NCBI GenBank assembly: GCA_028699085.1 | Contig: JAQVVF010000001.1 | Coordinates: 28,333 to 92,332, forward strand | Reading direction: 5' to 3' | Length of the DNA stretch: 64,000 nucleotides | Source of the DNA: Patescibacteria group bacterium | GTDB lineage: Bacteria; Patescibacteriota; JABMPQ01; JAQVVF01 | Shown here: positions 1-64,000 of the stretch, in pieces | Layout of the letters: each line of letters opens with the position of its first letter | How positions within the stretch are numbered: position 1 is the stretch's first letter | Notes under the pieces: generated by a model | The model's input: only the letters and a program-made list of their open reading frames with translations | Database searches by the model: none | What the model was told of the DNA's origin: nothing | Program-made: the position numbers and the translations under genes

Positions 1-157
1 TTTGGATGTTTGATACGAATTTTGATTTAGAAGCTATGATGAATGCCAGTAACGGTAAAATTTCAGTTGAAAAGCCTTGGTGGGAAACATTTGTCTTCTA
101 GAATTTAATTTCATAAAATACAAAAAATTGTGTTCCTGCATTTATCCACAAAAAACC

Positions 158-185
158 TTGACAGGTTTTTTTTTGTTGTTAAAAT
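158..185 (+). promoter_or_regulatory. sigma70-type promoter for hrcA: TTGACA (158-163), 16-nt spacer, TAAAAT (180-185)
   Basis: Hexamers read directly from the sequence. The promoter sits immediately upstream of CIRCE and the hrcA start. Confidence 0.5.
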
Positions 186-189
186 ATAA

Positions 190-216
190 TTAGCACTAAA
201 GGTAAGAGAGTGCTAA
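190..216 (+). promoter_or_regulatory. CIRCE operator (HrcA binding site): TTAGCACTA-N9-GAGTGCTAA
   Basis: Sequence ttagcactaaaggtaagagagtgctaa matches the CIRCE consensus TTAGCACTC-N9-GAGTGCTAA. It lies about 30 nt upstream of the hrcA ATG, implying autoregulation. Confidence 0.85.
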
Positions 217-243
217 CACTCAAAACATTAGAGTGCCAAATAT

Positions 244-993
244 ATGAATTCAAGACAAAAAACAATTTTAAATGCAATTATTAAAGAATATATCCAGACA
301 GCTGAACCAGTTGGCTCAAAAGTTTTAGTTGATAAATACAATTTCGATTTATCATCTGCGACTTTAAGAAATGAGATGAAAGAATTAGAAGACATGGGAT
401 TTTTAACTCAACCTCACACTTCAGCTGGCAGAACTCCAACTGATAAAGGGTACCGGTTTTTTGTTGATAGTTTGATGGGTGAAAAAGAGTTAACAGTCAA
501 CGAGCAAAGACAATTACAGACTGAATTAATTAAGACAAAAGCAAAATATAATCGATTAGCAAAATCAACTACAAGATTGTTATCTAGACTATCTGATAAT
601 TTAGTAATTTCTGGCGTTTTAGATTCACAAGATATTTGGGAAGCTGGCATGCCAAAATTATTAAAACAGCCAGAATTCAAAAATCCTGATGAGGTTTATG
701 ATGTTGCCGAAGCGCTTGATTTATTAGATGAAAATGTTGATACTCTTTGTGACAAAGCCAAGTCAAAATGCATTAAAGTCTATATTGGTAAAGAAAATCC
801 ACTTAACATAAAAAACTGTTCAATGGTTGTTTCCCAAGTAAAATATCCATCAGGCGAAAAAGGATTTATCGCTATCATCGGTCCAAAAAGAATGCATTAT
901 GATAAGAATATTTCTTTGTTGGAACATATAACTAAATTTCTTGGTTCTGGACTAATGGTTTCAATATTATTTATAGTTTTTAGTAATGTCTAA
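244..993 (+). CDS. hrcA: Heat-inducible transcription repressor HrcA
   Basis: N-terminal winged-helix region (ILNAIIKEYIQTAEPVGSKVL) is typical of HrcA. The gene is followed by grpE-dnaK and preceded by CIRCE. Confidence 0.85.
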   Translation: MNSRQKTILNAIIKEYIQTAEPVGSKVLVDKYNFDLSSATLRNEMKELEDMGFLTQPHTSAGRTPTDKGYRFFVDSLMGEKELTVNEQRQLQTELIKTKAKYNRLAKSTTRLLSRLSDNLVISGVLDSQDIWEAGMPKLLKQPEFKNPDEVYDVAEALDLLDENVDTLCDKAKSKCIKVYIGKENPLNIKNCSMVVSQVKYPSGEKGFIAIIGPKRMHYDKNISLLEHITKFLGSGLMVSILFIVFSNV

Positions 994-1098
994 ATGAAAA
1001 AATTAAAAATCAAAATGCAAAATGACAATTAAAAATAAAAGATTTACATTTTGCACTGTCATTTTACATTTTGAGATTTACATTTTAAATTTATAACA

Positions 1099-1572
1099 AT
1101 GTTTAAAAAAAAGAACGAAAATAAAGAACTTATCGAGGTCAAAAAGAAAGCAGATGAATATTTAAATGGCTGGAAACGTGCCCAAGCAGATTACCAGAAT
1201 TTAAAAAAGCAAACTGCTCAGAATCAAGTTGATTTTGTAAAATTTGCTAATGAAAATATTATTTTAGAAATAATTCCGGTATTAGACAATTTTCAGTCAG
1301 CATATAGTGCAGTATCAAAAGAGTTAGAAAACAATCCATGGGTTCAAGGAATAAAGCTTATCAAGAAGCAATTAGAAGATGTCCTAACAAGGAATGGCGT
1401 GAAGACAATTGAATGTTTAAACAAAGAATTCGATCCAAAATTCCATGAAGCTGTGAATTGTAAGAAAGAAGATAGCGCTAAAAAAGAAAAGCTAATTATT
1501 TGCAAAGAGATAAGTCGAGGCTATGAACTTAATGGCAAAATAATTAGACCATCTAAAGTTGAAGTAAAATAA
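1099..1572 (+). CDS. grpE: Nucleotide exchange factor GrpE
   Basis: Size 157 aa, coiled-coil N-terminus, position between hrcA and dnaK. Confidence 0.8.
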   Translation: MFKKKNENKELIEVKKKADEYLNGWKRAQADYQNLKKQTAQNQVDFVKFANENIILEIIPVLDNFQSAYSAVSKELENNPWVQGIKLIKKQLEDVLTRNGVKTIECLNKEFDPKFHEAVNCKKEDSAKKEKLIICKEISRGYELNGKIIRPSKVEVK

Positions 1573-1584
1573 TTTTTTAAGGAT

Positions 1585-1636
1585 CGCAGTAATATCAGAA
1601 AAAAATCAATGATTTTTTTCTGAAACCTACTGCAAA
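1585..1636. repeat. Nested perfect palindrome GCAGTA-ATAT-CAGAAAAAAATCA-A-TGATTTTTTTCTG-AAACC-TACTGC between grpE and hsp20
   Basis: Read directly: a 13-bp perfect inverted repeat centred at 1609, plus outer GCAGTA/TACTGC arms. Confidence 0.7.
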
Positions 1637-1644
1637 ATAAAAAT

Positions 1645-2058
1645 ATGCCAATAATTAAATGGCAACCATTTAACGATTTAGATCGAATGTTTGAGGAAAA
1701 CTGGTTCCCTCAAACAAAATCAGAAGAATATGTTCCAGCAATTAATGTTTCAACAACAGAAAAAGAAGTTATAATTGAAACACCACTAGCTGGAGTAAGG
1801 CCAGAAGACATAAAAATTAGCGTTGAAGACGATGTCTTAATGATCAGCGGTAAATACAAAAAAGAAGAAGAAACTGAAAAGAAAGATTATTACAAAAAAG
1901 AAATAAGAGAGGGTTCATTTCATCGTTCAGTTAATTTGCCTGTAGAGGTAAAACCAAGCGAAGCTTCTGCTGAAACAAAAAATGGCATGTTAAAGATTGT
2001 AATTCCGAAGCAAGAGGTTAAACCAAGAAGCGAGGCAATTGAAATCAAAGTAAAATAA
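1645..2058 (+). CDS. Hsp20/alpha-crystallin family small heat-shock protein
   Basis: 137 aa with the alpha-crystallin domain pattern (GMLKIVIPK C-terminal IxI-like region), inside the heat-shock cluster. Confidence 0.75.
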   Translation: MPIIKWQPFNDLDRMFEENWFPQTKSEEYVPAINVSTTEKEVIIETPLAGVRPEDIKISVEDDVLMISGKYKKEEETEKKDYYKKEIREGSFHRSVNLPVEVKPSEASAETKNGMLKIVIPKQEVKPRSEAIEIKVK

Positions 2059-2074
2059 TAGAATCTCAGAAATC

Positions 2075-2110
2075 GGAATTCAGAAATTAGAATTTCCGTT
2101 TCTGAATTCC
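2075..2110. promoter_or_regulatory. Perfect 12-bp inverted repeat GGAATTCAGAAA-N12-TTTCTGAATTCC upstream of dnaK
   Basis: Read directly. It shares the CAGAAA/TTTCTG arms with the palindrome upstream of hsp20. A related word (CAGAATTTAGAATTTCG) recurs at 55120-55150 upstream of ybaB. Confidence 0.5.
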
Positions 2111-2211
2111 ATTCTAGATTTTATTAAATCTAATTATATTAACAATTTAATCCGTATTCGAATATGTATTCGAGTAATAATATTCGGAATTGGATTAAAA
2201 AAGAATAAATT

Positions 2212-4140
2212 ATGCCAAAGATATTAGGTATTGATCTAGGAACAACAAATTCCTGTATGGCCATCATTGAAGGTGGCGAGCCAAAAGTTTTAGAAAACAA
2301 AGATGGTAATCGTACGACTCCATCAGTTGTTGCTATAAAACAAGATGGTGAAAGAATTGTCGGACAGCTAGCCAAAAGACAAGCTGTTACAAATTCTGAA
2401 AACACAGTTTACTCTGTAAAAAGACTTATCGGTCGAAAATTTGATTCCGATGAAGTTCAAAAAGATCTTAAGGTTTTACCTTACAAAATTATGCAATCTG
2501 GTGTAGGCGTTAAAGTCATTATGCATGGAAAAGAGTACACTCCCCAAGAAATTTCAGCCATGGTTTTGCAAAAACTAAAAAAAGATGCTGAAGAAAAAAC
2601 AGGCGAAGAAATTAAAGAAGCAATTATTACAGTTCCAGCATATTTTGATGATGCTCAAAGACAAGCAACAAAAGATGCTGGAAAAATTGCTGGCTTAGAA
2701 GTAAAAAGAATTATCAATGAGCCAACAGCTGCTGCATTAGCTTATGGTTTTAATAAGAAAAAGAACGAAAAAATTGCAGTCTATGATCTAGGTGGTGGTA
2801 CATTTGATATTTCGATTCTTGAAGTGGGGAATGATACAGTTGAAGTAAAATCAACAAATGGCGATACTCATTTAGGTGGTGATGATTTTGATCAAAAAAT
2901 TATCGACTATTTAGTTAGTGAATTTAAAAAAGAACAAGGTATTGATTTATCAACTGATAAAATGGCAATCCAAAGATTAAAAGAATCAGCAGAAAAAGCA
3001 AAACACGAATTATCAAGTGCTTTAGAAACTGAAGTTAATCAGCCATTTATTACAACTGACAGTACAGGTCCAAAGCACTTAAATATTAAAATCACTCGTG
3101 CTAAACTAGAAGAGTTAGTCGGTGATTTAGTTGAAAAGACTATTGAGCCATGCAAGAAAGCTTTAGAAGATGCAAAGCTAAGCATTTCTGATATTAATGA
3201 AGTTGTAATGGTTGGTGGACAAACAAGAATGCCAATGGTACAGAAAAAAGTTGAAGAATTCTTTGGAAAGAAGCCACACATGGGTGTAAATCCAGATGAA
3301 GTCGTTGCTGTTGGTGCAGCTGTTCAAGCAGGTGTCCTTCAAGGTGATGTTAAAGACATTCTATTGTTAGATGTTACGCCATTAACATTAGGCCTTGAAA
3401 CATTAGGTGGAATCAGAACTCCGTTAATCAATAGAAATACAACTGTTCCAACTTCAAAATCTCAAGTATTTTCAACTGCAGCTGATAATCAGCCACAAGT
3501 TGAAATCAATGTCTTGCAAGGTGAAAGAGAAATGGCCAACGATAATAAATCTTTAGGTAGATTCATCCTAGACGGCATTCCTCCAGCCCCACGTGGTATT
3601 CCTCAAATTGAAGTCACTTTTGATATTGATGCAAACGGTATCTTAAATGTAAAAGCAAAAGACAAAGCAACTGGCAAAGAACAAAAGATTACCATTACTG
3701 CCTCTTCAGGATTATCAGATGAAGAAGTAGAGAAAATGAAAAAAGATGCTGAAGCTCATGCTGAAGAAGACAAAAAGATTAAAGAAAAAATTGAAATCAA
3801 AAACAATGCTGAAACTTTAATCTATACTGCTGAAAAAACCTTGAAGGATTCAAAAGGCAAGGTTGATGAAAAAACTTCAAAATTGATTACTGAAAAAATT
3901 GAAGCTTTGAAGAAAGCCAAAGATACCGCAGAGGCTACAGTTGTCAAAAAAGCTACAGAAGAATTGTCTAGCGAACTTCAAAAGGTTGGTCAGAAAATGT
4001 ACCAAGATGCTCAGGCTGCTCAAGCTAAAGCACAACAGGCTTCACAAGCTCAAAGTCAGCAAGCTCAAACCGCTCCTCATGCTGATCCAAAAGGTCCAAA
4101 TACTGTCAAGGGAGAATACAAAGAAGTTCCAAAAAAATAA
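2212..4140 (+). CDS. dnaK: Molecular chaperone DnaK (Hsp70)
   Basis: Hsp70 signatures [16 protein letters not shown] and [11 protein letters not shown] are present. 642 aa. Confidence 0.95.
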
Positions 4141-4151
4141 TATAATATTTT

Positions 4152-4175
4152 GGGGGCGGAAATAATTTCGCCCCC
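4152..4175 (+). terminator. GC-rich stem-loop GGGGGCG-N10-CGCCCCC after dnaK (weak U-tract)
   Basis: 7-bp G/C stem read directly. Only two T residues follow, so this may be a partial terminator or attenuator ahead of dnaJ. Confidence 0.45.
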
Positions 4176-4185
4176 TTGAATAATC

Positions 4186-4320
4186 AATTACCAAGAAACA
4201 AGAAACAAGCAATAGTCAATAACCAAATTAAAATAATCAAACTCGTCGAATCGTTTGTCGGTTTGGTTATTGATAAATTGAAATTTGTTTGTATCTTGTT
4301 TCTTGTATCTTGGTTATTTT
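4186..4320 (+). repeat. Copy 1 of a roughly 130-nt structured intergenic repeat (outer arms ACAAGAAACAAG / CTTGTTTCTTG; inner AATAACCAAA / TTTGGTTATT; apex CAAACTCGTCGAATCGTTTG)
   Basis: Aligns with copies at 40660-40797 and 49984-50113. All three lie between co-directional plus-strand genes. Confidence 0.75.
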
Positions 4321-4331
4321 AAGAATCAAAA

Positions 4332-5471
4332 ATGGCAAAAGATTACTACGAAATATTAGGTGTTACTAAAGATTCATCAGAAGATGAAATTAAAAAAGCT
4401 TTTTATAAAAAAGCTCATCAATATCATCCTGATAAAAAAACAGGTAACGCTGAAAAATTTAAGGAAGCTAATGAGGCTTACCAAGTTTTGTCTGATAAAG
4501 AAAAAAAATCACAATATGATCAATTCGGTCAAACTTTCGAGCAGGCTCAATCAGGAGGTGGATCTTATGGGGGGAATCCTTTTAGCGGTTTTAATGGTCA
4601 AGGTTTCAATGTCAATATGGAAGATTTTGATTTAGGTGATATTTTTTCATCTTTTTTCGGTGGCAAAAGAAAATCAAAGGGCACTAGAAATGCAGTGGCT
4701 GGCAATGATATTAGCATTGATCTAAATATTAATTTTGAAGATCCAGCCAAAGCTTTAGAAAAAGAAATTGAATTGTATAAAAAAATAAAATGTGATCGCT
4801 GTACAGGACAAGGTAATGAACCAGGCACGAAAATTAATACTTGTAAGAATTGTCAAGGCAGTGGTCAAGTAACGCAAGCTCGTCAAACAATGTTTGGCGT
4901 ATTTTCGCAAGCTACAATTTGTCCAGAATGCCAAGGCAATGGACAGATATTCGAACAAAATTGTACAAAATGCAAAGGCAAAGGCCAAGTTCAAGGATAT
5001 GAAAAAGTATCAATCAATATTCCGGCCGGAATTAGAGACGGCCAAACGCTAGAATTGAGCAACAAAGGAGAAGAAGGACAAAAAGGCGGACCAGCTGGCA
5101 ATTTATATATTTCAATTCATGTTGCTTCTCACAAATATTTCAAGAGAAAAGAGGATAATTTAATTTACGAACTGCCTCTTAGCTTTACTCAAGCAGCATT
5201 AGGCGATGAAATTGAAATTCCTACTCTTAACAGCAATATTGCTTTAAAAATTCCAGCTGGAGTTCAGACTGGAAAAATTTTTGTTATCGATGGCAAAGGC
5301 TTTCCACATTTGAATCAGCAAGGAGCCGGAGATTTATTAATTCCTGTTCGAGTTATTACTCCAACAAAATTGAATAAAAAAGAAAAAGAATTGTTGTTAG
5401 AATTAGCAAAGAATAATGGTCAAACAGTTAAAGTCAAAAAGAAAAACTTTTTTCATGATTTATTTGAGTAA
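4332..5471 (+). CDS. dnaJ: Chaperone DnaJ
   Basis: J-domain with HPD motif (YHPDKK), G/F-rich linker, four CxxCxGxG zinc-finger repeats. Confidence 0.9.
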
Positions 5472-5600
5472 TTCTTGCTCTAGTTACTTGTTAATAATTA
5501 CTAGCTCCTTCTGTTCAAATTATCCACTTTCCATTTTACATAATTAGATATTATTGATATAATAAAAACAAAAGTTTAAGACTAATTAAAACAAAAATAT

Positions 5601-6140
5601 ATGTCTAGTGGATTAGCTGCCGCGGTAAATTGGAGTTTACCGTCTTGGGATTTATTTATAATAATCTTTTTTGTCTTGGCTATATTAATTTATGGCATGT
5701 CTTTAGGACGAGAAAGAGTTTTAGCTGTTTTAGTCAGTGTCTACATTTCTCTGGCTATTACAACTAATTTGCCATTCATTAATGAAAAGATGTCCATGAA
5801 ATTTGGATTAGGTCCGGTATTTGTTCTCCAAATCTTGTCATTTTTTGGTTGTATCGCCGGCATCTTTTTCTTGTTATCTAGAGTAGGAGCTTTATCTGGT
5901 TTCGTTGGTAAGCCAAGCATTCCTGTTATTGCTTTGTTTAGCGTATTACAAGTTGGTCTTATTATCAGTTGCGTATTATCATTTTTACCTCCAACAGCCT
6001 TAGCATATTTGTCTTCAATGGTTAGATTTGCTTTTGCATCTGATATCGGAAGATTCTTATGGATTCTTGCTCCAATGGGCGCATTATATTTAATCCGTGA
6101 AAAAGAGCCAACAACTCCAGAGGCTGATAAAAAGAAATAA
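5601..6140 (+). CDS. Polytopic membrane protein, CvpA-like
   Basis: 179 aa with 4-5 hydrophobic helices. The N-terminal pattern resembles the CvpA family. The assignment is weak. Confidence 0.35.
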   Translation: MSSGLAAAVNWSLPSWDLFIIIFFVLAILIYGMSLGRERVLAVLVSVYISLAITTNLPFINEKMSMKFGLGPVFVLQILSFFGCIAGIFFLLSRVGALSGFVGKPSIPVIALFSVLQVGLIISCVLSFLPPTALAYLSSMVRFAFASDIGRFLWILAPMGALYLIREKEPTTPEADKKK

Positions 6141-6253
6141 TCTTGTCATCAGAAAATTTTTGTGTTATCTTAATTAAAGAAATTTTATATTTCTTTTTTA
6201 TTTAAATTATAAACCTCACAGCCAAACGGGCTGTGCCCAGAACGAAAAATATT

Positions 6254-6332
6254 TGTCATTCTGAACTGCAGTGAAGAATCCCATAATTATTTATTTAATA
6301 ATGGGATCCTTTGCTTCGCTCAGGATGACAGA
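6254..6332 (+). repeat. GC-richer imperfect hairpin element (arms TGTCATTCTGAACTGCAGTGAAGAATCCCAT and ATGGGATCCTTTGCTTCGCTCAGGATGACA) 40 nt upstream of tRNA-Lys
   Basis: Read directly. A second copy of the same roughly 30-nt motif pair lies at 42726-42801, abutting lysS. Confidence 0.7.
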
Positions 6333-6372
6333 AAATTTATCATTTATAATTTGTAATTTTTAATTAGATATT

Positions 6373-6443
6373 GGGTCCGTAGCTCAATGGTAGAGCTGTA
6401 GCCTTTTAAGCTATAGATAAGAGTTCGATTCTCTTCGGACCCA
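6373..6443 (+). tRNA. tRNA-Lys (anticodon UUU)
   Basis: Cloverleaf folded by hand: acceptor GGGTCCG/CGGACCC, D-arm GCTC-AATGGTA-GAGC, anticodon stem GTAGC/GCTAT with loop CTTTTAA (TTT at 6405-6407), T-arm AAGAG-TTCGATT-CTCTT, discriminator A. No CCA is encoded. Confidence 0.8.
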
Positions 6444-6597
6444 AAAATATAATTTCTGGTTGCCAGAGTTCCGGAACGTCAGAACGACCGAAATGTCAAA
6501 TTTATTTAGGTTAATAATCTGCATATGAAGGCAGTTTTTTGTTGTCAAAATTTAGCTATTCCGAAATTCCGAAGCTCCAATTTCCAAAGTTCTAAAA

Positions 6598-6625
6598 TTA
6601 AAAAATCCTGTCAAATAACAGGATT
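6598..6625 (-). terminator. Rho-independent terminator for the minus-strand gene at 6638-7150 (AATCCTGT-N6-ACAGGATT, then T-run on the minus strand)
   Basis: 8-bp stem read directly. The A-run at 6599-6605 on plus becomes a U-tract on the minus transcript. Confidence 0.6.
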
Positions 6626-6637
6626 AAAAGGTACAAA

Positions 6638-7150
6638 TCAAAATGGCTGAATTGCTTTTTGAAACATAATACAATCCAGAACATCTCTTTGGTCTGGGCG
6701 TAGATGAATACAAGTAATGACTTTATTCTTATTCATTACGAAAATCAAAGTGTCATAACGACGGTATCGAATTGTCTCCTCCAAGCTTGGACTTTTAGTA
6801 CAAAAGCTCTTTAGAAACAGTTCGGCTTCCCCTGAAAGCTCAATAGCATCTGGTGCAGTGCACAAGGCAACAATTAGCATGCCTATTGTGGACAAACATA
6901 ATATACCTGTATCTTCCCACATTCTATCAAATGCTAGCAATGCTTCATCAATTCTGCCCAATTCCAGGAATCTTCTTAAGTAATTACATTGAGCTGCCAT
7001 TTCAATACGATGAGGCACTGAAATAACATGCTCTGGAGACTTAAAAAAGTTGAAAAAACCAATCTGTCCTTCTGGTATTCTCAACCTCCACTGGACAAAG
7101 CGTTCAATAGCATGAACGCTTACGTAAATCTCGGGAGTCGGGGAGCACAT
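6638..7150 (-). CDS. Hypothetical protein (170 aa), GC-richer, led by a strong SD (GGAGGG-N7-ATG), located right after tRNA-Lys
   Basis: Long ORF with its own terminator. The N-terminal HAIERF motif loosely resembles DUF4258-type small toxin motifs, which is speculative. Confidence 0.4.
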   Translation of the reverse strand: MCSPTPEIYVSVHAIERFVQWRLRIPEGQIGFFNFFKSPEHVISVPHRIEMAAQCNYLRRFLELGRIDEALLAFDRMWEDTGILCLSTIGMLIVALCTAPDAIELSGEAELFLKSFCTKSPSLEETIRYRRYDTLIFVMNKNKVITCIHLRPDQRDVLDCIMFQKAIQPF

Positions 7151-7296
7151 CTTTTTGCCCTCCTCTACTTGTTTCTTGTCTAGGGTGCAATAATATATAA
7201 TAAAACTTTTTAATTAAAAAGTCAAGTTATTTACCAAAATAAAAAAATATGCTAATCTAGATATAACAGTAAATATATTAAAAATAAAATAAAAAT

Positions 7297-7722
7297 ATGA
7301 AAGATTTTTTTCCAAAAGCATTTCGCATTTTTATGGTTGCAGCTATTTTAATTGGCGGCGGTCTCTGGTTAGATTATGAGGCCAAAAAAGGTACCAAAGA
7401 GGAATCAGCTTTGGGCAGTATTATTAAAGCATATCAGAATTTTACAAAAGTTAATAAAAAAACTACAGCTAAAAAAAAGAAGAAAAAGAAAACAACAGCT
7501 ACGAATGAAAAACAAGCAACTAATACAACTACAAATCAAGATACAACAAAGGAAACTGCCAAAAAAAAGAAAGCAACTACAAATACAGAGAATACTACAA
7601 CTCAACAAGATCCATTAAAAAGTACCGGTGGCTATATTGACGACACAATCAAAGAAAAAGCGCGACAGGAAGCTTTAGATGCAGCACGAGAAATTTACAA
7701 TCAAACACAGACTCAGCAATAA
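7297..7722 (+). CDS. Hypothetical membrane-anchored protein with a Lys/Thr-rich low-complexity region
   Basis: N-terminal hydrophobic helix, then a K/T-rich disordered stretch encoded by two A8 homopolymer tracts (about 7475 and 7562). Confidence 0.4.
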   Translation: MKDFFPKAFRIFMVAAILIGGGLWLDYEAKKGTKEESALGSIIKAYQNFTKVNKKTTAKKKKKKKTTATNEKQATNTTTNQDTTKETAKKKKATTNTENTTTQQDPLKSTGGYIDDTIKEKARQEALDAAREIYNQTQTQQ

Positions 7723-7723
7723 T

Positions 7724-8026
7724 ATGATTATCAAATTTACTACTAAATTTACTCAAAATTCTCTGAACTTAATGCGCAAAATTGGCTATATGCCATGGCG
7801 TGATCCAAGATCAAACACTAATAGTTATATTAGACACCTTGGAGCTTCTTATTATCCTCGTTTTCATGCTTATCCAAAACTTGATCAAGAGGGCAATTTT
7901 ATGATTGATTTGCATTTTGATTGGCGCAGACCAATGCACAAAATAGGCATCAAATCAACAGAAGGCGAGGAAAGTGATGTTGTCCAAAAAGAAGTAACTA
8001 GAATTAAATCAATTTTAGGACAATAA
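7724..8026 (+). CDS. Hypothetical protein (about 100 aa)
   Basis: ORF 7679-8026, trimmed to the ATG at 7724 to avoid overlap with the previous gene. An intrinsic terminator follows. No family was recognised. Confidence 0.35.
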   Translation: MIIKFTTKFTQNSLNLMRKIGYMPWRDPRSNTNSYIRHLGASYYPRFHAYPKLDQEGNFMIDLHFDWRRPMHKIGIKSTEGEESDVVQKEVTRIKSILGQ

Positions 8027-8049
8027 ATTATATACTAGATATAAAAAGA

Positions 8050-8074
8050 AAAACAGCATTTCGCTGTTTTTTTG
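8050..8074 (+). terminator. Rho-independent terminator AACAGC-ATTTC-GCTGTT plus T7
   Basis: Read directly downstream of the 8026 stop. Confidence 0.7.
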
Positions 8075-8210
8075 CGTAATTATTTTATTACTTGTTCGTA
8101 TAGTTTTTAACACTTTGCAATAGGACAATTAATCAATTTTTGCAATTAAGATTGGAAATGCTTGACATGTTATAAAATCAGTGCTAAATTAATATGAATA
8201 GCAAAACTAA

Positions 8211-8239
8211 TTGACAGATTTGTAAATTTATGCTATCAT
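8211..8239 (+). promoter_or_regulatory. Consensus sigma70 promoter TTGACA-N17-TATCAT upstream of the 8299 gene
   Basis: Read directly: TTGACA at 8211-8216, 17-nt spacer, TATCAT at 8234-8239. Confidence 0.6.
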
Positions 8240-8298
8240 TATCAAGTATAATAAATTAAATTATTTAATATAGTTTTTCACTATATTAAACCAATATT

Positions 8299-9330
8299 AT
8301 GACTAAGATTAATGAATTTAACCCAACTAAAGACATTCTAGAAATACTTAGTGGTTTGAAAAAAAGAACCAAAAGTATTTTGCTTAAAAGATTCGGTTTG
8401 GGAGAAAAGAATAAGATGACTTTAGAGAGCATCGGACAAGCTTACAAAATTACTCGTGAAAGAGTAAGACAAATTGAGTCTGTTGCTTTATCTGAATTAA
8501 AAAAATCTCCTAAAATTACTGAATTAAAAAAATATGAAGCAATGTTAGAAGACTTACTCAATGAACACGGCAAAATCATGGAGCATAATTTTTTAATGTC
8601 AGAATTTAGAAAAAAATATAATCTAGACCCTATTCACGATAATGCAATCGAATTTGTATTAAAAGTTTCTTCAAAATTTAGTTCAATCAAAGAAGATGAA
8701 GAGATTAAAAAGACTTGGTTATTAGTTGATGCAGATTTAAATTTTTCTAAAAAAGTTATTAATTCTTTTGTTTTAAATCTAGAAGGCAAAGGCAAACCAG
8801 TATTAGAAAATGAGCTTTCTAACAATTTTGAATTAGAAATCAAAGACAGTAAAACATTAATTTCATATTTATCATTGAGCAAAAAAATATTAAAGAATCC
8901 ATTCAACGAATGGGGATTATCTGATTGGAGAGAAATTGTACCAAAAGGTGTTAAAGATAAGGCATATATTGTTTTAGATAAATTTAATAAGCCAGCTCAT
9001 TTCACAAAAATTACGGAACTTATTAATTCTGCAAAATTTGATTGCAAAACCGCTATTCCTCAAACTGTACACAATGAATTAATCAAAGATCAAAGATTTG
9101 TGTTGGTCGGTAGAGGCATGTATGCTTTGAAGAAATGGGGTTTTCAACAAGGAACAGTTGCTGAAATTATTGAACAAGTTATCAAAGAATCTGGAAAAAC
9201 TTTATCTAAAGAAAATATTATAAATAAGGTACTAGAACAAAGATTTGTTAAAAAGAATACAATTGTTCTAGCTTTACAAAACAAACAAAGATTCCAAAGA
9301 GTTGATGGATTATATTGCTTGGCAAAATAA
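8299..9330 (+). CDS. Putative transcription factor: N-terminal sigma-70 region-4-like HTH plus C-terminal HARE-HTH-like domain
   Basis: N-terminal LKRFGLGEKNKMTLESIGQAYKITRERVRQIESVAL matches the sigma70 region 4 / RpoD C-terminal pattern. C-terminal FVLVGRGMYALKKWGF matches the HARE-HTH signature (FVKVGRGLFGLREW in RpoE-delta). It sits immediately upstream of the membrane + ATPase pair. Confidence 0.55.
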   Translation: MTKINEFNPTKDILEILSGLKKRTKSILLKRFGLGEKNKMTLESIGQAYKITRERVRQIESVALSELKKSPKITELKKYEAMLEDLLNEHGKIMEHNFLMSEFRKKYNLDPIHDNAIEFVLKVSSKFSSIKEDEEIKKTWLLVDADLNFSKKVINSFVLNLEGKGKPVLENELSNNFELEIKDSKTLISYLSLSKKILKNPFNEWGLSDWREIVPKGVKDKAYIVLDKFNKPAHFTKITELINSAKFDCKTAIPQTVHNELIKDQRFVLVGRGMYALKKWGFQQGTVAEIIEQVIKESGKTLSKENIINKVLEQRFVKKNTIVLALQNKQRFQRVDGLYCLAK

Positions 9331-9405
9331 TTAATATTTTGTAGAATAGATAATAAGAGTACTTGGCTTTGCCAACTAATTTATAAAACTAAAATTACAA
9401 AATAA

Positions 9406-10695
9406 ATGACTGATCTTCCGTCATTAGATATTGCTTCTCAATTGCGTGATTTTTTTAGCACGTTTGGTTTTATTTTTGTCCAAGCTTGGTGGGCAATTAT
9501 ACTTGGCTTAATTTTCTTAGCTTATTATGCTTTTTTTAGAATACAAAATAATAAATTTTTAGCTGGAATTGAATATGTTCTTCTGGCAATTTCTGTACCA
9601 GCAGATAGCGAAAAAAGTCCGAAATCAATGGAACAAGTTTTGGCCGGATTCCATGGTATTTATTCTCCGCCTAATTGGTCAGAAGTCTGGATCAAAGGAG
9701 AACAACAAGCTCATATTAGTTTGGAATTAGTTGGTATTAATGGTCATGTCAGATTTATTGTTAGAACTCCTATTAAGCTTCGTGATGCAATTGAGGCTCA
9801 CATTTACGCACAATATCCAGATGCCGAACTTACCGAAGTTGAGGATTATACAGAATTTATTCCTAACAAATGGCCGAATGATCAATATGAATTGTTCGGC
9901 ACAGATTTTAAATTAATGAAGCCAGATTCCTATCCGATTCGAACATATATGCAATTTGCTGAAGAATTCGATAAGGGTTTTATCGATCCGATTTCTGCCT
10001 TCACTGAAGTTATGGGCAAATTAAATAACGGCGAGCAAATTTGGCTACAAATAACGATTAGACCGGTCAATGATTCATGGAAAGAAGAAGGTGAAAAAGA
10101 AGTTGCAAAGCTTATTGGTAAAAAAGTTGAATTGCCAGAAGATTTTTTTCAAAAAACAGTTGTTAAAGGTTGGCATAACGTTTTAAGTGCAACTGATGCA
10201 ATTTTACAAGTTCCTGCTGCTGAATCTAAAGAAACAAAAAAAGAGTATGAGTCTTTGATGCAATTTTTATCTCCTGGAGAACAAGATGTTGTCACATCAA
10301 TTCAGAGAAATATTGCCAAAGTTGGTTTTGAAACAAAATTCCGTTTCATTTATGTTGCAAAAAAAGATGTCTATCAAAAAGGACGTGGTGTTGTTGCGAC
10401 ATTAGGCGCTTTAAAACTTTTGCACACTCAAAATCTTAATTGGTTTTGGTTAGACAAACATACTAAAACGAAACTTGATTATTGGAAATTTAGAATTCCT
10501 GGTAAGCAAAGAAAAATTGTTAGATATTATAAAGAGCGCGATATGGATGCTGGAGTGCCGCCTTGCATTTTGAGTATTGAGGAATTAGCTACTTTATTTC
10601 ATTTCCCTTATGTTTCAGTTGAATCTCCTTCAGTTATTAGCGCACAATCAAGTAAAGCCGAGCCACCTTCAGATTTACCTGTTGGCAGGCAATAA
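9406..10695 (+). CDS. Single-pass membrane protein (429 aa), paralog of the N-terminal domain of the fused ATPase at 61742 onward
   Basis: One TM helix (aa 20-44). The following domain aligns with the N-terminal 430 aa of the 61742 ORF (LAISVPADSEKSP...INGHVRFIVRTPIKLRDAIEAHIYAQYPDAE versus LISVPREVKQ...INGEIRFYVSTPKRLQDYIEKTIHSQYPKAY). Confidence 0.6.
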   Translation: MTDLPSLDIASQLRDFFSTFGFIFVQAWWAIILGLIFLAYYAFFRIQNNKFLAGIEYVLLAISVPADSEKSPKSMEQVLAGFHGIYSPPNWSEVWIKGEQQAHISLELVGINGHVRFIVRTPIKLRDAIEAHIYAQYPDAELTEVEDYTEFIPNKWPNDQYELFGTDFKLMKPDSYPIRTYMQFAEEFDKGFIDPISAFTEVMGKLNNGEQIWLQITIRPVNDSWKEEGEKEVAKLIGKKVELPEDFFQKTVVKGWHNVLSATDAILQVPAAESKETKKEYESLMQFLSPGEQDVVTSIQRNIAKVGFETKFRFIYVAKKDVYQKGRGVVATLGALKLLHTQNLNWFWLDKHTKTKLDYWKFRIPGKQRKIVRYYKERDMDAGVPPCILSIEELATLFHFPYVSVESPSVISAQSSKAEPPSDLPVGRQ

Positions 10696-10710
10696 TTTAA
10701 TTTTAAAAAC

Positions 10711-12186
10711 ATGGCAAATAATGATATATCCGTTTTCGCAACGACAAACTATCGTAACAAAAAAGTAGTTTTTGGTATCAAGCGCGATGATCGTCGCAGA
10801 CACATGTATGTGATTGGAAAAACTGGCATGGGCAAAACAAACCTTATGGAAAATATGGCGATTTCTGATATTCGTGCTGGTAATGGTATTTGTGTTGTCG
10901 ATCCGCATGGCGAGTTTGCTGAGAGAATGTTAGATTTTGTGCCTGCTAATCGTATTAACGATGTTATCTATTTTAATCCAGGTGATATGGATTATCCAAT
11001 TGCTTTTAATGTTATGGAGAATATCAATCCTGCATATAAACATTTAATATCATCAGGACTTATCGGCGTTTTTAAAAAAATCTGGGCCGATTCCTGGGGT
11101 CCTCGTCTTGAATATGTTTTAAGAAATTCAATTTTAGCCTTACTCGATTATCCAGGCTCAACAATGCTTGGCATTATGAGAATGCTTGTAGATAAAGAAT
11201 ACCGAAAAAAAGTTATTGATAAGATACAAGATCCAGTAGTCAAGCAATTCTGGGTTGAAGAATATTCAAAATATCCAGATAAATTTCAAACAGAAGCAAT
11301 CGCACCTATCCAAAATAAAGTCGGACAATTTTTATCAATTTCCTTAATCAGAAACATTGTTGGCCAGTCAAAGTCTACAATTGATATGCGTGAAGCAATG
11401 GACACAAAGAAAATTCTAATCCTCAATCTAGCAAAAGGAAGAATTGGTGAAGATGCTTCAGCATTATTTGGCGCTGTCATTATAACCAAGATTCAATTAG
11501 CCGCCATGTCTCGTGTTGATATTCCGGAAGAAGAGAGAGCTGATTTTTATCTTTATGTCGATGAGTTCCAGAATTTTGCAACTGAATCATTTGCTGATAT
11601 TTTATCCGAAGCTAGAAAATATCACTTGAATTTAATTATCGGCCATCAATATATCGGGCAATTAGAAACAGGAGGATCAACAAAAGTACGTGATGCTGTT
11701 TTTGGCAATGTCGGTACAATTGCTTGTTTTAGAGTTGGTGCAGCTGATGCTGAATTTTTAGTCAGCGAATTTGAACCAATTTTTACTGAAATTGATTTAG
11801 TTAACCTAACAAAATATAATATCTATCTGAAATTAATGATTGATGGTGTTGCTTCTCAAGCATTCAGTGCTACCACCTTACCGCCATCTACAAGAAAAGA
11901 GGGCAATGCTGAAAAAATTATTAAAGTTTCGCGTGAACGATATGCGACTGACCGCAAGATTGTTGAAGAAAGAATTTCTAAATGGTCAGAAAATATTGTC
12001 AGAGATGAAGCAACAATGCCACAAGCAAGATTTTTTCCAAAGAAAAAAGAAGCTCAGCAAAGTCATCAACCTTTCAAAAAAGCATTTGGTGAAATCTTCA
12101 AACAAAAATTACAAAAAGAAGAAACCAAGCAAGAAGAAAAACCAAGAGAGACATTAAAGCCAGGACAAGTAATAAAAATGGATTAG
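10711..12186 (+). CDS. P-loop NTPase of the FtsK/HerA/TraD-VirD4 (coupling-protein-like) superfamily, with a K/E-rich C-terminal tail
   Basis: Walker A (VIGKTGMGKT) preceded by DDRRRHMYVIG, Walker B (LYVDEFQNF), and motifs VVDPHGE and GHQY. Paralog of the C-terminal half of the 61742 ORF. Confidence 0.65.
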   Translation: MANNDISVFATTNYRNKKVVFGIKRDDRRRHMYVIGKTGMGKTNLMENMAISDIRAGNGICVVDPHGEFAERMLDFVPANRINDVIYFNPGDMDYPIAFNVMENINPAYKHLISSGLIGVFKKIWADSWGPRLEYVLRNSILALLDYPGSTMLGIMRMLVDKEYRKKVIDKIQDPVVKQFWVEEYSKYPDKFQTEAIAPIQNKVGQFLSISLIRNIVGQSKSTIDMREAMDTKKILILNLAKGRIGEDASALFGAVIITKIQLAAMSRVDIPEEERADFYLYVDEFQNFATESFADILSEARKYHLNLIIGHQYIGQLETGGSTKVRDAVFGNVGTIACFRVGAADAEFLVSEFEPIFTEIDLVNLTKYNIYLKLMIDGVASQAFSATTLPPSTRKEGNAEKIIKVSRERYATDRKIVEERISKWSENIVRDEATMPQARFFPKKKEAQQSHQPFKKAFGEIFKQKLQKEETKQEEKPRETLKPGQVIKMD

Positions 12187-12199
12187 CATAATAAATTTT

Positions 12200-12225
12200 A
12201 GCCAGGATATATTCCTGGCTTTTTA
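12200..12225 (+). terminator. Rho-independent terminator AGCCAGGA-TATAT-TCCTGGCT plus T-run
   Basis: Read directly after the ATPase gene stop. Confidence 0.7.
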
Positions 12226-12264
12226 ATATTTACAAAAATGCAATAAAAAGATATACTATCACGT

Positions 12265-13377
12265 ATGCAAAAGCATGTCATTTGTGCAATGTCTGGCGGA
12301 GTAGACAGTAGTGTCGCTGCCGCATTATTAAAAAAGCAAGGTTTTAAAGTAACCGGTGTTTTTATGCGCTTTTGGCATGAACAAAATAACAAAACCTGTG
12401 CAACAAATAGATGCTGTTCTCAAGATTCATTTGATTCTGCAAGACAAGTTTGCCAGAAATTAGGCATTAGATTATATTCGCTTAATTGTGAAAAAGAATT
12501 TAAAAATCATGTTGTTGATTATTTTTTGGATTATTCTAAAAAAGGTTTGACGCCAAATCCTTGTATTGCTTGTAACAAACACATTAAGTTTGGATTCTTG
12601 ATTAAGAAATTACAGGAACTTAATGCTGATTATTTGGCTACAGGACATTATGCTCAAGTCAAAAGTCAAAAGTCAAAAGTCAAAAGCGACAAGGAAAAAG
12701 TAAAAAAAACATATAAACTTTTACGGTCTAAAGATAAAAATAAAGACCAATCATATTTTCTATATAATTTAAATCAAAAAAAACTAGCCAGGATTTTATT
12801 CCCAATTGGAAATTATACTAAACCAGAAGTCCGTGAATTAGCGAAAAACTTTGGTTTGCCAACAGCCTCAAAAGAAGAATCGCAAGAAATTTGTTTTATT
12901 CAAGAAAAAAATTATCATAACTTTTTAAAAAGAAATTTAAAAAAAATCAAACCAGGTAAGATTAAAACAGTAAGCGGCAAAACAATAGGCGAACATCAGG
13001 GCTTATGTTTTTATACTATTGGCCAAAGAAAGGGAATAGGGCTTGGTTTAGAAAAAACTTTTTATGTTGCCAAGCTTGATTTTAAGCACAATATTTTATA
13101 TGTCACAGATAATCCGGATGATAAGCAATTATTTAGTAAAATAATTAAATTAAAAAATTTGAATCTAATAGGGGAAAGACTGACTCTCCCCTATTCTTGC
13201 CAAATAAAAATTCGTTCACATGCCTCGCCTGTTTCAGGAAAAATTATTAAAATAAACAAAAATCAAGCAATTATTTCCCTGCTTTCTTCTGTTCGTGCCG
13301 TAATGCCTGGACAATCTGCAGTTATTTATAAAAGAGAAATTTTAATTGGCGGAGGAGTCATTGCAAAAGCAGAGTAA
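12265..13377 (+). CDS. mnmA: tRNA-specific 2-thiouridylase MnmA
   Basis: PP-loop SGGVDSS motif and a Cys-containing catalytic region. Contains a K-rich insertion encoded by a heptamer repeat. Confidence 0.85.
   Translation: MQKHVICAMSGGVDSSVAAALLKKQGFKVTGVFMRFWHEQNNKTCATNRCCSQDSFDSARQVCQKLGIRLYSLNCEKEFKNHVVDYFLDYSKKGLTPNPCIACNKHIKFGFLIKKLQELNADYLATGHYAQVKSQKSKVKSDKEKVKKTYKLLRSKDKNKDQSYFLYNLNQKKLARILFPIGNYTKPEVRELAKNFGLPTASKEESQEICFIQEKNYHNFLKRNLKKIKPGKIKTVSGKTIGEHQGLCFYTIGQRKGIGLGLEKTFYVAKLDFKHNILYVTDNPDDKQLFSKIIKLKNLNLIGERLTLPYSCQIKIRSHASPVSGKIIKINKNQAIISLLSSVRAVMPGQSAVIYKREILIGGGVIAKAE
12657..12685 (+). repeat. Heptamer tandem repeat (GTCAAAA) x4 inside mnmA
   Basis: Read directly. It encodes QVKSQKSKVKS within a low-complexity loop. 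Confidence 0.8.
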
Positions 13378-13436
13378 TTGTTTTAAAATAGAAATAACAA
13401 ATAGTCAAAAATTTTAATTATAATTATTTTAAACCT

Positions 13437-13640
13437 ATGGATTTTACCGATCCAAAACGTCTTTTGCAATCAAAACTGGATGATTTTCGTGATGATATCG
13501 ATGAAAGGGAAAAAGAGCTTCGTGAAATAGATGGACAGCTCAAGGAATTAAGTAGAAAAAAGGAGCTCTTAGAAGCAGAATTAGAAGAGTTTTATGCTGA
13601 AGAAAAAAGATTGCAACAAGAAGTAAAGCGTCCAGAATGA
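13437..13640 (+). CDS. Small charged coiled-coil protein (67 aa), hypothetical
   Basis: ORF with heptad-like E/K/L content. No SD. Could be spurious. Confidence 0.3.
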   Translation: MDFTDPKRLLQSKLDDFRDDIDEREKELREIDGQLKELSRKKELLEAELEEFYAEEKRLQQEVKRPE

Positions 13641-13758
13641 TAAATATCAAAGTTCTAATGTCAAATCAAATTTAAATATCAAATGACGAATTTCGAAAAC
13701 GACGCCATTTGTCATTGAGCATTTAGCATTTGCAATTTGAATTTTGAAATTAAACTAT

Positions 13759-15549
13759 ATGACATCACAACAACTCATCGATAAATATTTAGAATTTTTT
13801 AAAAGCAAAGGACATCAAATTATTCCTGGCGCATCGCTGATTCCAGAGCATGATCCATCTGTTTTATTTACAACAGCTGGCATGCATCCTCTAGTTCCTT
13901 TTTTATTAGGCGAAAAACATCCGCAAGGAAAAAGATTAACAGATCTTCAAAGATGCATAAGAACTGTTGATATTGATAATGTCGGCGATAACTGGCATTC
14001 GACTTTTTTTGAAATGCTTGGCAATTGGTCTCTGGGTGATTATTTTAAAGAAGATGCAATTAAATTGGCTTATGAATTTTTAACAAACAAAGAATATCTT
14101 AATATTTATCCAGGCAAATTATCAGTAACAGTTTTTGCTGGCGACGATACAGCGCCAAAAGATGACGAAGCTATTAGAACTTGGTTAAGTTTAGGTATTC
14201 CAGAAGAACGGATTTATGCTTTACCGAAAGAAGACAATTGGTGGGGACCAGCCGGTGAAACAGGTCCATGCGGACCAGACACTGAAATTTTTTATGACAC
14301 AGACAAGGAAAAATGCAGTGATAAATGTCAGCCAGGTTGTGGTTGCGGAAAATATGTTGAAATCTGGAATCTTGTTTTTATGTGTTACAACAAAACAAAA
14401 GAAGGAAGGTTTTTACCTCTAGCTCAAAAAAATATTGATACTGGCATGGGAGTAGAAAGAACTTTAGCCATTTTGCATACATTCGATAATTCTTATGAAA
14501 CAGAATTATTCAAGCCGGTCATGGATTTATTGGAAGACAAATTAAGCGGACATTCTCAAGATTTTAACGATGTCAGCAAAGATCCGATTAAATCAAAAAG
14601 AATTATTGCTGATCATATTCGCGCTTCTGTATTTTTATTGATGGACGGAGTTACTCCTTCAAATCTTGATCAAGGCTATATCTTAAGACGCTTAATTAGA
14701 CGCGCAGTTCGACACGCAAAATTATTAGAAATTAAAAAAGAAGAAAAAGTTAATCAACAAATTGCCAAGCTTTACATTAATATCTATAAAGAACGTTATC
14801 CAAAGCTTTTAGAACAGCAAGATATTATTATTAACGAGTTGCAGAAAGAAGAAGACAAATTCGAAATTTCCTTAAATAATGGACTTAAAGTTTTTGCTAA
14901 AATTACCACAAATTTAAAGGATAATAAAATTACAGGCTTAGATGCTTTTCATCTTTATGATACATATGGTTTTCCAATCGAAATGACAATAGAGTTGGCT
15001 AAAGAAAAAAATCTGACCGTTGACGAAAAAGAATTTAATCAAGAATTTATCAAGCATCAAGAGCTATCACGGAAAGGCGCTGAAAAAAAATTCAAAGGTG
15101 GACTTGCCGATCATTCCGAGATGACGACAAAATTGCATACCGCCACTCATTTATTGCATCAAGCCTTACGCCAAGTTTTAGGCGAACAAGTACAACAAAA
15201 AGGCAGCAACATTAATCCTGAAAGACTACGTTTTGATTTTAATCATGGCGAAAAGATGACTCCTGAGCAATTAGCTAATGTAGAAAAAATAGTTAACGAC
15301 CAAATTCAAAAAGGTTTGGATATTAAAATGGAAGAAATGTCAGTTGACGAGGCTAAAAAATCTGGGGCTATTGGTTTATTTGCTGAAAAATACGGAGATA
15401 AAGTCAAAGTCTATTCAATTGGTGATTTTTCAAAAGAAATATGTGGCGGTCCACATGCCAAAAATACTAAAGAATTACATCATTTTAAAATAAAAAAAGA
15501 GGAATCAAGCTCTGCTGGAGTTAGAAGAATCAAAGCGATTTTACAATAA
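13759..15549 (+). CDS. alaS: Alanyl-tRNA synthetase (short form lacking the C-terminal C-Ala region)
   Basis: N-terminal class II catalytic core (FFKSKGHQIIPGASLIPEHDPSVLFTTAGM) and editing-domain HxxxH (TATHLLHQAL). The ATG at 13759 is preferred over the TTG at 13744. Confidence 0.85.
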   Translation: MTSQQLIDKYLEFFKSKGHQIIPGASLIPEHDPSVLFTTAGMHPLVPFLLGEKHPQGKRLTDLQRCIRTVDIDNVGDNWHSTFFEMLGNWSLGDYFKEDAIKLAYEFLTNKEYLNIYPGKLSVTVFAGDDTAPKDDEAIRTWLSLGIPEERIYALPKEDNWWGPAGETGPCGPDTEIFYDTDKEKCSDKCQPGCGCGKYVEIWNLVFMCYNKTKEGRFLPLAQKNIDTGMGVERTLAILHTFDNSYETELFKPVMDLLEDKLSGHSQDFNDVSKDPIKSKRIIADHIRASVFLLMDGVTPSNLDQGYILRRLIRRAVRHAKLLEIKKEEKVNQQIAKLYINIYKERYPKLLEQQDIIINELQKEEDKFEISLNNGLKVFAKITTNLKDNKITGLDAFHLYDTYGFPIEMTIELAKEKNLTVDEKEFNQEFIKHQELSRKGAEKKFKGGLADHSEMTTKLHTATHLLHQALRQVLGEQVQQKGSNINPERLRFDFNHGEKMTPEQLANVEKIVNDQIQKGLDIKMEEMSVDEAKKSGAIGLFAEKYGDKVKVYSIGDFSKEICGGPHAKNTKELHHFKIKKEESSSAGVRRIKAILQ

Positions 15550-15551
15550 AA

Positions 15552-15572
15552 AAATCACCACAAAGGTGATTA
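15552..15572 (-). terminator. Hairpin ATCACC-ACAAA-GGTGAT. A U-tract follows on the minus strand, so it terminates the minus gene at 15570-15947 and perhaps alaS
   Basis: Read directly. The A-run at 15546-15553 lies on the plus strand. Confidence 0.5.
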
Positions 15573-15947
15573 GAAACGTGCGCGCTTAGTTTTTCTTCGA
15601 GGCTTCCTTGCGAAAGTAAAAACAAATTTCGTAATTCCGAATTCTGAAGAGCTATGTCTTTTTTCGACATCTTCTTTCTTATCGAGGTTATAAAGACCTG
15701 CTAAAAATTCAGCAAAGAAAGTGGCAGTGAAGAATCGATTATTCAAGTCATGACATTGATTGTAATCCTGCAAAAAAGTTACACTTCTACTTCTCGTTTC
15801 TATTCCAAATGGATAAGTTTTATCATGAAAGCCAGGAAATAAAACTTCTTTGCCAACTTTATCAAAGAGTTCAACGTCCGTAGAACTTCCTCTTTTAAAA
15901 GTGATGATTAGCGTATAGCCAACTTTAATAAGCTTTTTTTGCCCCAT
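15570..15947 (-). CDS. Hypothetical protein (125 aa), GC-richer, strong SD (AGGAGG-N6-ATG), basic C-terminal tail
   Basis: The ORF starts at MGQKK at 15947. RBS read directly. No family was recognised. Confidence 0.4.
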   Translation of the reverse strand: MGQKKLIKVGYTLIITFKRGSSTDVELFDKVGKEVLFPGFHDKTYPFGIETRSRSVTFLQDYNQCHDLNNRFFTATFFAEFLAGLYNLDKKEDVEKRHSSSEFGITKFVFTFARKPRRKTKRARF

Positions 15948-16149
15948 CTTTTTCCTCCTGACTTTAGAGCTGGTCAATATAACATATCTTTAACAAAAGT
16001 CAAGACCAGAAAATATCTTGAAACATAGTTGTTTATAATAAAAATTAAAATGTGGTATAATAACATATAACAAGTTAACAATTAACAGTTAACAAATTTT
16101 AAGTTCGTATGTGTTAATTGTTAAATGTTAATAGTTAATTGTTTACGAT

Positions 16150-17415
16150 ATGGGATTATTCGATAAATTCTTCCCGCAAGAAAAACAAAATGGAAATTAT
16201 GCGCTCGCTTTAGATATTGGCACTGATCTTGTCAAAGCTTTGATTTTTGAAATAAAGCCAGATGAACAACGAGGTTATGTCATCGGTGTTGGCCGTCAAA
16301 AGCAAAAGCTTAGCGATATTCATGCGGGAGCTGTAACAGATATTCAAGGCGTTGTCAGATCAGCAGAAAAGGCAATTGAACAAGCCGAAAAAATGGCTGA
16401 TGTCAAACCAGACCAGGTCATCTTAGGCATTGCTGGCGAATTAGTAAAAGGTATTACAACAAATGTTCATTATGAAAGAAAAAAACCAAAATTTAAAATT
16501 GATTTTCCAGAACTAAAAAATATTTTACAAAAAGTTCAATGGCAAGCTTTTAACAAGGTTCGCAAGCAATTATCTTGGGAGACAGGCTTAGACGAGATTG
16601 ATGTAAAATTAATTAATGCTGCAATTGTTGATGTCCGCATTGACGGTTATAGAATTGCTAATCCAATTGGTTTCCAAGGCAAAGATGTCAGTATTTCGAT
16701 ATTTAACGCCTATGCTCCATTGGTTCACTTGGGTGCGCTAGAATCAATTTCAACAGATTTAGAAATGGATTTATTATCAATTGCTGCAGAGCCATACGCA
16801 GTTGCTTCCTGCCAGGATAAAGAAGACTCAAAAGAATTTTCGGCAATTTTTATTGATATTGGCGGAGGAACAACAGATGTTGCAGTTGTCAAAAACGGCA
16901 TTCTAGAAGGCACAAAAATGTTTGGTTTGGGAGGCCGTGCTTTTACTAAAAGATTAGCTAACGATTTAAAAATTAATTTTTCTGAAGCCGAAGAAATAAA
17001 AATAAAATATTCTAAGAATTTACTCAAACAAGATATCGTCAAGCAAGTTAAGAAAGCTTTAGATTCAGATTGCCAGGTTTGGCTATCTGGCGTTGAATTA
17101 GCTTTATCCGAATTTGATCATATCGATCATCTGCCATCAGAAATATTGCTTTGCGGAGGAGGCAGCGCTTTGCTTGGCATTAAAAATGCTTTGCAAAGTG
17201 ACAGCTGGGTAAAAAATTTGCCTTTTACCAAAAAACCAAAAATAAATTTTTTAAAGCCAGATGATGTAACGAGCATTGTTGATAAAACTGGTTTATTGAA
17301 AAGCCAGCAAGACGTAACTCCAATGGCTTTAGCAAATTTAGCATTAGATTTAGCTGGAGAAGAAGAACCTTTGCAAGGAATTTTGCGTAAAGTTGTCAAT
17401 ATGATGCACACCTAG
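16150..17415 (+). CDS. ftsA: Actin-like ATPase, FtsA-like (cell division)
   Basis: Phosphate-1 motif (LDIGTDLVKALIF) and phosphate-2 motif (FIDIGGGTTDVAVV). 421 aa with a C-terminal amphipathic tail. PilM cannot be excluded. Confidence 0.5.
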   Translation: MGLFDKFFPQEKQNGNYALALDIGTDLVKALIFEIKPDEQRGYVIGVGRQKQKLSDIHAGAVTDIQGVVRSAEKAIEQAEKMADVKPDQVILGIAGELVKGITTNVHYERKKPKFKIDFPELKNILQKVQWQAFNKVRKQLSWETGLDEIDVKLINAAIVDVRIDGYRIANPIGFQGKDVSISIFNAYAPLVHLGALESISTDLEMDLLSIAAEPYAVASCQDKEDSKEFSAIFIDIGGGTTDVAVVKNGILEGTKMFGLGGRAFTKRLANDLKINFSEAEEIKIKYSKNLLKQDIVKQVKKALDSDCQVWLSGVELALSEFDHIDHLPSEILLCGGGSALLGIKNALQSDSWVKNLPFTKKPKINFLKPDDVTSIVDKTGLLKSQQDVTPMALANLALDLAGEEEPLQGILRKVVNMMHT

Positions 17416-17536
17416 CTAATAACCAAATTACAATAATCAGAGAATAACCAATAATCAATAAACAATTCTAAAATCTCTGATCATTTAGCTATTGGATATT
17501 GGTTATTCTCTGGTTATTGGTTATTGATTATTAAAA
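17416..17536. repeat. Imperfect palindrome built from AATAACCAA / TTGGTTATT and CAGAGAATAACCAATA / TATTGGTTATTCTCTG words
   Basis: Read directly. The same word family occurs at 54670-54777 and in the 130-nt repeat copies. Confidence 0.6.
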
Positions 17537-17537
17537 T

Positions 17538-19175
17538 ATGCGCCACATTTATCTCGAAGAAGATGATGAAATAATATCCGTAATTGATAAAATAAAAAAC
17601 GTTCAAGATAATAACGTTGAGTTAATATTCCCAAATAAATCTCCATTAATCAGAAGTATTGTTAATTTAAAAATTCTAAAAAGGCAATCAGATATTTTGC
17701 AAAAAAATATTGTTGTTGTAACAGCAGACGAGATCGGCCAGGTATTAGCCAAAAAAGCAAAATTAAGAATAAAATCTGAAACAGAAAATAATTCTGAAGA
17801 GGAATCGTCTGGAATAGCTGATGTCTCAAAAGAACAGCCAATTTTTAAATCATATAAAGAAGAAGAAATATTGAAGAATATTAAAAAACTGAAAAAGCAA
17901 GAGACTCCGGAAGCAAATAAGCCAGACTATAAAGAAATTTCCAAAGACTCAAAAAGAAAACAAATTGAGCTTCTCAAAAAGAAATTCTCTGGAAATCAGA
18001 AATCAAAATTTGTATTGTTGCCATCTTTAACATCAAAAATTATTTTAGCATTTTTTGGAATCTGCATCGTTATCGGTGCGATCTCAATTATATTTATTTT
18101 GCCAGAAGCAAAAATTTCCTATTCACCAAAAACCGAGCCTTTCACACATAATGTAGAAGCATCTCTAATTCAAGGTCTAGGCTCGCCAAATATTTCTGAC
18201 AAACAAATTGCCTATGAGGTAGCAACTATTGAAAAAAATAGTGAAGAAGTAACCTTTAATTCAACTGGTGAAAAAGATATCGGAACAAAAGCAAAAGGTC
18301 AAATAACAATTTACAACAAATATTCATCTGATCCGCAACCATTAGTCGCAACAACTAGATTCATGGGAAATAATGGAAGAATTTATCGTTTAGTTGGCGA
18401 TGTTGATGTGCCAGGCGCAAAAATTGAAGAAGGCAAAACTGTTGCTGGCAGAACAACTGCAACAATCGAAGCTGACGCTTTTGGAAGTGAATACAATTTA
18501 GAAGCGGGTGCATTTGCAATTCCTGGACTTTCATTAGATAAACAGCAAGTTATTTATGCAGAAACAAGTTCTTCTATTATTGGTGGAGAATCAAAGAAAA
18601 TTACAATTATAACAGCTGATGATTTAAAAAAAGCAAAGGAAGATTTACAAGCTAAAGTCAGCCAAAAAATAATTGAGGAATACAAAACAAAGATACCAAA
18701 TGATAAAATAATTATTGATGGCGCAATAAAAAACGAAATTCTAGATTCCAAAACTTCTGGTGAAGAAAACAAAGAAACAAAAGATTTTAAAATGTCTATC
18801 AGTGTAAAAAGCACCGTTCCTTTTGTCTCCAAAAATGATTTGCAAAATATTGTTTTTGAAGATGCTAGAAAGTTTTTGCCAGAAAATAAACAATTGCTTG
18901 ATGAGAACCTAGATAATGGAATAAAATTTGAAAAAATTTCTCAGGAAGAAAATAAAATAAATATTAAAGTCTCTTTAGACAAAAAGATGTTCACAAAAAT
19001 TGATGAGCAGGAAGTAAAAGAAAATATCGTTGGCAAAAAATCACAGGAAGCAAAAGATTATATTTTGACCAATCCATATGTCTATAAAGCTGAAGTTAAT
19101 CTTTGGCCGTTCTGGGTGAATAAGATTCCTCGCATAAAAAGCAAGATTAAAATTAGTGAAAAAGAGCTTAATTAA
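17538..19175 (+). CDS. Hypothetical single-TM membrane protein (545 aa)
   Basis: Charged N-terminal region, one TM helix (ILAFFGICIVIGAISIIFIL), then a large C-terminal domain. No family was recognised. Confidence 0.4.
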   Translation: MRHIYLEEDDEIISVIDKIKNVQDNNVELIFPNKSPLIRSIVNLKILKRQSDILQKNIVVVTADEIGQVLAKKAKLRIKSETENNSEEESSGIADVSKEQPIFKSYKEEEILKNIKKLKKQETPEANKPDYKEISKDSKRKQIELLKKKFSGNQKSKFVLLPSLTSKIILAFFGICIVIGAISIIFILPEAKISYSPKTEPFTHNVEASLIQGLGSPNISDKQIAYEVATIEKNSEEVTFNSTGEKDIGTKAKGQITIYNKYSSDPQPLVATTRFMGNNGRIYRLVGDVDVPGAKIEEGKTVAGRTTATIEADAFGSEYNLEAGAFAIPGLSLDKQQVIYAETSSSIIGGESKKITIITADDLKKAKEDLQAKVSQKIIEEYKTKIPNDKIIIDGAIKNEILDSKTSGEENKETKDFKMSISVKSTVPFVSKNDLQNIVFEDARKFLPENKQLLDENLDNGIKFEKISQEENKINIKVSLDKKMFTKIDEQEVKENIVGKKSQEAKDYILTNPYVYKAEVNLWPFWVNKIPRIKSKIKISEKELN

Positions 19176-19204
19176 GCCAGTATACAAAAAATATCAAAAA
19201 TTCA

Positions 19205-19233
19205 TTGACATTAATAAAATTAAGATATATAAT
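19205..19233 (+). promoter_or_regulatory. Perfect consensus sigma70 promoter TTGACA-N17-TATAAT upstream of infA-rpmJ-rpsM-rpsK-rpsD-rpoA-rplQ
   Basis: Read directly: TTGACA at 19205-19210, TATAAT at 19228-19233. Confidence 0.65.
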
Positions 19234-19275
19234 TAACCTAAATAAAGTTTAACAGAGGTTAAACTCATTTCTTTT

Positions 19276-19503
19276 ATGTCTAAAAATTCGCAACGCAAGG
19301 AAATCATCGAGATGACTGGCAAGGTTGTTGAGACGTTACCTAATGCCAATTTCAAGATCAAACTTGAAAATGGTCACGAAATCTGGGGCTATGCTTCAGG
19401 CAAAATGAAGATTAATTTAATCAAGCTTTTGCCAGGAGATAAAGTTCTTATTGAGTTGAGCCCATACGATTTATCAAAAGGTAGAATCACAAGGAGGCTG
19501 TAG
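19276..19503 (+). CDS. infA: Translation initiation factor IF-1
   Basis: 75-aa S1-like OB-fold sequence typical of IF-1. Confidence 0.9.
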
Positions 19504-19575
19504 GTTTAGAGAAAAATATTTACATATCGCCTGATCAAGGCAGGCAAGAATTAGTATTAGCTATTATCTCAATAT

Positions 19576-19689
19576 ATGAAAGTACGTGCATCAGTAAAAA
19601 GATTTTGTAATAAATGTAAACCTGTTCATAGAAAAGGTCGTATTTATATTATCTGTGAAAATCCTAAACATAAACAAAGACAAGGATAA
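19576..19689 (+). CDS. rpmJ: 50S ribosomal protein L36
   Basis: Hand-translated [37 protein letters not shown], 37 aa with a C-x2-C...C...H zinc ribbon. Below the ORF-track size cutoff. Confidence 0.85.
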
Positions 19690-19718
19690 TTTTTTTAATT
19701 TTTTAGACTTTAATATTT

Positions 19719-20108
19719 ATGGCTAGAATCGCTAGTATTACAATCCCAGCCGAAAAAAGAATAGATGTCGCTTTGACATATATTTATGGTATCGGATTGC
19801 AACTCAGCAAAAAAATCTTAAAAACTGCTGATATAGCTTGGAAAAAGAAAACTAAAGAATTGACAACAGACGAAATCAACACATTAAAGAATCTTATCGA
19901 AAAGAGACACAAGGTTGAAGGTGATTTGCGTCGTGAAAAAATGCTTAATGTTAAAAGATTAAAAGAAATAAACTGCTATCGCGGCACTAGACACGCTAGA
20001 AATCTTCCTGTTCACGGACAAAGAACAAAAACCAATTCAAGAACAGTAAGAGGCAATGTAAGAAGAACAGCTGGCAGTGGAAGGCGCGCATCAGCAGAAA
20101 AGACTTAA
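19719..20108 (+). CDS. rpsM: 30S ribosomal protein S13
   Basis: MARIASITIP... is a typical S13 N-terminus. Confidence 0.9.
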   Translation: MARIASITIPAEKRIDVALTYIYGIGLQLSKKILKTADIAWKKKTKELTTDEINTLKNLIEKRHKVEGDLRREKMLNVKRLKEINCYRGTRHARNLPVHGQRTKTNSRTVRGNVRRTAGSGRRASAEKT

Positions 20109-20115
20109 AAATTTT

Positions 20116-20511
20116 ATGGCTAACACATTTACTAAAAAAAGCGCAAAGAAAAAAGTAATCCGCAAAATTAGCAAGGGTCGTGCTTATATTGCATCTACTT
20201 ATAACAACACCCATATTTCTTTAACAGATCTAAATGGCAATGTTATTTCTTGGAGCAATTCTGGAAAATTGGGATTCAAAGGCGCAAAGAGATCTACTCC
20301 ATATGCCGCAACTGAAATCGTTAAAGATGCAATTACAAAAGCAAAGCCAACAGGCATCAGTGAGATTGATGTTTTTGTTAAAGGCATCGGAGGCGGACGT
20401 GAAGCAGCAATTAGAGCTTTATATTCAAATGGCTTAAATATTGTTTCCATTAAAGACACTACTCCAATCCCACACAACGGTTGCAGACCTCCAAAAGTTC
20501 GAAGAGTATAG
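20116..20511 (+). CDS. rpsK: 30S ribosomal protein S11
   Basis: The S11 core (YIASTYNNTHISLTD) is present. The start is trimmed to the ATG at 20116. Confidence 0.9.
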   Translation: MANTFTKKSAKKKVIRKISKGRAYIASTYNNTHISLTDLNGNVISWSNSGKLGFKGAKRSTPYAATEIVKDAITKAKPTGISEIDVFVKGIGGGREAAIRALYSNGLNIVSIKDTTPIPHNGCRPPKVRRV

Positions 20512-20567
20512 TGGGCAAAAATTTTGATCAGTGTTAATTATTTATTCATACATTTTCTATTTACATT

Positions 20568-21191
20568 ATGCTATACAAGAAATGCAAAAAATGCCGTCGT
20601 TATGGTGAAAAACTTTTTTTGAAAGGTGATCGTTGTTATACAGCAAAATGCTCGATAACAAGAAGAAACTATGGTCCTGGCATTCATGGAGATACTGGAA
20701 AACCTAAAAAAATGTCTGAATTTGGTACTCAGCTTTTTGAAAAGCAAAAAGCTAAAAAGATTTATGGACTTCGTGAAAAACAATTTAGAGGCTATTACAA
20801 TAAAGCTAGCAAGCAAAAAGGCGTTACCAGTGAAAAGATTGCTCAATTATTAGAAACAAGATTAGATAACATTGTTTTTAGATTAGGATTTGCAAAGTCC
20901 AGAAATCTAAGTCGTCAGATAGTAAATCATGGTCATATTTTAGTTAATGACAAGCCAGTCGATATTGCTTCTCATCAATTAAAAATTAATGATGTTGTTA
21001 AGATTAAAGAAAAAGCAAAAGCTAATAAATATTTTATAAATATTCCAAAAACGATTGTTAAAGATTCAGTTCCTCGTTGGTTAGAAGTAAATTCAAAAGA
21101 TTTATCAGGCAAGGTGATCGCAATGCCAGGAATAGCTGATATGGATCATTCAATCGGCATGAAGCAAATTATCGAGTCATATTCTAAATAA
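20568..21191 (+). CDS. rpsD: 30S ribosomal protein S4 (zinc-ribbon form)
   Basis: CKKC...C..C zinc ribbon and an S4 domain. Confidence 0.9.
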   Translation: MLYKKCKKCRRYGEKLFLKGDRCYTAKCSITRRNYGPGIHGDTGKPKKMSEFGTQLFEKQKAKKIYGLREKQFRGYYNKASKQKGVTSEKIAQLLETRLDNIVFRLGFAKSRNLSRQIVNHGHILVNDKPVDIASHQLKINDVVKIKEKAKANKYFINIPKTIVKDSVPRWLEVNSKDLSGKVIAMPGIADMDHSIGMKQIIESYSK

Positions 21192-21215
21192 TTATTAACT
21201 AATATTAATAAATTT

Positions 21216-22175
21216 ATGGAGGAAATTATCATACCATCAAAAATTGCTGCTTTGAAAGAAGAAGGCAATGAGTCTACGATTGTTATAGAGCCTTGTTTTC
21301 CTGGATATGGCCTTACTTTAGGCAATGCATTAAGAAGAATTTTACTTTCTTCTCTTAAAGGTGCTGCAATTACTGCTATTAAGATCAAAGGTGTTGACCA
21401 TGAATTTACTGCGATTGAGCATATCAAAGAAAGTGTTATTGATATTATTTTGAATGTAAAGAAAATTAGAATTAAATCATTTTCAACTGAACCTGTTAGA
21501 GTAAAATTATCCCACAAGGGCACTGGTGAAATTACAGCTAAAGAGATAAAAGCAACTAGCGATATTGAAGTTATCAATAAAGATCAAATTATAGCTTCTG
21601 CTACAAGCAAAGATGCAAACTTCGAAATGGAATTTGTCATAGAACAAGGCATGGGTTATTTGCCAGTTGAACAAAGAAATGGCAAAGATTTAGAAATCGG
21701 CATGATTGCTATCGATGCTATTTTTTCTCCAGTTGTAGCAGTTGGCTACAAAGTAGAAAATACTCGTGTTGGACAGAGAACAGATTTTGACAAACTTATT
21801 TTAAATGTAAAAACAGACGGCTCTATTTCTCCTTTAGATGCAATTGCAAAATCAGCAAAAATTTTAGTTGATCAATTCTCAATTCTAGCTGGCAAGGAAA
21901 TGATCGAAAAGAAAATTAAAGAAGGAAAAGAAGAAAAAGATCAACCTGTAGCAGAAAAAGAAGAAACTACTACAGAGGCTGGCGACAAATTAGTTTCTGA
22001 ATTAAAATTATCAACAAGAACTTACAATTCATTAGACAAAGCAAAAATCAGAAAAGTTAACGACCTAATCAAGAAATCAGAAAAAGATCTATTGGAACTA
22101 GAAGGTTTTGGAGAAACAGCTTTGAAAGAAATCAAAAAAGAATTGAAGAAATTAGATTTAGATTTAAAAGCTTAA
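21216..22175 (+). CDS. rpoA: DNA-directed RNA polymerase alpha subunit
   Basis: Alpha N-terminal dimerisation domain and C-terminal helix-hairpin-helix domain (ELSTRTYNSL). Confidence 0.9.
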   Translation: MEEIIIPSKIAALKEEGNESTIVIEPCFPGYGLTLGNALRRILLSSLKGAAITAIKIKGVDHEFTAIEHIKESVIDIILNVKKIRIKSFSTEPVRVKLSHKGTGEITAKEIKATSDIEVINKDQIIASATSKDANFEMEFVIEQGMGYLPVEQRNGKDLEIGMIAIDAIFSPVVAVGYKVENTRVGQRTDFDKLILNVKTDGSISPLDAIAKSAKILVDQFSILAGKEMIEKKIKEGKEEKDQPVAEKEETTTEAGDKLVSELKLSTRTYNSLDKAKIRKVNDLIKKSEKDLLELEGFGETALKEIKKELKKLDLDLKA

Positions 22176-22205
22176 TGAGTTTATAATTACTTTAATTTAA
22201 CTGGA

Positions 22206-22553
22206 ATGCGACATCTTAAGAATACTAAAAAATTAGGACGCGATAGAGCACAAAGAAAAGCTTTAAAAAAAATGCTAGCTTCTTCTTTGGTTATGCATGG
22301 AAAAATTCAAACAACAGAAGCAAAAGCTTCTTTTGTTCAACCTTATATTGAAAAAATCATTACTGCCTGCAAAGAAAAAAGTTTAGTTTCTAAAAGAACT
22401 TTATATCAAGATTTAAATGCAAAAGCAGCTGAAAAATTTAGCAAAGACTTAACAGCAAAATTTTCCGGTAAAAAAAGTGGTTATACAAGAATTACAAAGC
22501 TATCAATTCGAAAAGGAGATAGCGCAAAAATGGTTTTACTAGAATTAATTTAA
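22206..22553 (+). CDS. rplQ: 50S ribosomal protein L17
   Basis: Size and conserved order after rpoA. Confidence 0.85.
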   Translation: MRHLKNTKKLGRDRAQRKALKKMLASSLVMHGKIQTTEAKASFVQPYIEKIITACKEKSLVSKRTLYQDLNAKAAEKFSKDLTAKFSGKKSGYTRITKLSIRKGDSAKMVLLELI

Positions 22554-22571
22554 TAATCAGTAGCAGATATT

Positions 22572-22964
22572 ATGAAAACATTTATCCCAAAAGCTGAAAA
22601 TATAAAAAGAGAAAAGCATGTTATAGATGCTTCAAAGGAATCTTTAGGAAGATTAGCAACAAAAGCTGCTACTTTTTTGATGGGCAAACACAAAGTTGAT
22701 TATACAAGTCATTTAGATATGGGAGATTATGTTTCTGTAATTAATACTAGTCAAGTTATTTTGACAGGAAATAAAATGGAAGATAAGAAATATCATCATT
22801 CTTCATATTATCTAGGAAATTTAAGAACATTTTCAGCTCAGGAAAAATATAATAAGAATCCTAACTTCTTGATCAAGAATGCAATTAAAGGTATGTTGCC
22901 AAAAAATAGGCTTCAAAATGCTAGATTAAAAAGATTAACAATATTCACAAATGACGGAAAATAA
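22572..22964 (+). CDS. rplM: 50S ribosomal protein L13
   Basis: Typical L13 length, followed by rpsI. Confidence 0.85.
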   Translation: MKTFIPKAENIKREKHVIDASKESLGRLATKAATFLMGKHKVDYTSHLDMGDYVSVINTSQVILTGNKMEDKKYHHSSYYLGNLRTFSAQEKYNKNPNFLIKNAIKGMLPKNRLQNARLKRLTIFTNDGK

Positions 22965-23406
22965 GAAACCAGAGACAATTAAAGAAGTTAAAGAAGAACA
23001 ACAAGCCAACGATTTAGCTGGAAAATATTATTATGGAACAGGCAGAAGAAAAAGAGCTATTGCTCAAGTTAGATTATATCGTGGCAATGGAAAATTTATC
23101 ATTAATAAAAAAGAATTAAAAATATATTTCAAAAATGCAGATTTAAGAGATATTATTTTAGAGCCTTATAAATCCGTTGGGCAAGAAGGAAAATTTGACA
23201 CAACAGTAAGAGTTTTGGGCGGCGGATCAAAAGGTCAAGCAGAAGCAGTTAGATTAGGAATTTCAAGAGCTTTAGTTGTCAAGAATCAAACTTATAAAGT
23301 TCCACTAAAGAAATTAGGATTCTTAACAAGAGATCCAAGAGAGACCGAAAGAAAAAAGCCAGGTTTGAGAAAAGCAAGACGAGCTCCACAATGGGCAAAA
23401 CGTTAA
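22951..23406 (+). CDS. rpsI: 30S ribosomal protein S9
   Basis: C-terminal GLRKARRAPQWAKR is the hallmark S9 tail. Confidence 0.9.
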   Translation: MTENKKPETIKEVKEEQQANDLAGKYYYGTGRRKRAIAQVRLYRGNGKFIINKKELKIYFKNADLRDIILEPYKSVGQEGKFDTTVRVLGGGSKGQAEAVRLGISRALVVKNQTYKVPLKKLGFLTRDPRETERKKPGLRKARRAPQWAKR

Positions 23407-23423
23407 AAAAGATTATACTTATG

Positions 23424-23447
23424 CCGCGAGATTTTCTCGCGGTTTTT
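23424..23447 (+). terminator. Rho-independent terminator CCGCGAGA-TTT-TCTCGCGG plus T5
   Basis: Read directly after the rpsI stop. Confidence 0.75.
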
Positions 23448-23506
23448 GTTTGCAAAAAAAACTGCACAACACAGCAGTTACAATTTAGTTATTAATAAAT
23501 AATCAT

Positions 23507-24937
23507 TTAAAATAAAGCATCATCCTCCGAAATTCTTGTTTCAAATAAATATTTATCTTGATTCAAAAATATCAAATTTTCGCCCTTAAGGTCAGGAGCA
23601 AAATCAGAAATCATAAAGTTATTAAATGTATACATATTTTTAGTGCTTCTTTCATCTAATTCAATCACGTTCAATCTCTTATCAATATTATACAAAACAT
23701 GCTCAAAATCTGGATACCAAATTGCTTTTTCAATTTTTGTTTGTGATCTAGCAATCAAATTTGCATTATTAATTTTGTATTCATTATGAATTATCGGAAT
23801 ATCAGAAGCACGATTTATCAACTCATAAAACCACATTTCAACATCATTATAATATAATAATTTATTTTCTTTTTCACTCCACACAAAACCTAATGGGTTT
23901 TCAAAAATTTTTGTTGCTAAAAAATCATTACTATTCTTTTTTTGTTTGACTAAATATAAAACATTATTTTCTAATTTGAATGCAACCGCATTCTTTAAAC
24001 CAACTTTAATTTCAACAATCTTAATGTTTTCAGGATTCTCAATTAAAAAAATATTAGATCCTAAAGAATTTTCTTTTGCTCTTTTTAAAACATATTTTTC
24101 ATTTTCAAATTTTTCTAAAAAAACATAATCATCACTGATCGCAAAATTTGAAACAGAAGTTAAAGCAACTGATGGAATTGATGAAGAGTCTGCATTATAG
24201 CTATACAAATTATCCTTATAGATCCAGTAAATCAAACTATCATTTTTCATTGACCAGTTAGGATTAGTTATTTCGTAACCAAAAACAGTATTCAAATTTA
24301 TAACTTTCTCAGAATTAGCAATCATATAATTCTTAGTCATTGATTTATCCTTCCAGCTAAAAAAAGCATATCTACCATTTAAAGATAATTTAAGATCAGA
24401 AAATTCTGCATTTTCGTAAATAACTGCATCGTCTTTTTCTGGAAAGATTTTGGTCAGTCTTGCTGAATCAATATTATATTCATATATGCCTTCTTTATCT
24501 TGATAGTTGCTTAACAAAAAAATCTTTTTTTCTGAAGCAATATATTTAAAATCATCAAATGTCTGATCCTTAACTAATTGTTTTAAGCTAGGATTTTCAT
24601 AGAACAATCTGACATGGCTTGCCCAATTGACCTTACCGCTTTTTACTGGCAATGTCTTTTTCCAAGCAAAAAAACCTTGTTTTTCAACTTTTATTTTATA
24701 ATTACCAGGAGTTAAAGAAGACGATTTAAATGGAGTACCATTATCAACAAATTTATTATTTAAAAATACATTAACGCTTTCTGGCTGGGACTCAACGACT
24801 AGCATACCGACCTTTGTAACTTCAAGTTTTCTAAAATCAAAACGAAAACCCATTGCATAAAAAACTAGCAATGGAGCGACAACAATAAAAATCAAAATAC
24901 TTAAAGTTAATAAAATTTGTCGATGCAATTTTCTCAT
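23507..24937 (-). CDS. Membrane-anchored PEGA-domain protein (476 aa)
   Basis: N-terminal TM helix. The PEGA-like segment (VVESQPESVNVFLNNKFVDNGTPFKSSSLTPGNYKIKVEKQGF) is present. Confidence 0.5.
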   Translation of the reverse strand: MRKLHRQILLTLSILIFIVVAPLLVFYAMGFRFDFRKLEVTKVGMLVVESQPESVNVFLNNKFVDNGTPFKSSSLTPGNYKIKVEKQGFFAWKKTLPVKSGKVNWASHVRLFYENPSLKQLVKDQTFDDFKYIASEKKIFLLSNYQDKEGIYEYNIDSARLTKIFPEKDDAVIYENAEFSDLKLSLNGRYAFFSWKDKSMTKNYMIANSEKVINLNTVFGYEITNPNWSMKNDSLIYWIYKDNLYSYNADSSSIPSVALTSVSNFAISDDYVFLEKFENEKYVLKRAKENSLGSNIFLIENPENIKIVEIKVGLKNAVAFKLENNVLYLVKQKKNSNDFLATKIFENPLGFVWSEKENKLLYYNDVEMWFYELINRASDIPIIHNEYKINNANLIARSQTKIEKAIWYPDFEHVLYNIDKRLNVIELDERSTKNMYTFNNFMISDFAPDLKGENLIFLNQDKYLFETRISEDDALF

Positions 24938-25056
24938 ATAATATATTACTTAAAAAATAACAATTTTAAACAAAATTGTAAATAGGAAGACCAGCAAGAT
25001 TATTGACTTAATGTGTTACTAAATGTAATATAATAACTGCCAGCAAGGAGGGAAAA

Positions 25057-25215
25057 GTGCCTGACCAAAATATTAAGACTGAACAATTAGAAGAAGGTAT
25101 TTCTTCAAATATTTTTGAAGAAGGCGTGCCTGAATGTTCCCCTGATCAATTACCTGATTTACCTGAATGTCCTCCCTCTTCAGACCCTCTAGACGAAGTA
25201 TGCGCCCAAGCTTAA
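25057..25215 (+). CDS. Small acidic Cys-containing protein (52 aa, GTG start) with an exceptionally strong SD (AAGGAGGG)
   Basis: Hand-translated MPDQNIKTEQLEEGISSNIFEEGVPECSPDQLPDLPECPPSSDPLDEVCAQA. SD at 25045-25052, GTG at 25057. A hairpin plus T7 follows at 25238-25260. GC-richer than the flanks. Confidence 0.35.
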   Translation: MPDQNIKTEQLEEGISSNIFEEGVPECSPDQLPDLPECPPSSDPLDEVCAQA

Positions 25216-25237
25216 AAAAATATCGTTCTTTAATTTT

Positions 25238-25260
25238 ACTGCATTATAAGCAGTTTTTTT
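25238..25260 (+). terminator. Weak rho-independent terminator ACTGC-ATTATAA-GCAGT plus T7
   Basis: Read directly after the small ORF. Confidence 0.4.
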
Positions 25261-25349
25261 ATATTGTAATTTCGATATTTTTATAGTATGCTTAAGCATA
25301 TTCGCGTAGGGGCACAAAATTTTGTGCTCCTACAATAATTAAATTTTTT

Positions 25350-26612
25350 ATGTCAAAATTCATAATCACAGGTCCAAATAAATTGTCAGGCGAAATCAGC
25401 GTTGCTGGTGCAAAAAATAGCGCCTTGAAAGCAATTGCAGCAACTGTTTTGACAGATCAAGAAGTTATCTTAAAAAATATTCCAAGCATTGAAGATGTTC
25501 ATGTAATGTTTGAAATTCTTAAAGATTTAGGCGGACAAGTTGAAAAAGTTAGCGAACATGAATATAAAGTCAAAGTTTCCGAAATTAAAAAAACAGAATT
25601 AGACAAAAATCTAGTTGCCAAATTGCGCGCTTCAATTATGTTTTTAGCTCCGTTATTAACTCGAGTTAGCGAGGTAAAATTTCCATTTCCAGGTGGCGAT
25701 ATTATTGGCAAAAGACCAATCGATATTTATTTAGACGGTTTAGATCAATTTGGTGTTGAGATAAAATATGAGCGAGATTATTATCATTTGAAAAAAACAA
25801 GCGAAAAATTAAAAGCGACAAAATTTGTATTTCCAATTATTTCTCATACTGTTACAGAAAGTTTAATTATGGCTGCAGTTTTGGCAGAAGGCAAGACAAC
25901 ACTTGTGAATACTGCCTGTGAGCCAGAGGTTACAAATTTAGTTGAATTTTTAAATTCTTTAGGCGCAAAAATTACTGGAGCCGGTACGCCAAATATTGAA
26001 ATTGAAGGTGTCTCAAAGCTTAGCGGCGGAGAATTCACTGCCATTCCAGATCGTATTGAAACTGGCACATTCGCCATTTTAGGCGCTTTGACAGGTGGCG
26101 ATCTAAAAATCACAAATTGTAATCCAAGTCATTTAGAAACTTTCTGGAAAATCTTAGAAAAGATTGGTGTTAATTTTGAAATTGGAAAAGATACTGTTAA
26201 AATAAATCCTTCCAATGATCTAAAAGCACATGAAGTTAGAACTCATGAATATCCAGGCTTTGCTACAGATTTGCAAGCTCCAGCAACAATTTTGTTAACT
26301 CAAGCCAAAGGATTGAGCATGGTTTATGAAACAATTTATGAAGGCCGTTTATTTTATACAGATATGCTAAACAAAATGGGAGCAAATATAATTATGTGCG
26401 ATCCTCATCGCATTGTCATTCAAGGTCCAACAAAATTTTATGGTGCAAAACTAGAAAGTCCTGATATTAGAGCTGGCATTGCCTTAGTTATTGCCGCACT
26501 TATAGCAGATGGCAAATCAGAAATTGACAATATTTATCAAGTTGATCGCGGTTATGAAAAAATTGAAGAAAGATTAAAAACACTCGGTGCAAAAATTGAA
26601 AGGCAAGAGTAA
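25350..26612 (+). CDS. murA: UDP-N-acetylglucosamine 1-carboxyvinyltransferase
   Basis: EPSP-synthase fold protein, 420 aa, with the conserved MurA N-terminus (GPNKLSGEISVAGAKNSALK). Confidence 0.9.
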   Translation: MSKFIITGPNKLSGEISVAGAKNSALKAIAATVLTDQEVILKNIPSIEDVHVMFEILKDLGGQVEKVSEHEYKVKVSEIKKTELDKNLVAKLRASIMFLAPLLTRVSEVKFPFPGGDIIGKRPIDIYLDGLDQFGVEIKYERDYYHLKKTSEKLKATKFVFPIISHTVTESLIMAAVLAEGKTTLVNTACEPEVTNLVEFLNSLGAKITGAGTPNIEIEGVSKLSGGEFTAIPDRIETGTFAILGALTGGDLKITNCNPSHLETFWKILEKIGVNFEIGKDTVKINPSNDLKAHEVRTHEYPGFATDLQAPATILLTQAKGLSMVYETIYEGRLFYTDMLNKMGANIIMCDPHRIVIQGPTKFYGAKLESPDIRAGIALVIAALIADGKSEIDNIYQVDRGYEKIEERLKTLGAKIERQE

Positions 26613-26649
26613 TTTTTACTTTTTCCTTTTGACTTTTTAATTTTTAAAC

Positions 26650-27660
26650 ATGTTCATAAAGAAAATCGGCATTGATCTTGGTACGGCAAATTCAGTAGTC
26701 TATTTACCAAAGAAAGGCATTGTTTTAAATGATCCTTCTGTTGTCGCTGTCTCATTAGATGATAATTCGATTCTAGCAGTAGGAAATGAAGCAAAACAAA
26801 TGCTTGGCCGAACGCCAGACACAATTGTTGCTTCTCGTCCAATGAAAGATGGCGTAATCGCTGATTATCGTGTTACTGAAGCAATGCTTCGTTATTTTAT
26901 TAACAAATCAATCGGTAATGTTAGATTATTCCGTCCTGAAGTCATGGTTTCTGTTCCAGCTGGCATTACTTCTACTGAAAGAAGAGCTGTCGTTGATGCT
27001 ACTATGCAAGCTGGTGCTAAAGCTGCTTACATTATAAAAGAGCCAATTGCTGCAGCTATTGGCGCTGGAATTCCAATTGCTCAATCATGCGGCAACATGG
27101 TCATCGATATCGGTGGCGGAACAACAGAAGTTGCTGTTATTTCTTTGGGAGGTATCGTTGCTGTTAATTCAGTTCGTGTTGCTGGAAATAAACTAGACGC
27201 TGCTATTGCCAATTATATTCGTAAAAAACATGGTTTAGTAATTGGTGATCGAACAGCTGAAGAAATTAAAATAAAAATTGGCACGTGTTTGCCAGTTGAA
27301 AAAGAAGACACAATTGAGATTCGCGGTCGCGATATGGTTCGCGGTCTGCCAAAAAATATTATTGTTACTTCAAACGAAACAACTGAAGCAATTCAAGACG
27401 AGCTTCGGGAAATAGTTCAAGCCGTTAAAGCTGTTTTACAAGAAACTCCTCCAGAATTATCAGCTGATGTTATGGACAAAGGCATGATTTTAACTGGTGG
27501 TGGGGGATTATTAAGAAATTTAGATCAGCTTTTAGCCAAGTCAACTGGTGTTCCATGTTATGTTGCTGAAGATCCATTGCTTTGTGTTGTAAAAGGTACT
27601 GCAGCAGCGCTTGAAAATTTGGACTCATACAAGAGAAGTGTATTAGCATCTAAAAGGTAA
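26650..27660 (+). CDS. mreB: MreB-like actin homolog (paralog 1)
   Basis: IGIDLGTANSVVY and DIGGGTTEVAVIS motifs are present. A second, more canonical copy is at 36197. Confidence 0.8.
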   Translation: MFIKKIGIDLGTANSVVYLPKKGIVLNDPSVVAVSLDDNSILAVGNEAKQMLGRTPDTIVASRPMKDGVIADYRVTEAMLRYFINKSIGNVRLFRPEVMVSVPAGITSTERRAVVDATMQAGAKAAYIIKEPIAAAIGAGIPIAQSCGNMVIDIGGGTTEVAVISLGGIVAVNSVRVAGNKLDAAIANYIRKKHGLVIGDRTAEEIKIKIGTCLPVEKEDTIEIRGRDMVRGLPKNIIVTSNETTEAIQDELREIVQAVKAVLQETPPELSADVMDKGMILTGGGGLLRNLDQLLAKSTGVPCYVAEDPLLCVVKGTAAALENLDSYKRSVLASKR

Positions 27661-27760
27661 TTATCAATTAGCAATTTCCAATTTTCAATCAATTATCAAT
27701 TTTCAATGATTATCAGCTCATTGTGAATTGTAAAATTGAAAATTTATTGTAAATTGATCA

Positions 27761-28885
27761 TTGAAAATTATGGTTATAGGCATTGACGCCTCGCGCGCCA
27801 ACAAACAAGTTAAAACAGGTACTGAATGGTATTCCTATAACCTTATTTTAGAATTAGCAAAAATCGATCATGAAAATGAATATTGGCTGTATTCTCCAGA
27901 CAAGTTAAAAGGAAAATTATCGCAACTGCCAGAAAATTTCAAAGAAAAAGTTTTGTCTTGGCCTCCAAAAAAACTTTGGACAATGGCAAGACTGTCTTTT
28001 GAAATGAAAAAAAATCCACCTGATTTATTATTTGTCCCTGCTCACATAATACCTTTAGCTTCACCAAAAAAAACTATTACTACAATTTGTGATATTGGTT
28101 TTGTCAGCAACAAGGAATTATATTCTCAAAAAGAAATTAAATATCATAATTTTGGATTAAAACAGGCTATCAAAAAAGCAACTTTAATTTTGACTATCTC
28201 CAAATTTACTAAAGAAGAAATGGTTAAATTCTGCAAGATTGATCCAAATAGAATCAAAGTTATTTATTTAGGCTTCAACCAGAATGATTATCGCAAAATA
28301 GAAGATCAAAAAAAGATTAAGCAGATTAAAAATAAATACAAATTACCAGATAATTATTTATTTTATACAGGTCGCTTAAATTTAAAAAAGAATATCCCGA
28401 ATTTAATCAAAGCATTCAAACAAGTCATTGATGACAATAAATTTAAAGATTATAAACTAGTCATGGCTGGTGTGCCTGAAAATGGTTATGAAGTAATTAA
28501 AGAAGAAATAAAGCTGCAAGGAATTCGTGACAAAATTATTGAGCTTGGCTGGACAAAAGAAGAAGATTTGCCCTATTTAATGAATGGCGCAAAACTTTTT
28601 GTTTTTCCATCAAATTATGAAGGTTTTGGAATCCCGCCACTAGAAGCCATGGCTTGTGGTACTCCCGTTGTTTCTTCAAACGCGGCCTCTCTTCCAGAAG
28701 TCTGTGGCAATGCTGCTTTATTATTTGATCCAAAAAATGTCGATCAAATGGCAGAAAAAATAAAATTAGGCTTAAGCGATGAAAATTTAAGGCATGATTT
28801 AATTCAAAAAGGTTTTTTGCAAATCAGAAAATTCTCATGGGAAAAATGCGCGAAAGAAACTCTAGATGCTTTAGAAGAAGAATAA
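27761..28885 (+). CDS. Family GT4-type glycosyltransferase (GT-B)
   Basis: C-terminal EGFGIPPLEAMACGTPVV is the GT4 signature. Confidence 0.75.
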   Translation: MKIMVIGIDASRANKQVKTGTEWYSYNLILELAKIDHENEYWLYSPDKLKGKLSQLPENFKEKVLSWPPKKLWTMARLSFEMKKNPPDLLFVPAHIIPLASPKKTITTICDIGFVSNKELYSQKEIKYHNFGLKQAIKKATLILTISKFTKEEMVKFCKIDPNRIKVIYLGFNQNDYRKIEDQKKIKQIKNKYKLPDNYLFYTGRLNLKKNIPNLIKAFKQVIDDNKFKDYKLVMAGVPENGYEVIKEEIKLQGIRDKIIELGWTKEEDLPYLMNGAKLFVFPSNYEGFGIPPLEAMACGTPVVSSNAASLPEVCGNAALLFDPKNVDQMAEKIKLGLSDENLRHDLIQKGFLQIRKFSWEKCAKETLDALEEE

Positions 28886-28952
28886 TTTTTAATTTGAGTA
28901 GTACATAATTTGTGTTATACTATATTTAAAATACTTAAAATATAAAATAAAA

Positions 28953-30815
28953 TTGATTATGAAAAAAAACAAAAAACAATTGTTATTAATTTTTCTATTT
29001 TTATTGATTGGCTCTCTAGGAATAGTAAAAGGTAGTTTAGCAGGAAGCTGGAGTGCCTTAAGTTCTGGTGTTAATAACTCGACTGCACTAGCTGTATACA
29101 ATAATGAATTATACGTCGGTGGTTCATTCTCAACTGCTGGCGGAATTACGGCCAATAACATCGCTAAATGGAATGGCACATCTTGGAGTGCGGTTGGTTC
29201 TGGCGTAAACCAAGGAGTTAATACACTAGCTGTATATAATAATGAATTGTATGCTGGAGGTTATTTCACAACTGCTGGCGGTAGTGCTGCATCTCATGTT
29301 GCTAAATGGAATGGCACTTCTTGGAGCGCGCTGAGTTCTGGCATTAACAGTCAGGCTTATGCAATGGCTGTTTACAATAATGAGCTCTATGTTGGTGGAA
29401 ATTTCACAACCGCTGGTGGTAATGTCGCATCTTATATTGCTAAATGGAATGGTGATTCCTGGAGCGCGCTAGGTACCGGAATGAATGCTGAAGTTGATTC
29501 CTTTACAGTTTATAATAACCAACTGTTCGTTGGCGGATTATTCTCAACTGCTAATGGGGTATCGGCAAATCGGATTGCGCAATTTGATGGCACTTCTTCT
29601 TGGAGTGCAGTAGGTTCAGGAATGGGGAGTGGCTATTATTATGTTTATGGCCTGACAGTTTATAACAATGAACTTTATGCAGCTGGAAATTTTACAACTT
29701 CTAGTGGCGCTCCATATAATTATCTAGCTAAATGGAACGGTTCCTCTTGGAGCTCTGTAGGTTCTGAAATGAATCAATCTATTAATGATTTAGCTGTTTA
29801 TAACGGTGAATTATATGCTGCTGGAGACTTCACGGCAGTTGGGGGTGTATCAACTGGTAGAATAGCCAGATGGAATGGTGCTTCATGGAATACAATAGAC
29901 CCAGGAACTAATAGTACCATCAATTCTTTAGCTACTTTTGGAGATGGATTATATGTGGGAGGAAATTTTTCTACTGCTGGTGGAAATACAGCGAATGGAA
30001 TTGCAAAATGGCTAGATGACATTGTAAGCCCTGTTACTACTGCTTCTCCGGCTGGTGGCACATATACAGAAAACCAGTCAGTTACTTTAACTGCTGTCGA
30101 TGTTAGTTCCAGTATTTCAGCAACCTATTACACAACCGATGGTTCAACTCCAACAACTTCTTCATTAGTTTATTCATCGCCAATTTCAATTACAGAAGAT
30201 ACAACATTGAAATTCTTTTCTGTTGATAGTGTCGGAAATACAGAAGAAGTTAAAACTGAAACATACATTATCAATAAAGATGATACTGCAGAAAAAGTAG
30301 CTGAAGCTGAAAGGAAATTAAAAAAAGGCAAAAAAATATATTTAGTTTCAGAATTAAATGGACAATCAATTTCTGGACAATCCCTGAAGATTACTTTTAC
30401 CAATTTGCCTTACAAGCTAACCAAAAATAGCAATTACTGGATTCAATTAGTCAAGCACAAAGCATATCCAGGCAGCCTCGAGCTCGGCTCGCATCTATCT
30501 TTGAAGAAATATTGGTTATTCAAAACTAATATTAATAAGTATAAAGTAAACAATTCAACACAGAAATTTAAAATCAAAATTGTATACAAATACACAGCCA
30601 AAGAATTAAAAGTTCTAAAAAATATTGAGCCTAGCCTGCCAACAAAAGATCTTAAACTCAAATATCGTGTCAAAGCTGGTTTGAATTGGTATCAACTTAA
30701 TAATCAATGGAAAAATGCAAAAGTAAAACACAACCTGTCAAAAAAGAAATTTACAGTAAAATATTTTAAGAAATTTCTCAAGAGCACCTATTACTTTGCG
30801 ATTATTAAGAAATAG
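28953..30815 (+). CDS. Secreted repeat protein: about 8 tandem 48-aa repeats (WNGTSWSALGSG...VYNNELYVGG.FTTAGG) plus a CHB_HEX_C-like domain and a K-rich C-terminus
   Basis: Signal peptide. The repeats are read directly. YTTDGSTPTTSS...FFSVDSVGN matches the chitobiase/beta-hexosaminidase C-terminal-like domain pattern. Confidence 0.6.
   Translation: MIMKKNKKQLLLIFLFLLIGSLGIVKGSLAGSWSALSSGVNNSTALAVYNNELYVGGSFSTAGGITANNIAKWNGTSWSAVGSGVNQGVNTLAVYNNELYAGGYFTTAGGSAASHVAKWNGTSWSALSSGINSQAYAMAVYNNELYVGGNFTTAGGNVASYIAKWNGDSWSALGTGMNAEVDSFTVYNNQLFVGGLFSTANGVSANRIAQFDGTSSWSAVGSGMGSGYYYVYGLTVYNNELYAAGNFTTSSGAPYNYLAKWNGSSWSSVGSEMNQSINDLAVYNGELYAAGDFTAVGGVSTGRIARWNGASWNTIDPGTNSTINSLATFGDGLYVGGNFSTAGGNTANGIAKWLDDIVSPVTTASPAGGTYTENQSVTLTAVDVSSSISATYYTTDGSTPTTSSLVYSSPISITEDTTLKFFSVDSVGNTEEVKTETYIINKDDTAEKVAEAERKLKKGKKIYLVSELNGQSISGQSLKITFTNLPYKLTKNSNYWIQLVKHKAYPGSLELGSHLSLKKYWLFKTNINKYKVNNSTQKFKIKIVYKYTAKELKVLKNIEPSLPTKDLKLKYRVKAGLNWYQLNNQWKNAKVKHNLSKKKFTVKYFKKFLKSTYYFAIIKK
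29040..30010 (+). repeat. In-frame tandem DNA repeats of about 144 bp (about 8 copies) inside the surface protein gene
   Basis: Periodic recurrence of aaatggaatggcac-ttcttggagtgc and tataataatgaattgtatg. Confidence 0.7.
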
Positions 30816-30908
30816 AATAAGTAATAATTTTTGGAAAACGGGACAAAAATCCCGTTTTTATTTACTCTTTTAACGAAAGTAAATCTATGTTAAATTATAT
30901 ATGAAGTT

Positions 30909-31796
30909 ATGAAAATCATCGGCAACGAAAGAATAGAGGAGGCAATCCAAAAAAGTGCTCAAAATCACCAGTTTTTTCATGCCTACTTATTCAGCGGACC
31001 TGCTAATTTAGGCAAAAAAACATTGGCTTTACAATTTGCAGAGCTTTTAAAATGCTCAAAAAATGACATTCATATTCTCGAAAAAAGTTCTGCTATAAAA
31101 ATTGACGAAGTTCGTGATTTACAGCACAAATTATTATTATCATCACAATCAGAATTCAAGATCATGATTATTGATGATGCATCAAATATTTCTAATCAAG
31201 CTGCAAGTGCTTTATTAAAAACATTAGAAGAACCAACTAAGAATACTGTTATAGTTTTAATCACTTCCAACAAATCAAAAGTTCTTCCAACAATTATTTC
31301 GCGATGTATCAATTATGAATTCAGCTTAGTTAGCAAAGAAAAGATAAATATTTTACTCGACGATTTTAATTTATCAGAACAAGAAAGAAACCAGATTTTA
31401 CAATTCTCACAAGGCCGTCCTGGAATAGCTCTTGCTCTCGCTAACAATAGGAAAGGGATTCTTGCTAGACAAAGCTTCATTTCAAATTTCTCAAATTTAT
31501 TAAATTCAGATATTAATTCCAAATTCATTTTTGTTGAAAAAATATACAAAGAATCAAAGGAAAATTATAATAAAATAATTAATCTTTGGACTTCTTTTTT
31601 CCGTGATTGTCTTCTACTAAAGTCAAATAATCAAGAACTAATTTTGAATCAAGCAAATTTAAACGAGTTAAATCAATATTCAAAAAATAATAGCAAAGAA
31701 AAAATAATTAACTTGATAAACTACCTTACAGAAATTAATAATGCAGCAATCATCAATGAAAAGCTTGCTCTAGAAAATTTCTTTTTAAAAGTTTAA
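30909..31796 (+). CDS. holB: DNA polymerase III delta-prime subunit (clamp-loader AAA+)
   Basis: AYLFSGPANLGKKTLA P-loop-like motif and an SRC-type motif (IISRC). Confidence 0.7.
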   Translation: MKIIGNERIEEAIQKSAQNHQFFHAYLFSGPANLGKKTLALQFAELLKCSKNDIHILEKSSAIKIDEVRDLQHKLLLSSQSEFKIMIIDDASNISNQAASALLKTLEEPTKNTVIVLITSNKSKVLPTIISRCINYEFSLVSKEKINILLDDFNLSEQERNQILQFSQGRPGIALALANNRKGILARQSFISNFSNLLNSDINSKFIFVEKIYKESKENYNKIINLWTSFFRDCLLLKSNNQELILNQANLNELNQYSKNNSKEKIINLINYLTEINNAAIINEKLALENFFLKV

Positions 31797-31823
31797 ATAA
31801 AAATTTCTAATAATTTAAAAAAT

Positions 31824-32864
31824 ATGTTTCAAAACAAAAAAATATTTCTTATCGCATTACTCGCATTATTTATATTAACAGGTGCAACTTGCAACAAGCC
31901 AAAGGATTTATTTGTTTATAAAACGGTTGATTCAGGAAAAAATTGGGAACAAAAAGCAGTAACTGATAACAAAAAATCATTAGCCTCAACAAGTGTCCTT
32001 TGTATTGCTATCGATCCCAAAAATCCTAATAATATAATTATCGGAACAGTCGGCAAGGGAATTTTAAGAAGCCAAAATGCCGGCGATACCTGGGAACAAA
32101 CATCGTTAAAACAAGGCACAATTAATACAGTCGCAATCAATCCAAAGGACAGTAATGTTGTTTATGCAGGTGGAAGTATCGGCAATCTTGGTAAAATGTA
32201 CAAAAGCATTGATAATGCTGCCAATTTTAACGAAATATATTCTGAAACTCACGCCAAAATTGATATAATGAGCATTCTTATTGATCATTACAGTCCAAAA
32301 ATTATTTATGCCGGTCTGACTAATGGCGGATTTTTAAAAAGCTCTGATTCTGGCCAGAGCTGGCTAGCAACAAATTGGTTTTCTGGCCCAGTTCAAGCGA
32401 TGGCCATGAGTCCAAAGGATTCTCGAAAAATGTACGTTGCTATCAAAGGTAGATATGCTTATTTAACAAAAGATGGCGGAAAAACTTGGGTAGATCTTAA
32501 AGAAAGCTTAATTGATTTTCGTGGCGCAAATTTAATTACAGCAATTGAGTTTGATCCTAAAGATGATCGAATCGCTTATTTAGGCTCTCATTTCGGAGTT
32601 ACAAAAACAATTGATGATGGAAAAAAATGGGTAGATACAGGATTATTGCTTGAACCAGGAAAATTTATCAATGTTGCAATGAGCGTTAGTCCAAAAACTC
32701 CAGACACAATTTATGTTGGCGTTGATACAACAATTCACAAATCAATTAATGGCGGAAAAGATTGGATTATTAAAAAAATTACTAATAGTGTAATTACAAG
32801 TCTTGCAATTGATCCAAAAAATCCGAAAAATGTTTTTGCTGGAGTCATGGAAGTTAAAGAATAA
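31824..32864 (+). CDS. Lipoprotein with BNR/Asp-box repeats (Ycf48/sialidase-like beta-propeller)
   Basis: Lipobox LTGATC. Six S-x-D-x-G-x-T-W-like repeats (SVDSGKNW, SQNAGDTW, SSDSGQSW, TKDGGKTW, TIDDGKKW, SINGGKDW). Confidence 0.55.
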   Translation: MFQNKKIFLIALLALFILTGATCNKPKDLFVYKTVDSGKNWEQKAVTDNKKSLASTSVLCIAIDPKNPNNIIIGTVGKGILRSQNAGDTWEQTSLKQGTINTVAINPKDSNVVYAGGSIGNLGKMYKSIDNAANFNEIYSETHAKIDIMSILIDHYSPKIIYAGLTNGGFLKSSDSGQSWLATNWFSGPVQAMAMSPKDSRKMYVAIKGRYAYLTKDGGKTWVDLKESLIDFRGANLITAIEFDPKDDRIAYLGSHFGVTKTIDDGKKWVDTGLLLEPGKFINVAMSVSPKTPDTIYVGVDTTIHKSINGGKDWIIKKITNSVITSLAIDPKNPKNVFAGVMEVKE

Positions 32865-32894
32865 TTAATATTTAATAAAAAATAATTTAAAAAT

Positions 32895-33452
32895 ATGTCT
32901 AATCAAATTGTTAGCCAAACAAAGAAAAATATGGACGAAGCATTGGACTTTATGCAGAATGAATTAAGAAAATTTAAAACAGGAAGAGCGCAATCTGCAT
33001 TAGTTGAAGATATTTTAGTTGAATATTATGGAACAAAAACACCTTTGAAACAAATTGCAACAATCAGCGTGCCAGAGCCAGCTATGATCGCGATTTCTCC
33101 CTTTGACAAGAATTCAATGAAAGATATCGAAAAAGCTATCTCAGAATCAAAATTAAATTTGACTGCAAGTAACGATGGACAAATTATCAGAATAAAAATT
33201 CCTCCATTAACTGAAGAAAGAAGACAAGAGTTAGCGCAAGTTTTGAATCAAAAAGTTGAAGAAGTAAAAGTTTCAATCAGAAGTTCTCGTGAAGAAACAA
33301 TGAAAAAACTTAAAGACATGGAAAACGCAAAACAAATTAGCGAGGATGAAAAATTTAAAATTAAAGAGGATTTAGATAAGCTGGTAGAAGAATATAACAA
33401 GAAGATAGAGGATATCAGAAAGACAAAAGAAGAAGAAATAATGACAGTTTAA
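32895..33452 (+). CDS. frr: Ribosome recycling factor
   Basis: 185 aa. The RRF N-terminus MDEALDFMQNELRKFKTGRA is present. Confidence 0.9.
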   Translation: MSNQIVSQTKKNMDEALDFMQNELRKFKTGRAQSALVEDILVEYYGTKTPLKQIATISVPEPAMIAISPFDKNSMKDIEKAISESKLNLTASNDGQIIRIKIPPLTEERRQELAQVLNQKVEEVKVSIRSSREETMKKLKDMENAKQISEDEKFKIKEDLDKLVEEYNKKIEDIRKTKEEEIMTV

Positions 33453-33545
33453 TCGTAAAAACTTAAAAATATAAAAAACTAAAAATAAATTCAAATTTTA
33501 TATATTTATTTTTTTAGGTTTTTATTAATAATCAATACAAATAAT

Positions 33546-34745
33546 ATGATAACTCTAATAACTTTTATAATAATTCTAGGCCTATTAATCTTTGTCCATG
33601 AGCTGGGCCATTTTGTTGCTGCAAAAAAATCAGGAATTAAGGTTGATGAATTTGGTTTTGGCTATCCGCCAAGAATCATCGGCACTTATAAAGATCCAAA
33701 AACTAAAAAATTTGTTTTAGTCTTGCCAAAGAGAGGCAAAGGAAAAAAACAACTTGCAGCTGTCGCTGGTCAAGAATCAGAAGAGAATTTTCCAGCCACA
33801 GTTTATTCATTGAATTGGTTGCCGCTTGGCGGTTTTTGCAAAATGAAAGGCGAGAATGGCGATGGCAAATCAGATCCTGATAGTTTTTCAGCCAAAAAAG
33901 CTTGGCAAAGAATTATTGTATTAATTGCTGGAGTTGCCATGAACTTTGTTTTAGCTACGCTTGTTTTAATGATTGGCTTCAAAGTTGGTCTGCCTACAGC
34001 AATAGATTCTCAAAACAAAAGCTATGCCAAAGATCAAAAAGTTCAAATCATGTCGATTGCCACAGATTCGCCAGCCGAAAAAGTTGGTTTAAAAATTGGC
34101 GATCAGATTGTCTCAATTAACGATAAAAAGCTAGAAAATGTTACCCAAGTTCAAAAAGTAATTGATAAAAACAAAGGCAAAGAAATTGATTTAAAAATTA
34201 AAAGATATAATGAGAATTTAGATGTTAAAGTTGAGCCCAGAAAAAATCCGCCCGAAGATCAAGGAGCAATGGGCGTTGGTTTAGTCGAAACAGGCATTGT
34301 CTCCTATCCATTTTTTACCTCGATTTGGAAGGGAATTACTGCTACTTTCAATTTGACAATTGCCATCCTTGTTGGTTTTTATGATATCTTTAAGAATCTT
34401 TTTGCTGGCAACAAGATCGGTGCGGATGTTGCCGGACCAATTGGCATTGCTGTTATGACAGGTCAGGTTTCTAAAATGGGATTTAGCTATTTATTACAGT
34501 TCGTTGCTTTATTATCTATAAATCTTGCAATAATTAATGCCTTGCCAATTCCAGCAATCGATGGAGGCAGAATACTATTCATTATCATTGAAAAAATCAG
34601 ACGCAAGCCGATTTCTATGAGGATCGAAAATTATATTCATACTATAGGCTTTGCCATATTAATTTTACTGATGGTCGTCGTGACTTTTCGAGATGTATTC
34701 AAATTCAAAGACATATTTATCAATTTATGGAACAAAATAATATAA
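33546..34745 (+). CDS. rseP: RIP metalloprotease RseP (site-2 protease) with a PDZ domain
   Basis: HELGH zinc motif in TM1, a PDZ segment, and a C-terminal LDGG motif (AIDGGR). Confidence 0.8.
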   Translation: MITLITFIIILGLLIFVHELGHFVAAKKSGIKVDEFGFGYPPRIIGTYKDPKTKKFVLVLPKRGKGKKQLAAVAGQESEENFPATVYSLNWLPLGGFCKMKGENGDGKSDPDSFSAKKAWQRIIVLIAGVAMNFVLATLVLMIGFKVGLPTAIDSQNKSYAKDQKVQIMSIATDSPAEKVGLKIGDQIVSINDKKLENVTQVQKVIDKNKGKEIDLKIKRYNENLDVKVEPRKNPPEDQGAMGVGLVETGIVSYPFFTSIWKGITATFNLTIAILVGFYDIFKNLFAGNKIGADVAGPIGIAVMTGQVSKMGFSYLLQFVALLSINLAIINALPIPAIDGGRILFIIIEKIRRKPISMRIENYIHTIGFAILILLMVVVTFRDVFKFKDIFINLWNKII

Positions 34746-34756
34746 AAAAGAAAAAA

Positions 34757-34838
34757 TCAAAATGGAAAATGACAATGAAAAATAAAAAATTAATTTTAAA
34801 TTTTAAATTGTTATTTTGATTTTTGATTTTTACATTTT
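34757..34838. repeat. Imperfect palindrome of the CAAAATG-N-AAATGACAAT / ATTGTCATTT-CATTTTG word family
   Basis: Related copies at 1011-1073 and 36153-36172. Confidence 0.5.
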
Positions 34839-34849
34839 AATTTAACTTT

Positions 34850-36139
34850 ATGTTACAATCACAATTATTTACAAAAACTAAAAGGCAGGCTCCTACTGAT
34901 GAAATATCAAAGAATGCTAGATTATTAATTCAAGCTGGATTTATAAACAAAGAAATGGCCGGAGTCTATGATCTTCTGCCTTTAGGCCTAAGAGTAGTAA
35001 ACAGAATTAGAAAAATAGTCAGTGAAGAGATGGAAAAACTAGGATCTGAAGAAATAAGCATGTCTAGCTTGCAAAACAAAGAGATCTGGAAAAAAACTGG
35101 AAGATGGGAAGATAAGGCTGTAGATGTTTGGTTCAAATCAAAATTCAAAAATGATACGGAAGTTGGTTTTGGTTGGTCGCATGAAGAACCAATTATAGAA
35201 ATGATAAAATCTTATGCGGAAAGCTATAAAGATTTTCCAAGATATGTACATCAATTTCAGAATAAAATGCGAAACGAAGTTAGGGCCAAAAGCGGAATAA
35301 TTAGATGCCGAGAATTTTTAATGAAAGATATGTACGCCTTTTGCGCTTCCGAAGAAGATAATTTAGCATTTTATAAAAAATCTACAGATGCTTATTTAAA
35401 AATATTCGAACATATCGGATTAGGAGATATTACTTATGTAACTTCAGCTTCAGGTGGTGTTTTTACGGATAAATTCAGTCATGAATTTCAAGCTCTTTGT
35501 GATTCAGGTGAAGACATTATTTATGTGAATAAAAATAAAAAAATTGCCGTTAATGAAGAAATCTATAATGAAGAAAATATCAAAAAGATGGGTATGGAAA
35601 TGAAAGATTTTGAAAAAAGGAAAGCTGCTGAAGTTGGCAATATTTTTAATTTTGGTACCGGCAAATGCGAGCAAATGGGATTTTACTTCATTGATAAAGA
35701 TGGAACTAAAAAACCAGCACATTTAAGTTCTTATGGTATTGGCATTACGAGACTAATGGGAGTATTAACTGAAGTATTCGCAGATGACAAAGGTATTATT
35801 TGGCCAAAAGAAGTTGCGCCATTTCAAATTCACTTATTATGTTTACAACAAGACAATCAGGAAGTTTCAAGTAAGGCAAAAGAATTATATATCGATTTAC
35901 AAGAAGCCGGATATGAAGTATTGTATGATGATAGGTCAGAATCAGCCGGATTTAAACTAAGGGATGCTGATTTACTTGGAGTACCGCTTCGAATTGTCAT
36001 TAGTGGAAAAACATTAGAAAAAGAATCATATGAAATTAAGGTTAGATGTCTAAAGGACCAAAAAATAATGCCTCTTCCAAAAAAAGATTCCATTGATTTT
36101 AAAGCCACAATTCAATCCTATCTCAACCAATCAATATAA
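34850..36139 (+). CDS. proS: Prolyl-tRNA synthetase (short form, no editing insertion)
   Basis: Class II motifs FRNEVRAKSGIIRCREFLMKDMYAF, plus a C-terminal anticodon-binding domain. Confidence 0.7.
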   Translation: MLQSQLFTKTKRQAPTDEISKNARLLIQAGFINKEMAGVYDLLPLGLRVVNRIRKIVSEEMEKLGSEEISMSSLQNKEIWKKTGRWEDKAVDVWFKSKFKNDTEVGFGWSHEEPIIEMIKSYAESYKDFPRYVHQFQNKMRNEVRAKSGIIRCREFLMKDMYAFCASEEDNLAFYKKSTDAYLKIFEHIGLGDITYVTSASGGVFTDKFSHEFQALCDSGEDIIYVNKNKKIAVNEEIYNEENIKKMGMEMKDFEKRKAAEVGNIFNFGTGKCEQMGFYFIDKDGTKKPAHLSSYGIGITRLMGVLTEVFADDKGIIWPKEVAPFQIHLLCLQQDNQEVSSKAKELYIDLQEAGYEVLYDDRSESAGFKLRDADLLGVPLRIVISGKTLEKESYEIKVRCLKDQKIMPLPKKDSIDFKATIQSYLNQSI

Positions 36140-36196
36140 TTTTTAATTTTGAATTGTCATTTCGCATTTTGATTTTTTACTTTTTATTTTTTTAAC

Positions 36197-37261
36197 ATGT
36201 CTATCGTAAATAATGTTTTAGGTCGCTTTTCCAAAGATATCGGAATCGATTTAGGCACAGCTAATACTTTGGTTTATGTCAAAGACAAAGGCATAGTTAT
36301 TAACGAACCTTCTGTTGTTGCAGTTAATAAAAGAACAAACCAAGTTCTAGCAATTGGTAATGAAGCAAAAAAAATGGTTGGAAAGACCCCAGCCCACATT
36401 GTTGCAACTAGACCTCTAGTTGACGGAGTTGTCTCTGATTTTGAAGTTACTGAACAAATGCTTCGTTATTTTATTGAAAAAGTTCATCAAGAAGGCTTTA
36501 CAATCTTCCCTCGTCCAAGAGTTGTGATTGGCATTCCATCTGGCGTTACTGAAGTTGAAAGAAGAGCAGTAGAAGATGCTTCAATCAGCGCTGGAGCAAG
36601 GCAAGCATTTTTGATTGAAGAGCCAATGGCAGCTGCAATTGGCGCGCGTCTTCCAGTTCAAGATGCTTCTGGAAATATGATTGTTGATATCGGTGGTGGC
36701 ACGACAGAAGTTGCCGTCATCTCTTTAGGCGGTCTAGTTACCGCAAAATCATTAAGAATAGCAGGCGATGAATTAAACCAAAACATTATTGAATATGCTC
36801 GCTCAGAATTCAATTTACTTTTAGGTGAAAGAACAGCCGAAGATATAAAAATTGCAATTGGTTCAGCTGCAAAAATTGACGAACCGCTTGAAACAACGAT
36901 GCGTGGACGTGATTTAGTGACTGGCTTGCCGAAGGAGGTTGTCATTAATGACGAACAAGTTCGCGAAGCCTTGATGCGTTCAGTCAGAATAATTGTTAAT
37001 AGCATCAAAACAACAGTTGAAGAAACGCCTCCAGAGTTAGTTGCTGATATCATGAAAAGAGGAATCGTCTTGGCCGGTGGCGGATCACTGCTTCGTGGCT
37101 TAGATAAGGTATTATCAGAGCAGACTCAAATGCCTGTTCATATTGCTGATGATCCATTGACTTGCGTTGTTCGTGGTTGCGGTATTGTTTTGGAAGACAT
37201 CGACGCCTTGAAAGATGTTTTGATTCCAACTCAATATGAAAAGCCTCCAAGAATATTTTAA
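36197..37261 (+). CDS. mreB: Rod-shape determining protein MreB (canonical copy, followed by mreC and mreD)
   Basis: IGIDLGTANTLVYV and DIGGGTTEVAVIS motifs. Operon context mreBCD-mrdA. Confidence 0.9.
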   Translation: MSIVNNVLGRFSKDIGIDLGTANTLVYVKDKGIVINEPSVVAVNKRTNQVLAIGNEAKKMVGKTPAHIVATRPLVDGVVSDFEVTEQMLRYFIEKVHQEGFTIFPRPRVVIGIPSGVTEVERRAVEDASISAGARQAFLIEEPMAAAIGARLPVQDASGNMIVDIGGGTTEVAVISLGGLVTAKSLRIAGDELNQNIIEYARSEFNLLLGERTAEDIKIAIGSAAKIDEPLETTMRGRDLVTGLPKEVVINDEQVREALMRSVRIIVNSIKTTVEETPPELVADIMKRGIVLAGGGSLLRGLDKVLSEQTQMPVHIADDPLTCVVRGCGIVLEDIDALKDVLIPTQYEKPPRIF

Positions 37262-37275
37262 ACAAACACTATTAA

Positions 37276-38079
37276 ATGATTAATAAATCAGATTCATCAA
37301 CAACATTATTTATAGTCAGCGGAGCAATAATTATATTGTTGATAATTCTTCATGTCTTTAAAATATTAAGTCCAATTGAAAATGTATTTATTCGGATTTT
37401 TTCGCCAATTCAAAAATATATTTATCTTTCTGGCAATCGTTTTTCCGGCAGTATAAAATTTTTTACATCAATTAAAGATTTGAGAAAAGAAAATAAAGAA
37501 CTAAATGAAAAGGTAAATAAACTAACTTTCGAAAACTCAAAATTAATTCGTTTAGAAAAAGAAAACAAAGATTTGCTTTCTCAATTAGGTTTATTAAAAA
37601 AAGAAGAATTTAATTTAGTTGCCGCCAATGTTATTGGCCAAGATCCAAATAATCTTATTCAATTCATCAATATTGATAAAGGGAGCAGCGATGGAATAAA
37701 AAACAATCAGCCAGTAATTATTGCTAATAATTTTTTGATCGGCAGAGTTTCGGAAGTTCAAAGTCATTCTGCAAAAGTAATTTTAATTACTGATGCCAGG
37801 AGCAAAGTTAATGCTCAAATTCAAGGTGCTGATGCTAATGGTATTGTCAAAGGAGAGCATAATTTAGGCTTAATGATGGAAATGATTCCGCAAGATAAAA
37901 TTATTCAGCGTGGTGATAAAGTAGTCACATCCGGAGTCGGCGGAGATATGCCAGTCGGTCTCTTTATCGGTGAAGTCGAAGAAGTTAAGACCACAGATAA
38001 CGAATTATTCCAGACAGCCAGAATAAAAACACAAGCCGATTTCAAAAGCCTAAAAATTATTTTTGTTATTCTTGAATAA
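37276..38079 (+). CDS. mreC: Rod-shape determining protein MreC
   Basis: N-terminal TM helix, a coiled coil, then a beta-rich domain. Position after mreB. Confidence 0.75.
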   Translation: MINKSDSSTTLFIVSGAIIILLIILHVFKILSPIENVFIRIFSPIQKYIYLSGNRFSGSIKFFTSIKDLRKENKELNEKVNKLTFENSKLIRLEKENKDLLSQLGLLKKEEFNLVAANVIGQDPNNLIQFINIDKGSSDGIKNNQPVIIANNFLIGRVSEVQSHSAKVILITDARSKVNAQIQGADANGIVKGEHNLGLMMEMIPQDKIIQRGDKVVTSGVGGDMPVGLFIGEVEEVKTTDNELFQTARIKTQADFKSLKIIFVILE

Positions 38080-38085
38080 AATAAT

Positions 38086-38619
38086 ATGCGTATTGCAATT
38101 TCAATAATTAGTTTAATATTGCTAGCTTTTTTACAAATCTCTTTTTTACCGAATTTTATAATTCTAGGATCAATTCCAAATTTAATTTTAATTGTTGCAA
38201 TAGCTTGGTGTATTGCTGGCAATTTTAAAGAAGCAATCTTTTGGGGAATAGCTGGGGGAATCATTCTAGATCTCTTTTCTCCTTTTTATTTTGGAATAAT
38301 ATCATTGACTAATCTTGCAGTAATCTCTTTAGTTTATTTTATTGCAAAAAATATTATTAACAGCGATGACCGGATATCTGTTGCGGCAATATGTGCCATT
38401 GCAACATTATTATATAATTTTTTTCTAATTTTTTTCATTCTAATTGCAAAATTAGTCAAGCTCGATGATTTAATCCAGCCTTTCAATTTTAGTTTTCTAC
38501 TAACTATTTTTGTTCAAATGATTTTTAATACAATAATAATTTCATTGATTTATAATTACGTAAAATCAATTCAAGAAGTAGAAAATTATTATGAACAACG
38601 CCGTCAAATCAAAGCATAA
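38086..38619 (+). CDS. mreD: Rod-shape determining protein MreD (polytopic membrane)
   Basis: 177 aa, 5-6 TM helices, located between mreC and mrdA. Confidence 0.55.
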   Translation: MRIAISIISLILLAFLQISFLPNFIILGSIPNLILIVAIAWCIAGNFKEAIFWGIAGGIILDLFSPFYFGIISLTNLAVISLVYFIAKNIINSDDRISVAAICAIATLLYNFFLIFFILIAKLVKLDDLIQPFNFSFLLTIFVQMIFNTIIISLIYNYVKSIQEVENYYEQRRQIKA

Positions 38620-38630
38620 TTTTGCATTTT

Positions 38631-38657
38631 CCTGCCTGCCGGCAGGCAGGGATTTTT
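38631..38657 (+). terminator. Perfect palindrome CCTGCCTGCC-GGCAGGCAGG followed by a T-run
   Basis: Read directly between mreD and mrdA. It may attenuate rather than fully terminate. Confidence 0.6.
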
Positions 38658-38673
38658 AAATTTTAAATTTATT

Positions 38674-40653
38674 ATGCGCGACCCTTTTGAAATAAAAAAC
38701 TCATTAAATTTTGATAGCCACTCTACCGGCTCGGACTATGGATCAGATTGGGACGTCGATCCTTTTTTTTCCTCTAAAAGCTCGCGTCCTGATATCAAAA
38801 AACCTTTTTATAAACATCAAAAAATTAGATGGCTTTATTTTGTTGTTCTTGGCGTTTTTATTGTCTTGATAAGCCGCACATTTTTTTTACAAATTGTTCA
38901 GGGAGATTCACTGAAAGCTGCAGCTGAAGAAAATCGATATAGAGTTAATATTACAAGAGCGCCTCGCGGTGTCATATATGATTCAAAAAAACAATTGCTT
39001 GTTAAAAATGTTCCAAGTTTTGACGCTACAATTATTCCTGCAGATTTACCATTAGAAAGAAATACTGAAACTAGAGAAAGAGAATGTAAAAGCAAATGCG
39101 AAGATGTATTTTATTTACTGAAAACTGTCTTAAATATTTCTGATGATGATTTTAATAAAGCTATTAAAAAAATAGATTATAATTCATACGAGCCTTTGTT
39201 AATTAAAGAAAATATTTCAAGAGATGAAACGCTAATAATCAATTCAAGAGATGCAGATTTATTAGGCGTTGTAGTTGAAAAAAATCCGATTAGAGATTAT
39301 CAGTTCTCTAGTACTTTTGCGCATATGATGGGCTATATCGGAAAAATTACAGAAGAAGAATTAGAAGAAAAACAGAATGCTTCAAAAAAATATTTATTAA
39401 ATGATTATATCGGAAAACAAGGACTTGAATTATCATATGAAGAAATATTAAAAGGCATCAACGGCCAACAGCAAGTTGAAGTAGATTCTACCGGACGTGT
39501 TAAAAAAATAGTAAAGCAAGATGAACCACAAGCAGGAAATGACATTGTTTTGAGCATTAATAAAGATTTTCAAATTCAGCTAGAAAAATCACTAAAAGCA
39601 GGAGCCGAAGTTACAAGCTCTAAAAAAGCTGCCGCAGTAGCTTTAAATCCTCAAAATGGTGAAATATTAGGCTATGTTTCTCTGCCAACATATGATAATA
39701 ATCTTTTTGCAAAAGGAATTTCAGAAAAAGATTATCGCCAGATTGCTAATGATGAGAATAAGCCATTAATTGATAGAATTATAAATGGTCTGTATCCGCC
39801 AGCTTCAACAATTAAGCCAGTAGTTGCTTCGGCAGCTTTAACAGAGGGATTAATTGATCACAATACAACTGTTGATGATAAAGGATCAATTAAAGTTCCA
39901 AATAAATATAATCCAGATATTATTTATAATTTTGTTGGTTGGAATTTACAAGGCTTAGGTCCAGTAAACATTTATAGCGCAATTGCAAAATCATCAGACA
40001 TCTACTTCTATTATGTTGGCGGCGGTTTTGATGAATTTCCAGGTCTTGGCGAAAAAAAGTTAGAAGAATATTATAAAAAATTTGGTATGGGTTCTCAAAC
40101 GGGAATAGATCTTCCAAACGAATCTGAAGGCTTAATACCAAATCCAGCATGGAAAGAAAAAACAAAAAATGAAGTCTGGTATTTAGGCGATACTTATCAT
40201 ATGGCAATCGGACAAGGTGACGTTCTGTCTACCCCATTACAAGTTGCTAATTGGACCTCAATTTTTGCTAATGGCGGAACATTTTATAAACCGCACTTAG
40301 TAAAAAAGGTTATCAATAATCAGCAGAATATGATTAGTGAAACAGAGCCAAGAATTATTAGAGAAAACTTTATACCCCAAGGTCATATTGAAACAGTTAG
40401 ACAAGCAATGAAGCAAACGGTTGAAGATGGTTCTGCTAAGATGCTTCAAGGCTTAAAAGTTTCAACAGCAGGCAAGACAGGAACAGCTGAACATAGCGGT
40501 AGTGATAAAAACCATGCCTGGTTTACAGTTTTCGCTCCTTATGAAAATCCAGAGATAGTGCTTACAGTTTTAGTTGAGGAAGGCATCGGCGGAGAATCGG
40601 CTGCTGTTCCTATTGCCAAAGAAGTACTTCAGTGGTATTTTGATAATAAGTAA
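38674..40653 (+). CDS. mrdA: Penicillin-binding protein 2 (transpeptidase)
   Basis: Motifs SxxK (STIK), SxN-like (SSD) and KTGT (KTGTAE) are present. N-terminal TM anchor. Confidence 0.85.
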   Translation: MRDPFEIKNSLNFDSHSTGSDYGSDWDVDPFFSSKSSRPDIKKPFYKHQKIRWLYFVVLGVFIVLISRTFFLQIVQGDSLKAAAEENRYRVNITRAPRGVIYDSKKQLLVKNVPSFDATIIPADLPLERNTETRERECKSKCEDVFYLLKTVLNISDDDFNKAIKKIDYNSYEPLLIKENISRDETLIINSRDADLLGVVVEKNPIRDYQFSSTFAHMMGYIGKITEEELEEKQNASKKYLLNDYIGKQGLELSYEEILKGINGQQQVEVDSTGRVKKIVKQDEPQAGNDIVLSINKDFQIQLEKSLKAGAEVTSSKKAAAVALNPQNGEILGYVSLPTYDNNLFAKGISEKDYRQIANDENKPLIDRIINGLYPPASTIKPVVASAALTEGLIDHNTTVDDKGSIKVPNKYNPDIIYNFVGWNLQGLGPVNIYSAIAKSSDIYFYYVGGGFDEFPGLGEKKLEEYYKKFGMGSQTGIDLPNESEGLIPNPAWKEKTKNEVWYLGDTYHMAIGQGDVLSTPLQVANWTSIFANGGTFYKPHLVKKVINNQQNMISETEPRIIRENFIPQGHIETVRQAMKQTVEDGSAKMLQGLKVSTAGKTGTAEHSGSDKNHAWFTVFAPYENPEIVLTVLVEEGIGGESAAVPIAKEVLQWYFDNK

Positions 40654-40659
40654 CGTAGT

Positions 40660-40797
40660 AACAAGATACAAGAAACAAGATACAAACAATATTCAATACT
40701 CAAAAATCAATAACCAAATCGTCATCCGTCGAGTTTGGTAATTGATTATTCTAATTTGAAATTTGTTTGTTTCTTGTTTCTTGTTTCTTGGTTATTT
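40660..40797 (+). repeat. Copy 2 of the roughly 130-nt structured intergenic repeat
   Basis: Aligns with 4186-4320 and 49984-50113. Shared stretches are AATAACCAAAT, a CGTC-containing apex, TTTGGT, TTGAAATTTGTTTGT and CTTGTTTCTTG. Confidence 0.75.
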
Positions 40798-40802
40798 ACC
40801 AC

Positions 40803-41636
40803 ATGTTAAAAATCATAAACGGCACTCAATCTGCCAAAAAATTATTATCGCAAATCCAACGCAAAGTAACCCTGCTTAAGCAACAAGGTCGTCATTTGAA
40901 AATGGCGGTAGTTTTGGTTGGCGAAGATCTTGCTTCTCTGAGTTTTATTAGAAAAAAAGAAGAATCATGTAAAAAAATTGGCATTGCATTTGAACTCTTT
41001 AAATTTCAGGCAGACATCGATACTCTTAGTCTTTGTCAAAAAATTAAAATTATCCAAGAAGATCCTAGATTATCAGCCTTAGTTGTTCAGCTTCCTTTGC
41101 CTCCAAAAGTTAATACGCGCCAAGTTTTAGAAATGATCGATCCAAGACTCGACGTTGATTGTCTGACATCCCATAATTTAGGAAAATTAGCTTCAGGGAT
41201 TTATAAAATATTACCTCCAACTCCAGCTGCAATCTTGCATCTTATCAAGGAATATAATATTAATTTACAAAGAAAACATATTGTAATTGTCGGTAAAGGA
41301 GAATTAGTTGGAAAGCCATTGGGAATTTTGCTTACTCAAGACCAAAATACTTTAACAATTTGTACTAAATTCACTAAAAATTTAGGTAATTATACTAGAC
41401 AAGCTGATGTTTTAATTACTGCAGTCGGCAAGCCAAATTTAATAAATGCTGGCATGATTAAGGATAATATTATTATTTTAGATGCTGGAACAAGCTACAA
41501 AGGCAAGAAGCTTTGCGGTGATGTCAACTACAAACAAGTTTTAGAAAAAGTTAAAATGATTACTCCAGTTCCAGGAGGTATTGGTCCAGTCACAGTTGCC
41601 AAGTTGCTCGAAAACATTATTATTTTAAACTCTTAA
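40803..41636 (+). CDS. folD: Bifunctional methylenetetrahydrofolate dehydrogenase/cyclohydrolase
   Basis: Motifs VVLVGEDLAS, VQLPLP and VGKGELVGKPL match FolD. The start is moved to the ATG at 40803, because the 40767 start lies inside the repeat. Confidence 0.8.
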   Translation: MLKIINGTQSAKKLLSQIQRKVTLLKQQGRHLKMAVVLVGEDLASLSFIRKKEESCKKIGIAFELFKFQADIDTLSLCQKIKIIQEDPRLSALVVQLPLPPKVNTRQVLEMIDPRLDVDCLTSHNLGKLASGIYKILPPTPAAILHLIKEYNINLQRKHIVIVGKGELVGKPLGILLTQDQNTLTICTKFTKNLGNYTRQADVLITAVGKPNLINAGMIKDNIIILDAGTSYKGKKLCGDVNYKQVLEKVKMITPVPGGIGPVTVAKLLENIIILNS

Positions 41637-41722
41637 ATACAAAAAGAAAAATATAGAAATTTTTTGGAAATATCTAATATTTCAAGGTTTTTAATTATTT
41701 CATAAATTGTGGATAAGCCTAT

Positions 41723-41751
41723 TTGACAATAATTATAAACCAGCGTATATT
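41723..41751 (+). promoter_or_regulatory. sigma70 promoter TTGACA-N17-TATATT upstream of greA
   Basis: Read directly. Confidence 0.5.
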
Positions 41752-41784
41752 ACTAACATTATTATCATACATAATCATACGAAA

Positions 41785-42240
41785 ATGACACCATTTTACA
41801 TCACTAAAGAAGGTCTTGAAGAACTGAAACAACAACTAGCTACATTAAAAACTTCAAAAAGGCAAGAAATTGCCGCCCGTCTTAAGCGTGCTTTGGAACA
41901 AGGCGATTTATCTGAAAATGCAGAATATCAAGATGCCAAAGATGAACAAGCCTGGTTAGAGGGAAAAATTGCAGAGCTAGATTCTAAAATTAAAAATGCT
42001 CAAATTATCTCAAAAGATAAAAATGGTAATATTTCCATTGGCTCTCAAATCAAAATCAAGAATGGCGGAAAAGCTCTAGAATATACTATTGTTGGCTCTC
42101 AAGAAGCTAATCCAGCTGAAGGAAAAATATCCAATGAATCACCAATTGGCATGGCATTCTTAGGTCACAAAAAAGGAGAAAAAGTCAAAGTTCAGACTCC
42201 TGACGGCTTTATTGAATACAAGATTTTACAAGTTAGCTAA
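41785..42240 (+). CDS. greA: Transcription elongation factor GreA
   Basis: N-terminal coiled coil (ITKEGLEELKQQLATLK...DLSENAEYQDAK) and C-terminal FKBP-like domain. Start at the ATG at 41785. Confidence 0.85.
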   Translation: MTPFYITKEGLEELKQQLATLKTSKRQEIAARLKRALEQGDLSENAEYQDAKDEQAWLEGKIAELDSKIKNAQIISKDKNGNISIGSQIKIKNGGKALEYTIVGSQEANPAEGKISNESPIGMAFLGHKKGEKVKVQTPDGFIEYKILQVS

Positions 42241-42276
42241 TTGCAACGAAACACAAAAAACAATAAAACACTTAAA

Positions 42277-42303
42277 CAATCGCTACTAAAGTGGCGATTT
42301 TTG
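42277..42303 (+). terminator. Rho-independent terminator AATCGCTAC-TAAA-GTGGCGATT plus T5
   Basis: Read directly after greA. Confidence 0.7.
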
Positions 42304-42416
42304 TTGAACTATATTGGCTTATTTAAAGAAAAATTAAGTTAAAGTATTGACAATAATAATAAAATATGCAATACTAATATGCTAGCCGTGGGATAAAAAA
42401 GAGAGGGGAGAAAACA

Positions 42417-42593
42417 ATGCAGAACAATGCAGATCTGAGCTGGGTGAAAGAGATAAAAAACACACCTGAGGAAAAAGAGGTAAATGAACTCCTGAGGAAC
42501 GGATGGAAACTCATAGCAATCACTCCTACTACACTTTTTTGTCCGGGAATACAAGTGTGTGAAACTTACAACATTTATATTCTTGGACGTTAA
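42417..42593 (+). CDS. Small protein (58 aa), possibly DUF4177-like, with its own promoter, a strong SD (GAGGGGAG) and a terminator
   Basis: Hand-translated MQNNADLSWVKEIKNTPEEKEVNELLRNGWKLIAITPTTLFCPGIQVCETYNIYILGR. ELLRNGWKLIAITP and YILGR loosely match the DUF4177 pattern (LNE.G.EGWELV...FKR). GC-richer. Confidence 0.35.
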   Translation: MQNNADLSWVKEIKNTPEEKEVNELLRNGWKLIAITPTTLFCPGIQVCETYNIYILGR

Positions 42594-42620
42594 ATGAACC
42601 CTTTATTGTTTTTTTGCTGA

Positions 42621-42646
42621 AGAGCCAGATAACTGGTTCTTTTTTT
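42621..42646 (+). terminator. Rho-independent terminator AGAGCCAG-ATAA-CTGGTTCT plus T6
   Basis: Read directly after the small gene. Confidence 0.65.
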
Positions 42647-42725
42647 ATGGCTAAAATTTCAAAATTTTATAGCCAAAAGCATCAAAACTTGATAAAATAA
42701 TTATATTAGAAAATCTAAATAATTT

Positions 42726-42801
42726 ATCATTCTGAGCCAAAGCTTCGAATCCCATTGGTTTTTGGAAAGCATGGGATCCCTCACTTCGTTCGGGATGACA
42801 G
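42726..42801 (+). repeat. Second copy of the GC-richer hairpin element (arms ATCATTCTGAGCCAAAGCTTCGAATCCCAT and ATGGGATCCCTCACTTCGTTCGGGATGACAG), ending 9 nt before the lysS ATG
   Basis: Read directly. It is homologous to 6254-6332, upstream of tRNA-Lys. Confidence 0.7.
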
Positions 42802-42810
42802 CTTTTAATT

Positions 42811-44889
42811 ATGCAAAGTGAACTTCGCCAAAATAGAATTAAAAAATTAGAAGAAATTAAAAATTTAGGAATTAATCCTTATCCTGCCAAGGCAGAAAGG
42901 ACGAATACTTGCCAAGAAGTCATTGATAGTTTTGACAAGCTTAAAGATCAAAAAAATATTATTGTTGGTCGTATTTTTTTGTTTCGTCCATTTGGCAAAG
43001 CAACATTTGCTCAACTTGGTGATGAATCAGCTAGATTGCAAATTTATTTTAAAGAAGAAACTTTAGGCAAAGAGCAATATAATTTAGTTAAAAAATTAGA
43101 TATTGGTGACTTCATCCAAGTTAGCGGTACATTATTTTTAACTAAAACCAATGAAAAAACTTTGCAGGTTAGTGAAATAAAATTATTAACCAAATCAATT
43201 TTGCCTCTTCCAGAAAAATTTCATGGCTTAAAAAATGAAGAGGAACGTTATCGCAAAAGATATTTGGATTTGATTTCTAACAGAGAAACTTTTGAATTAT
43301 TTAAAAAAAGAACTCAATTTGTTAATTCGATCAGAAACTTTATGCAGGACTCTGGCTTCATGGAAGTTGAGACTCCAGTTTTAGAGCACATTCCAGGTGG
43401 AGCAGATGCAACTCCATTTGTCACTCATCACAATAGCTTAGACATCGATTTGTATTTGAGAATTTCACTTGAGCTTCATTTAAAAAGGTTAATTGTTGGC
43501 GGTTACGAAAAGATTTTTGAAATTGGCAAAGTTTTTCGTAATGAAGGAATTTCAACTCAACATTTGCAAGAATTCACATTATTGGAATATTATTGGGCTT
43601 ATGCAAATTGGGAGGATTTAATTGGTTTTATAGAAAATTTTTATACTAAAATAATTAATGATACTTTTGGAACATTAAAAATTAAATATAAAGACCAAGT
43701 TTTAGATTTTACAGCTCCATGGAAACAATATGATTATACAGAGCTAATCAAAGAAAAAACCGGTATTGATTTGAACAAAGCCAATACTTTTGAAAAATTA
43801 ATAGAAGAAATAAGAGCTAAAAAAATTGATGTTGAAAATGTAATTGGTTATGGCAGGTTAGTTGATAACCTTTACAAGAAAACAGTCAGACCAAGTTTAA
43901 TTCAGCCATGCTTTTTAATTAATCAGCCCGTTGCAATCTCTCCATTAGCTAAAAAGAATGAAGAAAATCAAAATACAACTCAACGCCTGCAAGTTTTAAT
44001 TGCAGGTTCAGAATTAGGCAATGGTTTTTCTGAGCTTAATGATCCATTAGATCAGCGACAGCGATTCGAAGAGCAAGCAAAATTACGCAAAGAAGGCGAT
44101 GCAGAAGCGCAAATGATGGACGAAGACTTTGTAGAAAGTCTAGAATATGGCATGCCTCCAACAGCTGGATTTGGTGTTGGTATTGATCGATTATTTGCGA
44201 TTTTAACAAATTCAGAAAATATTAGAGATGTCATCTTTTTTCCATTGATGCGTCCAGAGAAAAAATCAGAAGAAATTAAATTTAAACCTTCAAAATCTTT
44301 AGAAATTGAAGAAGTAAAAGAATTAGATTCAGTCATTGATCGCAAAACAGCTTGGGAATTATTGAAACAAAATATTAAGACTGAAAATTTAATTAAACAT
44401 TGTTTAGCATCAGAAAGCATCATGAAGGCTTTAGCTAAAAAATTAAATAAACCAGAGCAAGCTTGGGGCATTACTGGTCTTGTTCATGATTTAGATTTTG
44501 ATTATACAAAAGACAAACCAGAAAAGCATACTTTAATGACAGCCGAGATTTTGGAAGAATATGATCTGCCAGAAGACATGATTGATGCAATTAAGTCACA
44601 TAATTACGAAAATACTGGCATTACCAAAAAAACAGATTTAGATTTCGCTTTGTCAGCTTCCGAACAGCTTAGCGGTTTAATTGTTTCTGCTGCCTTAGTT
44701 TTGCCAGACAAAAAATTAGCATTTTTAAAACCAGAATCAGTTGTTAAAAAAATGAAAGAAAAATCTTTTGCCAGAAATATTAACAGGCAAGATATTCAAG
44801 ATATCGAAAAATTAGGAATTAGTTTAGATGAATTTGTTGCTCTTGCTGTCAAAGCAATGCAAGAAATTAATAATGATTTAGGATTATAA
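42811..44889 (+). CDS. lysS: Lysyl-tRNA synthetase (class II) fused to a C-terminal HD-domain phosphohydrolase (about aa 520-692)
   Basis: N-terminal anticodon-binding domain and class II core (GINPYPAKAERT...FRNEGISTQHLQEFTLLE...GMPPTAGFGVGIDRL). The C-terminus carries the HD motifs H...HD...H...H...D (KHCLASE, GLVHDLDFDY, KHTLMTAE, KSHNYE, DLDFALS). Confidence 0.85.
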   Translation: MQSELRQNRIKKLEEIKNLGINPYPAKAERTNTCQEVIDSFDKLKDQKNIIVGRIFLFRPFGKATFAQLGDESARLQIYFKEETLGKEQYNLVKKLDIGDFIQVSGTLFLTKTNEKTLQVSEIKLLTKSILPLPEKFHGLKNEEERYRKRYLDLISNRETFELFKKRTQFVNSIRNFMQDSGFMEVETPVLEHIPGGADATPFVTHHNSLDIDLYLRISLELHLKRLIVGGYEKIFEIGKVFRNEGISTQHLQEFTLLEYYWAYANWEDLIGFIENFYTKIINDTFGTLKIKYKDQVLDFTAPWKQYDYTELIKEKTGIDLNKANTFEKLIEEIRAKKIDVENVIGYGRLVDNLYKKTVRPSLIQPCFLINQPVAISPLAKKNEENQNTTQRLQVLIAGSELGNGFSELNDPLDQRQRFEEQAKLRKEGDAEAQMMDEDFVESLEYGMPPTAGFGVGIDRLFAILTNSENIRDVIFFPLMRPEKKSEEIKFKPSKSLEIEEVKELDSVIDRKTAWELLKQNIKTENLIKHCLASESIMKALAKKLNKPEQAWGITGLVHDLDFDYTKDKPEKHTLMTAEILEEYDLPEDMIDAIKSHNYENTGITKKTDLDFALSASEQLSGLIVSAALVLPDKKLAFLKPESVVKKMKEKSFARNINRQDIQDIEKLGISLDEFVALAVKAMQEINNDLGL

Positions 44890-44919
44890 AATTTGAACCT
44901 TAAACAAGGAGAGAAAAAC

Positions 44920-45504
44920 ATGAACCAACTCCTTATCGCCACACATAATCCAGGTAAATTGAATGATTACAGAATCCTTCTAGCAAATTCAGGACTTGCT
45001 TTAGTTAGCTTGACTGATCTAGGAATTACGACTGAGCCAGAAGAAACTGGCAAGACTTTCCTAGAGAATGCAGAACTAAAGGCGAGATACTATTTCGAAC
45101 TATCAAAAATTCCTACTTTAGCTGAAGACGGTGGTCTTGAGATTGATTATTTGAATGGTGAACCAGGAGTAAGATCAAGAAGATGGCCAGGCTATGAAGC
45201 TACTGATGAAGAGCTAATTGCATTTGCGTTGCATAAAATGGCTGGGGTTCCTGATGAACAAAGAACATGCAACATGACAGCAGCCGCAGTATATTTCGAT
45301 GGAAAAAATATGAAAACAGGGCAGGGATTTACGAAGGGCATATTGACGCAACAGGCTGATTCAAAAATAGAAAAAGGATTTCCATACAGATCAATATTTT
45401 GGTCAACAAAATTTGGAAAATTAGCTGTTCATCTTTCAGATAAAGAAAAAAAACAGCTCCACCATCGCAAAGAAGCATTACAACAATTAGGCTTAATTAA
45501 ATGA
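44920..45504 (+). CDS. rdgB: Non-canonical purine NTP pyrophosphatase (RdgB/HAM1 family)
   Basis: LLIATHNPGKLNDY and the SRRW motif are present. GC-richer, with SD AAGGAGAG. Start at the ATG at 44920. Confidence 0.8.
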   Translation: MNQLLIATHNPGKLNDYRILLANSGLALVSLTDLGITTEPEETGKTFLENAELKARYYFELSKIPTLAEDGGLEIDYLNGEPGVRSRRWPGYEATDEELIAFALHKMAGVPDEQRTCNMTAAAVYFDGKNMKTGQGFTKGILTQQADSKIEKGFPYRSIFWSTKFGKLAVHLSDKEKKQLHHRKEALQQLGLIK

Positions 45505-45908
45505 AAAAAGTTCTCATCTTCGGCGCGTTTGATCTTTTGCACCCAGGCCATCTTGATTTTTTTAAACAAGCTAAAAAATTAGGGGATAGTCTAACTGTTA
45601 TAGTTGCACGTGATCAAACAGTTAGCGCCATCAAAAAACATCGCACATTGTTTAACGAGCAAGAAAGATTGGCTAATGTTAAAAATCAAAAGATAGTTAA
45701 TGAAGCAAGATTAGGCAATTTAGATGACCCGTACAAGATAGTGAAGCAGGAAAAGCCAGATATTATTGCTTTAGGCTATGATCAAAATTCATACACCGAA
45801 GAATTAGAAGACAAAATCAAAGAATTTGGTTTTAAAACAAAAGTTGTCAGACTGAAACCATTCAAGCCAGAAAAATATAAATCATCAAAGCTAAAGCTTA
45901 ATTTATGA
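45501..45908 (+). CDS. Cytidylyl/adenylyltransferase-family protein (RibL/TagD-like nucleotidyltransferase)
   Basis: IFGAFDLLHPGHLDF matches the (H/T)xGH nucleotidyltransferase signature. 135 aa. Overlaps rdgB by 4 nt. Confidence 0.6.
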   Translation: MKKVLIFGAFDLLHPGHLDFFKQAKKLGDSLTVIVARDQTVSAIKKHRTLFNEQERLANVKNQKIVNEARLGNLDDPYKIVKQEKPDIIALGYDQNSYTEELEDKIKEFGFKTKVVRLKPFKPEKYKSSKLKLNL

Positions 45909-46222
45909 CCATGTTTTATGATATTCACACAACTTGCAAAAATGTAGCTGAAGCCAGAAAAATTGGCAAGAATTTAGTCGAGCAAAAAATAGCAATTTGT
46001 GTTAATATAATAGAAAAGGTTAATTCAATTTATTGGTGGGGGGGAAAGATTGTTGATGAAGATGAATCATTGTTATCATTAAAAACAAAAAAAGAAAAAG
46101 TTAATCAGGCAATCAAATTAATTACCAAAATGCATAGTTATAAATTGCCAGGCATTTCTGTTTACAAAATAGACAAAACAACACCAGGCATTGAAAAATG
46201 GATCAATGAAACATTAAAATAA
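45905..46222 (+). CDS. cutA: Divalent-cation tolerance protein CutA
   Basis: 105 aa, CutA1-like (AICVNIIEKVNSIYWWGGKIVDEDESLL). Confidence 0.7.
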   Translation: MTMFYDIHTTCKNVAEARKIGKNLVEQKIAICVNIIEKVNSIYWWGGKIVDEDESLLSLKTKKEKVNQAIKLITKMHSYKLPGISVYKIDKTTPGIEKWINETLK

Positions 46223-46237
46223 TTAATTTATAAAAAA

Positions 46238-47473
46238 ATGAAAACAAAAATTATCATTTTTGCTTTCTCCTTGCTTTTACTGCTTCCAGTTGGCTTTGTA
46301 TCTGCTTATGATATCAGGAGCACAGAAGGAACAACAACAATCGAAAGCACAGAAACTGTTCAAGATGATTTAATGATTGCTGGGCAATCAGTTCAGATCG
46401 ATGGCGTAATTAGTGGTGATGTTTATGCTGTTGGTCAGACAGTTACAGTTAGTTCTAATGCAAAAATTTTAGGAAATCTTTTTACAGCTGGTCAAATAAT
46501 TAATATCGATGGAATTGTAGAAGGTGATCTTTTTACAGCAGGTGCAAATGTTAATATTACAGGTTCAGTAAAAAATGGCATCATGGCTTTTGCCGGAATG
46601 ATTTCAGTAGCTCCAAAAGCTACATTAGATAGCAACAATGCAACATTTTTTGGCGGAACTATAGATATCAGCAAAAATGCAAATTTTTCTAGAGACATGA
46701 TTGCAAATGGCGGAGCAATTAATTATAAAGGCACAGTTGATAATAATTTAACAATCAATGGCGGAACAGTTGACGTTTCTGGTTTAGTTAAAAAAGACGC
46801 AACGATCACAGCTTCAGAAAAAATGGTTTTTAATTCCGGTGCAAAAGTTGATGGAAATTTGAATTATTCATCTCCAAAGCAAGCTGAATTCAAAAACGGC
46901 TCACAAGTTGTTGGCGAAACAAAATTTACGCAATTAGTCGAAACACAGAAAAAAGCAGGAAAGAAAAACAGCATGAATTGGTTTGCGATGTCAGCTTTCA
47001 AAGTCGTAACAAATTTTATCTCAATGATTTCTTTGATGATTGTTGCGATTGTAACAGCCGCAATTTGTAAGAAGTATAGTCTCAATGTTATTGATAAATT
47101 GAAAACAAAAACTTGGGCATCATTGGGTTGGGGATTATTAGTACTTTTTGTAACACCAATTGCTTTTATAATATTATTAATCACAATTTTAGGCATGCCG
47201 ATTGCTTTTCTGATTTTGCCAATCTACCTTGTTTTGATTTATTTTGCTAAGGTATTTGCTACAATCTGTACAGGCTATTTTATTCTCAAATCAATAGGCA
47301 AGAATGAACCAAATTTGATCTGGTCAGCAGTTCTTGGCGTTATTGTCTTGAGTATCATCATGATGATCCCATTTATCGGATTTTTGGCAAAATTAGCAGT
47401 AATTTCACTTGGAATTGGAGCTATGGTTTTAGCTTTGAAGGCATATCACAAAAATTCATCAGCAAAAGCCTAA
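46238..47473 (+). CDS. Signal-peptide protein with bactofilin-like beta-helix repeats and a C-terminal 4-TM domain
   Basis: Repeated G.V.I.G.V.GD-type units (VQIDGVISGDVYAVGQTVTVSS...). C-terminal hydrophobic helices. Confidence 0.45.
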   Translation: MKTKIIIFAFSLLLLLPVGFVSAYDIRSTEGTTTIESTETVQDDLMIAGQSVQIDGVISGDVYAVGQTVTVSSNAKILGNLFTAGQIINIDGIVEGDLFTAGANVNITGSVKNGIMAFAGMISVAPKATLDSNNATFFGGTIDISKNANFSRDMIANGGAINYKGTVDNNLTINGGTVDVSGLVKKDATITASEKMVFNSGAKVDGNLNYSSPKQAEFKNGSQVVGETKFTQLVETQKKAGKKNSMNWFAMSAFKVVTNFISMISLMIVAIVTAAICKKYSLNVIDKLKTKTWASLGWGLLVLFVTPIAFIILLITILGMPIAFLILPIYLVLIYFAKVFATICTGYFILKSIGKNEPNLIWSAVLGVIVLSIIMMIPFIGFLAKLAVISLGIGAMVLALKAYHKNSSAKA

Positions 47474-47569
47474 TTTTGACTACAGATTGACAATTCTGTG
47501 GTTTTCTTATAACTTATAGCTGTTAGTGGTTGTTTTGAATTTTTACTTTTAACTTTTTAATTTTTAAAC

Positions 47570-48835
47570 ATGCTTGATATTAATTTAATCAGAAAAGACA
47601 AAAAATTAGTCATGAAAGCACTTCATGACCGTAATATGAAGTTTGATATTGATAAACTTCTTGATCTTGATTTTGAAAAAAGAAAACTACAAACGAAAGT
47701 TGATGAACTTCGTGCTAAACAAAATACAGCCTCAGATGAAATTGCCAAACTTAACGGACCAGAAAAACAACAAGCGATTCTTGATATCAAAGGCACATCA
47801 GAAAGATTGAAAGATTTAGAATCAAAATGTAGCAAGCTTGATGAAGAGCTATCGAAATTAATGCTTGAACTTCCAAATATTCCGCGACCTGATGTCAAAG
47901 TTGGTAAGAATGAATCAGAAAATGAAATTATAAAAAAAGTTGGCGAGCCAACAAAATTTGATTTTGAGCCAAAAGATCATTTAGCTTTAGGCGAAAAATT
48001 AGATTTAATTGATACAAAAAGAGCTGGCAAGGTTTCTGGTTCTCGTTTCAATTACTTAAAAAGAGAATTAGTTTTATTGGAATTTGCTCTAGCAAGATTT
48101 GTTATTGATGAATTAACAAAAGAAGGATTTATTCCAGTAATTCCGCCTCAAATTGTTTCTGAAAAAGCAATGCAAGCAATGGGCTACCTTGCTCATGGCG
48201 GAGAAGAAGAAACTTATCATTTTGCCAAAGACAAACAATACTTTGTTGGCACTTCAGAACAATCAGTGATTCCAATGCACATGAACGAAGTTTTGAAAGA
48301 GTCAGACTTGCCAAAACGTTACATTGCTTTCTCAACTTGTTTTCGCCGAGAAGCAGGATCTTATGGTAAGGATACATACGGAATTTTACGTCAGCACCAA
48401 TTTGATAAATTAGAGATGCTGGTGCTTGCAAAACCAGAGGATTCTGAGAAAGAACAAGAATTTCTATTGAATATAGAGGAAAGATTAGTTAAAGCTTTAA
48501 ATTTGCCTTATCAAGTTGTTAAAATGTGCACTGGAGATCTAGGCGATCCTGCAGCTCGCAAATATGACATTGAAACTTGGATTCCATCACAAAAAAAATA
48601 TCGCGAAACGCATTCTTGTTCGACTTGTACTGATTTTCAAGCTCGTCGTTTAAATATTAAATACCGAGATACTAAAAAAAATAAAAATGAATTAGTCCAC
48701 ACATTAAATGCTACAGGATTTGCTATCGGTAGAATTTTGATTGCTATCATGGAAAATAATCAACAAAAAGATGGCTCCATAAAAATTCCAGAGGTTTTGT
48801 GGGGTTATTCTGGAATTAAAGAAATCAAGCGATGA
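47570..48835 (+). CDS. serS: Seryl-tRNA synthetase
   Basis: N-terminal coiled-coil arm plus class II core (FRREAGSYGKDTYGILRQHQFDKLE). Confidence 0.9.
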   Translation: MLDINLIRKDKKLVMKALHDRNMKFDIDKLLDLDFEKRKLQTKVDELRAKQNTASDEIAKLNGPEKQQAILDIKGTSERLKDLESKCSKLDEELSKLMLELPNIPRPDVKVGKNESENEIIKKVGEPTKFDFEPKDHLALGEKLDLIDTKRAGKVSGSRFNYLKRELVLLEFALARFVIDELTKEGFIPVIPPQIVSEKAMQAMGYLAHGGEEETYHFAKDKQYFVGTSEQSVIPMHMNEVLKESDLPKRYIAFSTCFRREAGSYGKDTYGILRQHQFDKLEMLVLAKPEDSEKEQEFLLNIEERLVKALNLPYQVVKMCTGDLGDPAARKYDIETWIPSQKKYRETHSCSTCTDFQARRLNIKYRDTKKNKNELVHTLNATGFAIGRILIAIMENNQQKDGSIKIPEVLWGYSGIKEIKR

Positions 48836-49983
48836 TTAATCACAAAACTTGGGTTGAAATAAGCAAGCAAGCTTTAATTTTTAATCTAAAACAATTTAGA
48901 AAAATAATTGGCCAAGATAAAAAATTGGCTGCAATTATAAAATCCAATGCTTATGGCCATGGACTGCAAGATACAGCCCAAATTTTAGCTAAGTCAGAAG
49001 CAGATTGGTTTGGTGTTGATTCAATTGATGAAGCAATCGCAATAAAACAAGAAAACAATAAAACAATAAAACAAATTATTATTTTAGGCTATACTGTTTA
49101 CAATCATTTATCTGAAGTTATTAAAAATGAGTTTAGGCAAATAGTTTATAATTCAGAAACTATAAAAAAACTTGGCGAGCTTTCTTCAAAGTTAAAAAAG
49201 AGAACTTATCTTCATATCAAACTAGAAACAGGTACATCAAGGCAAGGAGTTTTGGAAAAAGATTTATCAAAAATTGTTAAATTAATTAAGAAATATCCTT
49301 ATCTAGTTTTAGAAGGCGCATCAACTCATTTTGCGAATATCGAAGATACAACTGATCATTCTTATGCTGAACAACAATTAAAAAATTTTCAGCGTCTAAT
49401 AAATTTAGCAGAAAAAGAATACGGCCAAAAAATAAAAATAAAACATACTGCTTGTTCAGCTGCAACAATATTATTTCCAGAAACTCATTTTGATTTAGTA
49501 AGACTTGGAATTAGCATGTATGGATTATGGTCATCTAGCGAAACAAAAGTTTCGGCTTCCCACAAAAAGATTAATTTAAGTTTAAAACCTGTATTATCCT
49601 GGAAAACAATAGTTGCCCAAGTTAAAAAGCTGAAATCTGGGACACCGATTAGTTATGGACTTACAGAAACCTTGCATCATGATTCAACAATCGCAATATT
49701 ACCAATCGGATACAATGACGGTTTTGATCGTAAATTATCAAACATCGGCAATGTTTTAATAAAAGGTAAACGTTGTAAAATATTAGGTCGTATTTGCATG
49801 AATATGTGTGTTGTTGATGTTAGCCATATCAAAAACCTCAAACCAGAAGATGAAGTAGTTTTAATCGGCAAGCAAGGTAAAGAACAAATAACAGCTGATG
49901 AAATTGCTAAGAAGATAAATACGATAAATTACGAAATTGTAACAAGGATTAATCCACTAATAAAAAGAGTAATAGTTAAATAA
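48832..49983 (+). CDS. alr: Alanine racemase
   Basis: PLP site AIIKSNAYGHG is present. 383 aa. Confidence 0.85.
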   Translation: MINHKTWVEISKQALIFNLKQFRKIIGQDKKLAAIIKSNAYGHGLQDTAQILAKSEADWFGVDSIDEAIAIKQENNKTIKQIIILGYTVYNHLSEVIKNEFRQIVYNSETIKKLGELSSKLKKRTYLHIKLETGTSRQGVLEKDLSKIVKLIKKYPYLVLEGASTHFANIEDTTDHSYAEQQLKNFQRLINLAEKEYGQKIKIKHTACSAATILFPETHFDLVRLGISMYGLWSSSETKVSASHKKINLSLKPVLSWKTIVAQVKKLKSGTPISYGLTETLHHDSTIAILPIGYNDGFDRKLSNIGNVLIKGKRCKILGRICMNMCVVDVSHIKNLKPEDEVVLIGKQGKEQITADEIAKKINTINYEIVTRINPLIKRVIVK

Positions 49984-50113
49984 ATAACCAAGAAACAAGA
50001 TACAAACAATTCTCAAATTACAAATTAAAATAATCAAACTCGTCGTCGTGTTTGGAAATTAGTAATTTGGATTTGAAATTTGTTTGTCAATTGTATCTTG
50101 TTTCTTGATTATT
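49984..50113 (+). repeat. Copy 3 of the roughly 130-nt structured intergenic repeat
   Basis: Aligns with 4186-4320 and 40660-40797. Confidence 0.75.
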
Positions 50114-50125
50114 AATTAGAATATT

Positions 50126-50917
50126 ATGATAGGTATTTTTGATTCAGGAGTTGGCGGATTGACAGTCGCTCGCCAGATAATTAAAAAACTGCCAGAGTAT
50201 CAGATAATTTATTTTGGCGATACTGCCAGAACTCCTTATGGCAATAAAAGTAAAGAAACAATTATTAAGTATGCTATTCAGGATACAAAATTTTTATTAA
50301 AAAATGGCGCTAAAATAATTGTTATTGCTTGTCATACCGCATCTGCCGTTGCTGCATCAGAATTAAGAAAAAAGTTCCCAGATGTTCCAATTTTTAATGT
50401 GGTCAAGGCTGGATTAATCAAAGCAGAACGAGTAACAAAAAATAAAAAAGTCGGTATTATTGGAACAAGAGCAACGATTTTCAGCCAAGTTCATGAAAAC
50501 TATTTAAAAAAAATAGATAAAGATATCAAAGTCTACACTGAAGCTTGTCCTCTTATTGTTCCCTTAGTAGAAGAAGACTGGATCAATCGTCCAGAAACAA
50601 AAAAGATTGTAAAATTTTATTTAAAACCATTTAGAAAGGAAAAAATAGATACTTTGGTTTTAGCCTGCACACATTATCCACTTGCAAAAGAAGCGATCAA
50701 AAAGGCGATTAAGCGGAAAATAAATATCATTGATCCAGGAGAAGAAGTGGCAAAAGAAGTTGATCTTTTTTTAAAAAATCATCCAATCATTGAAAAAAGA
50801 TTAGCAAAAAGCAAAAAACACAAATTCTTTGTTAGCGATATTCCTTTTAAATTTCAAGAATTTTCTGAAAAAATATTAGATCAAAAAATAAAAGTCAAAC
50901 AAATAAGTCTTGATTAA
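50126..50917 (+). CDS. murI: Glutamate racemase
   Basis: IGIFDSGVGGLTV and VIACHTAS motifs are present. Confidence 0.85.
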   Translation: MIGIFDSGVGGLTVARQIIKKLPEYQIIYFGDTARTPYGNKSKETIIKYAIQDTKFLLKNGAKIIVIACHTASAVAASELRKKFPDVPIFNVVKAGLIKAERVTKNKKVGIIGTRATIFSQVHENYLKKIDKDIKVYTEACPLIVPLVEEDWINRPETKKIVKFYLKPFRKEKIDTLVLACTHYPLAKEAIKKAIKRKINIIDPGEEVAKEVDLFLKNHPIIEKRLAKSKKHKFFVSDIPFKFQEFSEKILDQKIKVKQISLD

Positions 50918-52020
50918 TGGAGATATTCTTTACTAAATTTAATTTTATTCTAGCCTTTGCTTTGGCTTTTTTGATTACTGTATTATTTACATATTTAGTT
51001 AGAAAATTAGCTCTTCAATATAATATAGTCGATCGTCCAAACAGGAAAAGAAAAATCCATAAGAGCAATATTCCACTTATGGGAGGTTTAGCCGTTTTTA
51101 TCGGCTTTTTTATTACCTTAAGTTATTTTGTTTTAATAGACCGTGATTTCTTCGGCGGTTATATGCTTCCAAAATATATTCTAGGCCTAGCATTAGGCGG
51201 ATTAATCTTAATTATTGGTGGAATAATTGATGACAAATATAATCTAAGTCCAAAACAGCAATTTATTTTTCCGATAATTTCTTGTCTTGTTGTCATTATT
51301 TCTGGCATTGGCATTACTTTTATCAGTAATCCAATTGGTAACACAATAAATTTAGACGAAATCAGAATTAAGCTTTTTACAATTAATAATATTCCTTATT
51401 TTTTTACAGTTTTTGCTGATATTTTCACCATGATTTGGTTATTAGGCATGATTTATACTACAAAATTTTTAGATGGCATGGATGGACTTGTTTCCGGAAT
51501 ATCTGTAATTGCTTCAGTGATATTATTCTTTTTAAGTTTAAGTACGAAGGTAATGCAACCAGAAACTGCATTGCTTTGCATAATTCTAGCTGGAGCATCT
51601 TTAGGATTCTTAATCTTTAATTTTCATCCTGCCAAGATCTTTTTAGGAGAGGGAGGCAGTACATTCATTGGATTTATGTTAGGATCTCTAGCCATAATTT
51701 CTGGCGGAAAAATTGCTACAGCATTATTAATAATGGGCATTCCAATTCTTGACGTAATCTGGGTAATTTTAAGAAGAATTTTTAAACACAAATCTCCATT
51801 TCAAGCTGATCGTCAACATCTGCATTTTCGTCTTTACGATCTAGGATTCTCACAAAGGAGTGCTGTCATCTTTTTATGGTCAATTTCTGCATTATTTGGG
51901 CTTTTTGCGTTGTTTGTCCAAGGAAAAGAAAAGATACTAGCTTTTATCATTTTAATCGGCTTGATGACAATTATGGCAATATTACTATTAATTTTTTACA
52001 AGAAAAAACAGACTAGATAG
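50917..52020 (+). CDS. MraY/WecA-family polyprenyl-phosphate sugar-1-phosphate transferase (GT4)
   Basis: 10-11 TM helices. DRPNRKRKIHKSNIPLMGG is closer to WecA/TagO than to the MraY TPTMGG motif. Confidence 0.7.
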   Translation: MEIFFTKFNFILAFALAFLITVLFTYLVRKLALQYNIVDRPNRKRKIHKSNIPLMGGLAVFIGFFITLSYFVLIDRDFFGGYMLPKYILGLALGGLILIIGGIIDDKYNLSPKQQFIFPIISCLVVIISGIGITFISNPIGNTINLDEIRIKLFTINNIPYFFTVFADIFTMIWLLGMIYTTKFLDGMDGLVSGISVIASVILFFLSLSTKVMQPETALLCIILAGASLGFLIFNFHPAKIFLGEGGSTFIGFMLGSLAIISGGKIATALLIMGIPILDVIWVILRRIFKHKSPFQADRQHLHFRLYDLGFSQRSAVIFLWSISALFGLFALFVQGKEKILAFIILIGLMTIMAILLLIFYKKKQTR

Positions 52021-52024
52021 TCTG

Positions 52025-52426
52025 TTAATGAGCAATCGATTGAGGAGCAATCTGTTGTGGAAAATGTAGTCCAAATCTAGAAATCTTATAAACCGTATTG
52101 TCATCAATTATTTCAAGAGGAATTTCTTGTTCTTGACAATGCAAACTGATTATTTTCATATAACCGTCACGACCATCAATAGTTGGAGCAATAAGTGCAA
52201 ATCCAAGCGTGTAACCAGCTTTCAAAACATGCATGCAAGAGCTTAAATCATTGCACACATAAACATCGAATCCTGCATCTTCCAGCGCTTTCAAAAGTGC
52301 TCTACATCTCTTTACTTCACATTCCATCAAGAGTACCATCATTTTTTTTCCAGAAGTACAGCCTGCAGTTTTACTGCCAGGATCCTGGCCGTTTGCAGGC
52401 TTCTCGGAAGCTTTTTTCGCTGGCAT
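52025..52426 (-). CDS. Degenerate receiver-like (pseudo-REC) protein, GC-richer, SD GGAGGG
   Basis: REC-like alpha/beta layout, but the phospho-acceptor Asp position reads LIAPTIDGRDG (D replaced by A). Confidence 0.4.
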   Translation of the reverse strand: MPAKKASEKPANGQDPGSKTAGCTSGKKMMVLLMECEVKRCRALLKALEDAGFDVYVCNDLSSCMHVLKAGYTLGFALIAPTIDGRDGYMKIISLHCQEQEIPLEIIDDNTVYKISRFGLHFPQQIAPQSIAH

Positions 52427-52546
52427 GTTGATTTCCCTCCAACCATCAGCGACCCAACCTTAGTTTAACAGATTATTTACAACCACACAAAAATTTTTAA
52501 AGTGGATATCTAATAAAAAAAGACAGGCAACTGTCTTATATAGTAC

Positions 52547-52888
52547 TCAAGCTAGAATTAAAAGAACAATTTCGATCAAAATAGAAATATCTGTTTTGCC
52601 CCAAAAATAATCATAATATCCCTCGAGATCTTCTCTTGCAGTGCTCATTACAATACAAGGAATTTTATGCTCATCGCAATAGGCCTTTACAACATCGCCA
52701 TTTGCAATCGGCATATAAAAGTCAGTGACTGCCAAATGAATATTTCTTTCTGTTTGAAGTACTCTTAGTGCATCATGCCCATTTCGCGCATGCACTACTT
52801 CAAACCCCTTCATTTCCAACTCTATTTCAATCAAATCACGCAAGTCAATATTATCGTCAACAACTAATATCTTTTTGCTTCCCCGCAT
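52547..52888 (-). CDS. Stand-alone response-regulator receiver (CheY-like REC) domain protein, with a G8 tract abutting the start codon
   Basis: Motifs ILVVDDN, LAVTDFYMP...NG and IVMSTA are present. A C8 run at 52889-52896 (G8 on the coding strand) lies immediately 5' of the ATG. Confidence 0.6.
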   Translation of the reverse strand: MRGSKKILVVDDNIDLRDLIEIELEMKGFEVVHARNGHDALRVLQTERNIHLAVTDFYMPIANGDVVKAYCDEHKIPCIVMSTAREDLEGYYDYFWGKTDISILIEIVLLILA

Positions 52889-52994
52889 CCCCCCCCTGTT
52901 GTCGCTGACAGCAATTTATATATACAACATTATAATAAAAAAGTCAATACAAAAAGTCTTGACCAAAGTGGAAAACAAGCATATACTTAAATAT

Positions 52995-53309
52995 ATGACA
53001 AAATTTGCAATTATAAAAACAGGCGGAAAACAATACAAAGTCTCTGAAGGAGATATTATTTTGATTGACAAAATCATCGAACCTAAAAAGACTTTAGAAT
53101 TTAAAGAAGTACTTTTATTTGCTGATGAAAAAGATACTAAGATTGGCGCTCCAAAAATATCTGGAACAAAGGTTGAAGCTGATGTTCTAAGAGCAGAAGT
53201 AAAAGGGGACAAGGTCTTAACTGTAAAATATAAATCTAAAAAAAGATTCAAAAAAACAGTTGGTTTCAGACCAAGGTATACAGAAGTAAAAATAACAAAA
53301 ATTTCTTAA
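52995..53309 (+). CDS. rplU: 50S ribosomal protein L21
   Basis: MTKFAIIKTGGKQYKVSEGD is the typical L21 N-terminus. ATG at 52995. Confidence 0.85.
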   Translation: MTKFAIIKTGGKQYKVSEGDIILIDKIIEPKKTLEFKEVLLFADEKDTKIGAPKISGTKVEADVLRAEVKGDKVLTVKYKSKKRFKKTVGFRPRYTEVKITKIS

Positions 53310-53320
53310 AGAATATTTAA

Positions 53321-53350
53321 AAGACTGCATTAAAAAGCAGTCTTTTTTTT
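53321..53350 (+). terminator. Rho-independent terminator AAGACTGC-ATTAAAAA-GCAGTCTT plus T9
   Basis: Read directly after rplU. Confidence 0.8.
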
Positions 53351-53395
53351 TGTATAAAAAAAGACATATATTATGTCTAAAAAAGTACGTATTAA

Positions 53396-53932
53396 TTAAG
53401 ATGTCGAAGATATTCTCCTGTACAAAATCAAGTCATTTAACGAAATGTTAAGATGTGTAGCTTTATCATGAGAATTAAAAACTTCATAAAGGTTATTTCC
53501 GATTATGTTTGCAATGTGCCCTTCAATGTAAGCACCTTTTTTAAATGCTCTGATAAAATCTCCAACCTTAAGCTCAACGAATACATTTTTGCCTTCAGCA
53601 AATATCATCTCTGAACTAGGTATTTCAAGTATTTCTGCCGAACCATTTTTCAACATTTTTTCCAAAAAGAGTAATGAATATTTTCGAGTTTGTTGAATGC
53701 CATCGATGCAATAACAAACTTCGACAAAACTGTGGAAAAATGGTTGTGCTAATCCGTCAATAACTCGTTTTACAATTTCAACATCTTGAGCAACAACTGT
53801 TGCAGAAACAATAAGAATTTTCTTCTTAAGCCATAAAAAGCCACATCTATGAGTTAATATCAATCTTAAAGTAGTGCCCAACGGAAACTTTTCAAAAGCA
53901 GCACCAGTTTCCCATTGCAACTGCTCGCTCAT
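53396..53932 (-). CDS. Hypothetical protein (about 178 aa), GC-richer, SD GGAGG-N4-ATG
   Basis: ORF starting at MSEQLQWETG. No family was recognised. Located downstream of ybaB-recR. Confidence 0.35.
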   Translation of the reverse strand: MSEQLQWETGAAFEKFPLGTTLRLILTHRCGFLWLKKKILIVSATVVAQDVEIVKRVIDGLAQPFFHSFVEVCYCIDGIQQTRKYSLLFLEKMLKNGSAEILEIPSSEMIFAEGKNVFVELKVGDFIRAFKKGAYIEGHIANIIGNNLYEVFNSHDKATHLNISLNDLILYRRISSTS

Positions 53933-54065
53933 TTTTCCTCCATAACCTGCCGACTTCGGCAGGCAAAATAGAATGTGCAAGTATCTAATTTAGCAAACAT
54001 AGTATTTAATGTCAAATAAAAAAAAGCTATTCAGCTCTTTCAAAATTACATATTTTTGTTATATG

Positions 54066-54665
54066 CTAATATTCTTTACGACCTTTCATTGCATTGCTTA
54101 AAGTTACTTCATCTGCATATTCTAAATCTCCTCCTGAAGGCAGACCTCTAGCTATTCTAGTCGTTTTTATGCCAAGTGGTTTAACTAATTTTGCAATATA
54201 CATTGCCGTAGCTTCACCTTCCAAATTCGGGTTAGTTGCCAATATGATTTCCTTTATATCTACATTTTGCTTTAAGCGATTTAACAATTCATTAATCTTA
54301 AGATCTTCTGGACCTACATTATTTATAGGAGAAATCGATCCATGCAACACATGATAAAGTCCATTAAATTCGCCAGAAGAATTAATTGCCACAATATCCA
54401 TTGGTTCTTCGACAACGCAAATCAACGATTTATCTCGTCTTAAATCAGCGCATATTGGGCAAGGATTTTTTTCAGTCAAATTAAAACAACAAGAGCAAAA
54501 AGTTACTGTCTTCTTTAATTCAGATAGAGCCCTTGCAAAAGATTCGACATCAGTAGCCTTAGATTTTAATAAATAAAAAGACAACCTAGAAGCAGTTTTT
54601 GGACCGATTCCAGGAAGTTTTGAAAACTCAATTATCAAATTTTGAAGCGGTATTGGTAGTATGTT
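54066..54665 (-). CDS. recR: Recombination protein RecR
   Basis: HhH motif (LPGIGPKTASRL), C4 zinc finger (CSCC...CPIC) and Toprim domain. Confidence 0.85.
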   Translation of the reverse strand, partial: NILPIPLQNLIIEFSKLPGIGPKTASRLSFYLLKSKATDVESFARALSELKKTVTFCSCCFNLTEKNPCPICADLRRDKSLICVVEEPMDIVAINSSGEFNGLYHVLHGSISPINNVGPEDLKINELLNRLKQNVDIKEIILATNPNLEGEATAMYIAKLVKPLGIKTTRIARGLPSGGDLEYADEVTLSNAMKGRKEY

Positions 54666-54669
54666 CATA

Positions 54670-54777
54670 AATAACCAATTATCAATAACCAAAAAATAAT
54701 CAATATATAATAACCAATAATCAAATTTTAGTTATTAGATTTTTGGTTATTCGTTGATTATTAGTTATTGATTATTT
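54670..54777. repeat. Imperfect palindrome of AATAACCAA / TTGGTTATT and AATCAATAA / TTATTGATT words between ybaB and recR
   Basis: Read directly. Same word family as 17416-17536. Confidence 0.55.
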
Positions 54778-55069
54778 ACATCTGTGGCATCTGAATTTCG
54801 CCAGCTTGCATTTTTCTAACCATCATCATCTGTAATTCTTTATTTGCTTTAGAAAAAGCATCTTTAATTGCATTTTGTAATTTGTCTTGATTGGAAGCTT
54901 CTAATAATGATTCATCAATAAAAACTTCTTTGATTTTTTGGCTGCCATCCATAGAAATTTTTACTTGGCCGTTCAAACTCTCTCCAGTGATTAATTCAGA
55001 TTCTAATTGTTTTTTCATTTCACTAGCTTGCTTTCTTAAGCTAGCTAAATTTTTTAATTGTTCAAACAT
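54776..55069 (-). CDS. ybaB: Nucleoid-associated protein YbaB/EbfC
   Basis: 97 aa. N-terminal MFEQLKNLASLRKQASEMKKQLE is typical of the family. Sits upstream of recR. Confidence 0.8.
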   Translation of the reverse strand: MFEQLKNLASLRKQASEMKKQLESELITGESLNGQVKISMDGSQKIKEVFIDESLLEASNQDKLQNAIKDAFSKANKELQMMMVRKMQAGEIQMPQM

Positions 55070-55216
55070 AATTTTAAATTAATATTTAATTTTGAATTTA
55101 GAATTTTAAATCAATTTTGAAATCAGAATTTAGAATTTCGAAACAGTTAGCCGCATTTAAAAATTAAATTATTCAAAATTCATTCTAAATTTAAAATTCG
55201 AAATTCAAAATTATAG

Positions 55217-56569
55217 CTAGATTTCACGTCTTTTTTCAAGATTTCTAAAGCTTGCAACATTCTGTTCAAAGAATAGATCAACAACACCTGTTGGTCCATT
55301 TCTATGCTTCTTTATATGAATCTCAGCAATATGTTTACGATCTGTATCTTTTTTATAAACTTCTTCACGATAAATAAACATTACTACATCGGCATCCTGT
55401 TCAATACTACCACTTTCTCTTAAATCTGACAATTGTGGAATTTGCGGTGTTCTATTCTCTACGGCACGAGATAATTGAGATAAAGCCAAAACAGGTACAT
55501 TGAGTTCGCGAGCTATACCTTTTAGTGCTCTAGATATTTCGGAAACTTCTTGGACTCTGCTTTCTGTATTTCGGCCTTCCATTAATTGCAAATAATCGAC
55601 AACCAAAAAACCTAATCCATGTTCAGCATGCAATCTTCTTGCTTTCGTTCTTATTTCCATGATATTTGAAGAAGGGGAGTCATCAATAAATAATGGCGCT
55701 TCCGAAAGCACACCCATCGCATGTCCGATTCTTGGAAAATCATCATCTTCTTCGCGATCGGAAAGTTTTCCTGTTCTCATTCGCCATAAATCAACATTTG
55801 CTTCAGAGCAAAGTATTCTATCAACAAGCTGCTCTTTCGACATTTCTAAACTAAATATGCCAACAGGAATTTTTTGTTTAGCAATATTCTTTGCAAAATC
55901 TAATGCTAGAGAAGTTTTACCCATAGATGGTCTAGCAGCTAGAATAATCAAATCAGATCGCTGAAAACCAGCCAAGACATTATCTAGATCTGGAAAGCCA
56001 GTTGGAATTCCACGCAATTTACTGCCATCTCGATGCAATTCATCAATCCTTTCAAAGGCGTCAGTCAAAACATCTTTAATAACAATAAAATTTTGCTTTA
56101 AATATTTTTGCGAAATACCAAACAGTTTTTGTTCAGCTTCATCCAGAAGTTTTTCAATATCTTTTCCTTCTTGATATCCTAATCTCGAAATATCACCAGC
56201 AGCAGTAATCAATTTTCTTAATGTCGATTTTCTTTGAACTATTTTAGCATAATGAATAATATTTCCAGCAGTTGGCACAATATTTGCTAAAGAAACTAAA
56301 TAGCTTCTTCCGCCAATCAAATCAAGATGTCCTTTGTCAGTTAGAGAATTAGCCAAACTTACGACATCAATAGGTTCACGTTTTTCATACAATTCCAACA
56401 TTGAAGAAAAAATAATGCTATTTTTTTCTTCATAAAAATCTTCCGGACGTAAAAAATCAGAAACTTTTATAACTGCATCTTTATCAATCAAAAGTGAGCC
56501 TAAAACAGATTTTTCAGCTTCTTTATTTCTTGGCGGTAATTTTTCAACAACGTCGTTTTGGTTTTCCAT
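55217..56569 (-). CDS. dnaB: Replicative DNA helicase DnaB
   Basis: N-terminal primase-interaction domain (EAEKSVLGSLL) and RecA-like core with Walker A (ARPSMGKTSLAL). Confidence 0.9.
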   Translation of the reverse strand: MENQNDVVEKLPPRNKEAEKSVLGSLLIDKDAVIKVSDFLRPEDFYEEKNSIIFSSMLELYEKREPIDVVSLANSLTDKGHLDLIGGRSYLVSLANIVPTAGNIIHYAKIVQRKSTLRKLITAAGDISRLGYQEGKDIEKLLDEAEQKLFGISQKYLKQNFIVIKDVLTDAFERIDELHRDGSKLRGIPTGFPDLDNVLAGFQRSDLIILAARPSMGKTSLALDFAKNIAKQKIPVGIFSLEMSKEQLVDRILCSEANVDLWRMRTGKLSDREEDDDFPRIGHAMGVLSEAPLFIDDSPSSNIMEIRTKARRLHAEHGLGFLVVDYLQLMEGRNTESRVQEVSEISRALKGIARELNVPVLALSQLSRAVENRTPQIPQLSDLRESGSIEQDADVVMFIYREEVYKKDTDRKHIAEIHIKKHRNGPTGVVDLFFEQNVASFRNLEKRREI

Positions 56570-56666
56570 ACAAAATTTAGTGATATATCAATATATCATT
56601 TTTACATAAAAAAACAATCCTCTACATTGAGGATAATTTTTTAAATAAATATTCAATATTAAATAT

Positions 56667-58007
56667 TTAATATTTTAAAATTTTTGATCCTTTTTCAGTA
56701 TCTTCTACTTCATATCCTAACTTTATAATTTCTTTTCTCAGTTCGTCAGCTTTTTGCCAATCTTTATTCTTTCTTGCATTTTCACGTTCTTTAACAAGTT
56801 TCAAAACTTCTTCAGGAATTATGATCTCATCAACTTTATTTAGATTTAAACCTAATACTTTATCAAAATCAATCAGAGTAGCTTTTTTGTCAGAATCATC
56901 TAAACCAGATTTCAATAATTCCCAAACAATCGTTAAAGCTTTTGGCATATCCAAATCATTATTGATCGCTTCCAAAAATTTTTCTTTATATTCTTTAGAA
57001 ATTTCGCCAGAATCTTTAAAATCTTTAATTCTTTCGCAAAGTTTATTCAAAGAATTTTTAGCAGACTTTAAACCAGACCAATTAAAATTTAATTTTGTTC
57101 TATAATGTGCTTGCAAACATAAATATCTAAAATCAAGAGGGGAAAAGAATTCTTTTTCAAGATCTTTCAACGTATAAAAGTTATGTAGACTCTTAGACAT
57201 TTTTGCATTATCAACAAGCAAATGTTCACCATGTATAAAATAATTTGCAAAAGGTTTATCTGTTTTAGCTTCTGCTTGAGCAATCTCATTTTCATGATGA
57301 GGAAAAATTAGATCAATTGCTCCGGCATGAATATCTAAAGTATCACCAAGTATATCTTGAGCCATTGTTGAACATTCAATATGCCATCCTGGCCTGCCTT
57401 TTCCTAATTTTGTTTCCCAATAAATTTCGCCGTCATCTTGATCATAACTTTTCCACAAAACAAAGTCAGACAAATTTTCTTTTTCGTAATTATCATGCTT
57501 GACTCTTGCACCAACCTTTAAGCCAGATTTATCAAGCTTTGCTAATTTTCCATAATCTTTGAATTTCTCAATTTTAAAATAGACTGATCCGTCAATTGCT
57601 TTATAAGCAAAGCCTTTATTAATTAATTCTTGAATAAAATCAGCCATTTTCTCAATATATTTTGTGGCATTTGTAATAACATCAGGCTTAATAATGTTTA
57701 AACTTTTTAAATCTTCAAAAAATTTATTTTCAAAATCTTTTGTTAATTTTGCAAATTCTTTTTTATTACCATTTGAAGCTTTAATAGTTTTATCATCAAC
57801 ATCAGTAATATTCATAACGTGTTTGACTTCAAAGCCATCATATAGTAGGACACGTTTTAATAGATCTTCAAAAATGTAAGTTCGAAAATTTCCAATATGG
57901 GCATAATCATAAACTGTTGGCCCGCATGTATATAATCCAACTTCTTTGTCTTTTAGCGGTTTAAATTCCTCAATTTTTCTCGATAATGTATTGTATATTT
58001 TTAGCAT
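56667..58007 (-). CDS. cysS: Cysteinyl-tRNA synthetase
   Basis: Class I HIGH motif (HIGNFRTY), KMSKS motif, and Cys-binding CGPTVYD. Confidence 0.9.
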   Translation of the reverse strand: MLKIYNTLSRKIEEFKPLKDKEVGLYTCGPTVYDYAHIGNFRTYIFEDLLKRVLLYDGFEVKHVMNITDVDDKTIKASNGNKKEFAKLTKDFENKFFEDLKSLNIIKPDVITNATKYIEKMADFIQELINKGFAYKAIDGSVYFKIEKFKDYGKLAKLDKSGLKVGARVKHDNYEKENLSDFVLWKSYDQDDGEIYWETKLGKGRPGWHIECSTMAQDILGDTLDIHAGAIDLIFPHHENEIAQAEAKTDKPFANYFIHGEHLLVDNAKMSKSLHNFYTLKDLEKEFFSPLDFRYLCLQAHYRTKLNFNWSGLKSAKNSLNKLCERIKDFKDSGEISKEYKEKFLEAINNDLDMPKALTIVWELLKSGLDDSDKKATLIDFDKVLGLNLNKVDEIIIPEEVLKLVKERENARKNKDWQKADELRKEIIKLGYEVEDTEKGSKILKY

Positions 58008-58143
58008 AGTAATTTAAAAATAACATTAAATTCAATAATTTTCAAATATAATAGGGAAGGTAAGCAGTCCATCTTGTGTTTTTCAGACAAAAGATTATAA
58101 TATTACAAACAAGTTCTTTCAAACCAAGAAGGAGGAAAAGAAA

Positions 58144-58494
58144 ATGGGACTGATAGTTGGAATCATTGTTGTCATCATACTTATTTTTGGAGTCTTTTTT
58201 GTTCTTGGCGCTGCAATTGGCGGAATCTTAGGAGTTCTTGGCGTTGTCGCTTTGATTTGGATTACCGCTGGATTTATTATTTCCAATACTAAAGAAGGCA
58301 GTATTAGCGCAATAGTTGGTATTATTGCTTTAGTTTTGACTATCCTTTTCTTTTCAACTGGAGCTTGTAAGCATGTATATGTTGCATGCAATAATGTTCC
58401 TTATGGCGTTTTAGATTCCATCAGTCCATTCCCAGGAAAATCAATGGTCTGTAACGGAAAAGTAGTTTGGAGATCAAACGGAAAATGTCCATGA
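58144..58494 (+). CDS. Small membrane protein (116 aa) with a Cys-rich C-terminus, SD GGAGGA
   Basis: Three hydrophobic helices followed by C...C...C...C. A terminator follows at 58524-58554. Confidence 0.4.
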   Translation: MGLIVGIIVVIILIFGVFFVLGAAIGGILGVLGVVALIWITAGFIISNTKEGSISAIVGIIALVLTILFFSTGACKHVYVACNNVPYGVLDSISPFPGKSMVCNGKVVWRSNGKCP

Positions 58495-58523
58495 TAATGG
58501 AATCTTAAAATTTTGCGCAATCA

Positions 58524-58554
58524 AAAACCGGCATTCAATCTACCGGTTTTTTTT
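58524..58554 (+). terminator. Rho-independent terminator AACCGG-N11-CCGGTT plus T8
   Basis: Read directly. Confidence 0.65.
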
Positions 58555-58581
58555 AATATAAATATTTATTTGATATTTTAG

Positions 58582-59988
58582 TTATCTCATGTCTCCACTA
58601 TTTCTAACATCAGCTCTCTTCATCGGCCACCAATTTTTTCCTGATTTATCATAAAAATCAGATAGATTCCAGATATAAACAGAATTATCAGTTAGGCTAG
58701 AAATAACTTCTAGAACCTTATTATTATCAATATCAGATAAAGTTGGATAAGTTAAAAAATTTCCGCCAGAAGATTCCGTCATTAATGGCCAGCTATCTTT
58801 GATAGCATCGCCATTATTTTTCCAAGCATAAATTCTATCATCAGCAGTACCTAAGATTTCGCAACTTCCATCATTATCAACATCAGCTAGATTTACAAAT
58901 TTTATGCCCTTATCAGATTTCTTTGGCCAGCCTTTTATTTCAGCTCCGAAATTACCAAGAACATGAACACCAGATTTATTTGCAAAAGCAATATTTGCAA
59001 TTCCATCGCTATCAATATCTCCAAGTGCAAGATCAGAAACCCCATCTTCATTATTTATTGTTAAAATCTGCTGACCATCTTTTGTATAGACTAAAATACT
59101 ATTTTCTTTCGTGCTTACAATAATATTAGAGTCAGCTTTATTTATAACATTACCTAATACAATTTCCATATCTACAGATTGCGAATTAATTTCCTGCGGA
59201 AATCCAGATAGCATCTGTCCATCTTCTTTTGCCACAAAAAGATTTGTTTTCCCAGATGATAAAGCTGTATAAATAATTTCTGATTTTGTATCATTATTCA
59301 AATCTCCAGAAGCTACTGAAGAATTAATTTTTTCGCCTGTTTCTTTCGGCCAACCAGAAATTATTAAACCATTATCTGAAAGTGCATAAATTATCCTGTC
59401 TCCAAAAGCAATTACTTCCATTTTATTATCTGATGTAATATTAGAAATTACAGGAGTATTCTCATTGCCTAAATTGCTCAGAGCTCTTGGCCAGCCTTCA
59501 ATAATTTCAGCATCACCGGAAAAAGCGTATATCGAATTACTTGTTCCAATTATAACATCTAACTTGCCGTCTGCATTCAAGTCAGCAATCGATGGAGTTG
59601 ATTTTCCTAAATATTCATCAATCTTAATAGGCCAATTTGGAACTTCTGATCCGTCATCATTTAGAGCATAAATCAGATGATCGCTTGTGCCAAAAATAAT
59701 TTCTGGTTTTTTGTCCGCATCAATATCGCCAACGGTTGTTCTTGAAGGTATTCCGCTAATACTTCTTGGCCAGCCTGCTTTATAAACCAAAACAGGAAAC
59801 AAATCCTTGATATTTGGACCTTGATTTTTCTTCTTTACAATTGATTGAGGAATGATTGGTTCGTTTTTGTAGGCACCTTTATAAACAGTGTATCCCATTG
59901 CTGCCATCATTGCAGCACCAGCAAATAAAACGCCAATCAAAGTCCCAACACGAACCTTAGTTTTTGTTTGTGTCAGTGTCTCTGGCAT
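58582..59988 (-). CDS. Membrane-anchored FG-GAP/VCBS-repeat beta-propeller protein
   Basis: N-terminal TM helix. Repeated D.D.DG-type FG-GAP motifs (ADLNADGKLDVIIGT, GDLNNDTKSEIIYTA, GDIDSDGIANIAFAN, ADVDNDGSCEILGTA). Confidence 0.55.
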   Translation of the reverse strand: MPETLTQTKTKVRVGTLIGVLFAGAAMMAAMGYTVYKGAYKNEPIIPQSIVKKKNQGPNIKDLFPVLVYKAGWPRSISGIPSRTTVGDIDADKKPEIIFGTSDHLIYALNDDGSEVPNWPIKIDEYLGKSTPSIADLNADGKLDVIIGTSNSIYAFSGDAEIIEGWPRALSNLGNENTPVISNITSDNKMEVIAFGDRIIYALSDNGLIISGWPKETGEKINSSVASGDLNNDTKSEIIYTALSSGKTNLFVAKEDGQMLSGFPQEINSQSVDMEIVLGNVINKADSNIIVSTKENSILVYTKDGQQILTINNEDGVSDLALGDIDSDGIANIAFANKSGVHVLGNFGAEIKGWPKKSDKGIKFVNLADVDNDGSCEILGTADDRIYAWKNNGDAIKDSWPLMTESSGGNFLTYPTLSDIDNNKVLEVISSLTDNSVYIWNLSDFYDKSGKNWWPMKRADVRNSGDMR

Positions 59989-60020
59989 AATTTTTTATTT
60001 AGTTATTTTTTATTTAGTTA

Positions 60021-61136
60021 TTATTCAACGTCCTTGCCAATCCATTCTTCCAATACATCTTTGATATCAATTGCTTTAACTTCAGGAAGTTTTGTTCCAG
60101 CTTTATCTTCTTGTGCTGATAATTGTAACCGTTCAATCTTTTCGTTAATTGCTAATTCTTTCTGTGACAATTTTTTAATCTCAATTTCATCAGTTGATTT
60201 TTCTCTTTTTTGCTGAACATCTGAAAGTGTAGCTTCTAATTGTTTTATTTTTCCAGGAGCATCAATAATCTGTAATCTAACCATAGCTGAAGATTCATCA
60301 ATTAGATCAATAGCTTTATCAGGCAAATATCTATTTTTAATATACTTATCAGATAATTTCGCGGCAGCTTCAATTGCATCAGAAGAAATAATAACTTTAT
60401 GATGATCTTCGTAAACTTTCTTCAAACCATCTAATATTCTTATTGTCATCAAAACATCAGGCGGGTCAACCATTACTGGTTGAAAACGTCTTTCTAAGCT
60501 TGCTTCTGGTTTTATATATTGATTATATTCATCTAACGTTGTTGCACCAACAGCCTGTAAATCGCCGCGAGCTAATGCTGGCTTAATAATATCCGAAGGA
60601 TCCAAAGCTCCTTCAGCGCCTTTTGATTGGACAATTAAATGGACTTCATCAATAAACAATATAATAGTTCTATTGGAAGCTTTAAGCTCATCCATTACTT
60701 TTCTTAACCTTTGTTCAAATTCACCTCTGTATTTTGTTCCTGCAATTAAACTGCTGACATTCAATGCTAGTACTCTTTTATTTTGCAAACTTTCTGGCAC
60801 TTTTTTTTCTACAATTCTTTGCGCTAAACCTTCCACAATTGCCGTTTTTCCAACACCAGCTTTTCCTAATAAAATTGGATTATTTTTAGTTCTTCTAGAT
60901 AATATCTGGGTAATTCTCTCTATTTCCGATTCGCGGTCAATGACAGGATCTAATTTTTTGTCTCTTGCATCAGCTGTAACATCTATAGAATAAGAATCTA
61001 GTATTGGTGTTTTACCTCCGCCAGAGATTTTAGAGCCAGATCCTGGAGACCTTTTAAATCGATCGCGATTTAGCCAAATTAAATAAGCAATCGCTACAAC
61101 AACTAAAAAAATAATTGCCCATATGCTTGTCGTCAT
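60021..61136 (-). CDS. Membrane-anchored AAA+ ATPase corresponding to the ClpB/ClpC first nucleotide-binding domain (NBD1) plus the start of the middle domain. There is no NBD2
   Basis: N-terminal TM helix. Strong collinear similarity to ClpB NBD1 (NPILLGKAGVGKTAIVEGLAQRIV, ILFIDEVH, GATTLDEYNQYIKPEASLERRFQPV, LPDKAIDLIDE). The ORF ends after the coiled-coil start. Confidence 0.6.
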   Translation of the reverse strand: MTTSIWAIIFLVVVAIAYLIWLNRDRFKRSPGSGSKISGGGKTPILDSYSIDVTADARDKKLDPVIDRESEIERITQILSRRTKNNPILLGKAGVGKTAIVEGLAQRIVEKKVPESLQNKRVLALNVSSLIAGTKYRGEFEQRLRKVMDELKASNRTIILFIDEVHLIVQSKGAEGALDPSDIIKPALARGDLQAVGATTLDEYNQYIKPEASLERRFQPVMVDPPDVLMTIRILDGLKKVYEDHHKVIISSDAIEAAAKLSDKYIKNRYLPDKAIDLIDESSAMVRLQIIDAPGKIKQLEATLSDVQQKREKSTDEIEIKKLSQKELAINEKIERLQLSAQEDKAGTKLPEVKAIDIKDVLEEWIGKDVE

Positions 61137-61269
61137 ATAAATTTTATTTTAATTTTAAAAATTGATAGCCAACTAACTATAAAAACATTATATAACAAAT
61201 TATTAAAAAATAAAAATATTTGTTGCATTTTAAAAATATGCTATTATAACAATAAGTTAATCTTTACCC

Positions 61270-61737
61270 ATGATAAAAAACATACAAGAAAAAACTCCAC
61301 AAGGAAAAGAGCCTCAAGATGTAGAATCAGAAATCGAAAGGTTAAAAAGAGATTTAGCAGAAAAGGAAAAAGCTCTCAAGGAACAAAAAGAAATAAAACC
61401 AGAAGCAGAAACGCTCAAGCCAGAAAAACAGGAGCAAGAAGAAGTTACAAAAGCTGAAGAAAAAAAGGAAACCTCAGAAGCGCCTAAAAAAGAAAAAGCA
61501 CCAGAACAATTATCTCCAAGAATGAATGATCCTGAAATTTTAAAAGAACTAACCGAACTTAAAGAATCAGGACAACCGAGGCAAGTCATTGAGCTTGCTT
61601 ATCTTGCTTTTGAAAAGGGTACTTCCTATGCGCTTGATATTGCTAACAAAACAAAAGATCCTTCTATTATTGCGGGATTTCGTGGTATACTAACTAGTAA
61701 GTTGGGCGAAAGATTAAAAGAAAAAAACAAACTTTAA
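61270..61737 (+). CDS. Hypothetical K/E-rich protein (155 aa), immediately upstream of the fused membrane-ATPase gene
   Basis: ORF with a charged low-complexity N-terminal half. The 4-nt gap to the next gene suggests an operon. Confidence 0.35.
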   Translation: MIKNIQEKTPQGKEPQDVESEIERLKRDLAEKEKALKEQKEIKPEAETLKPEKQEQEEVTKAEEKKETSEAPKKEKAPEQLSPRMNDPEILKELTELKESGQPRQVIELAYLAFEKGTSYALDIANKTKDPSIIAGFRGILTSKLGERLKEKNKL

Positions 61738-61741
61738 AAAA

Positions 61742-64000
61742 TGCAAAATCAAATCGAAAACATAACTAGTTCTATAAACGAGTCGTATCTTGGCATTATT
61801 TTTATTACTGCAGTTTTTCTTGTCGGAATATTATTAATTATCAGCTTATTAAAAATAATGCGAAAAAGGAATATTATTCCACATTCTTTGAATATGGTTA
61901 CTTTGCTAATTTCTGTCCCAAGAGAAGTCAAGCAAGTTACAGAAGAAGCAAAAAAAGAAGAAAAAGAAATGATTTCAATCGCAGAAACAATGTTTGCTAA
62001 TATCTATTCTATTGAAACTGCGTCGAATGGTTTGATGTCTGGACTCTATGGAAAAGAATATGTTTCTTTTGAAATAGTCGCCATTAACGGTGAGATTCGT
62101 TTTTATGTCTCTACTCCGAAAAGATTGCAGGATTATATTGAAAAGACAATTCATTCTCAATATCCGAAAGCCTATATTTCCGAAGAAGGCGAGTACAATG
62201 TGTTTAAACCCAAAAGTCAAGTTAGGGGTGTTATGCTTGTAACTGAAAAACAAAACTATTTGCCATTTAAAACATATCAAACAATAGAAACCGATCCTCT
62301 GAATGCTATTACAAATGCATTAAGCAAATTAGATGAAAAAACAGAAGGGGCAGCAATTCAATATTTAATTAGACCAGCTGGAAAAAAATGGATGAAAAAA
62401 GGTCCTCATATTGCTAGAGAAATGCAACGCGGAAAAACTTATGAATATGCATCAGCAAGCCTTTTAGGCAAACTTTTTAAAAGAAAAGAAGAAGGCAAAT
62501 CTAGTGTCCTAGAGCAAGCAGTGTTGCCTGGAGCTTCAGAACAACAAATGTCTGGAGGAGCGCCAATGCTTTCTCCGATGATTCAAGAACAAATTAAAGC
62601 TTTGGAAGTAAAATCTTCTAAGCTTGGTTTTGAAACAAATATTAGAATTATTTCCTCATCAGATTTAGATACAAAAGCAGAAGCAAATTTAAGAAATATT
62701 GTCGGCGCTTTTACAGAATATACGGATCCAAACCTGAACAAATTTGTTGAAAAGAAATTGAATGTTCAGAAACTAATTCAGGCTTTCATTTTTCGCACTT
62801 TTGACGAAAAAAGAAAAAGCATTTTGAACACTGAAGAATTAGCATCTGTATTCCATTTGCCGACAAAATTTGCCGAAACACCAAATATTCATTGGCTATT
62901 AGCAAGAGATGCTCCGGCTCCACATAATGTTCCTAAAGAAGGATTATTATTAGGTAAAAACACATTTCGAGGTATCGAAACACCTATTCGGATTAAAGAT
63001 GATGATCGAAGAAGACACATGTATATTATTGGCCAAACTGGTGTTGGTAAATCAAACTTTTTACAAAACATGATTGTTCAAGATATTAAAGATGGCAAAG
63101 GTCTTTGCGTTGTTGATCCACATGGAGATTTAGTTGAAAGTGTCTTGCCATTTATTCCAAAAGAAAGAGTTGATGATATTATTCTTTTTGAACCTTTTGA
63201 TGTTAATCGACCGATGGGCTTAAATATGCTTGAATTTAAAACTGAAGACCAAAAAGATTTTGCTGTCCAGGAAATGATGCAAATTTTTTACAAACTATTT
63301 CCGCCAGAAATGATTGGCCCAATGTTCGAGCATCAAATGAGAAATGTCATGCTGACATTAATGGCTGACAAAGAAAATCCTGGAACTTTAGCCGAAATTC
63401 CAAGAATGTTCACAGATAATGAATATGCCAAAGAATGGATTGAAAAATTGAAAGATCCTGTTGTTAAAGCTTTTTGGGAGAAAGAAATGGCAAAGACTTC
63501 AGATTTTCACAAATCAGAAATGCTTGGTTATCTAATTTCTAAAGTTGGTCGTTTTGTTGAAAATGAAATGATGAGAAATATAATTGGCCAAAGCCATTCT
63601 TCTTTTGATCTTAGAAAAATCATGGATGAGGGTAAAGTCTTGCTTGTAAATTTATCAAAAGGAAAAATTGGTGAAACAAATTCTTCTTTATTAGGCTTAA
63701 TTATTGTTTCTAAAATTCAGATGGCAGCTTATTCACGTGCTGATATTCCAGAATCAGAAAGAAAAGACTTTTATTTATACGTTGATGAGTTCCAAAATTT
63801 TGCTACCGACAGTTTTGCTTCAATATTATCCGAAGCCAGAAAATACAGACTTAATTTAATCGTCGCTCACCAATATGTTAAACAGCTTGAAGAGAAGATC
63901 AGAGATGCTGTCTTTGGAAATGTCGGTACTTTTACTGCATTTCGTGTTGGTGTAGAGGATGCTGAGATTGTCGCCAAAGAGCTTGAACCTGTTTTTACAG
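61742..64000 (+). CDS. Fused single-TM membrane domain plus TraD/VirD4-like P-loop ATPase (partial, runs off the window end)
   Basis: Hand-translated open frame from the ATG at 61742 with no stop to 64000. The N-terminal 430 aa is paralogous to the 9406 protein. The C-terminal part is paralogous to the 10711 ATPase (DDRRRHMYIIGQTGVGKS, VVDPHGD, LYVDEFQNF, AHQY). Confidence 0.6.

What the first reader, a model, noticed from the sequence alone, without database searches (positions are those of the whole stretch)
60021..61136. Membrane-anchored ClpB-like ATPase with only the first AAA+ module
The protein is collinear with ClpB/ClpC NBD1 through the beginning of the coiled-coil M-domain. The N-domain is replaced by a TM helix, and NBD2 and the C-terminus are absent. 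The ORF ends cleanly. Either this is a novel membrane-tethered single-ring unfoldase, perhaps acting with a membrane protease, or it is a decaying clpB. Its neighbour is an FG-GAP surface protein and no adjacent NBD2 fragment was seen.
Basis: partly seen in the sequence, partly recalled or inferred. Interest (0 to 1): 0.55.

Follow-up and report, generated by a model that had tools for sequence, protein, structure and literature searches.

The report
Membrane-anchored one-ring ClpC-like ATPase family
This is an intact, conserved gene of ultra-small Patescibacteria (CPR) encoding only the first motor ring of a ClpC-type protein unfoldase tethered to the cell membrane by one helix, an undescribed architecture that probably pulls proteins off or out of the membrane.

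Summary
The ORF at 60021-61136 (-), 371 aa, is real and intact. It has an N-terminal transmembrane helix, a flexible tether of about 35 residues, and a complete ClpC-type first AAA+ module: large subdomain, lid, short coiled-coil M-domain and the final lid helix. It ends in a tandem stop (TAA TAA) at the D1/D2 junction. It is closer to ClpC than to ClpB, and it contains the whole short M-domain, not just its beginning.

It is not a decaying clpB:
- No NBD2 or Clp-N remnant exists in any frame of the window or of seven relatives' loci.
- Relatives at 70-75% identity, and even at 48% (Doudnabacteria), carry the same short gene in the same chromosomal slot.
- dN/dS is about 0.05.
- All catalytic and pore-loop motifs are invariant in 29 members.
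- The D1-only proteins form one clade (50/50 bootstraps) next to full-length CPR ClpC.

All named members are Patescibacteria. They are annotated only as "AAA family ATPase", and I found no literature on them.

The most likely function (inferred, not shown) is a ClpP-independent hexameric unfoldase or extractase whose entry face points at the membrane, with the geometry of FtsH without its protease, or of Msp1. The FG-GAP neighbour is a clade-specific insertion and not a conserved partner. Whether these genomes also encode a D2-containing Clp ATPase could not be determined.

The parts
60021..61136 (-). Complete gene for the 371-aa TM-anchored D1-only ClpC-like ATPase (NCBI MDD3887234.1, annotated 'AAA family ATPase [Patescibacteria group bacterium]')
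   Evidence: ORF listing, domain hits, exact match in the protein collection
61071..61133 (-). Residues 2-22: N-terminal transmembrane helix. It has no basic residues before it and is followed by RDRFKR, so the predicted topology is N-out, C-in (a signal anchor, not a cleaved signal peptide).
   Evidence: KD17 = 2.82, net charge +3 after the helix, and the same pattern in all 29 members. AF2 helix at 2-22. Residue identity is poorly conserved (0.42) but hydrophobicity is conserved.
61011..61070 (-). Residues 23-42: basic patch plus a Gly/Ser-rich flexible tether
   Evidence: AF2 pLDDT is below 50 for residues 27-40. Family-wide, 32-55 residues (median 37) separate the hydrophobic segment from the LDPVI motif that opens D1.
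60459..61010 (-). Residues 43-226: ClpC-type TPxLD linker motif and the D1 large (alpha/beta) subdomain. It contains Walker A G91-T98 (GKAGVGKT), pore loop G133-E141 (GTKYRGEFE), Walker B D163-E164, sensor-1 T199-T200 and Arg fingers R216-R217.
   Evidence: All these residues are invariant in the 29 sequences. Region conservation is 0.80. It aligns to ClpC residues 151-345.
60267..60458 (-). Residues 227-290: D1 small (lid) subdomain, including the invariant LPDKAIDLIDE motif
   Evidence: PF17871 AAA_lid_9, E = 1.1e-28. Conservation is 0.74.
60099..60266 (-). Residues 291-346: short ClpC-type M-domain, a helical coiled-coil hairpin
   Evidence: AF2 helices 293-313 and 317-346. It aligns to the ClpC M-domain up to residue about 470. 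Length is conserved (94 residues from LPDKAID to EW.G in 17 of 29 members) but sequence is variable (0.41).
60024..60098 (-). Residues 347-371: the last D1 lid helix (P..V...DI..I..EW.G motif) plus a 4-residue tail. This is the D1/D2 junction of two-ring Clp ATPases.
   Evidence: It aligns to ClpC ..VTVDDIAMVVSSWTGVP (residues 475-487). AF2 helix at 355-366. Family tails after W.G are 4-32 residues long.
60018..60023 (-). Tandem stop codons TAA TAA
   Evidence: Read directly from the sequence
59989..60020 (-). 32-nt AT-rich spacer before the FG-GAP start codon. It contains a perfect tandem duplication of a 15-mer (59990-60019) and has no terminator-like site on the minus strand, so co-transcription is likely.
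61137..61269 (.). 133-nt AT-rich divergent intergenic region, the presumed promoter region. It contains no CIRCE operator.
58582..59988 (-). Downstream co-directional gene for a 468-aa membrane-anchored FG-GAP beta-propeller protein. It is a neighbour only in the window's own clade.
   Evidence: PF13517, E = 4.9e-20. Present after the ATPase gene in L008, L009 and L010 (49-51% identity). Absent from the syntenic Doudnabacteria locus L092 and from L001, L003, L005 and L093.

Best explanation
The gene encodes a functional, vertically inherited Patescibacteria-specific derivative of ClpC. This derivative has lost the N-domain and the whole second AAA+ ring (D2, and with it the ClpP-docking loop). 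It has gained a single N-terminal transmembrane anchor. SHOWN: the architecture; its conservation and single origin; strong purifying selection; intact ATP-binding, ATP-hydrolysis, arginine-finger and pore-loop residues; a structurally complete D1 module (large subdomain, lid, inserted short M-domain and closing lid helix); and a predicted N-out/C-in topology that places the ATPase in the cytoplasm. INFERRED from established Hsp100/AAA+ mechanism: six copies assemble into one ring on the inner face of the membrane, and tethering raises the local concentration to help a D1-only protein oligomerise. The TM helix joins the ring where the N-domain normally sits, which is the substrate-entry face, through a tether of about 35 residues. 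The pore entrance therefore faces the membrane. The conserved Tyr pore loops (GTKYRGEFE) thread polypeptides from the membrane side and release them into the cytoplasm without degrading them, because no ClpP can dock. The likely substrates are membrane-embedded, mis-inserted, translocon-stalled or membrane-associated aggregated proteins. In effect this is 'FtsH without the protease', or a bacterial analogue of Msp1/ATAD1. The variable coiled coil probably acts as a regulatory or assembly element, as it does in ClpC, rather than as a conserved adaptor-binding site.
For: The architecture recurs in at least 35 proteins at 46-89% identity and in roughly ten clusters at 50% identity. All named members are Patescibacteria: Uhrbacteria, Doudnabacteria and the Parcubacteria group. 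Walker A/B, the pore loop, sensor-1, the Arg fingers and LPDKAID are invariant in all 29 aligned members. dN/dS is 0.046 and 0.055 between orthologues. Every member has a hydrophobic helix followed by positive charge. AF2 gives pLDDT 84.8 with a TM helix, a disordered tether, the AAA core, the lid, the hairpin and a terminal helix. The best structural and sequence matches are ClpC residues 151-487. The same short gene occupies the same chromosomal slot from the window's clade out to Doudnabacteria. The family is monophyletic in 50/50 bootstraps and is sister to full-length ClpC, including the Saccharibacteria one. No D2 or N-domain remnant is found in the window or in the seven family loci. 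The window protein has no ClpP-docking [ILVM]G[FL] tripeptide, and only 3 of 29 members have any such tripeptide. The statement that the N-domain side is the substrate-entry face of ClpB/ClpC rings, and the FtsH and Msp1 geometries, rest on established knowledge. Msp1 is described as a membrane-anchored AAA+ extractase in PMC12793716, and FtsH as the only known membrane-anchored AAA+ protease family in PMC8943139.
Against: There is no biochemical evidence. Hexamer formation by a D1-only Hsp100 is not guaranteed: from my recollection of the literature, which I did not check here, isolated ClpB NBD1 fragments oligomerise poorly and ClpC needs MecA. No conserved gene neighbour points to a substrate class or partner. 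The gene is not linked to the HrcA/CIRCE heat-shock regulon, although the window carries that regulon. Topology comes from hydropathy and the positive-inside rule only. I could not establish whether a D2-containing Clp ATPase or ClpP exists elsewhere in these genomes.
Confidence: 0.6

Rival explanations
1. Split ClpC. The D2 half is encoded elsewhere in the genome and re-associates with this D1 half to rebuild a two-tier, possibly ClpP-coupled, machine at the membrane.
For: The protein ends exactly at the D1/D2 junction and keeps the start of the inter-ring linker (EW.G followed by I/P..K.I). Genomes outside the 64-kb window and the +/-10-kb loci could not be inspected.
Against: No D2 gene is adjacent in any of seven independent lineages, whereas a genuine split clpC (L011) has its D2 ORF overlapping the stop codon. 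D2 probes find nothing in the window or the family loci. Among the 120 best matches to a CPR ClpC D2, the D2-sized entries inspected are fragments or internal-Met halves of ordinary ClpC. None of the 120 has a TM helix, and none lies on a contig with the length of a family-bearing contig. The N-domain was also replaced, which a simple fission would not predict.
Confidence: 0.1
2. A dedicated biogenesis or quality-control factor for large surface proteins. It would unfold or hold neighbouring secreted proteins such as the FG-GAP propeller before or during export.
For: The FG-GAP gene follows 4-32 nt downstream in the window and in L008-L010, and no terminator is seen in the window spacer. L001 and L003 have a divergent 1250-aa CLIPPER/SdrD_B surface protein. 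L005 and L093 have CARDB and TSP3/DUF3048 secreted proteins nearby.
Against: The neighbours belong to different protein families in different lineages. The syntenic Doudnabacteria locus has no FG-GAP gene at all. CPR genomes are generally rich in such surface proteins, so adjacency may be chance. No statistical enrichment was computed.
Confidence: 0.12
3. A non-translocating regulatory or scaffolding subunit, for example one that recruits or co-assembles with a full-length ClpC, FtsH or another machine at the membrane.
For: Full-length ClpC exists in other Patescibacteria (L048 Saccharibacteria; P0317 Parcubacteria group). M-domains mediate ClpC-ClpC and adaptor contacts (established knowledge).
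Against: The pore-loop Tyr, the Walker B Glu and both Arg fingers are invariant, which argues for an active threading motor and not a scaffold. The M-domain, which would be the contact surface, is the least conserved region (0.41).
Confidence: 0.08
4. A decaying clpB/clpC pseudogene, or an assembly or frameshift artefact.
For: None beyond the missing domains.
Against: A tandem stop at a domain boundary. The same length in at least 35 proteins from independent assemblies. dN/dS of about 0.05. Invariant catalytic residues. Conserved synteny. No remnants in other frames.
Confidence: 0.01

Closest known systems
ClpC (Bacillus subtilis / Staphylococcus aureus ClpC, Mycobacterium ClpC1), class I Hsp100/Clp ATPase
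   Same: The D1 module with a short single coiled-coil M-domain inserted in the lid. The PDB sequence search scores 358 bits over ClpC residues 151-487, and Foldseek structural alignments show 44-51% identity. The TPxLD linker, pore loop, Arg fingers and junction motif are the same.
   Different: It has no Clp_N domain, no D2 ring, no ClpB_D2-small domain and no ClpP-docking loop. No UVR-type Pfam hit (PF02151) is recorded in the M-domain of the short family members, unlike many full-length ClpC hits. It has an N-terminal TM anchor instead of the N-domain. It scores below every NCBIfam Clp cut-off.
ClpB / Hsp104 disaggregases
   Same: A homologous D1 (about 300 bits) and a coiled-coil insertion at the same site. 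A DnaK-DnaJ-GrpE system, the usual ClpB partner, is encoded in the window.
   Different: The ClpB M-domain is about twice as long, and ClpB alignments stop at query residues 335-348. There is no D2 and no N-domain, and the protein is membrane-anchored.
FtsH
   Same: An N-terminally membrane-anchored AAA+ ring in the bacterial cytoplasm, with the pore entrance facing the membrane. This is a functional analogy resting on established knowledge and PMC8943139.
   Different: FtsH has two TM helices with a periplasmic domain, a classic-clade AAA module and a fused M41 protease. Here there is one TM helix, an Hsp100 D1 module with an M-domain, and no protease.
Msp1 / ATAD1
   Same: A single N-terminal TM anchor, one AAA+ ring and no protease. 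Msp1 extracts membrane proteins from bilayers (PMC12793716).
   Different: Msp1 is eukaryotic (mitochondrial outer membrane and peroxisome), belongs to a different AAA clade and has no coiled-coil M-domain. The similarity is architectural convergence, not orthology.
Skd3 / human CLPB
   Same: A naturally single-ring Hsp100 that works without a second ring and without ClpP (my own knowledge, not checked here).
   Different: Skd3 keeps D2 rather than D1 and has ankyrin repeats. It is mitochondrial, and its N-terminal hydrophobic segment is removed by processing.

Membership tests
AAA+ ATPase superfamily | P-loop Walker A, Walker B, sensor-1, arginine finger and an alpha-helical lid | tested here: met
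   PF00004 and PF17871 hits. GVGKT, DE, GATT and RR are invariant. The AF2 fold matches ClpC/ClpB D1.
Hsp100/Clp class I, D1 module (ClpA/B/C D1 lineage) | A D1-type AAA module with the KYRGEFE pore loop and the LPDKAID lid motif | tested here: met
   In the NJ tree the family nests beside full-length ClpC D1 domains.
ClpC (as a family member or equivalog) | An N-terminal Clp_N repeat domain (PF02861) | tested here: not met
   No Pfam hit. A Clp-N probe finds nothing in the window. The N-terminus is a TM helix.
ClpC (as a family member or equivalog) | A short M-domain (single coiled coil) inserted in the D1 lid | tested here: met
   The alignment runs through ClpC residues 412-487. AF2 shows the hairpin at 293-346. 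The sister-clade spacing is of the ClpC type.
ClpC / ClpB / ClpA (two-ring Hsp100) | A second AAA+ ring D2 (PF07724 AAA_2) plus ClpB_D2-small (PF10431) | tested here: not met
   There is no Pfam hit, and the ORF stops at the D1/D2 junction. D2 probes are negative in all frames. NCBIfam scores are 387 against 1232 (ClpB) and 329 against 993 (ClpA).
ClpP-coupled unfoldases (ClpA, ClpC, ClpX) | A ClpP-docking loop with an [ILV]G[FL] tripeptide | tested here: not met
   The window protein has no such tripeptide, and only 3 of 29 members have one anywhere. In ClpC this loop lies in D2, which is absent here.
FtsH | A C-terminal Peptidase_M41 domain with an HEXXH motif | tested here: not met
   No Pfam hit beyond AAA and the lid.
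Msp1/ATAD1-like membrane extractases (functional class, not homology) | ATP-dependent extraction of membrane proteins by a TM-anchored single AAA ring | not testable with these tools
   Only the architecture (TM anchor, one ring, no protease) is shown. The activity needs biochemistry.
HrcA/CIRCE heat-shock regulon | A CIRCE operator upstream of the gene | tested here: not met
   CIRCE is found only at 190-239, upstream of hrcA. None is found in the seven family loci.
Known anti-phage defence systems (PADLOC) | A specific match to a defence-system protein model | tested here: not met
   Only generic weak P-loop matches (TRIP13 1.3e-5, IetA 1.7e-4).

The most novel reading that the evidence does not exclude
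In these reduced Patescibacteria the TM-anchored D1-only protein has replaced the canonical two-ring ClpC/ClpB as the only Hsp100. It would act as a bacterial Msp1-like extractase that removes mis-inserted or stalled proteins from the cytoplasmic membrane without a protease. That would show a single Hsp100 D1 ring to be a self-sufficient translocation motor.
Probability: 0.3. Interest if true: 0.75.

Novelty: new variant of a known kind. Interest (0 to 1): 0.55.

Why it matters
Hsp100/Clp unfoldases are textbook two-ring machines (ClpA/B/C) or D2-like one-ring machines (ClpX, HslU, Skd3). As far as I could find, a naturally occurring, conserved, D1-only Hsp100 tethered to the membrane has not been described. 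If it is active, three things follow. It would be a natural experiment on whether the D1 ring alone can translocate substrates, which so far has been addressed only with engineered truncations. It would add a second kind of membrane-anchored AAA+ quality-control motor in bacteria besides FtsH, this one without a protease. It would also shed light on how CPR bacteria, which have tiny genomes and envelopes rich in surface proteins, maintain membrane proteostasis. At 371 aa, the protein is also a compact and tractable target for structural work.

Tried and rejected
- **GTDB genome scan.** Its only useful product was L048, a full-length Saccharibacteria ClpC.
- **D2 homolog search.** The D2-sized entries I inspected were fragments or internal-Met halves of ordinary ClpC. 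The result is inconclusive for absence.
- **Top scorers of the representative search, P0121-P0125.** These are internally duplicated or chimeric assemblies and were discarded.
- **P0006 (643 aa).** It looked like a close full-length relative, but it is a frameshift-split clpC from a non-CPR genome. I used it only as a positive control for what a real split gene looks like.
- **CIRCE/HrcA control of the gene.** Rejected.
- **Defence-system membership.** Rejected.
- **Promoter and terminator scan.** Counts equal the shuffled expectation, so the scan is uninformative except for the absence of a minus-strand terminator between the two genes.
- **Literature.** Six full-text searches found no description of this architecture.
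- **First tree attempt.** It timed out, so I redid it with numpy distances.
Full report
**1. The observation**

The window contains an ORF at 60021..61136 on the minus strand that encodes 371 aa.

- Pfam assigns only an AAA domain and the Clp-type lid AAA_lid_9 (E = 1.1e-28). It finds no Clp_N, AAA_2 or ClpB_D2-small.
- The NCBIfam models for ClpB, ClpV/TssH, ClpG, ClpA and ClpK all match only their D1 portions, and the scores are roughly a third of their cut-offs or less.
- Against PDB sequences the best hits are B. subtilis and S. aureus ClpC (358 and 338 bits), ahead of ClpB (about 304) and ClpA (about 229). The ClpC alignment runs from residue 151 to 487.
- The protein therefore contains the TPxLD linker, the whole D1 large subdomain, the lid, the complete short ClpC-type M-domain and the final lid helix (..DIKDVLEEWIG, aligned to ClpC ..DIAMVVSSWTG). 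It stops four residues later.
This is a structurally complete ClpC-type D1 module.
- The stop is a tandem TAA TAA.

**2. The transmembrane helix**

- Residues 4-20 give a 17-residue Kyte-Doolittle mean of 2.82. No basic residue precedes them, and RDRFKR follows (net charge +3). Nothing elsewhere in the protein exceeds 1.16.
- AF2, run with the family alignment, gives a confident model (mean pLDDT 84.8). It shows a helix at 2-22, a disordered segment at 27-40, the AAA core, the lid, a helical hairpin at 293-346 and a closing helix at 355-366.
- Foldseek against the PDB ranks ClpC first (9a66, 9rai) and ClpB second.
- The long hydrophobic stretch, the missing n-region and the positive charge after the helix indicate an N-out/C-in signal anchor with the ATPase in the cytoplasm. 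This is an inference from the positive-inside rule.

**3. It is not a pseudogene**

*NBD2 remnants*
- The protein itself finds no second Clp-like segment in the window.
- A genuine D2 taken from a split clpC (L011) and a D2 from a Saccharibacteria ClpC (L048) give only noise in the window. The best E-values are 0.17 and 0.07, and the second falls on the gene's own P-loop region.
- Neither D2 probe finds a D2 remnant in the family loci examined (L001-L010 for the first probe, seven family loci for the second). The Clp N-domain probe, run against the window and the seven loci, finds nothing.
- The control works: in L011 the D2 ORF overlaps the stop codon of the upstream half.

*The same position in relatives*
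- In L008/L009 (72% identity) and L010 (70%), the same 358-361-aa gene is followed by the FG-GAP gene and then CysS, DnaB, YbaB and RecR, as in the window.
- In a Doudnabacteria genome (L092, about 48% identity) the same slot (TrwB-like ATPase, small K/E-rich protein, CorA, this gene, CysS, DnaB, YbaB, RecR) again holds a D1-only gene of 440 aa.

*Selection*
- Nei-Gojobori dN/dS is 0.046 (window against L008) and 0.055 (L008 against L010). Synonymous sites are near saturation.

**4. A conserved family**

- The homolog search returned about 35 proteins of 330-462 aa with the same domain content at 46-89% identity.
- A profile search of 1.84 billion representatives added P0127, P0128, P0132, P0139, P0165, P0166 and P0233. 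That brings the family to roughly ten clusters at 50% identity.
- In a 29-sequence alignment every member has the N-terminal hydrophobic helix followed by a basic patch. The invariant features are Walker A GVGKT, the pore loop GTKYRGEFE, Walker B DE, sensor-1 GATT, the arginine fingers RRFQ and LPDKAID.
- Majority-residue frequency by region is 0.80 for the D1 large subdomain, 0.74 for the lid and 0.56 for the last helix. It is only about 0.41 for the TM helix, the tether and the coiled coil.
- Lengths are constrained. The tether is 32-55 residues (median 37). The distance from LPDKAID to EW.G is exactly 94 residues in 17 of 29 members. Tails after W.G are 4-32 residues.
- All named members are Patescibacteria: Uhrbacteria (UniProt A0A1F7ULY7), Doudnabacteria, the Parcubacteria group and the "Patescibacteria group".
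- The window protein is MDD3887234.1, on a 211-kb contig. Cluster mates at 90% identity or more lie on contigs of 645 and 654 kb, and a more distant member lies on a 1.05-Mb contig.
- The annotations are generic: "AAA family ATPase" or "Clp protease ATP-binding subunit".

**5. Origin**

- I built an NJ tree on 254 D1 columns from 28 family members and 34 full-length two-ring proteins. The family is a single clade in 50 of 50 bootstrap replicates.
- Its sister group contains the full-length Saccharibacteria ClpC (L048) and three proteins with ClpC-type M-domain spacing. Two of those carry a ClpE-like zinc-ribbon N-terminus.
- A Parcubacteria-group fragment (P0317) also carries an M-domain and D2 in one chain.
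- The D1-only form therefore looks like a single, old derivation from a CPR ClpC-type ancestor and not the general CPR state. The caveat is that this is an NJ tree on taxa selected as best hits.

**6. Neighbourhood and regulation**

- No partner gene is conserved across lineages.
- FG-GAP follows the ATPase gene only in the window's own clade.
- L001 and L003 have a divergent 1250-aa surface protein. L005 sits after rplJ-rplL. L093 precedes DUF3048 and TSP3 secreted proteins. L092 has two tiny ORFs.
- Surface or secreted proteins are frequent neighbours, but they belong to different families. I did not test enrichment.
- In the window the 32-nt spacer to FG-GAP has no terminator-like site on the coding strand, so co-transcription is plausible.
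- The window carries hrcA-grpE-dnaK-dnaJ with two tandem CIRCE operators at 190-239 (0 expected by chance). There is no CIRCE near this gene or in the seven family loci. No link to the HrcA heat-shock regulon is detectable.
- PADLOC gives only generic P-loop noise.

**7. Mechanism**

*Shown*
- The gene is intact and under selection.
- The protein is a membrane-anchored, catalytically complete ClpC-type D1 module with pore loops and trans-acting arginines.

*Inferred*
- It forms a hexameric ring on the cytoplasmic face of the membrane.
- The TM helix replaces the N-domain at the same linker. In ClpB and ClpC the N-domain side is the substrate-entry face of the ring (established structural knowledge).
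- The pore entrance should therefore face the membrane at the end of a tether of about 35 residues. This is the geometry of FtsH and of Msp1/ATAD1.
- There is no D2 and no [ILVM]G[FL] docking tripeptide, so ClpP cannot dock in the known way. The motor would release its substrates and not degrade them.
- I consider membrane-proximal unfolding or extraction the most likely function (confidence about 0.6 for the whole statement). Confidence is above 0.9 for "functional conserved TM-anchored D1-only ATPase" and about 0.45 for "membrane-protein extractase/unfoldase".

*Rivals*
- A split ClpC with D2 encoded elsewhere (0.1).
- A dedicated surface-protein biogenesis factor (0.12).
- A non-threading scaffold or regulator (0.08).
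- A pseudogene (0.01).

**8. What remains open**

- I could not inspect the rest of these genomes, so I do not know whether they also encode a D2-containing Clp ATPase, ClpP, FtsH or Lon.
- The D2 search found no stand-alone or TM-anchored D2 family and no D2 protein on a family-bearing contig. It lists only 120 of 8000 scored candidates, so it cannot prove absence.
- Six literature searches found no description of this architecture. One FtsH paper calls FtsH the only known membrane-anchored AAA+ protease family (PMC8943139), and Msp1 is the eukaryotic paradigm of a protease-less TM-anchored extractase (PMC12793716).

**9. Verdict**

- The "novel membrane-tethered single-ring" interpretation is supported, and the "decaying clpB" interpretation is rejected.
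- This is a new variant of a known kind: an Hsp100/ClpC derivative with an undescribed domain architecture, apparently restricted to Patescibacteria.
- Interest is moderate to good (0.55). It would rise if the protein proves to be the sole Hsp100 of these organisms and an autonomous translocase.

Noticed in passing
window 190-5471: A complete heat-shock operon: hrcA (244-993), grpE (1099-1572), a 137-aa ORF (1645-2058), dnaK (2212-4140) and dnaJ (4332-5471). Two overlapping tandem CIRCE operators precede it at 190-216 (1 mismatch) and 213-239 (3 mismatches), with 0 expected by chance.
   Followed up: partly
window 61270-64000 (+): A 155-aa Lys/Glu-rich protein (61270-61737) is followed immediately by an open frame of at least 754 aa (start about 61741) that runs off the window. 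The long frame has an N-terminal TM segment, the P-loop GQTGVGKS, and TrwB_AAD_bind/DUF87 (HerA-like) hits, with PADLOC mad8 at 2e-16. Homologues of the small protein lie beside a TrwB-like ATPase gene near the D1-only gene in L010 and L092. A second TrwB/DUF87-like ATPase (491 aa) lies at 10711-12186.
   Followed up: partly
window 59990-60019: A perfect tandem duplication of a 15-mer (ATTTTTTATTTAGTT x2) fills the spacer between the ATPase stop codon and the FG-GAP start codon. Its significance is unknown. It may be a slippage duplication or a translational-coupling or RBS-like element.
   Followed up: no
window 58144-58494 (+): A 116-aa ORF, very hydrophobic and Gly/Ile/Val-rich with a Cys-containing C-terminus, lies between the FG-GAP gene and cysS. 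It has no Pfam hit. The local GC skew flips to positive here, consistent with a real plus-strand gene.
   Followed up: no
L011 10001-13311: A frameshift-split clpC in a non-CPR genome (GCA_029782595.1). A 643-aa N-D1-M half has its stop overlapped by a 460-aa D2 ORF, and short duplicated segments flank it (tblastn hits at 11735-11926 and 13364-13465). It served as a positive control for a genuine split or pseudogene.
   Followed up: partly
proteins P0121-P0125 (representative library): The top-scoring 'relatives' in the 50% representative library are internally duplicated or chimeric D1 sequences, for example P0121 and P0122 with the same about 150-250-aa block repeated. They are probably assembly or gene-calling artefacts that inflate profile scores.
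   Followed up: partly
proteins P0142, P0211 (sister clade): Full-length two-ring relatives nearest to the family carry a ClpE-like CxxC...C zinc-ribbon N-terminus instead of Clp_N. Their taxonomy is unknown because no source names them.
   Followed up: no
L048 5530-7920: The Saccharibacteria full-length ClpC has an unusual D1 pore loop, GSKHRGDFE (His in place of the canonical Tyr).
   Followed up: no
window 28953-30815, 23507-24937, 46238-47473: Further probable envelope or cytoskeletal proteins. A 620-aa protein has CHB_HEX_C_1, Fn3_assoc and DUF5122 beta-propeller repeats. A 476-aa protein has a PEGA domain. A 411-aa protein has a bactofilin domain. This fits a genome rich in surface proteins, which weakens any inference from the ATPase's adjacency to surface-protein genes.
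   Followed up: no
window 6372-6444 (+): The only tRNA in the 64-kb window is tRNA-Lys(UUU).
   Followed up: no
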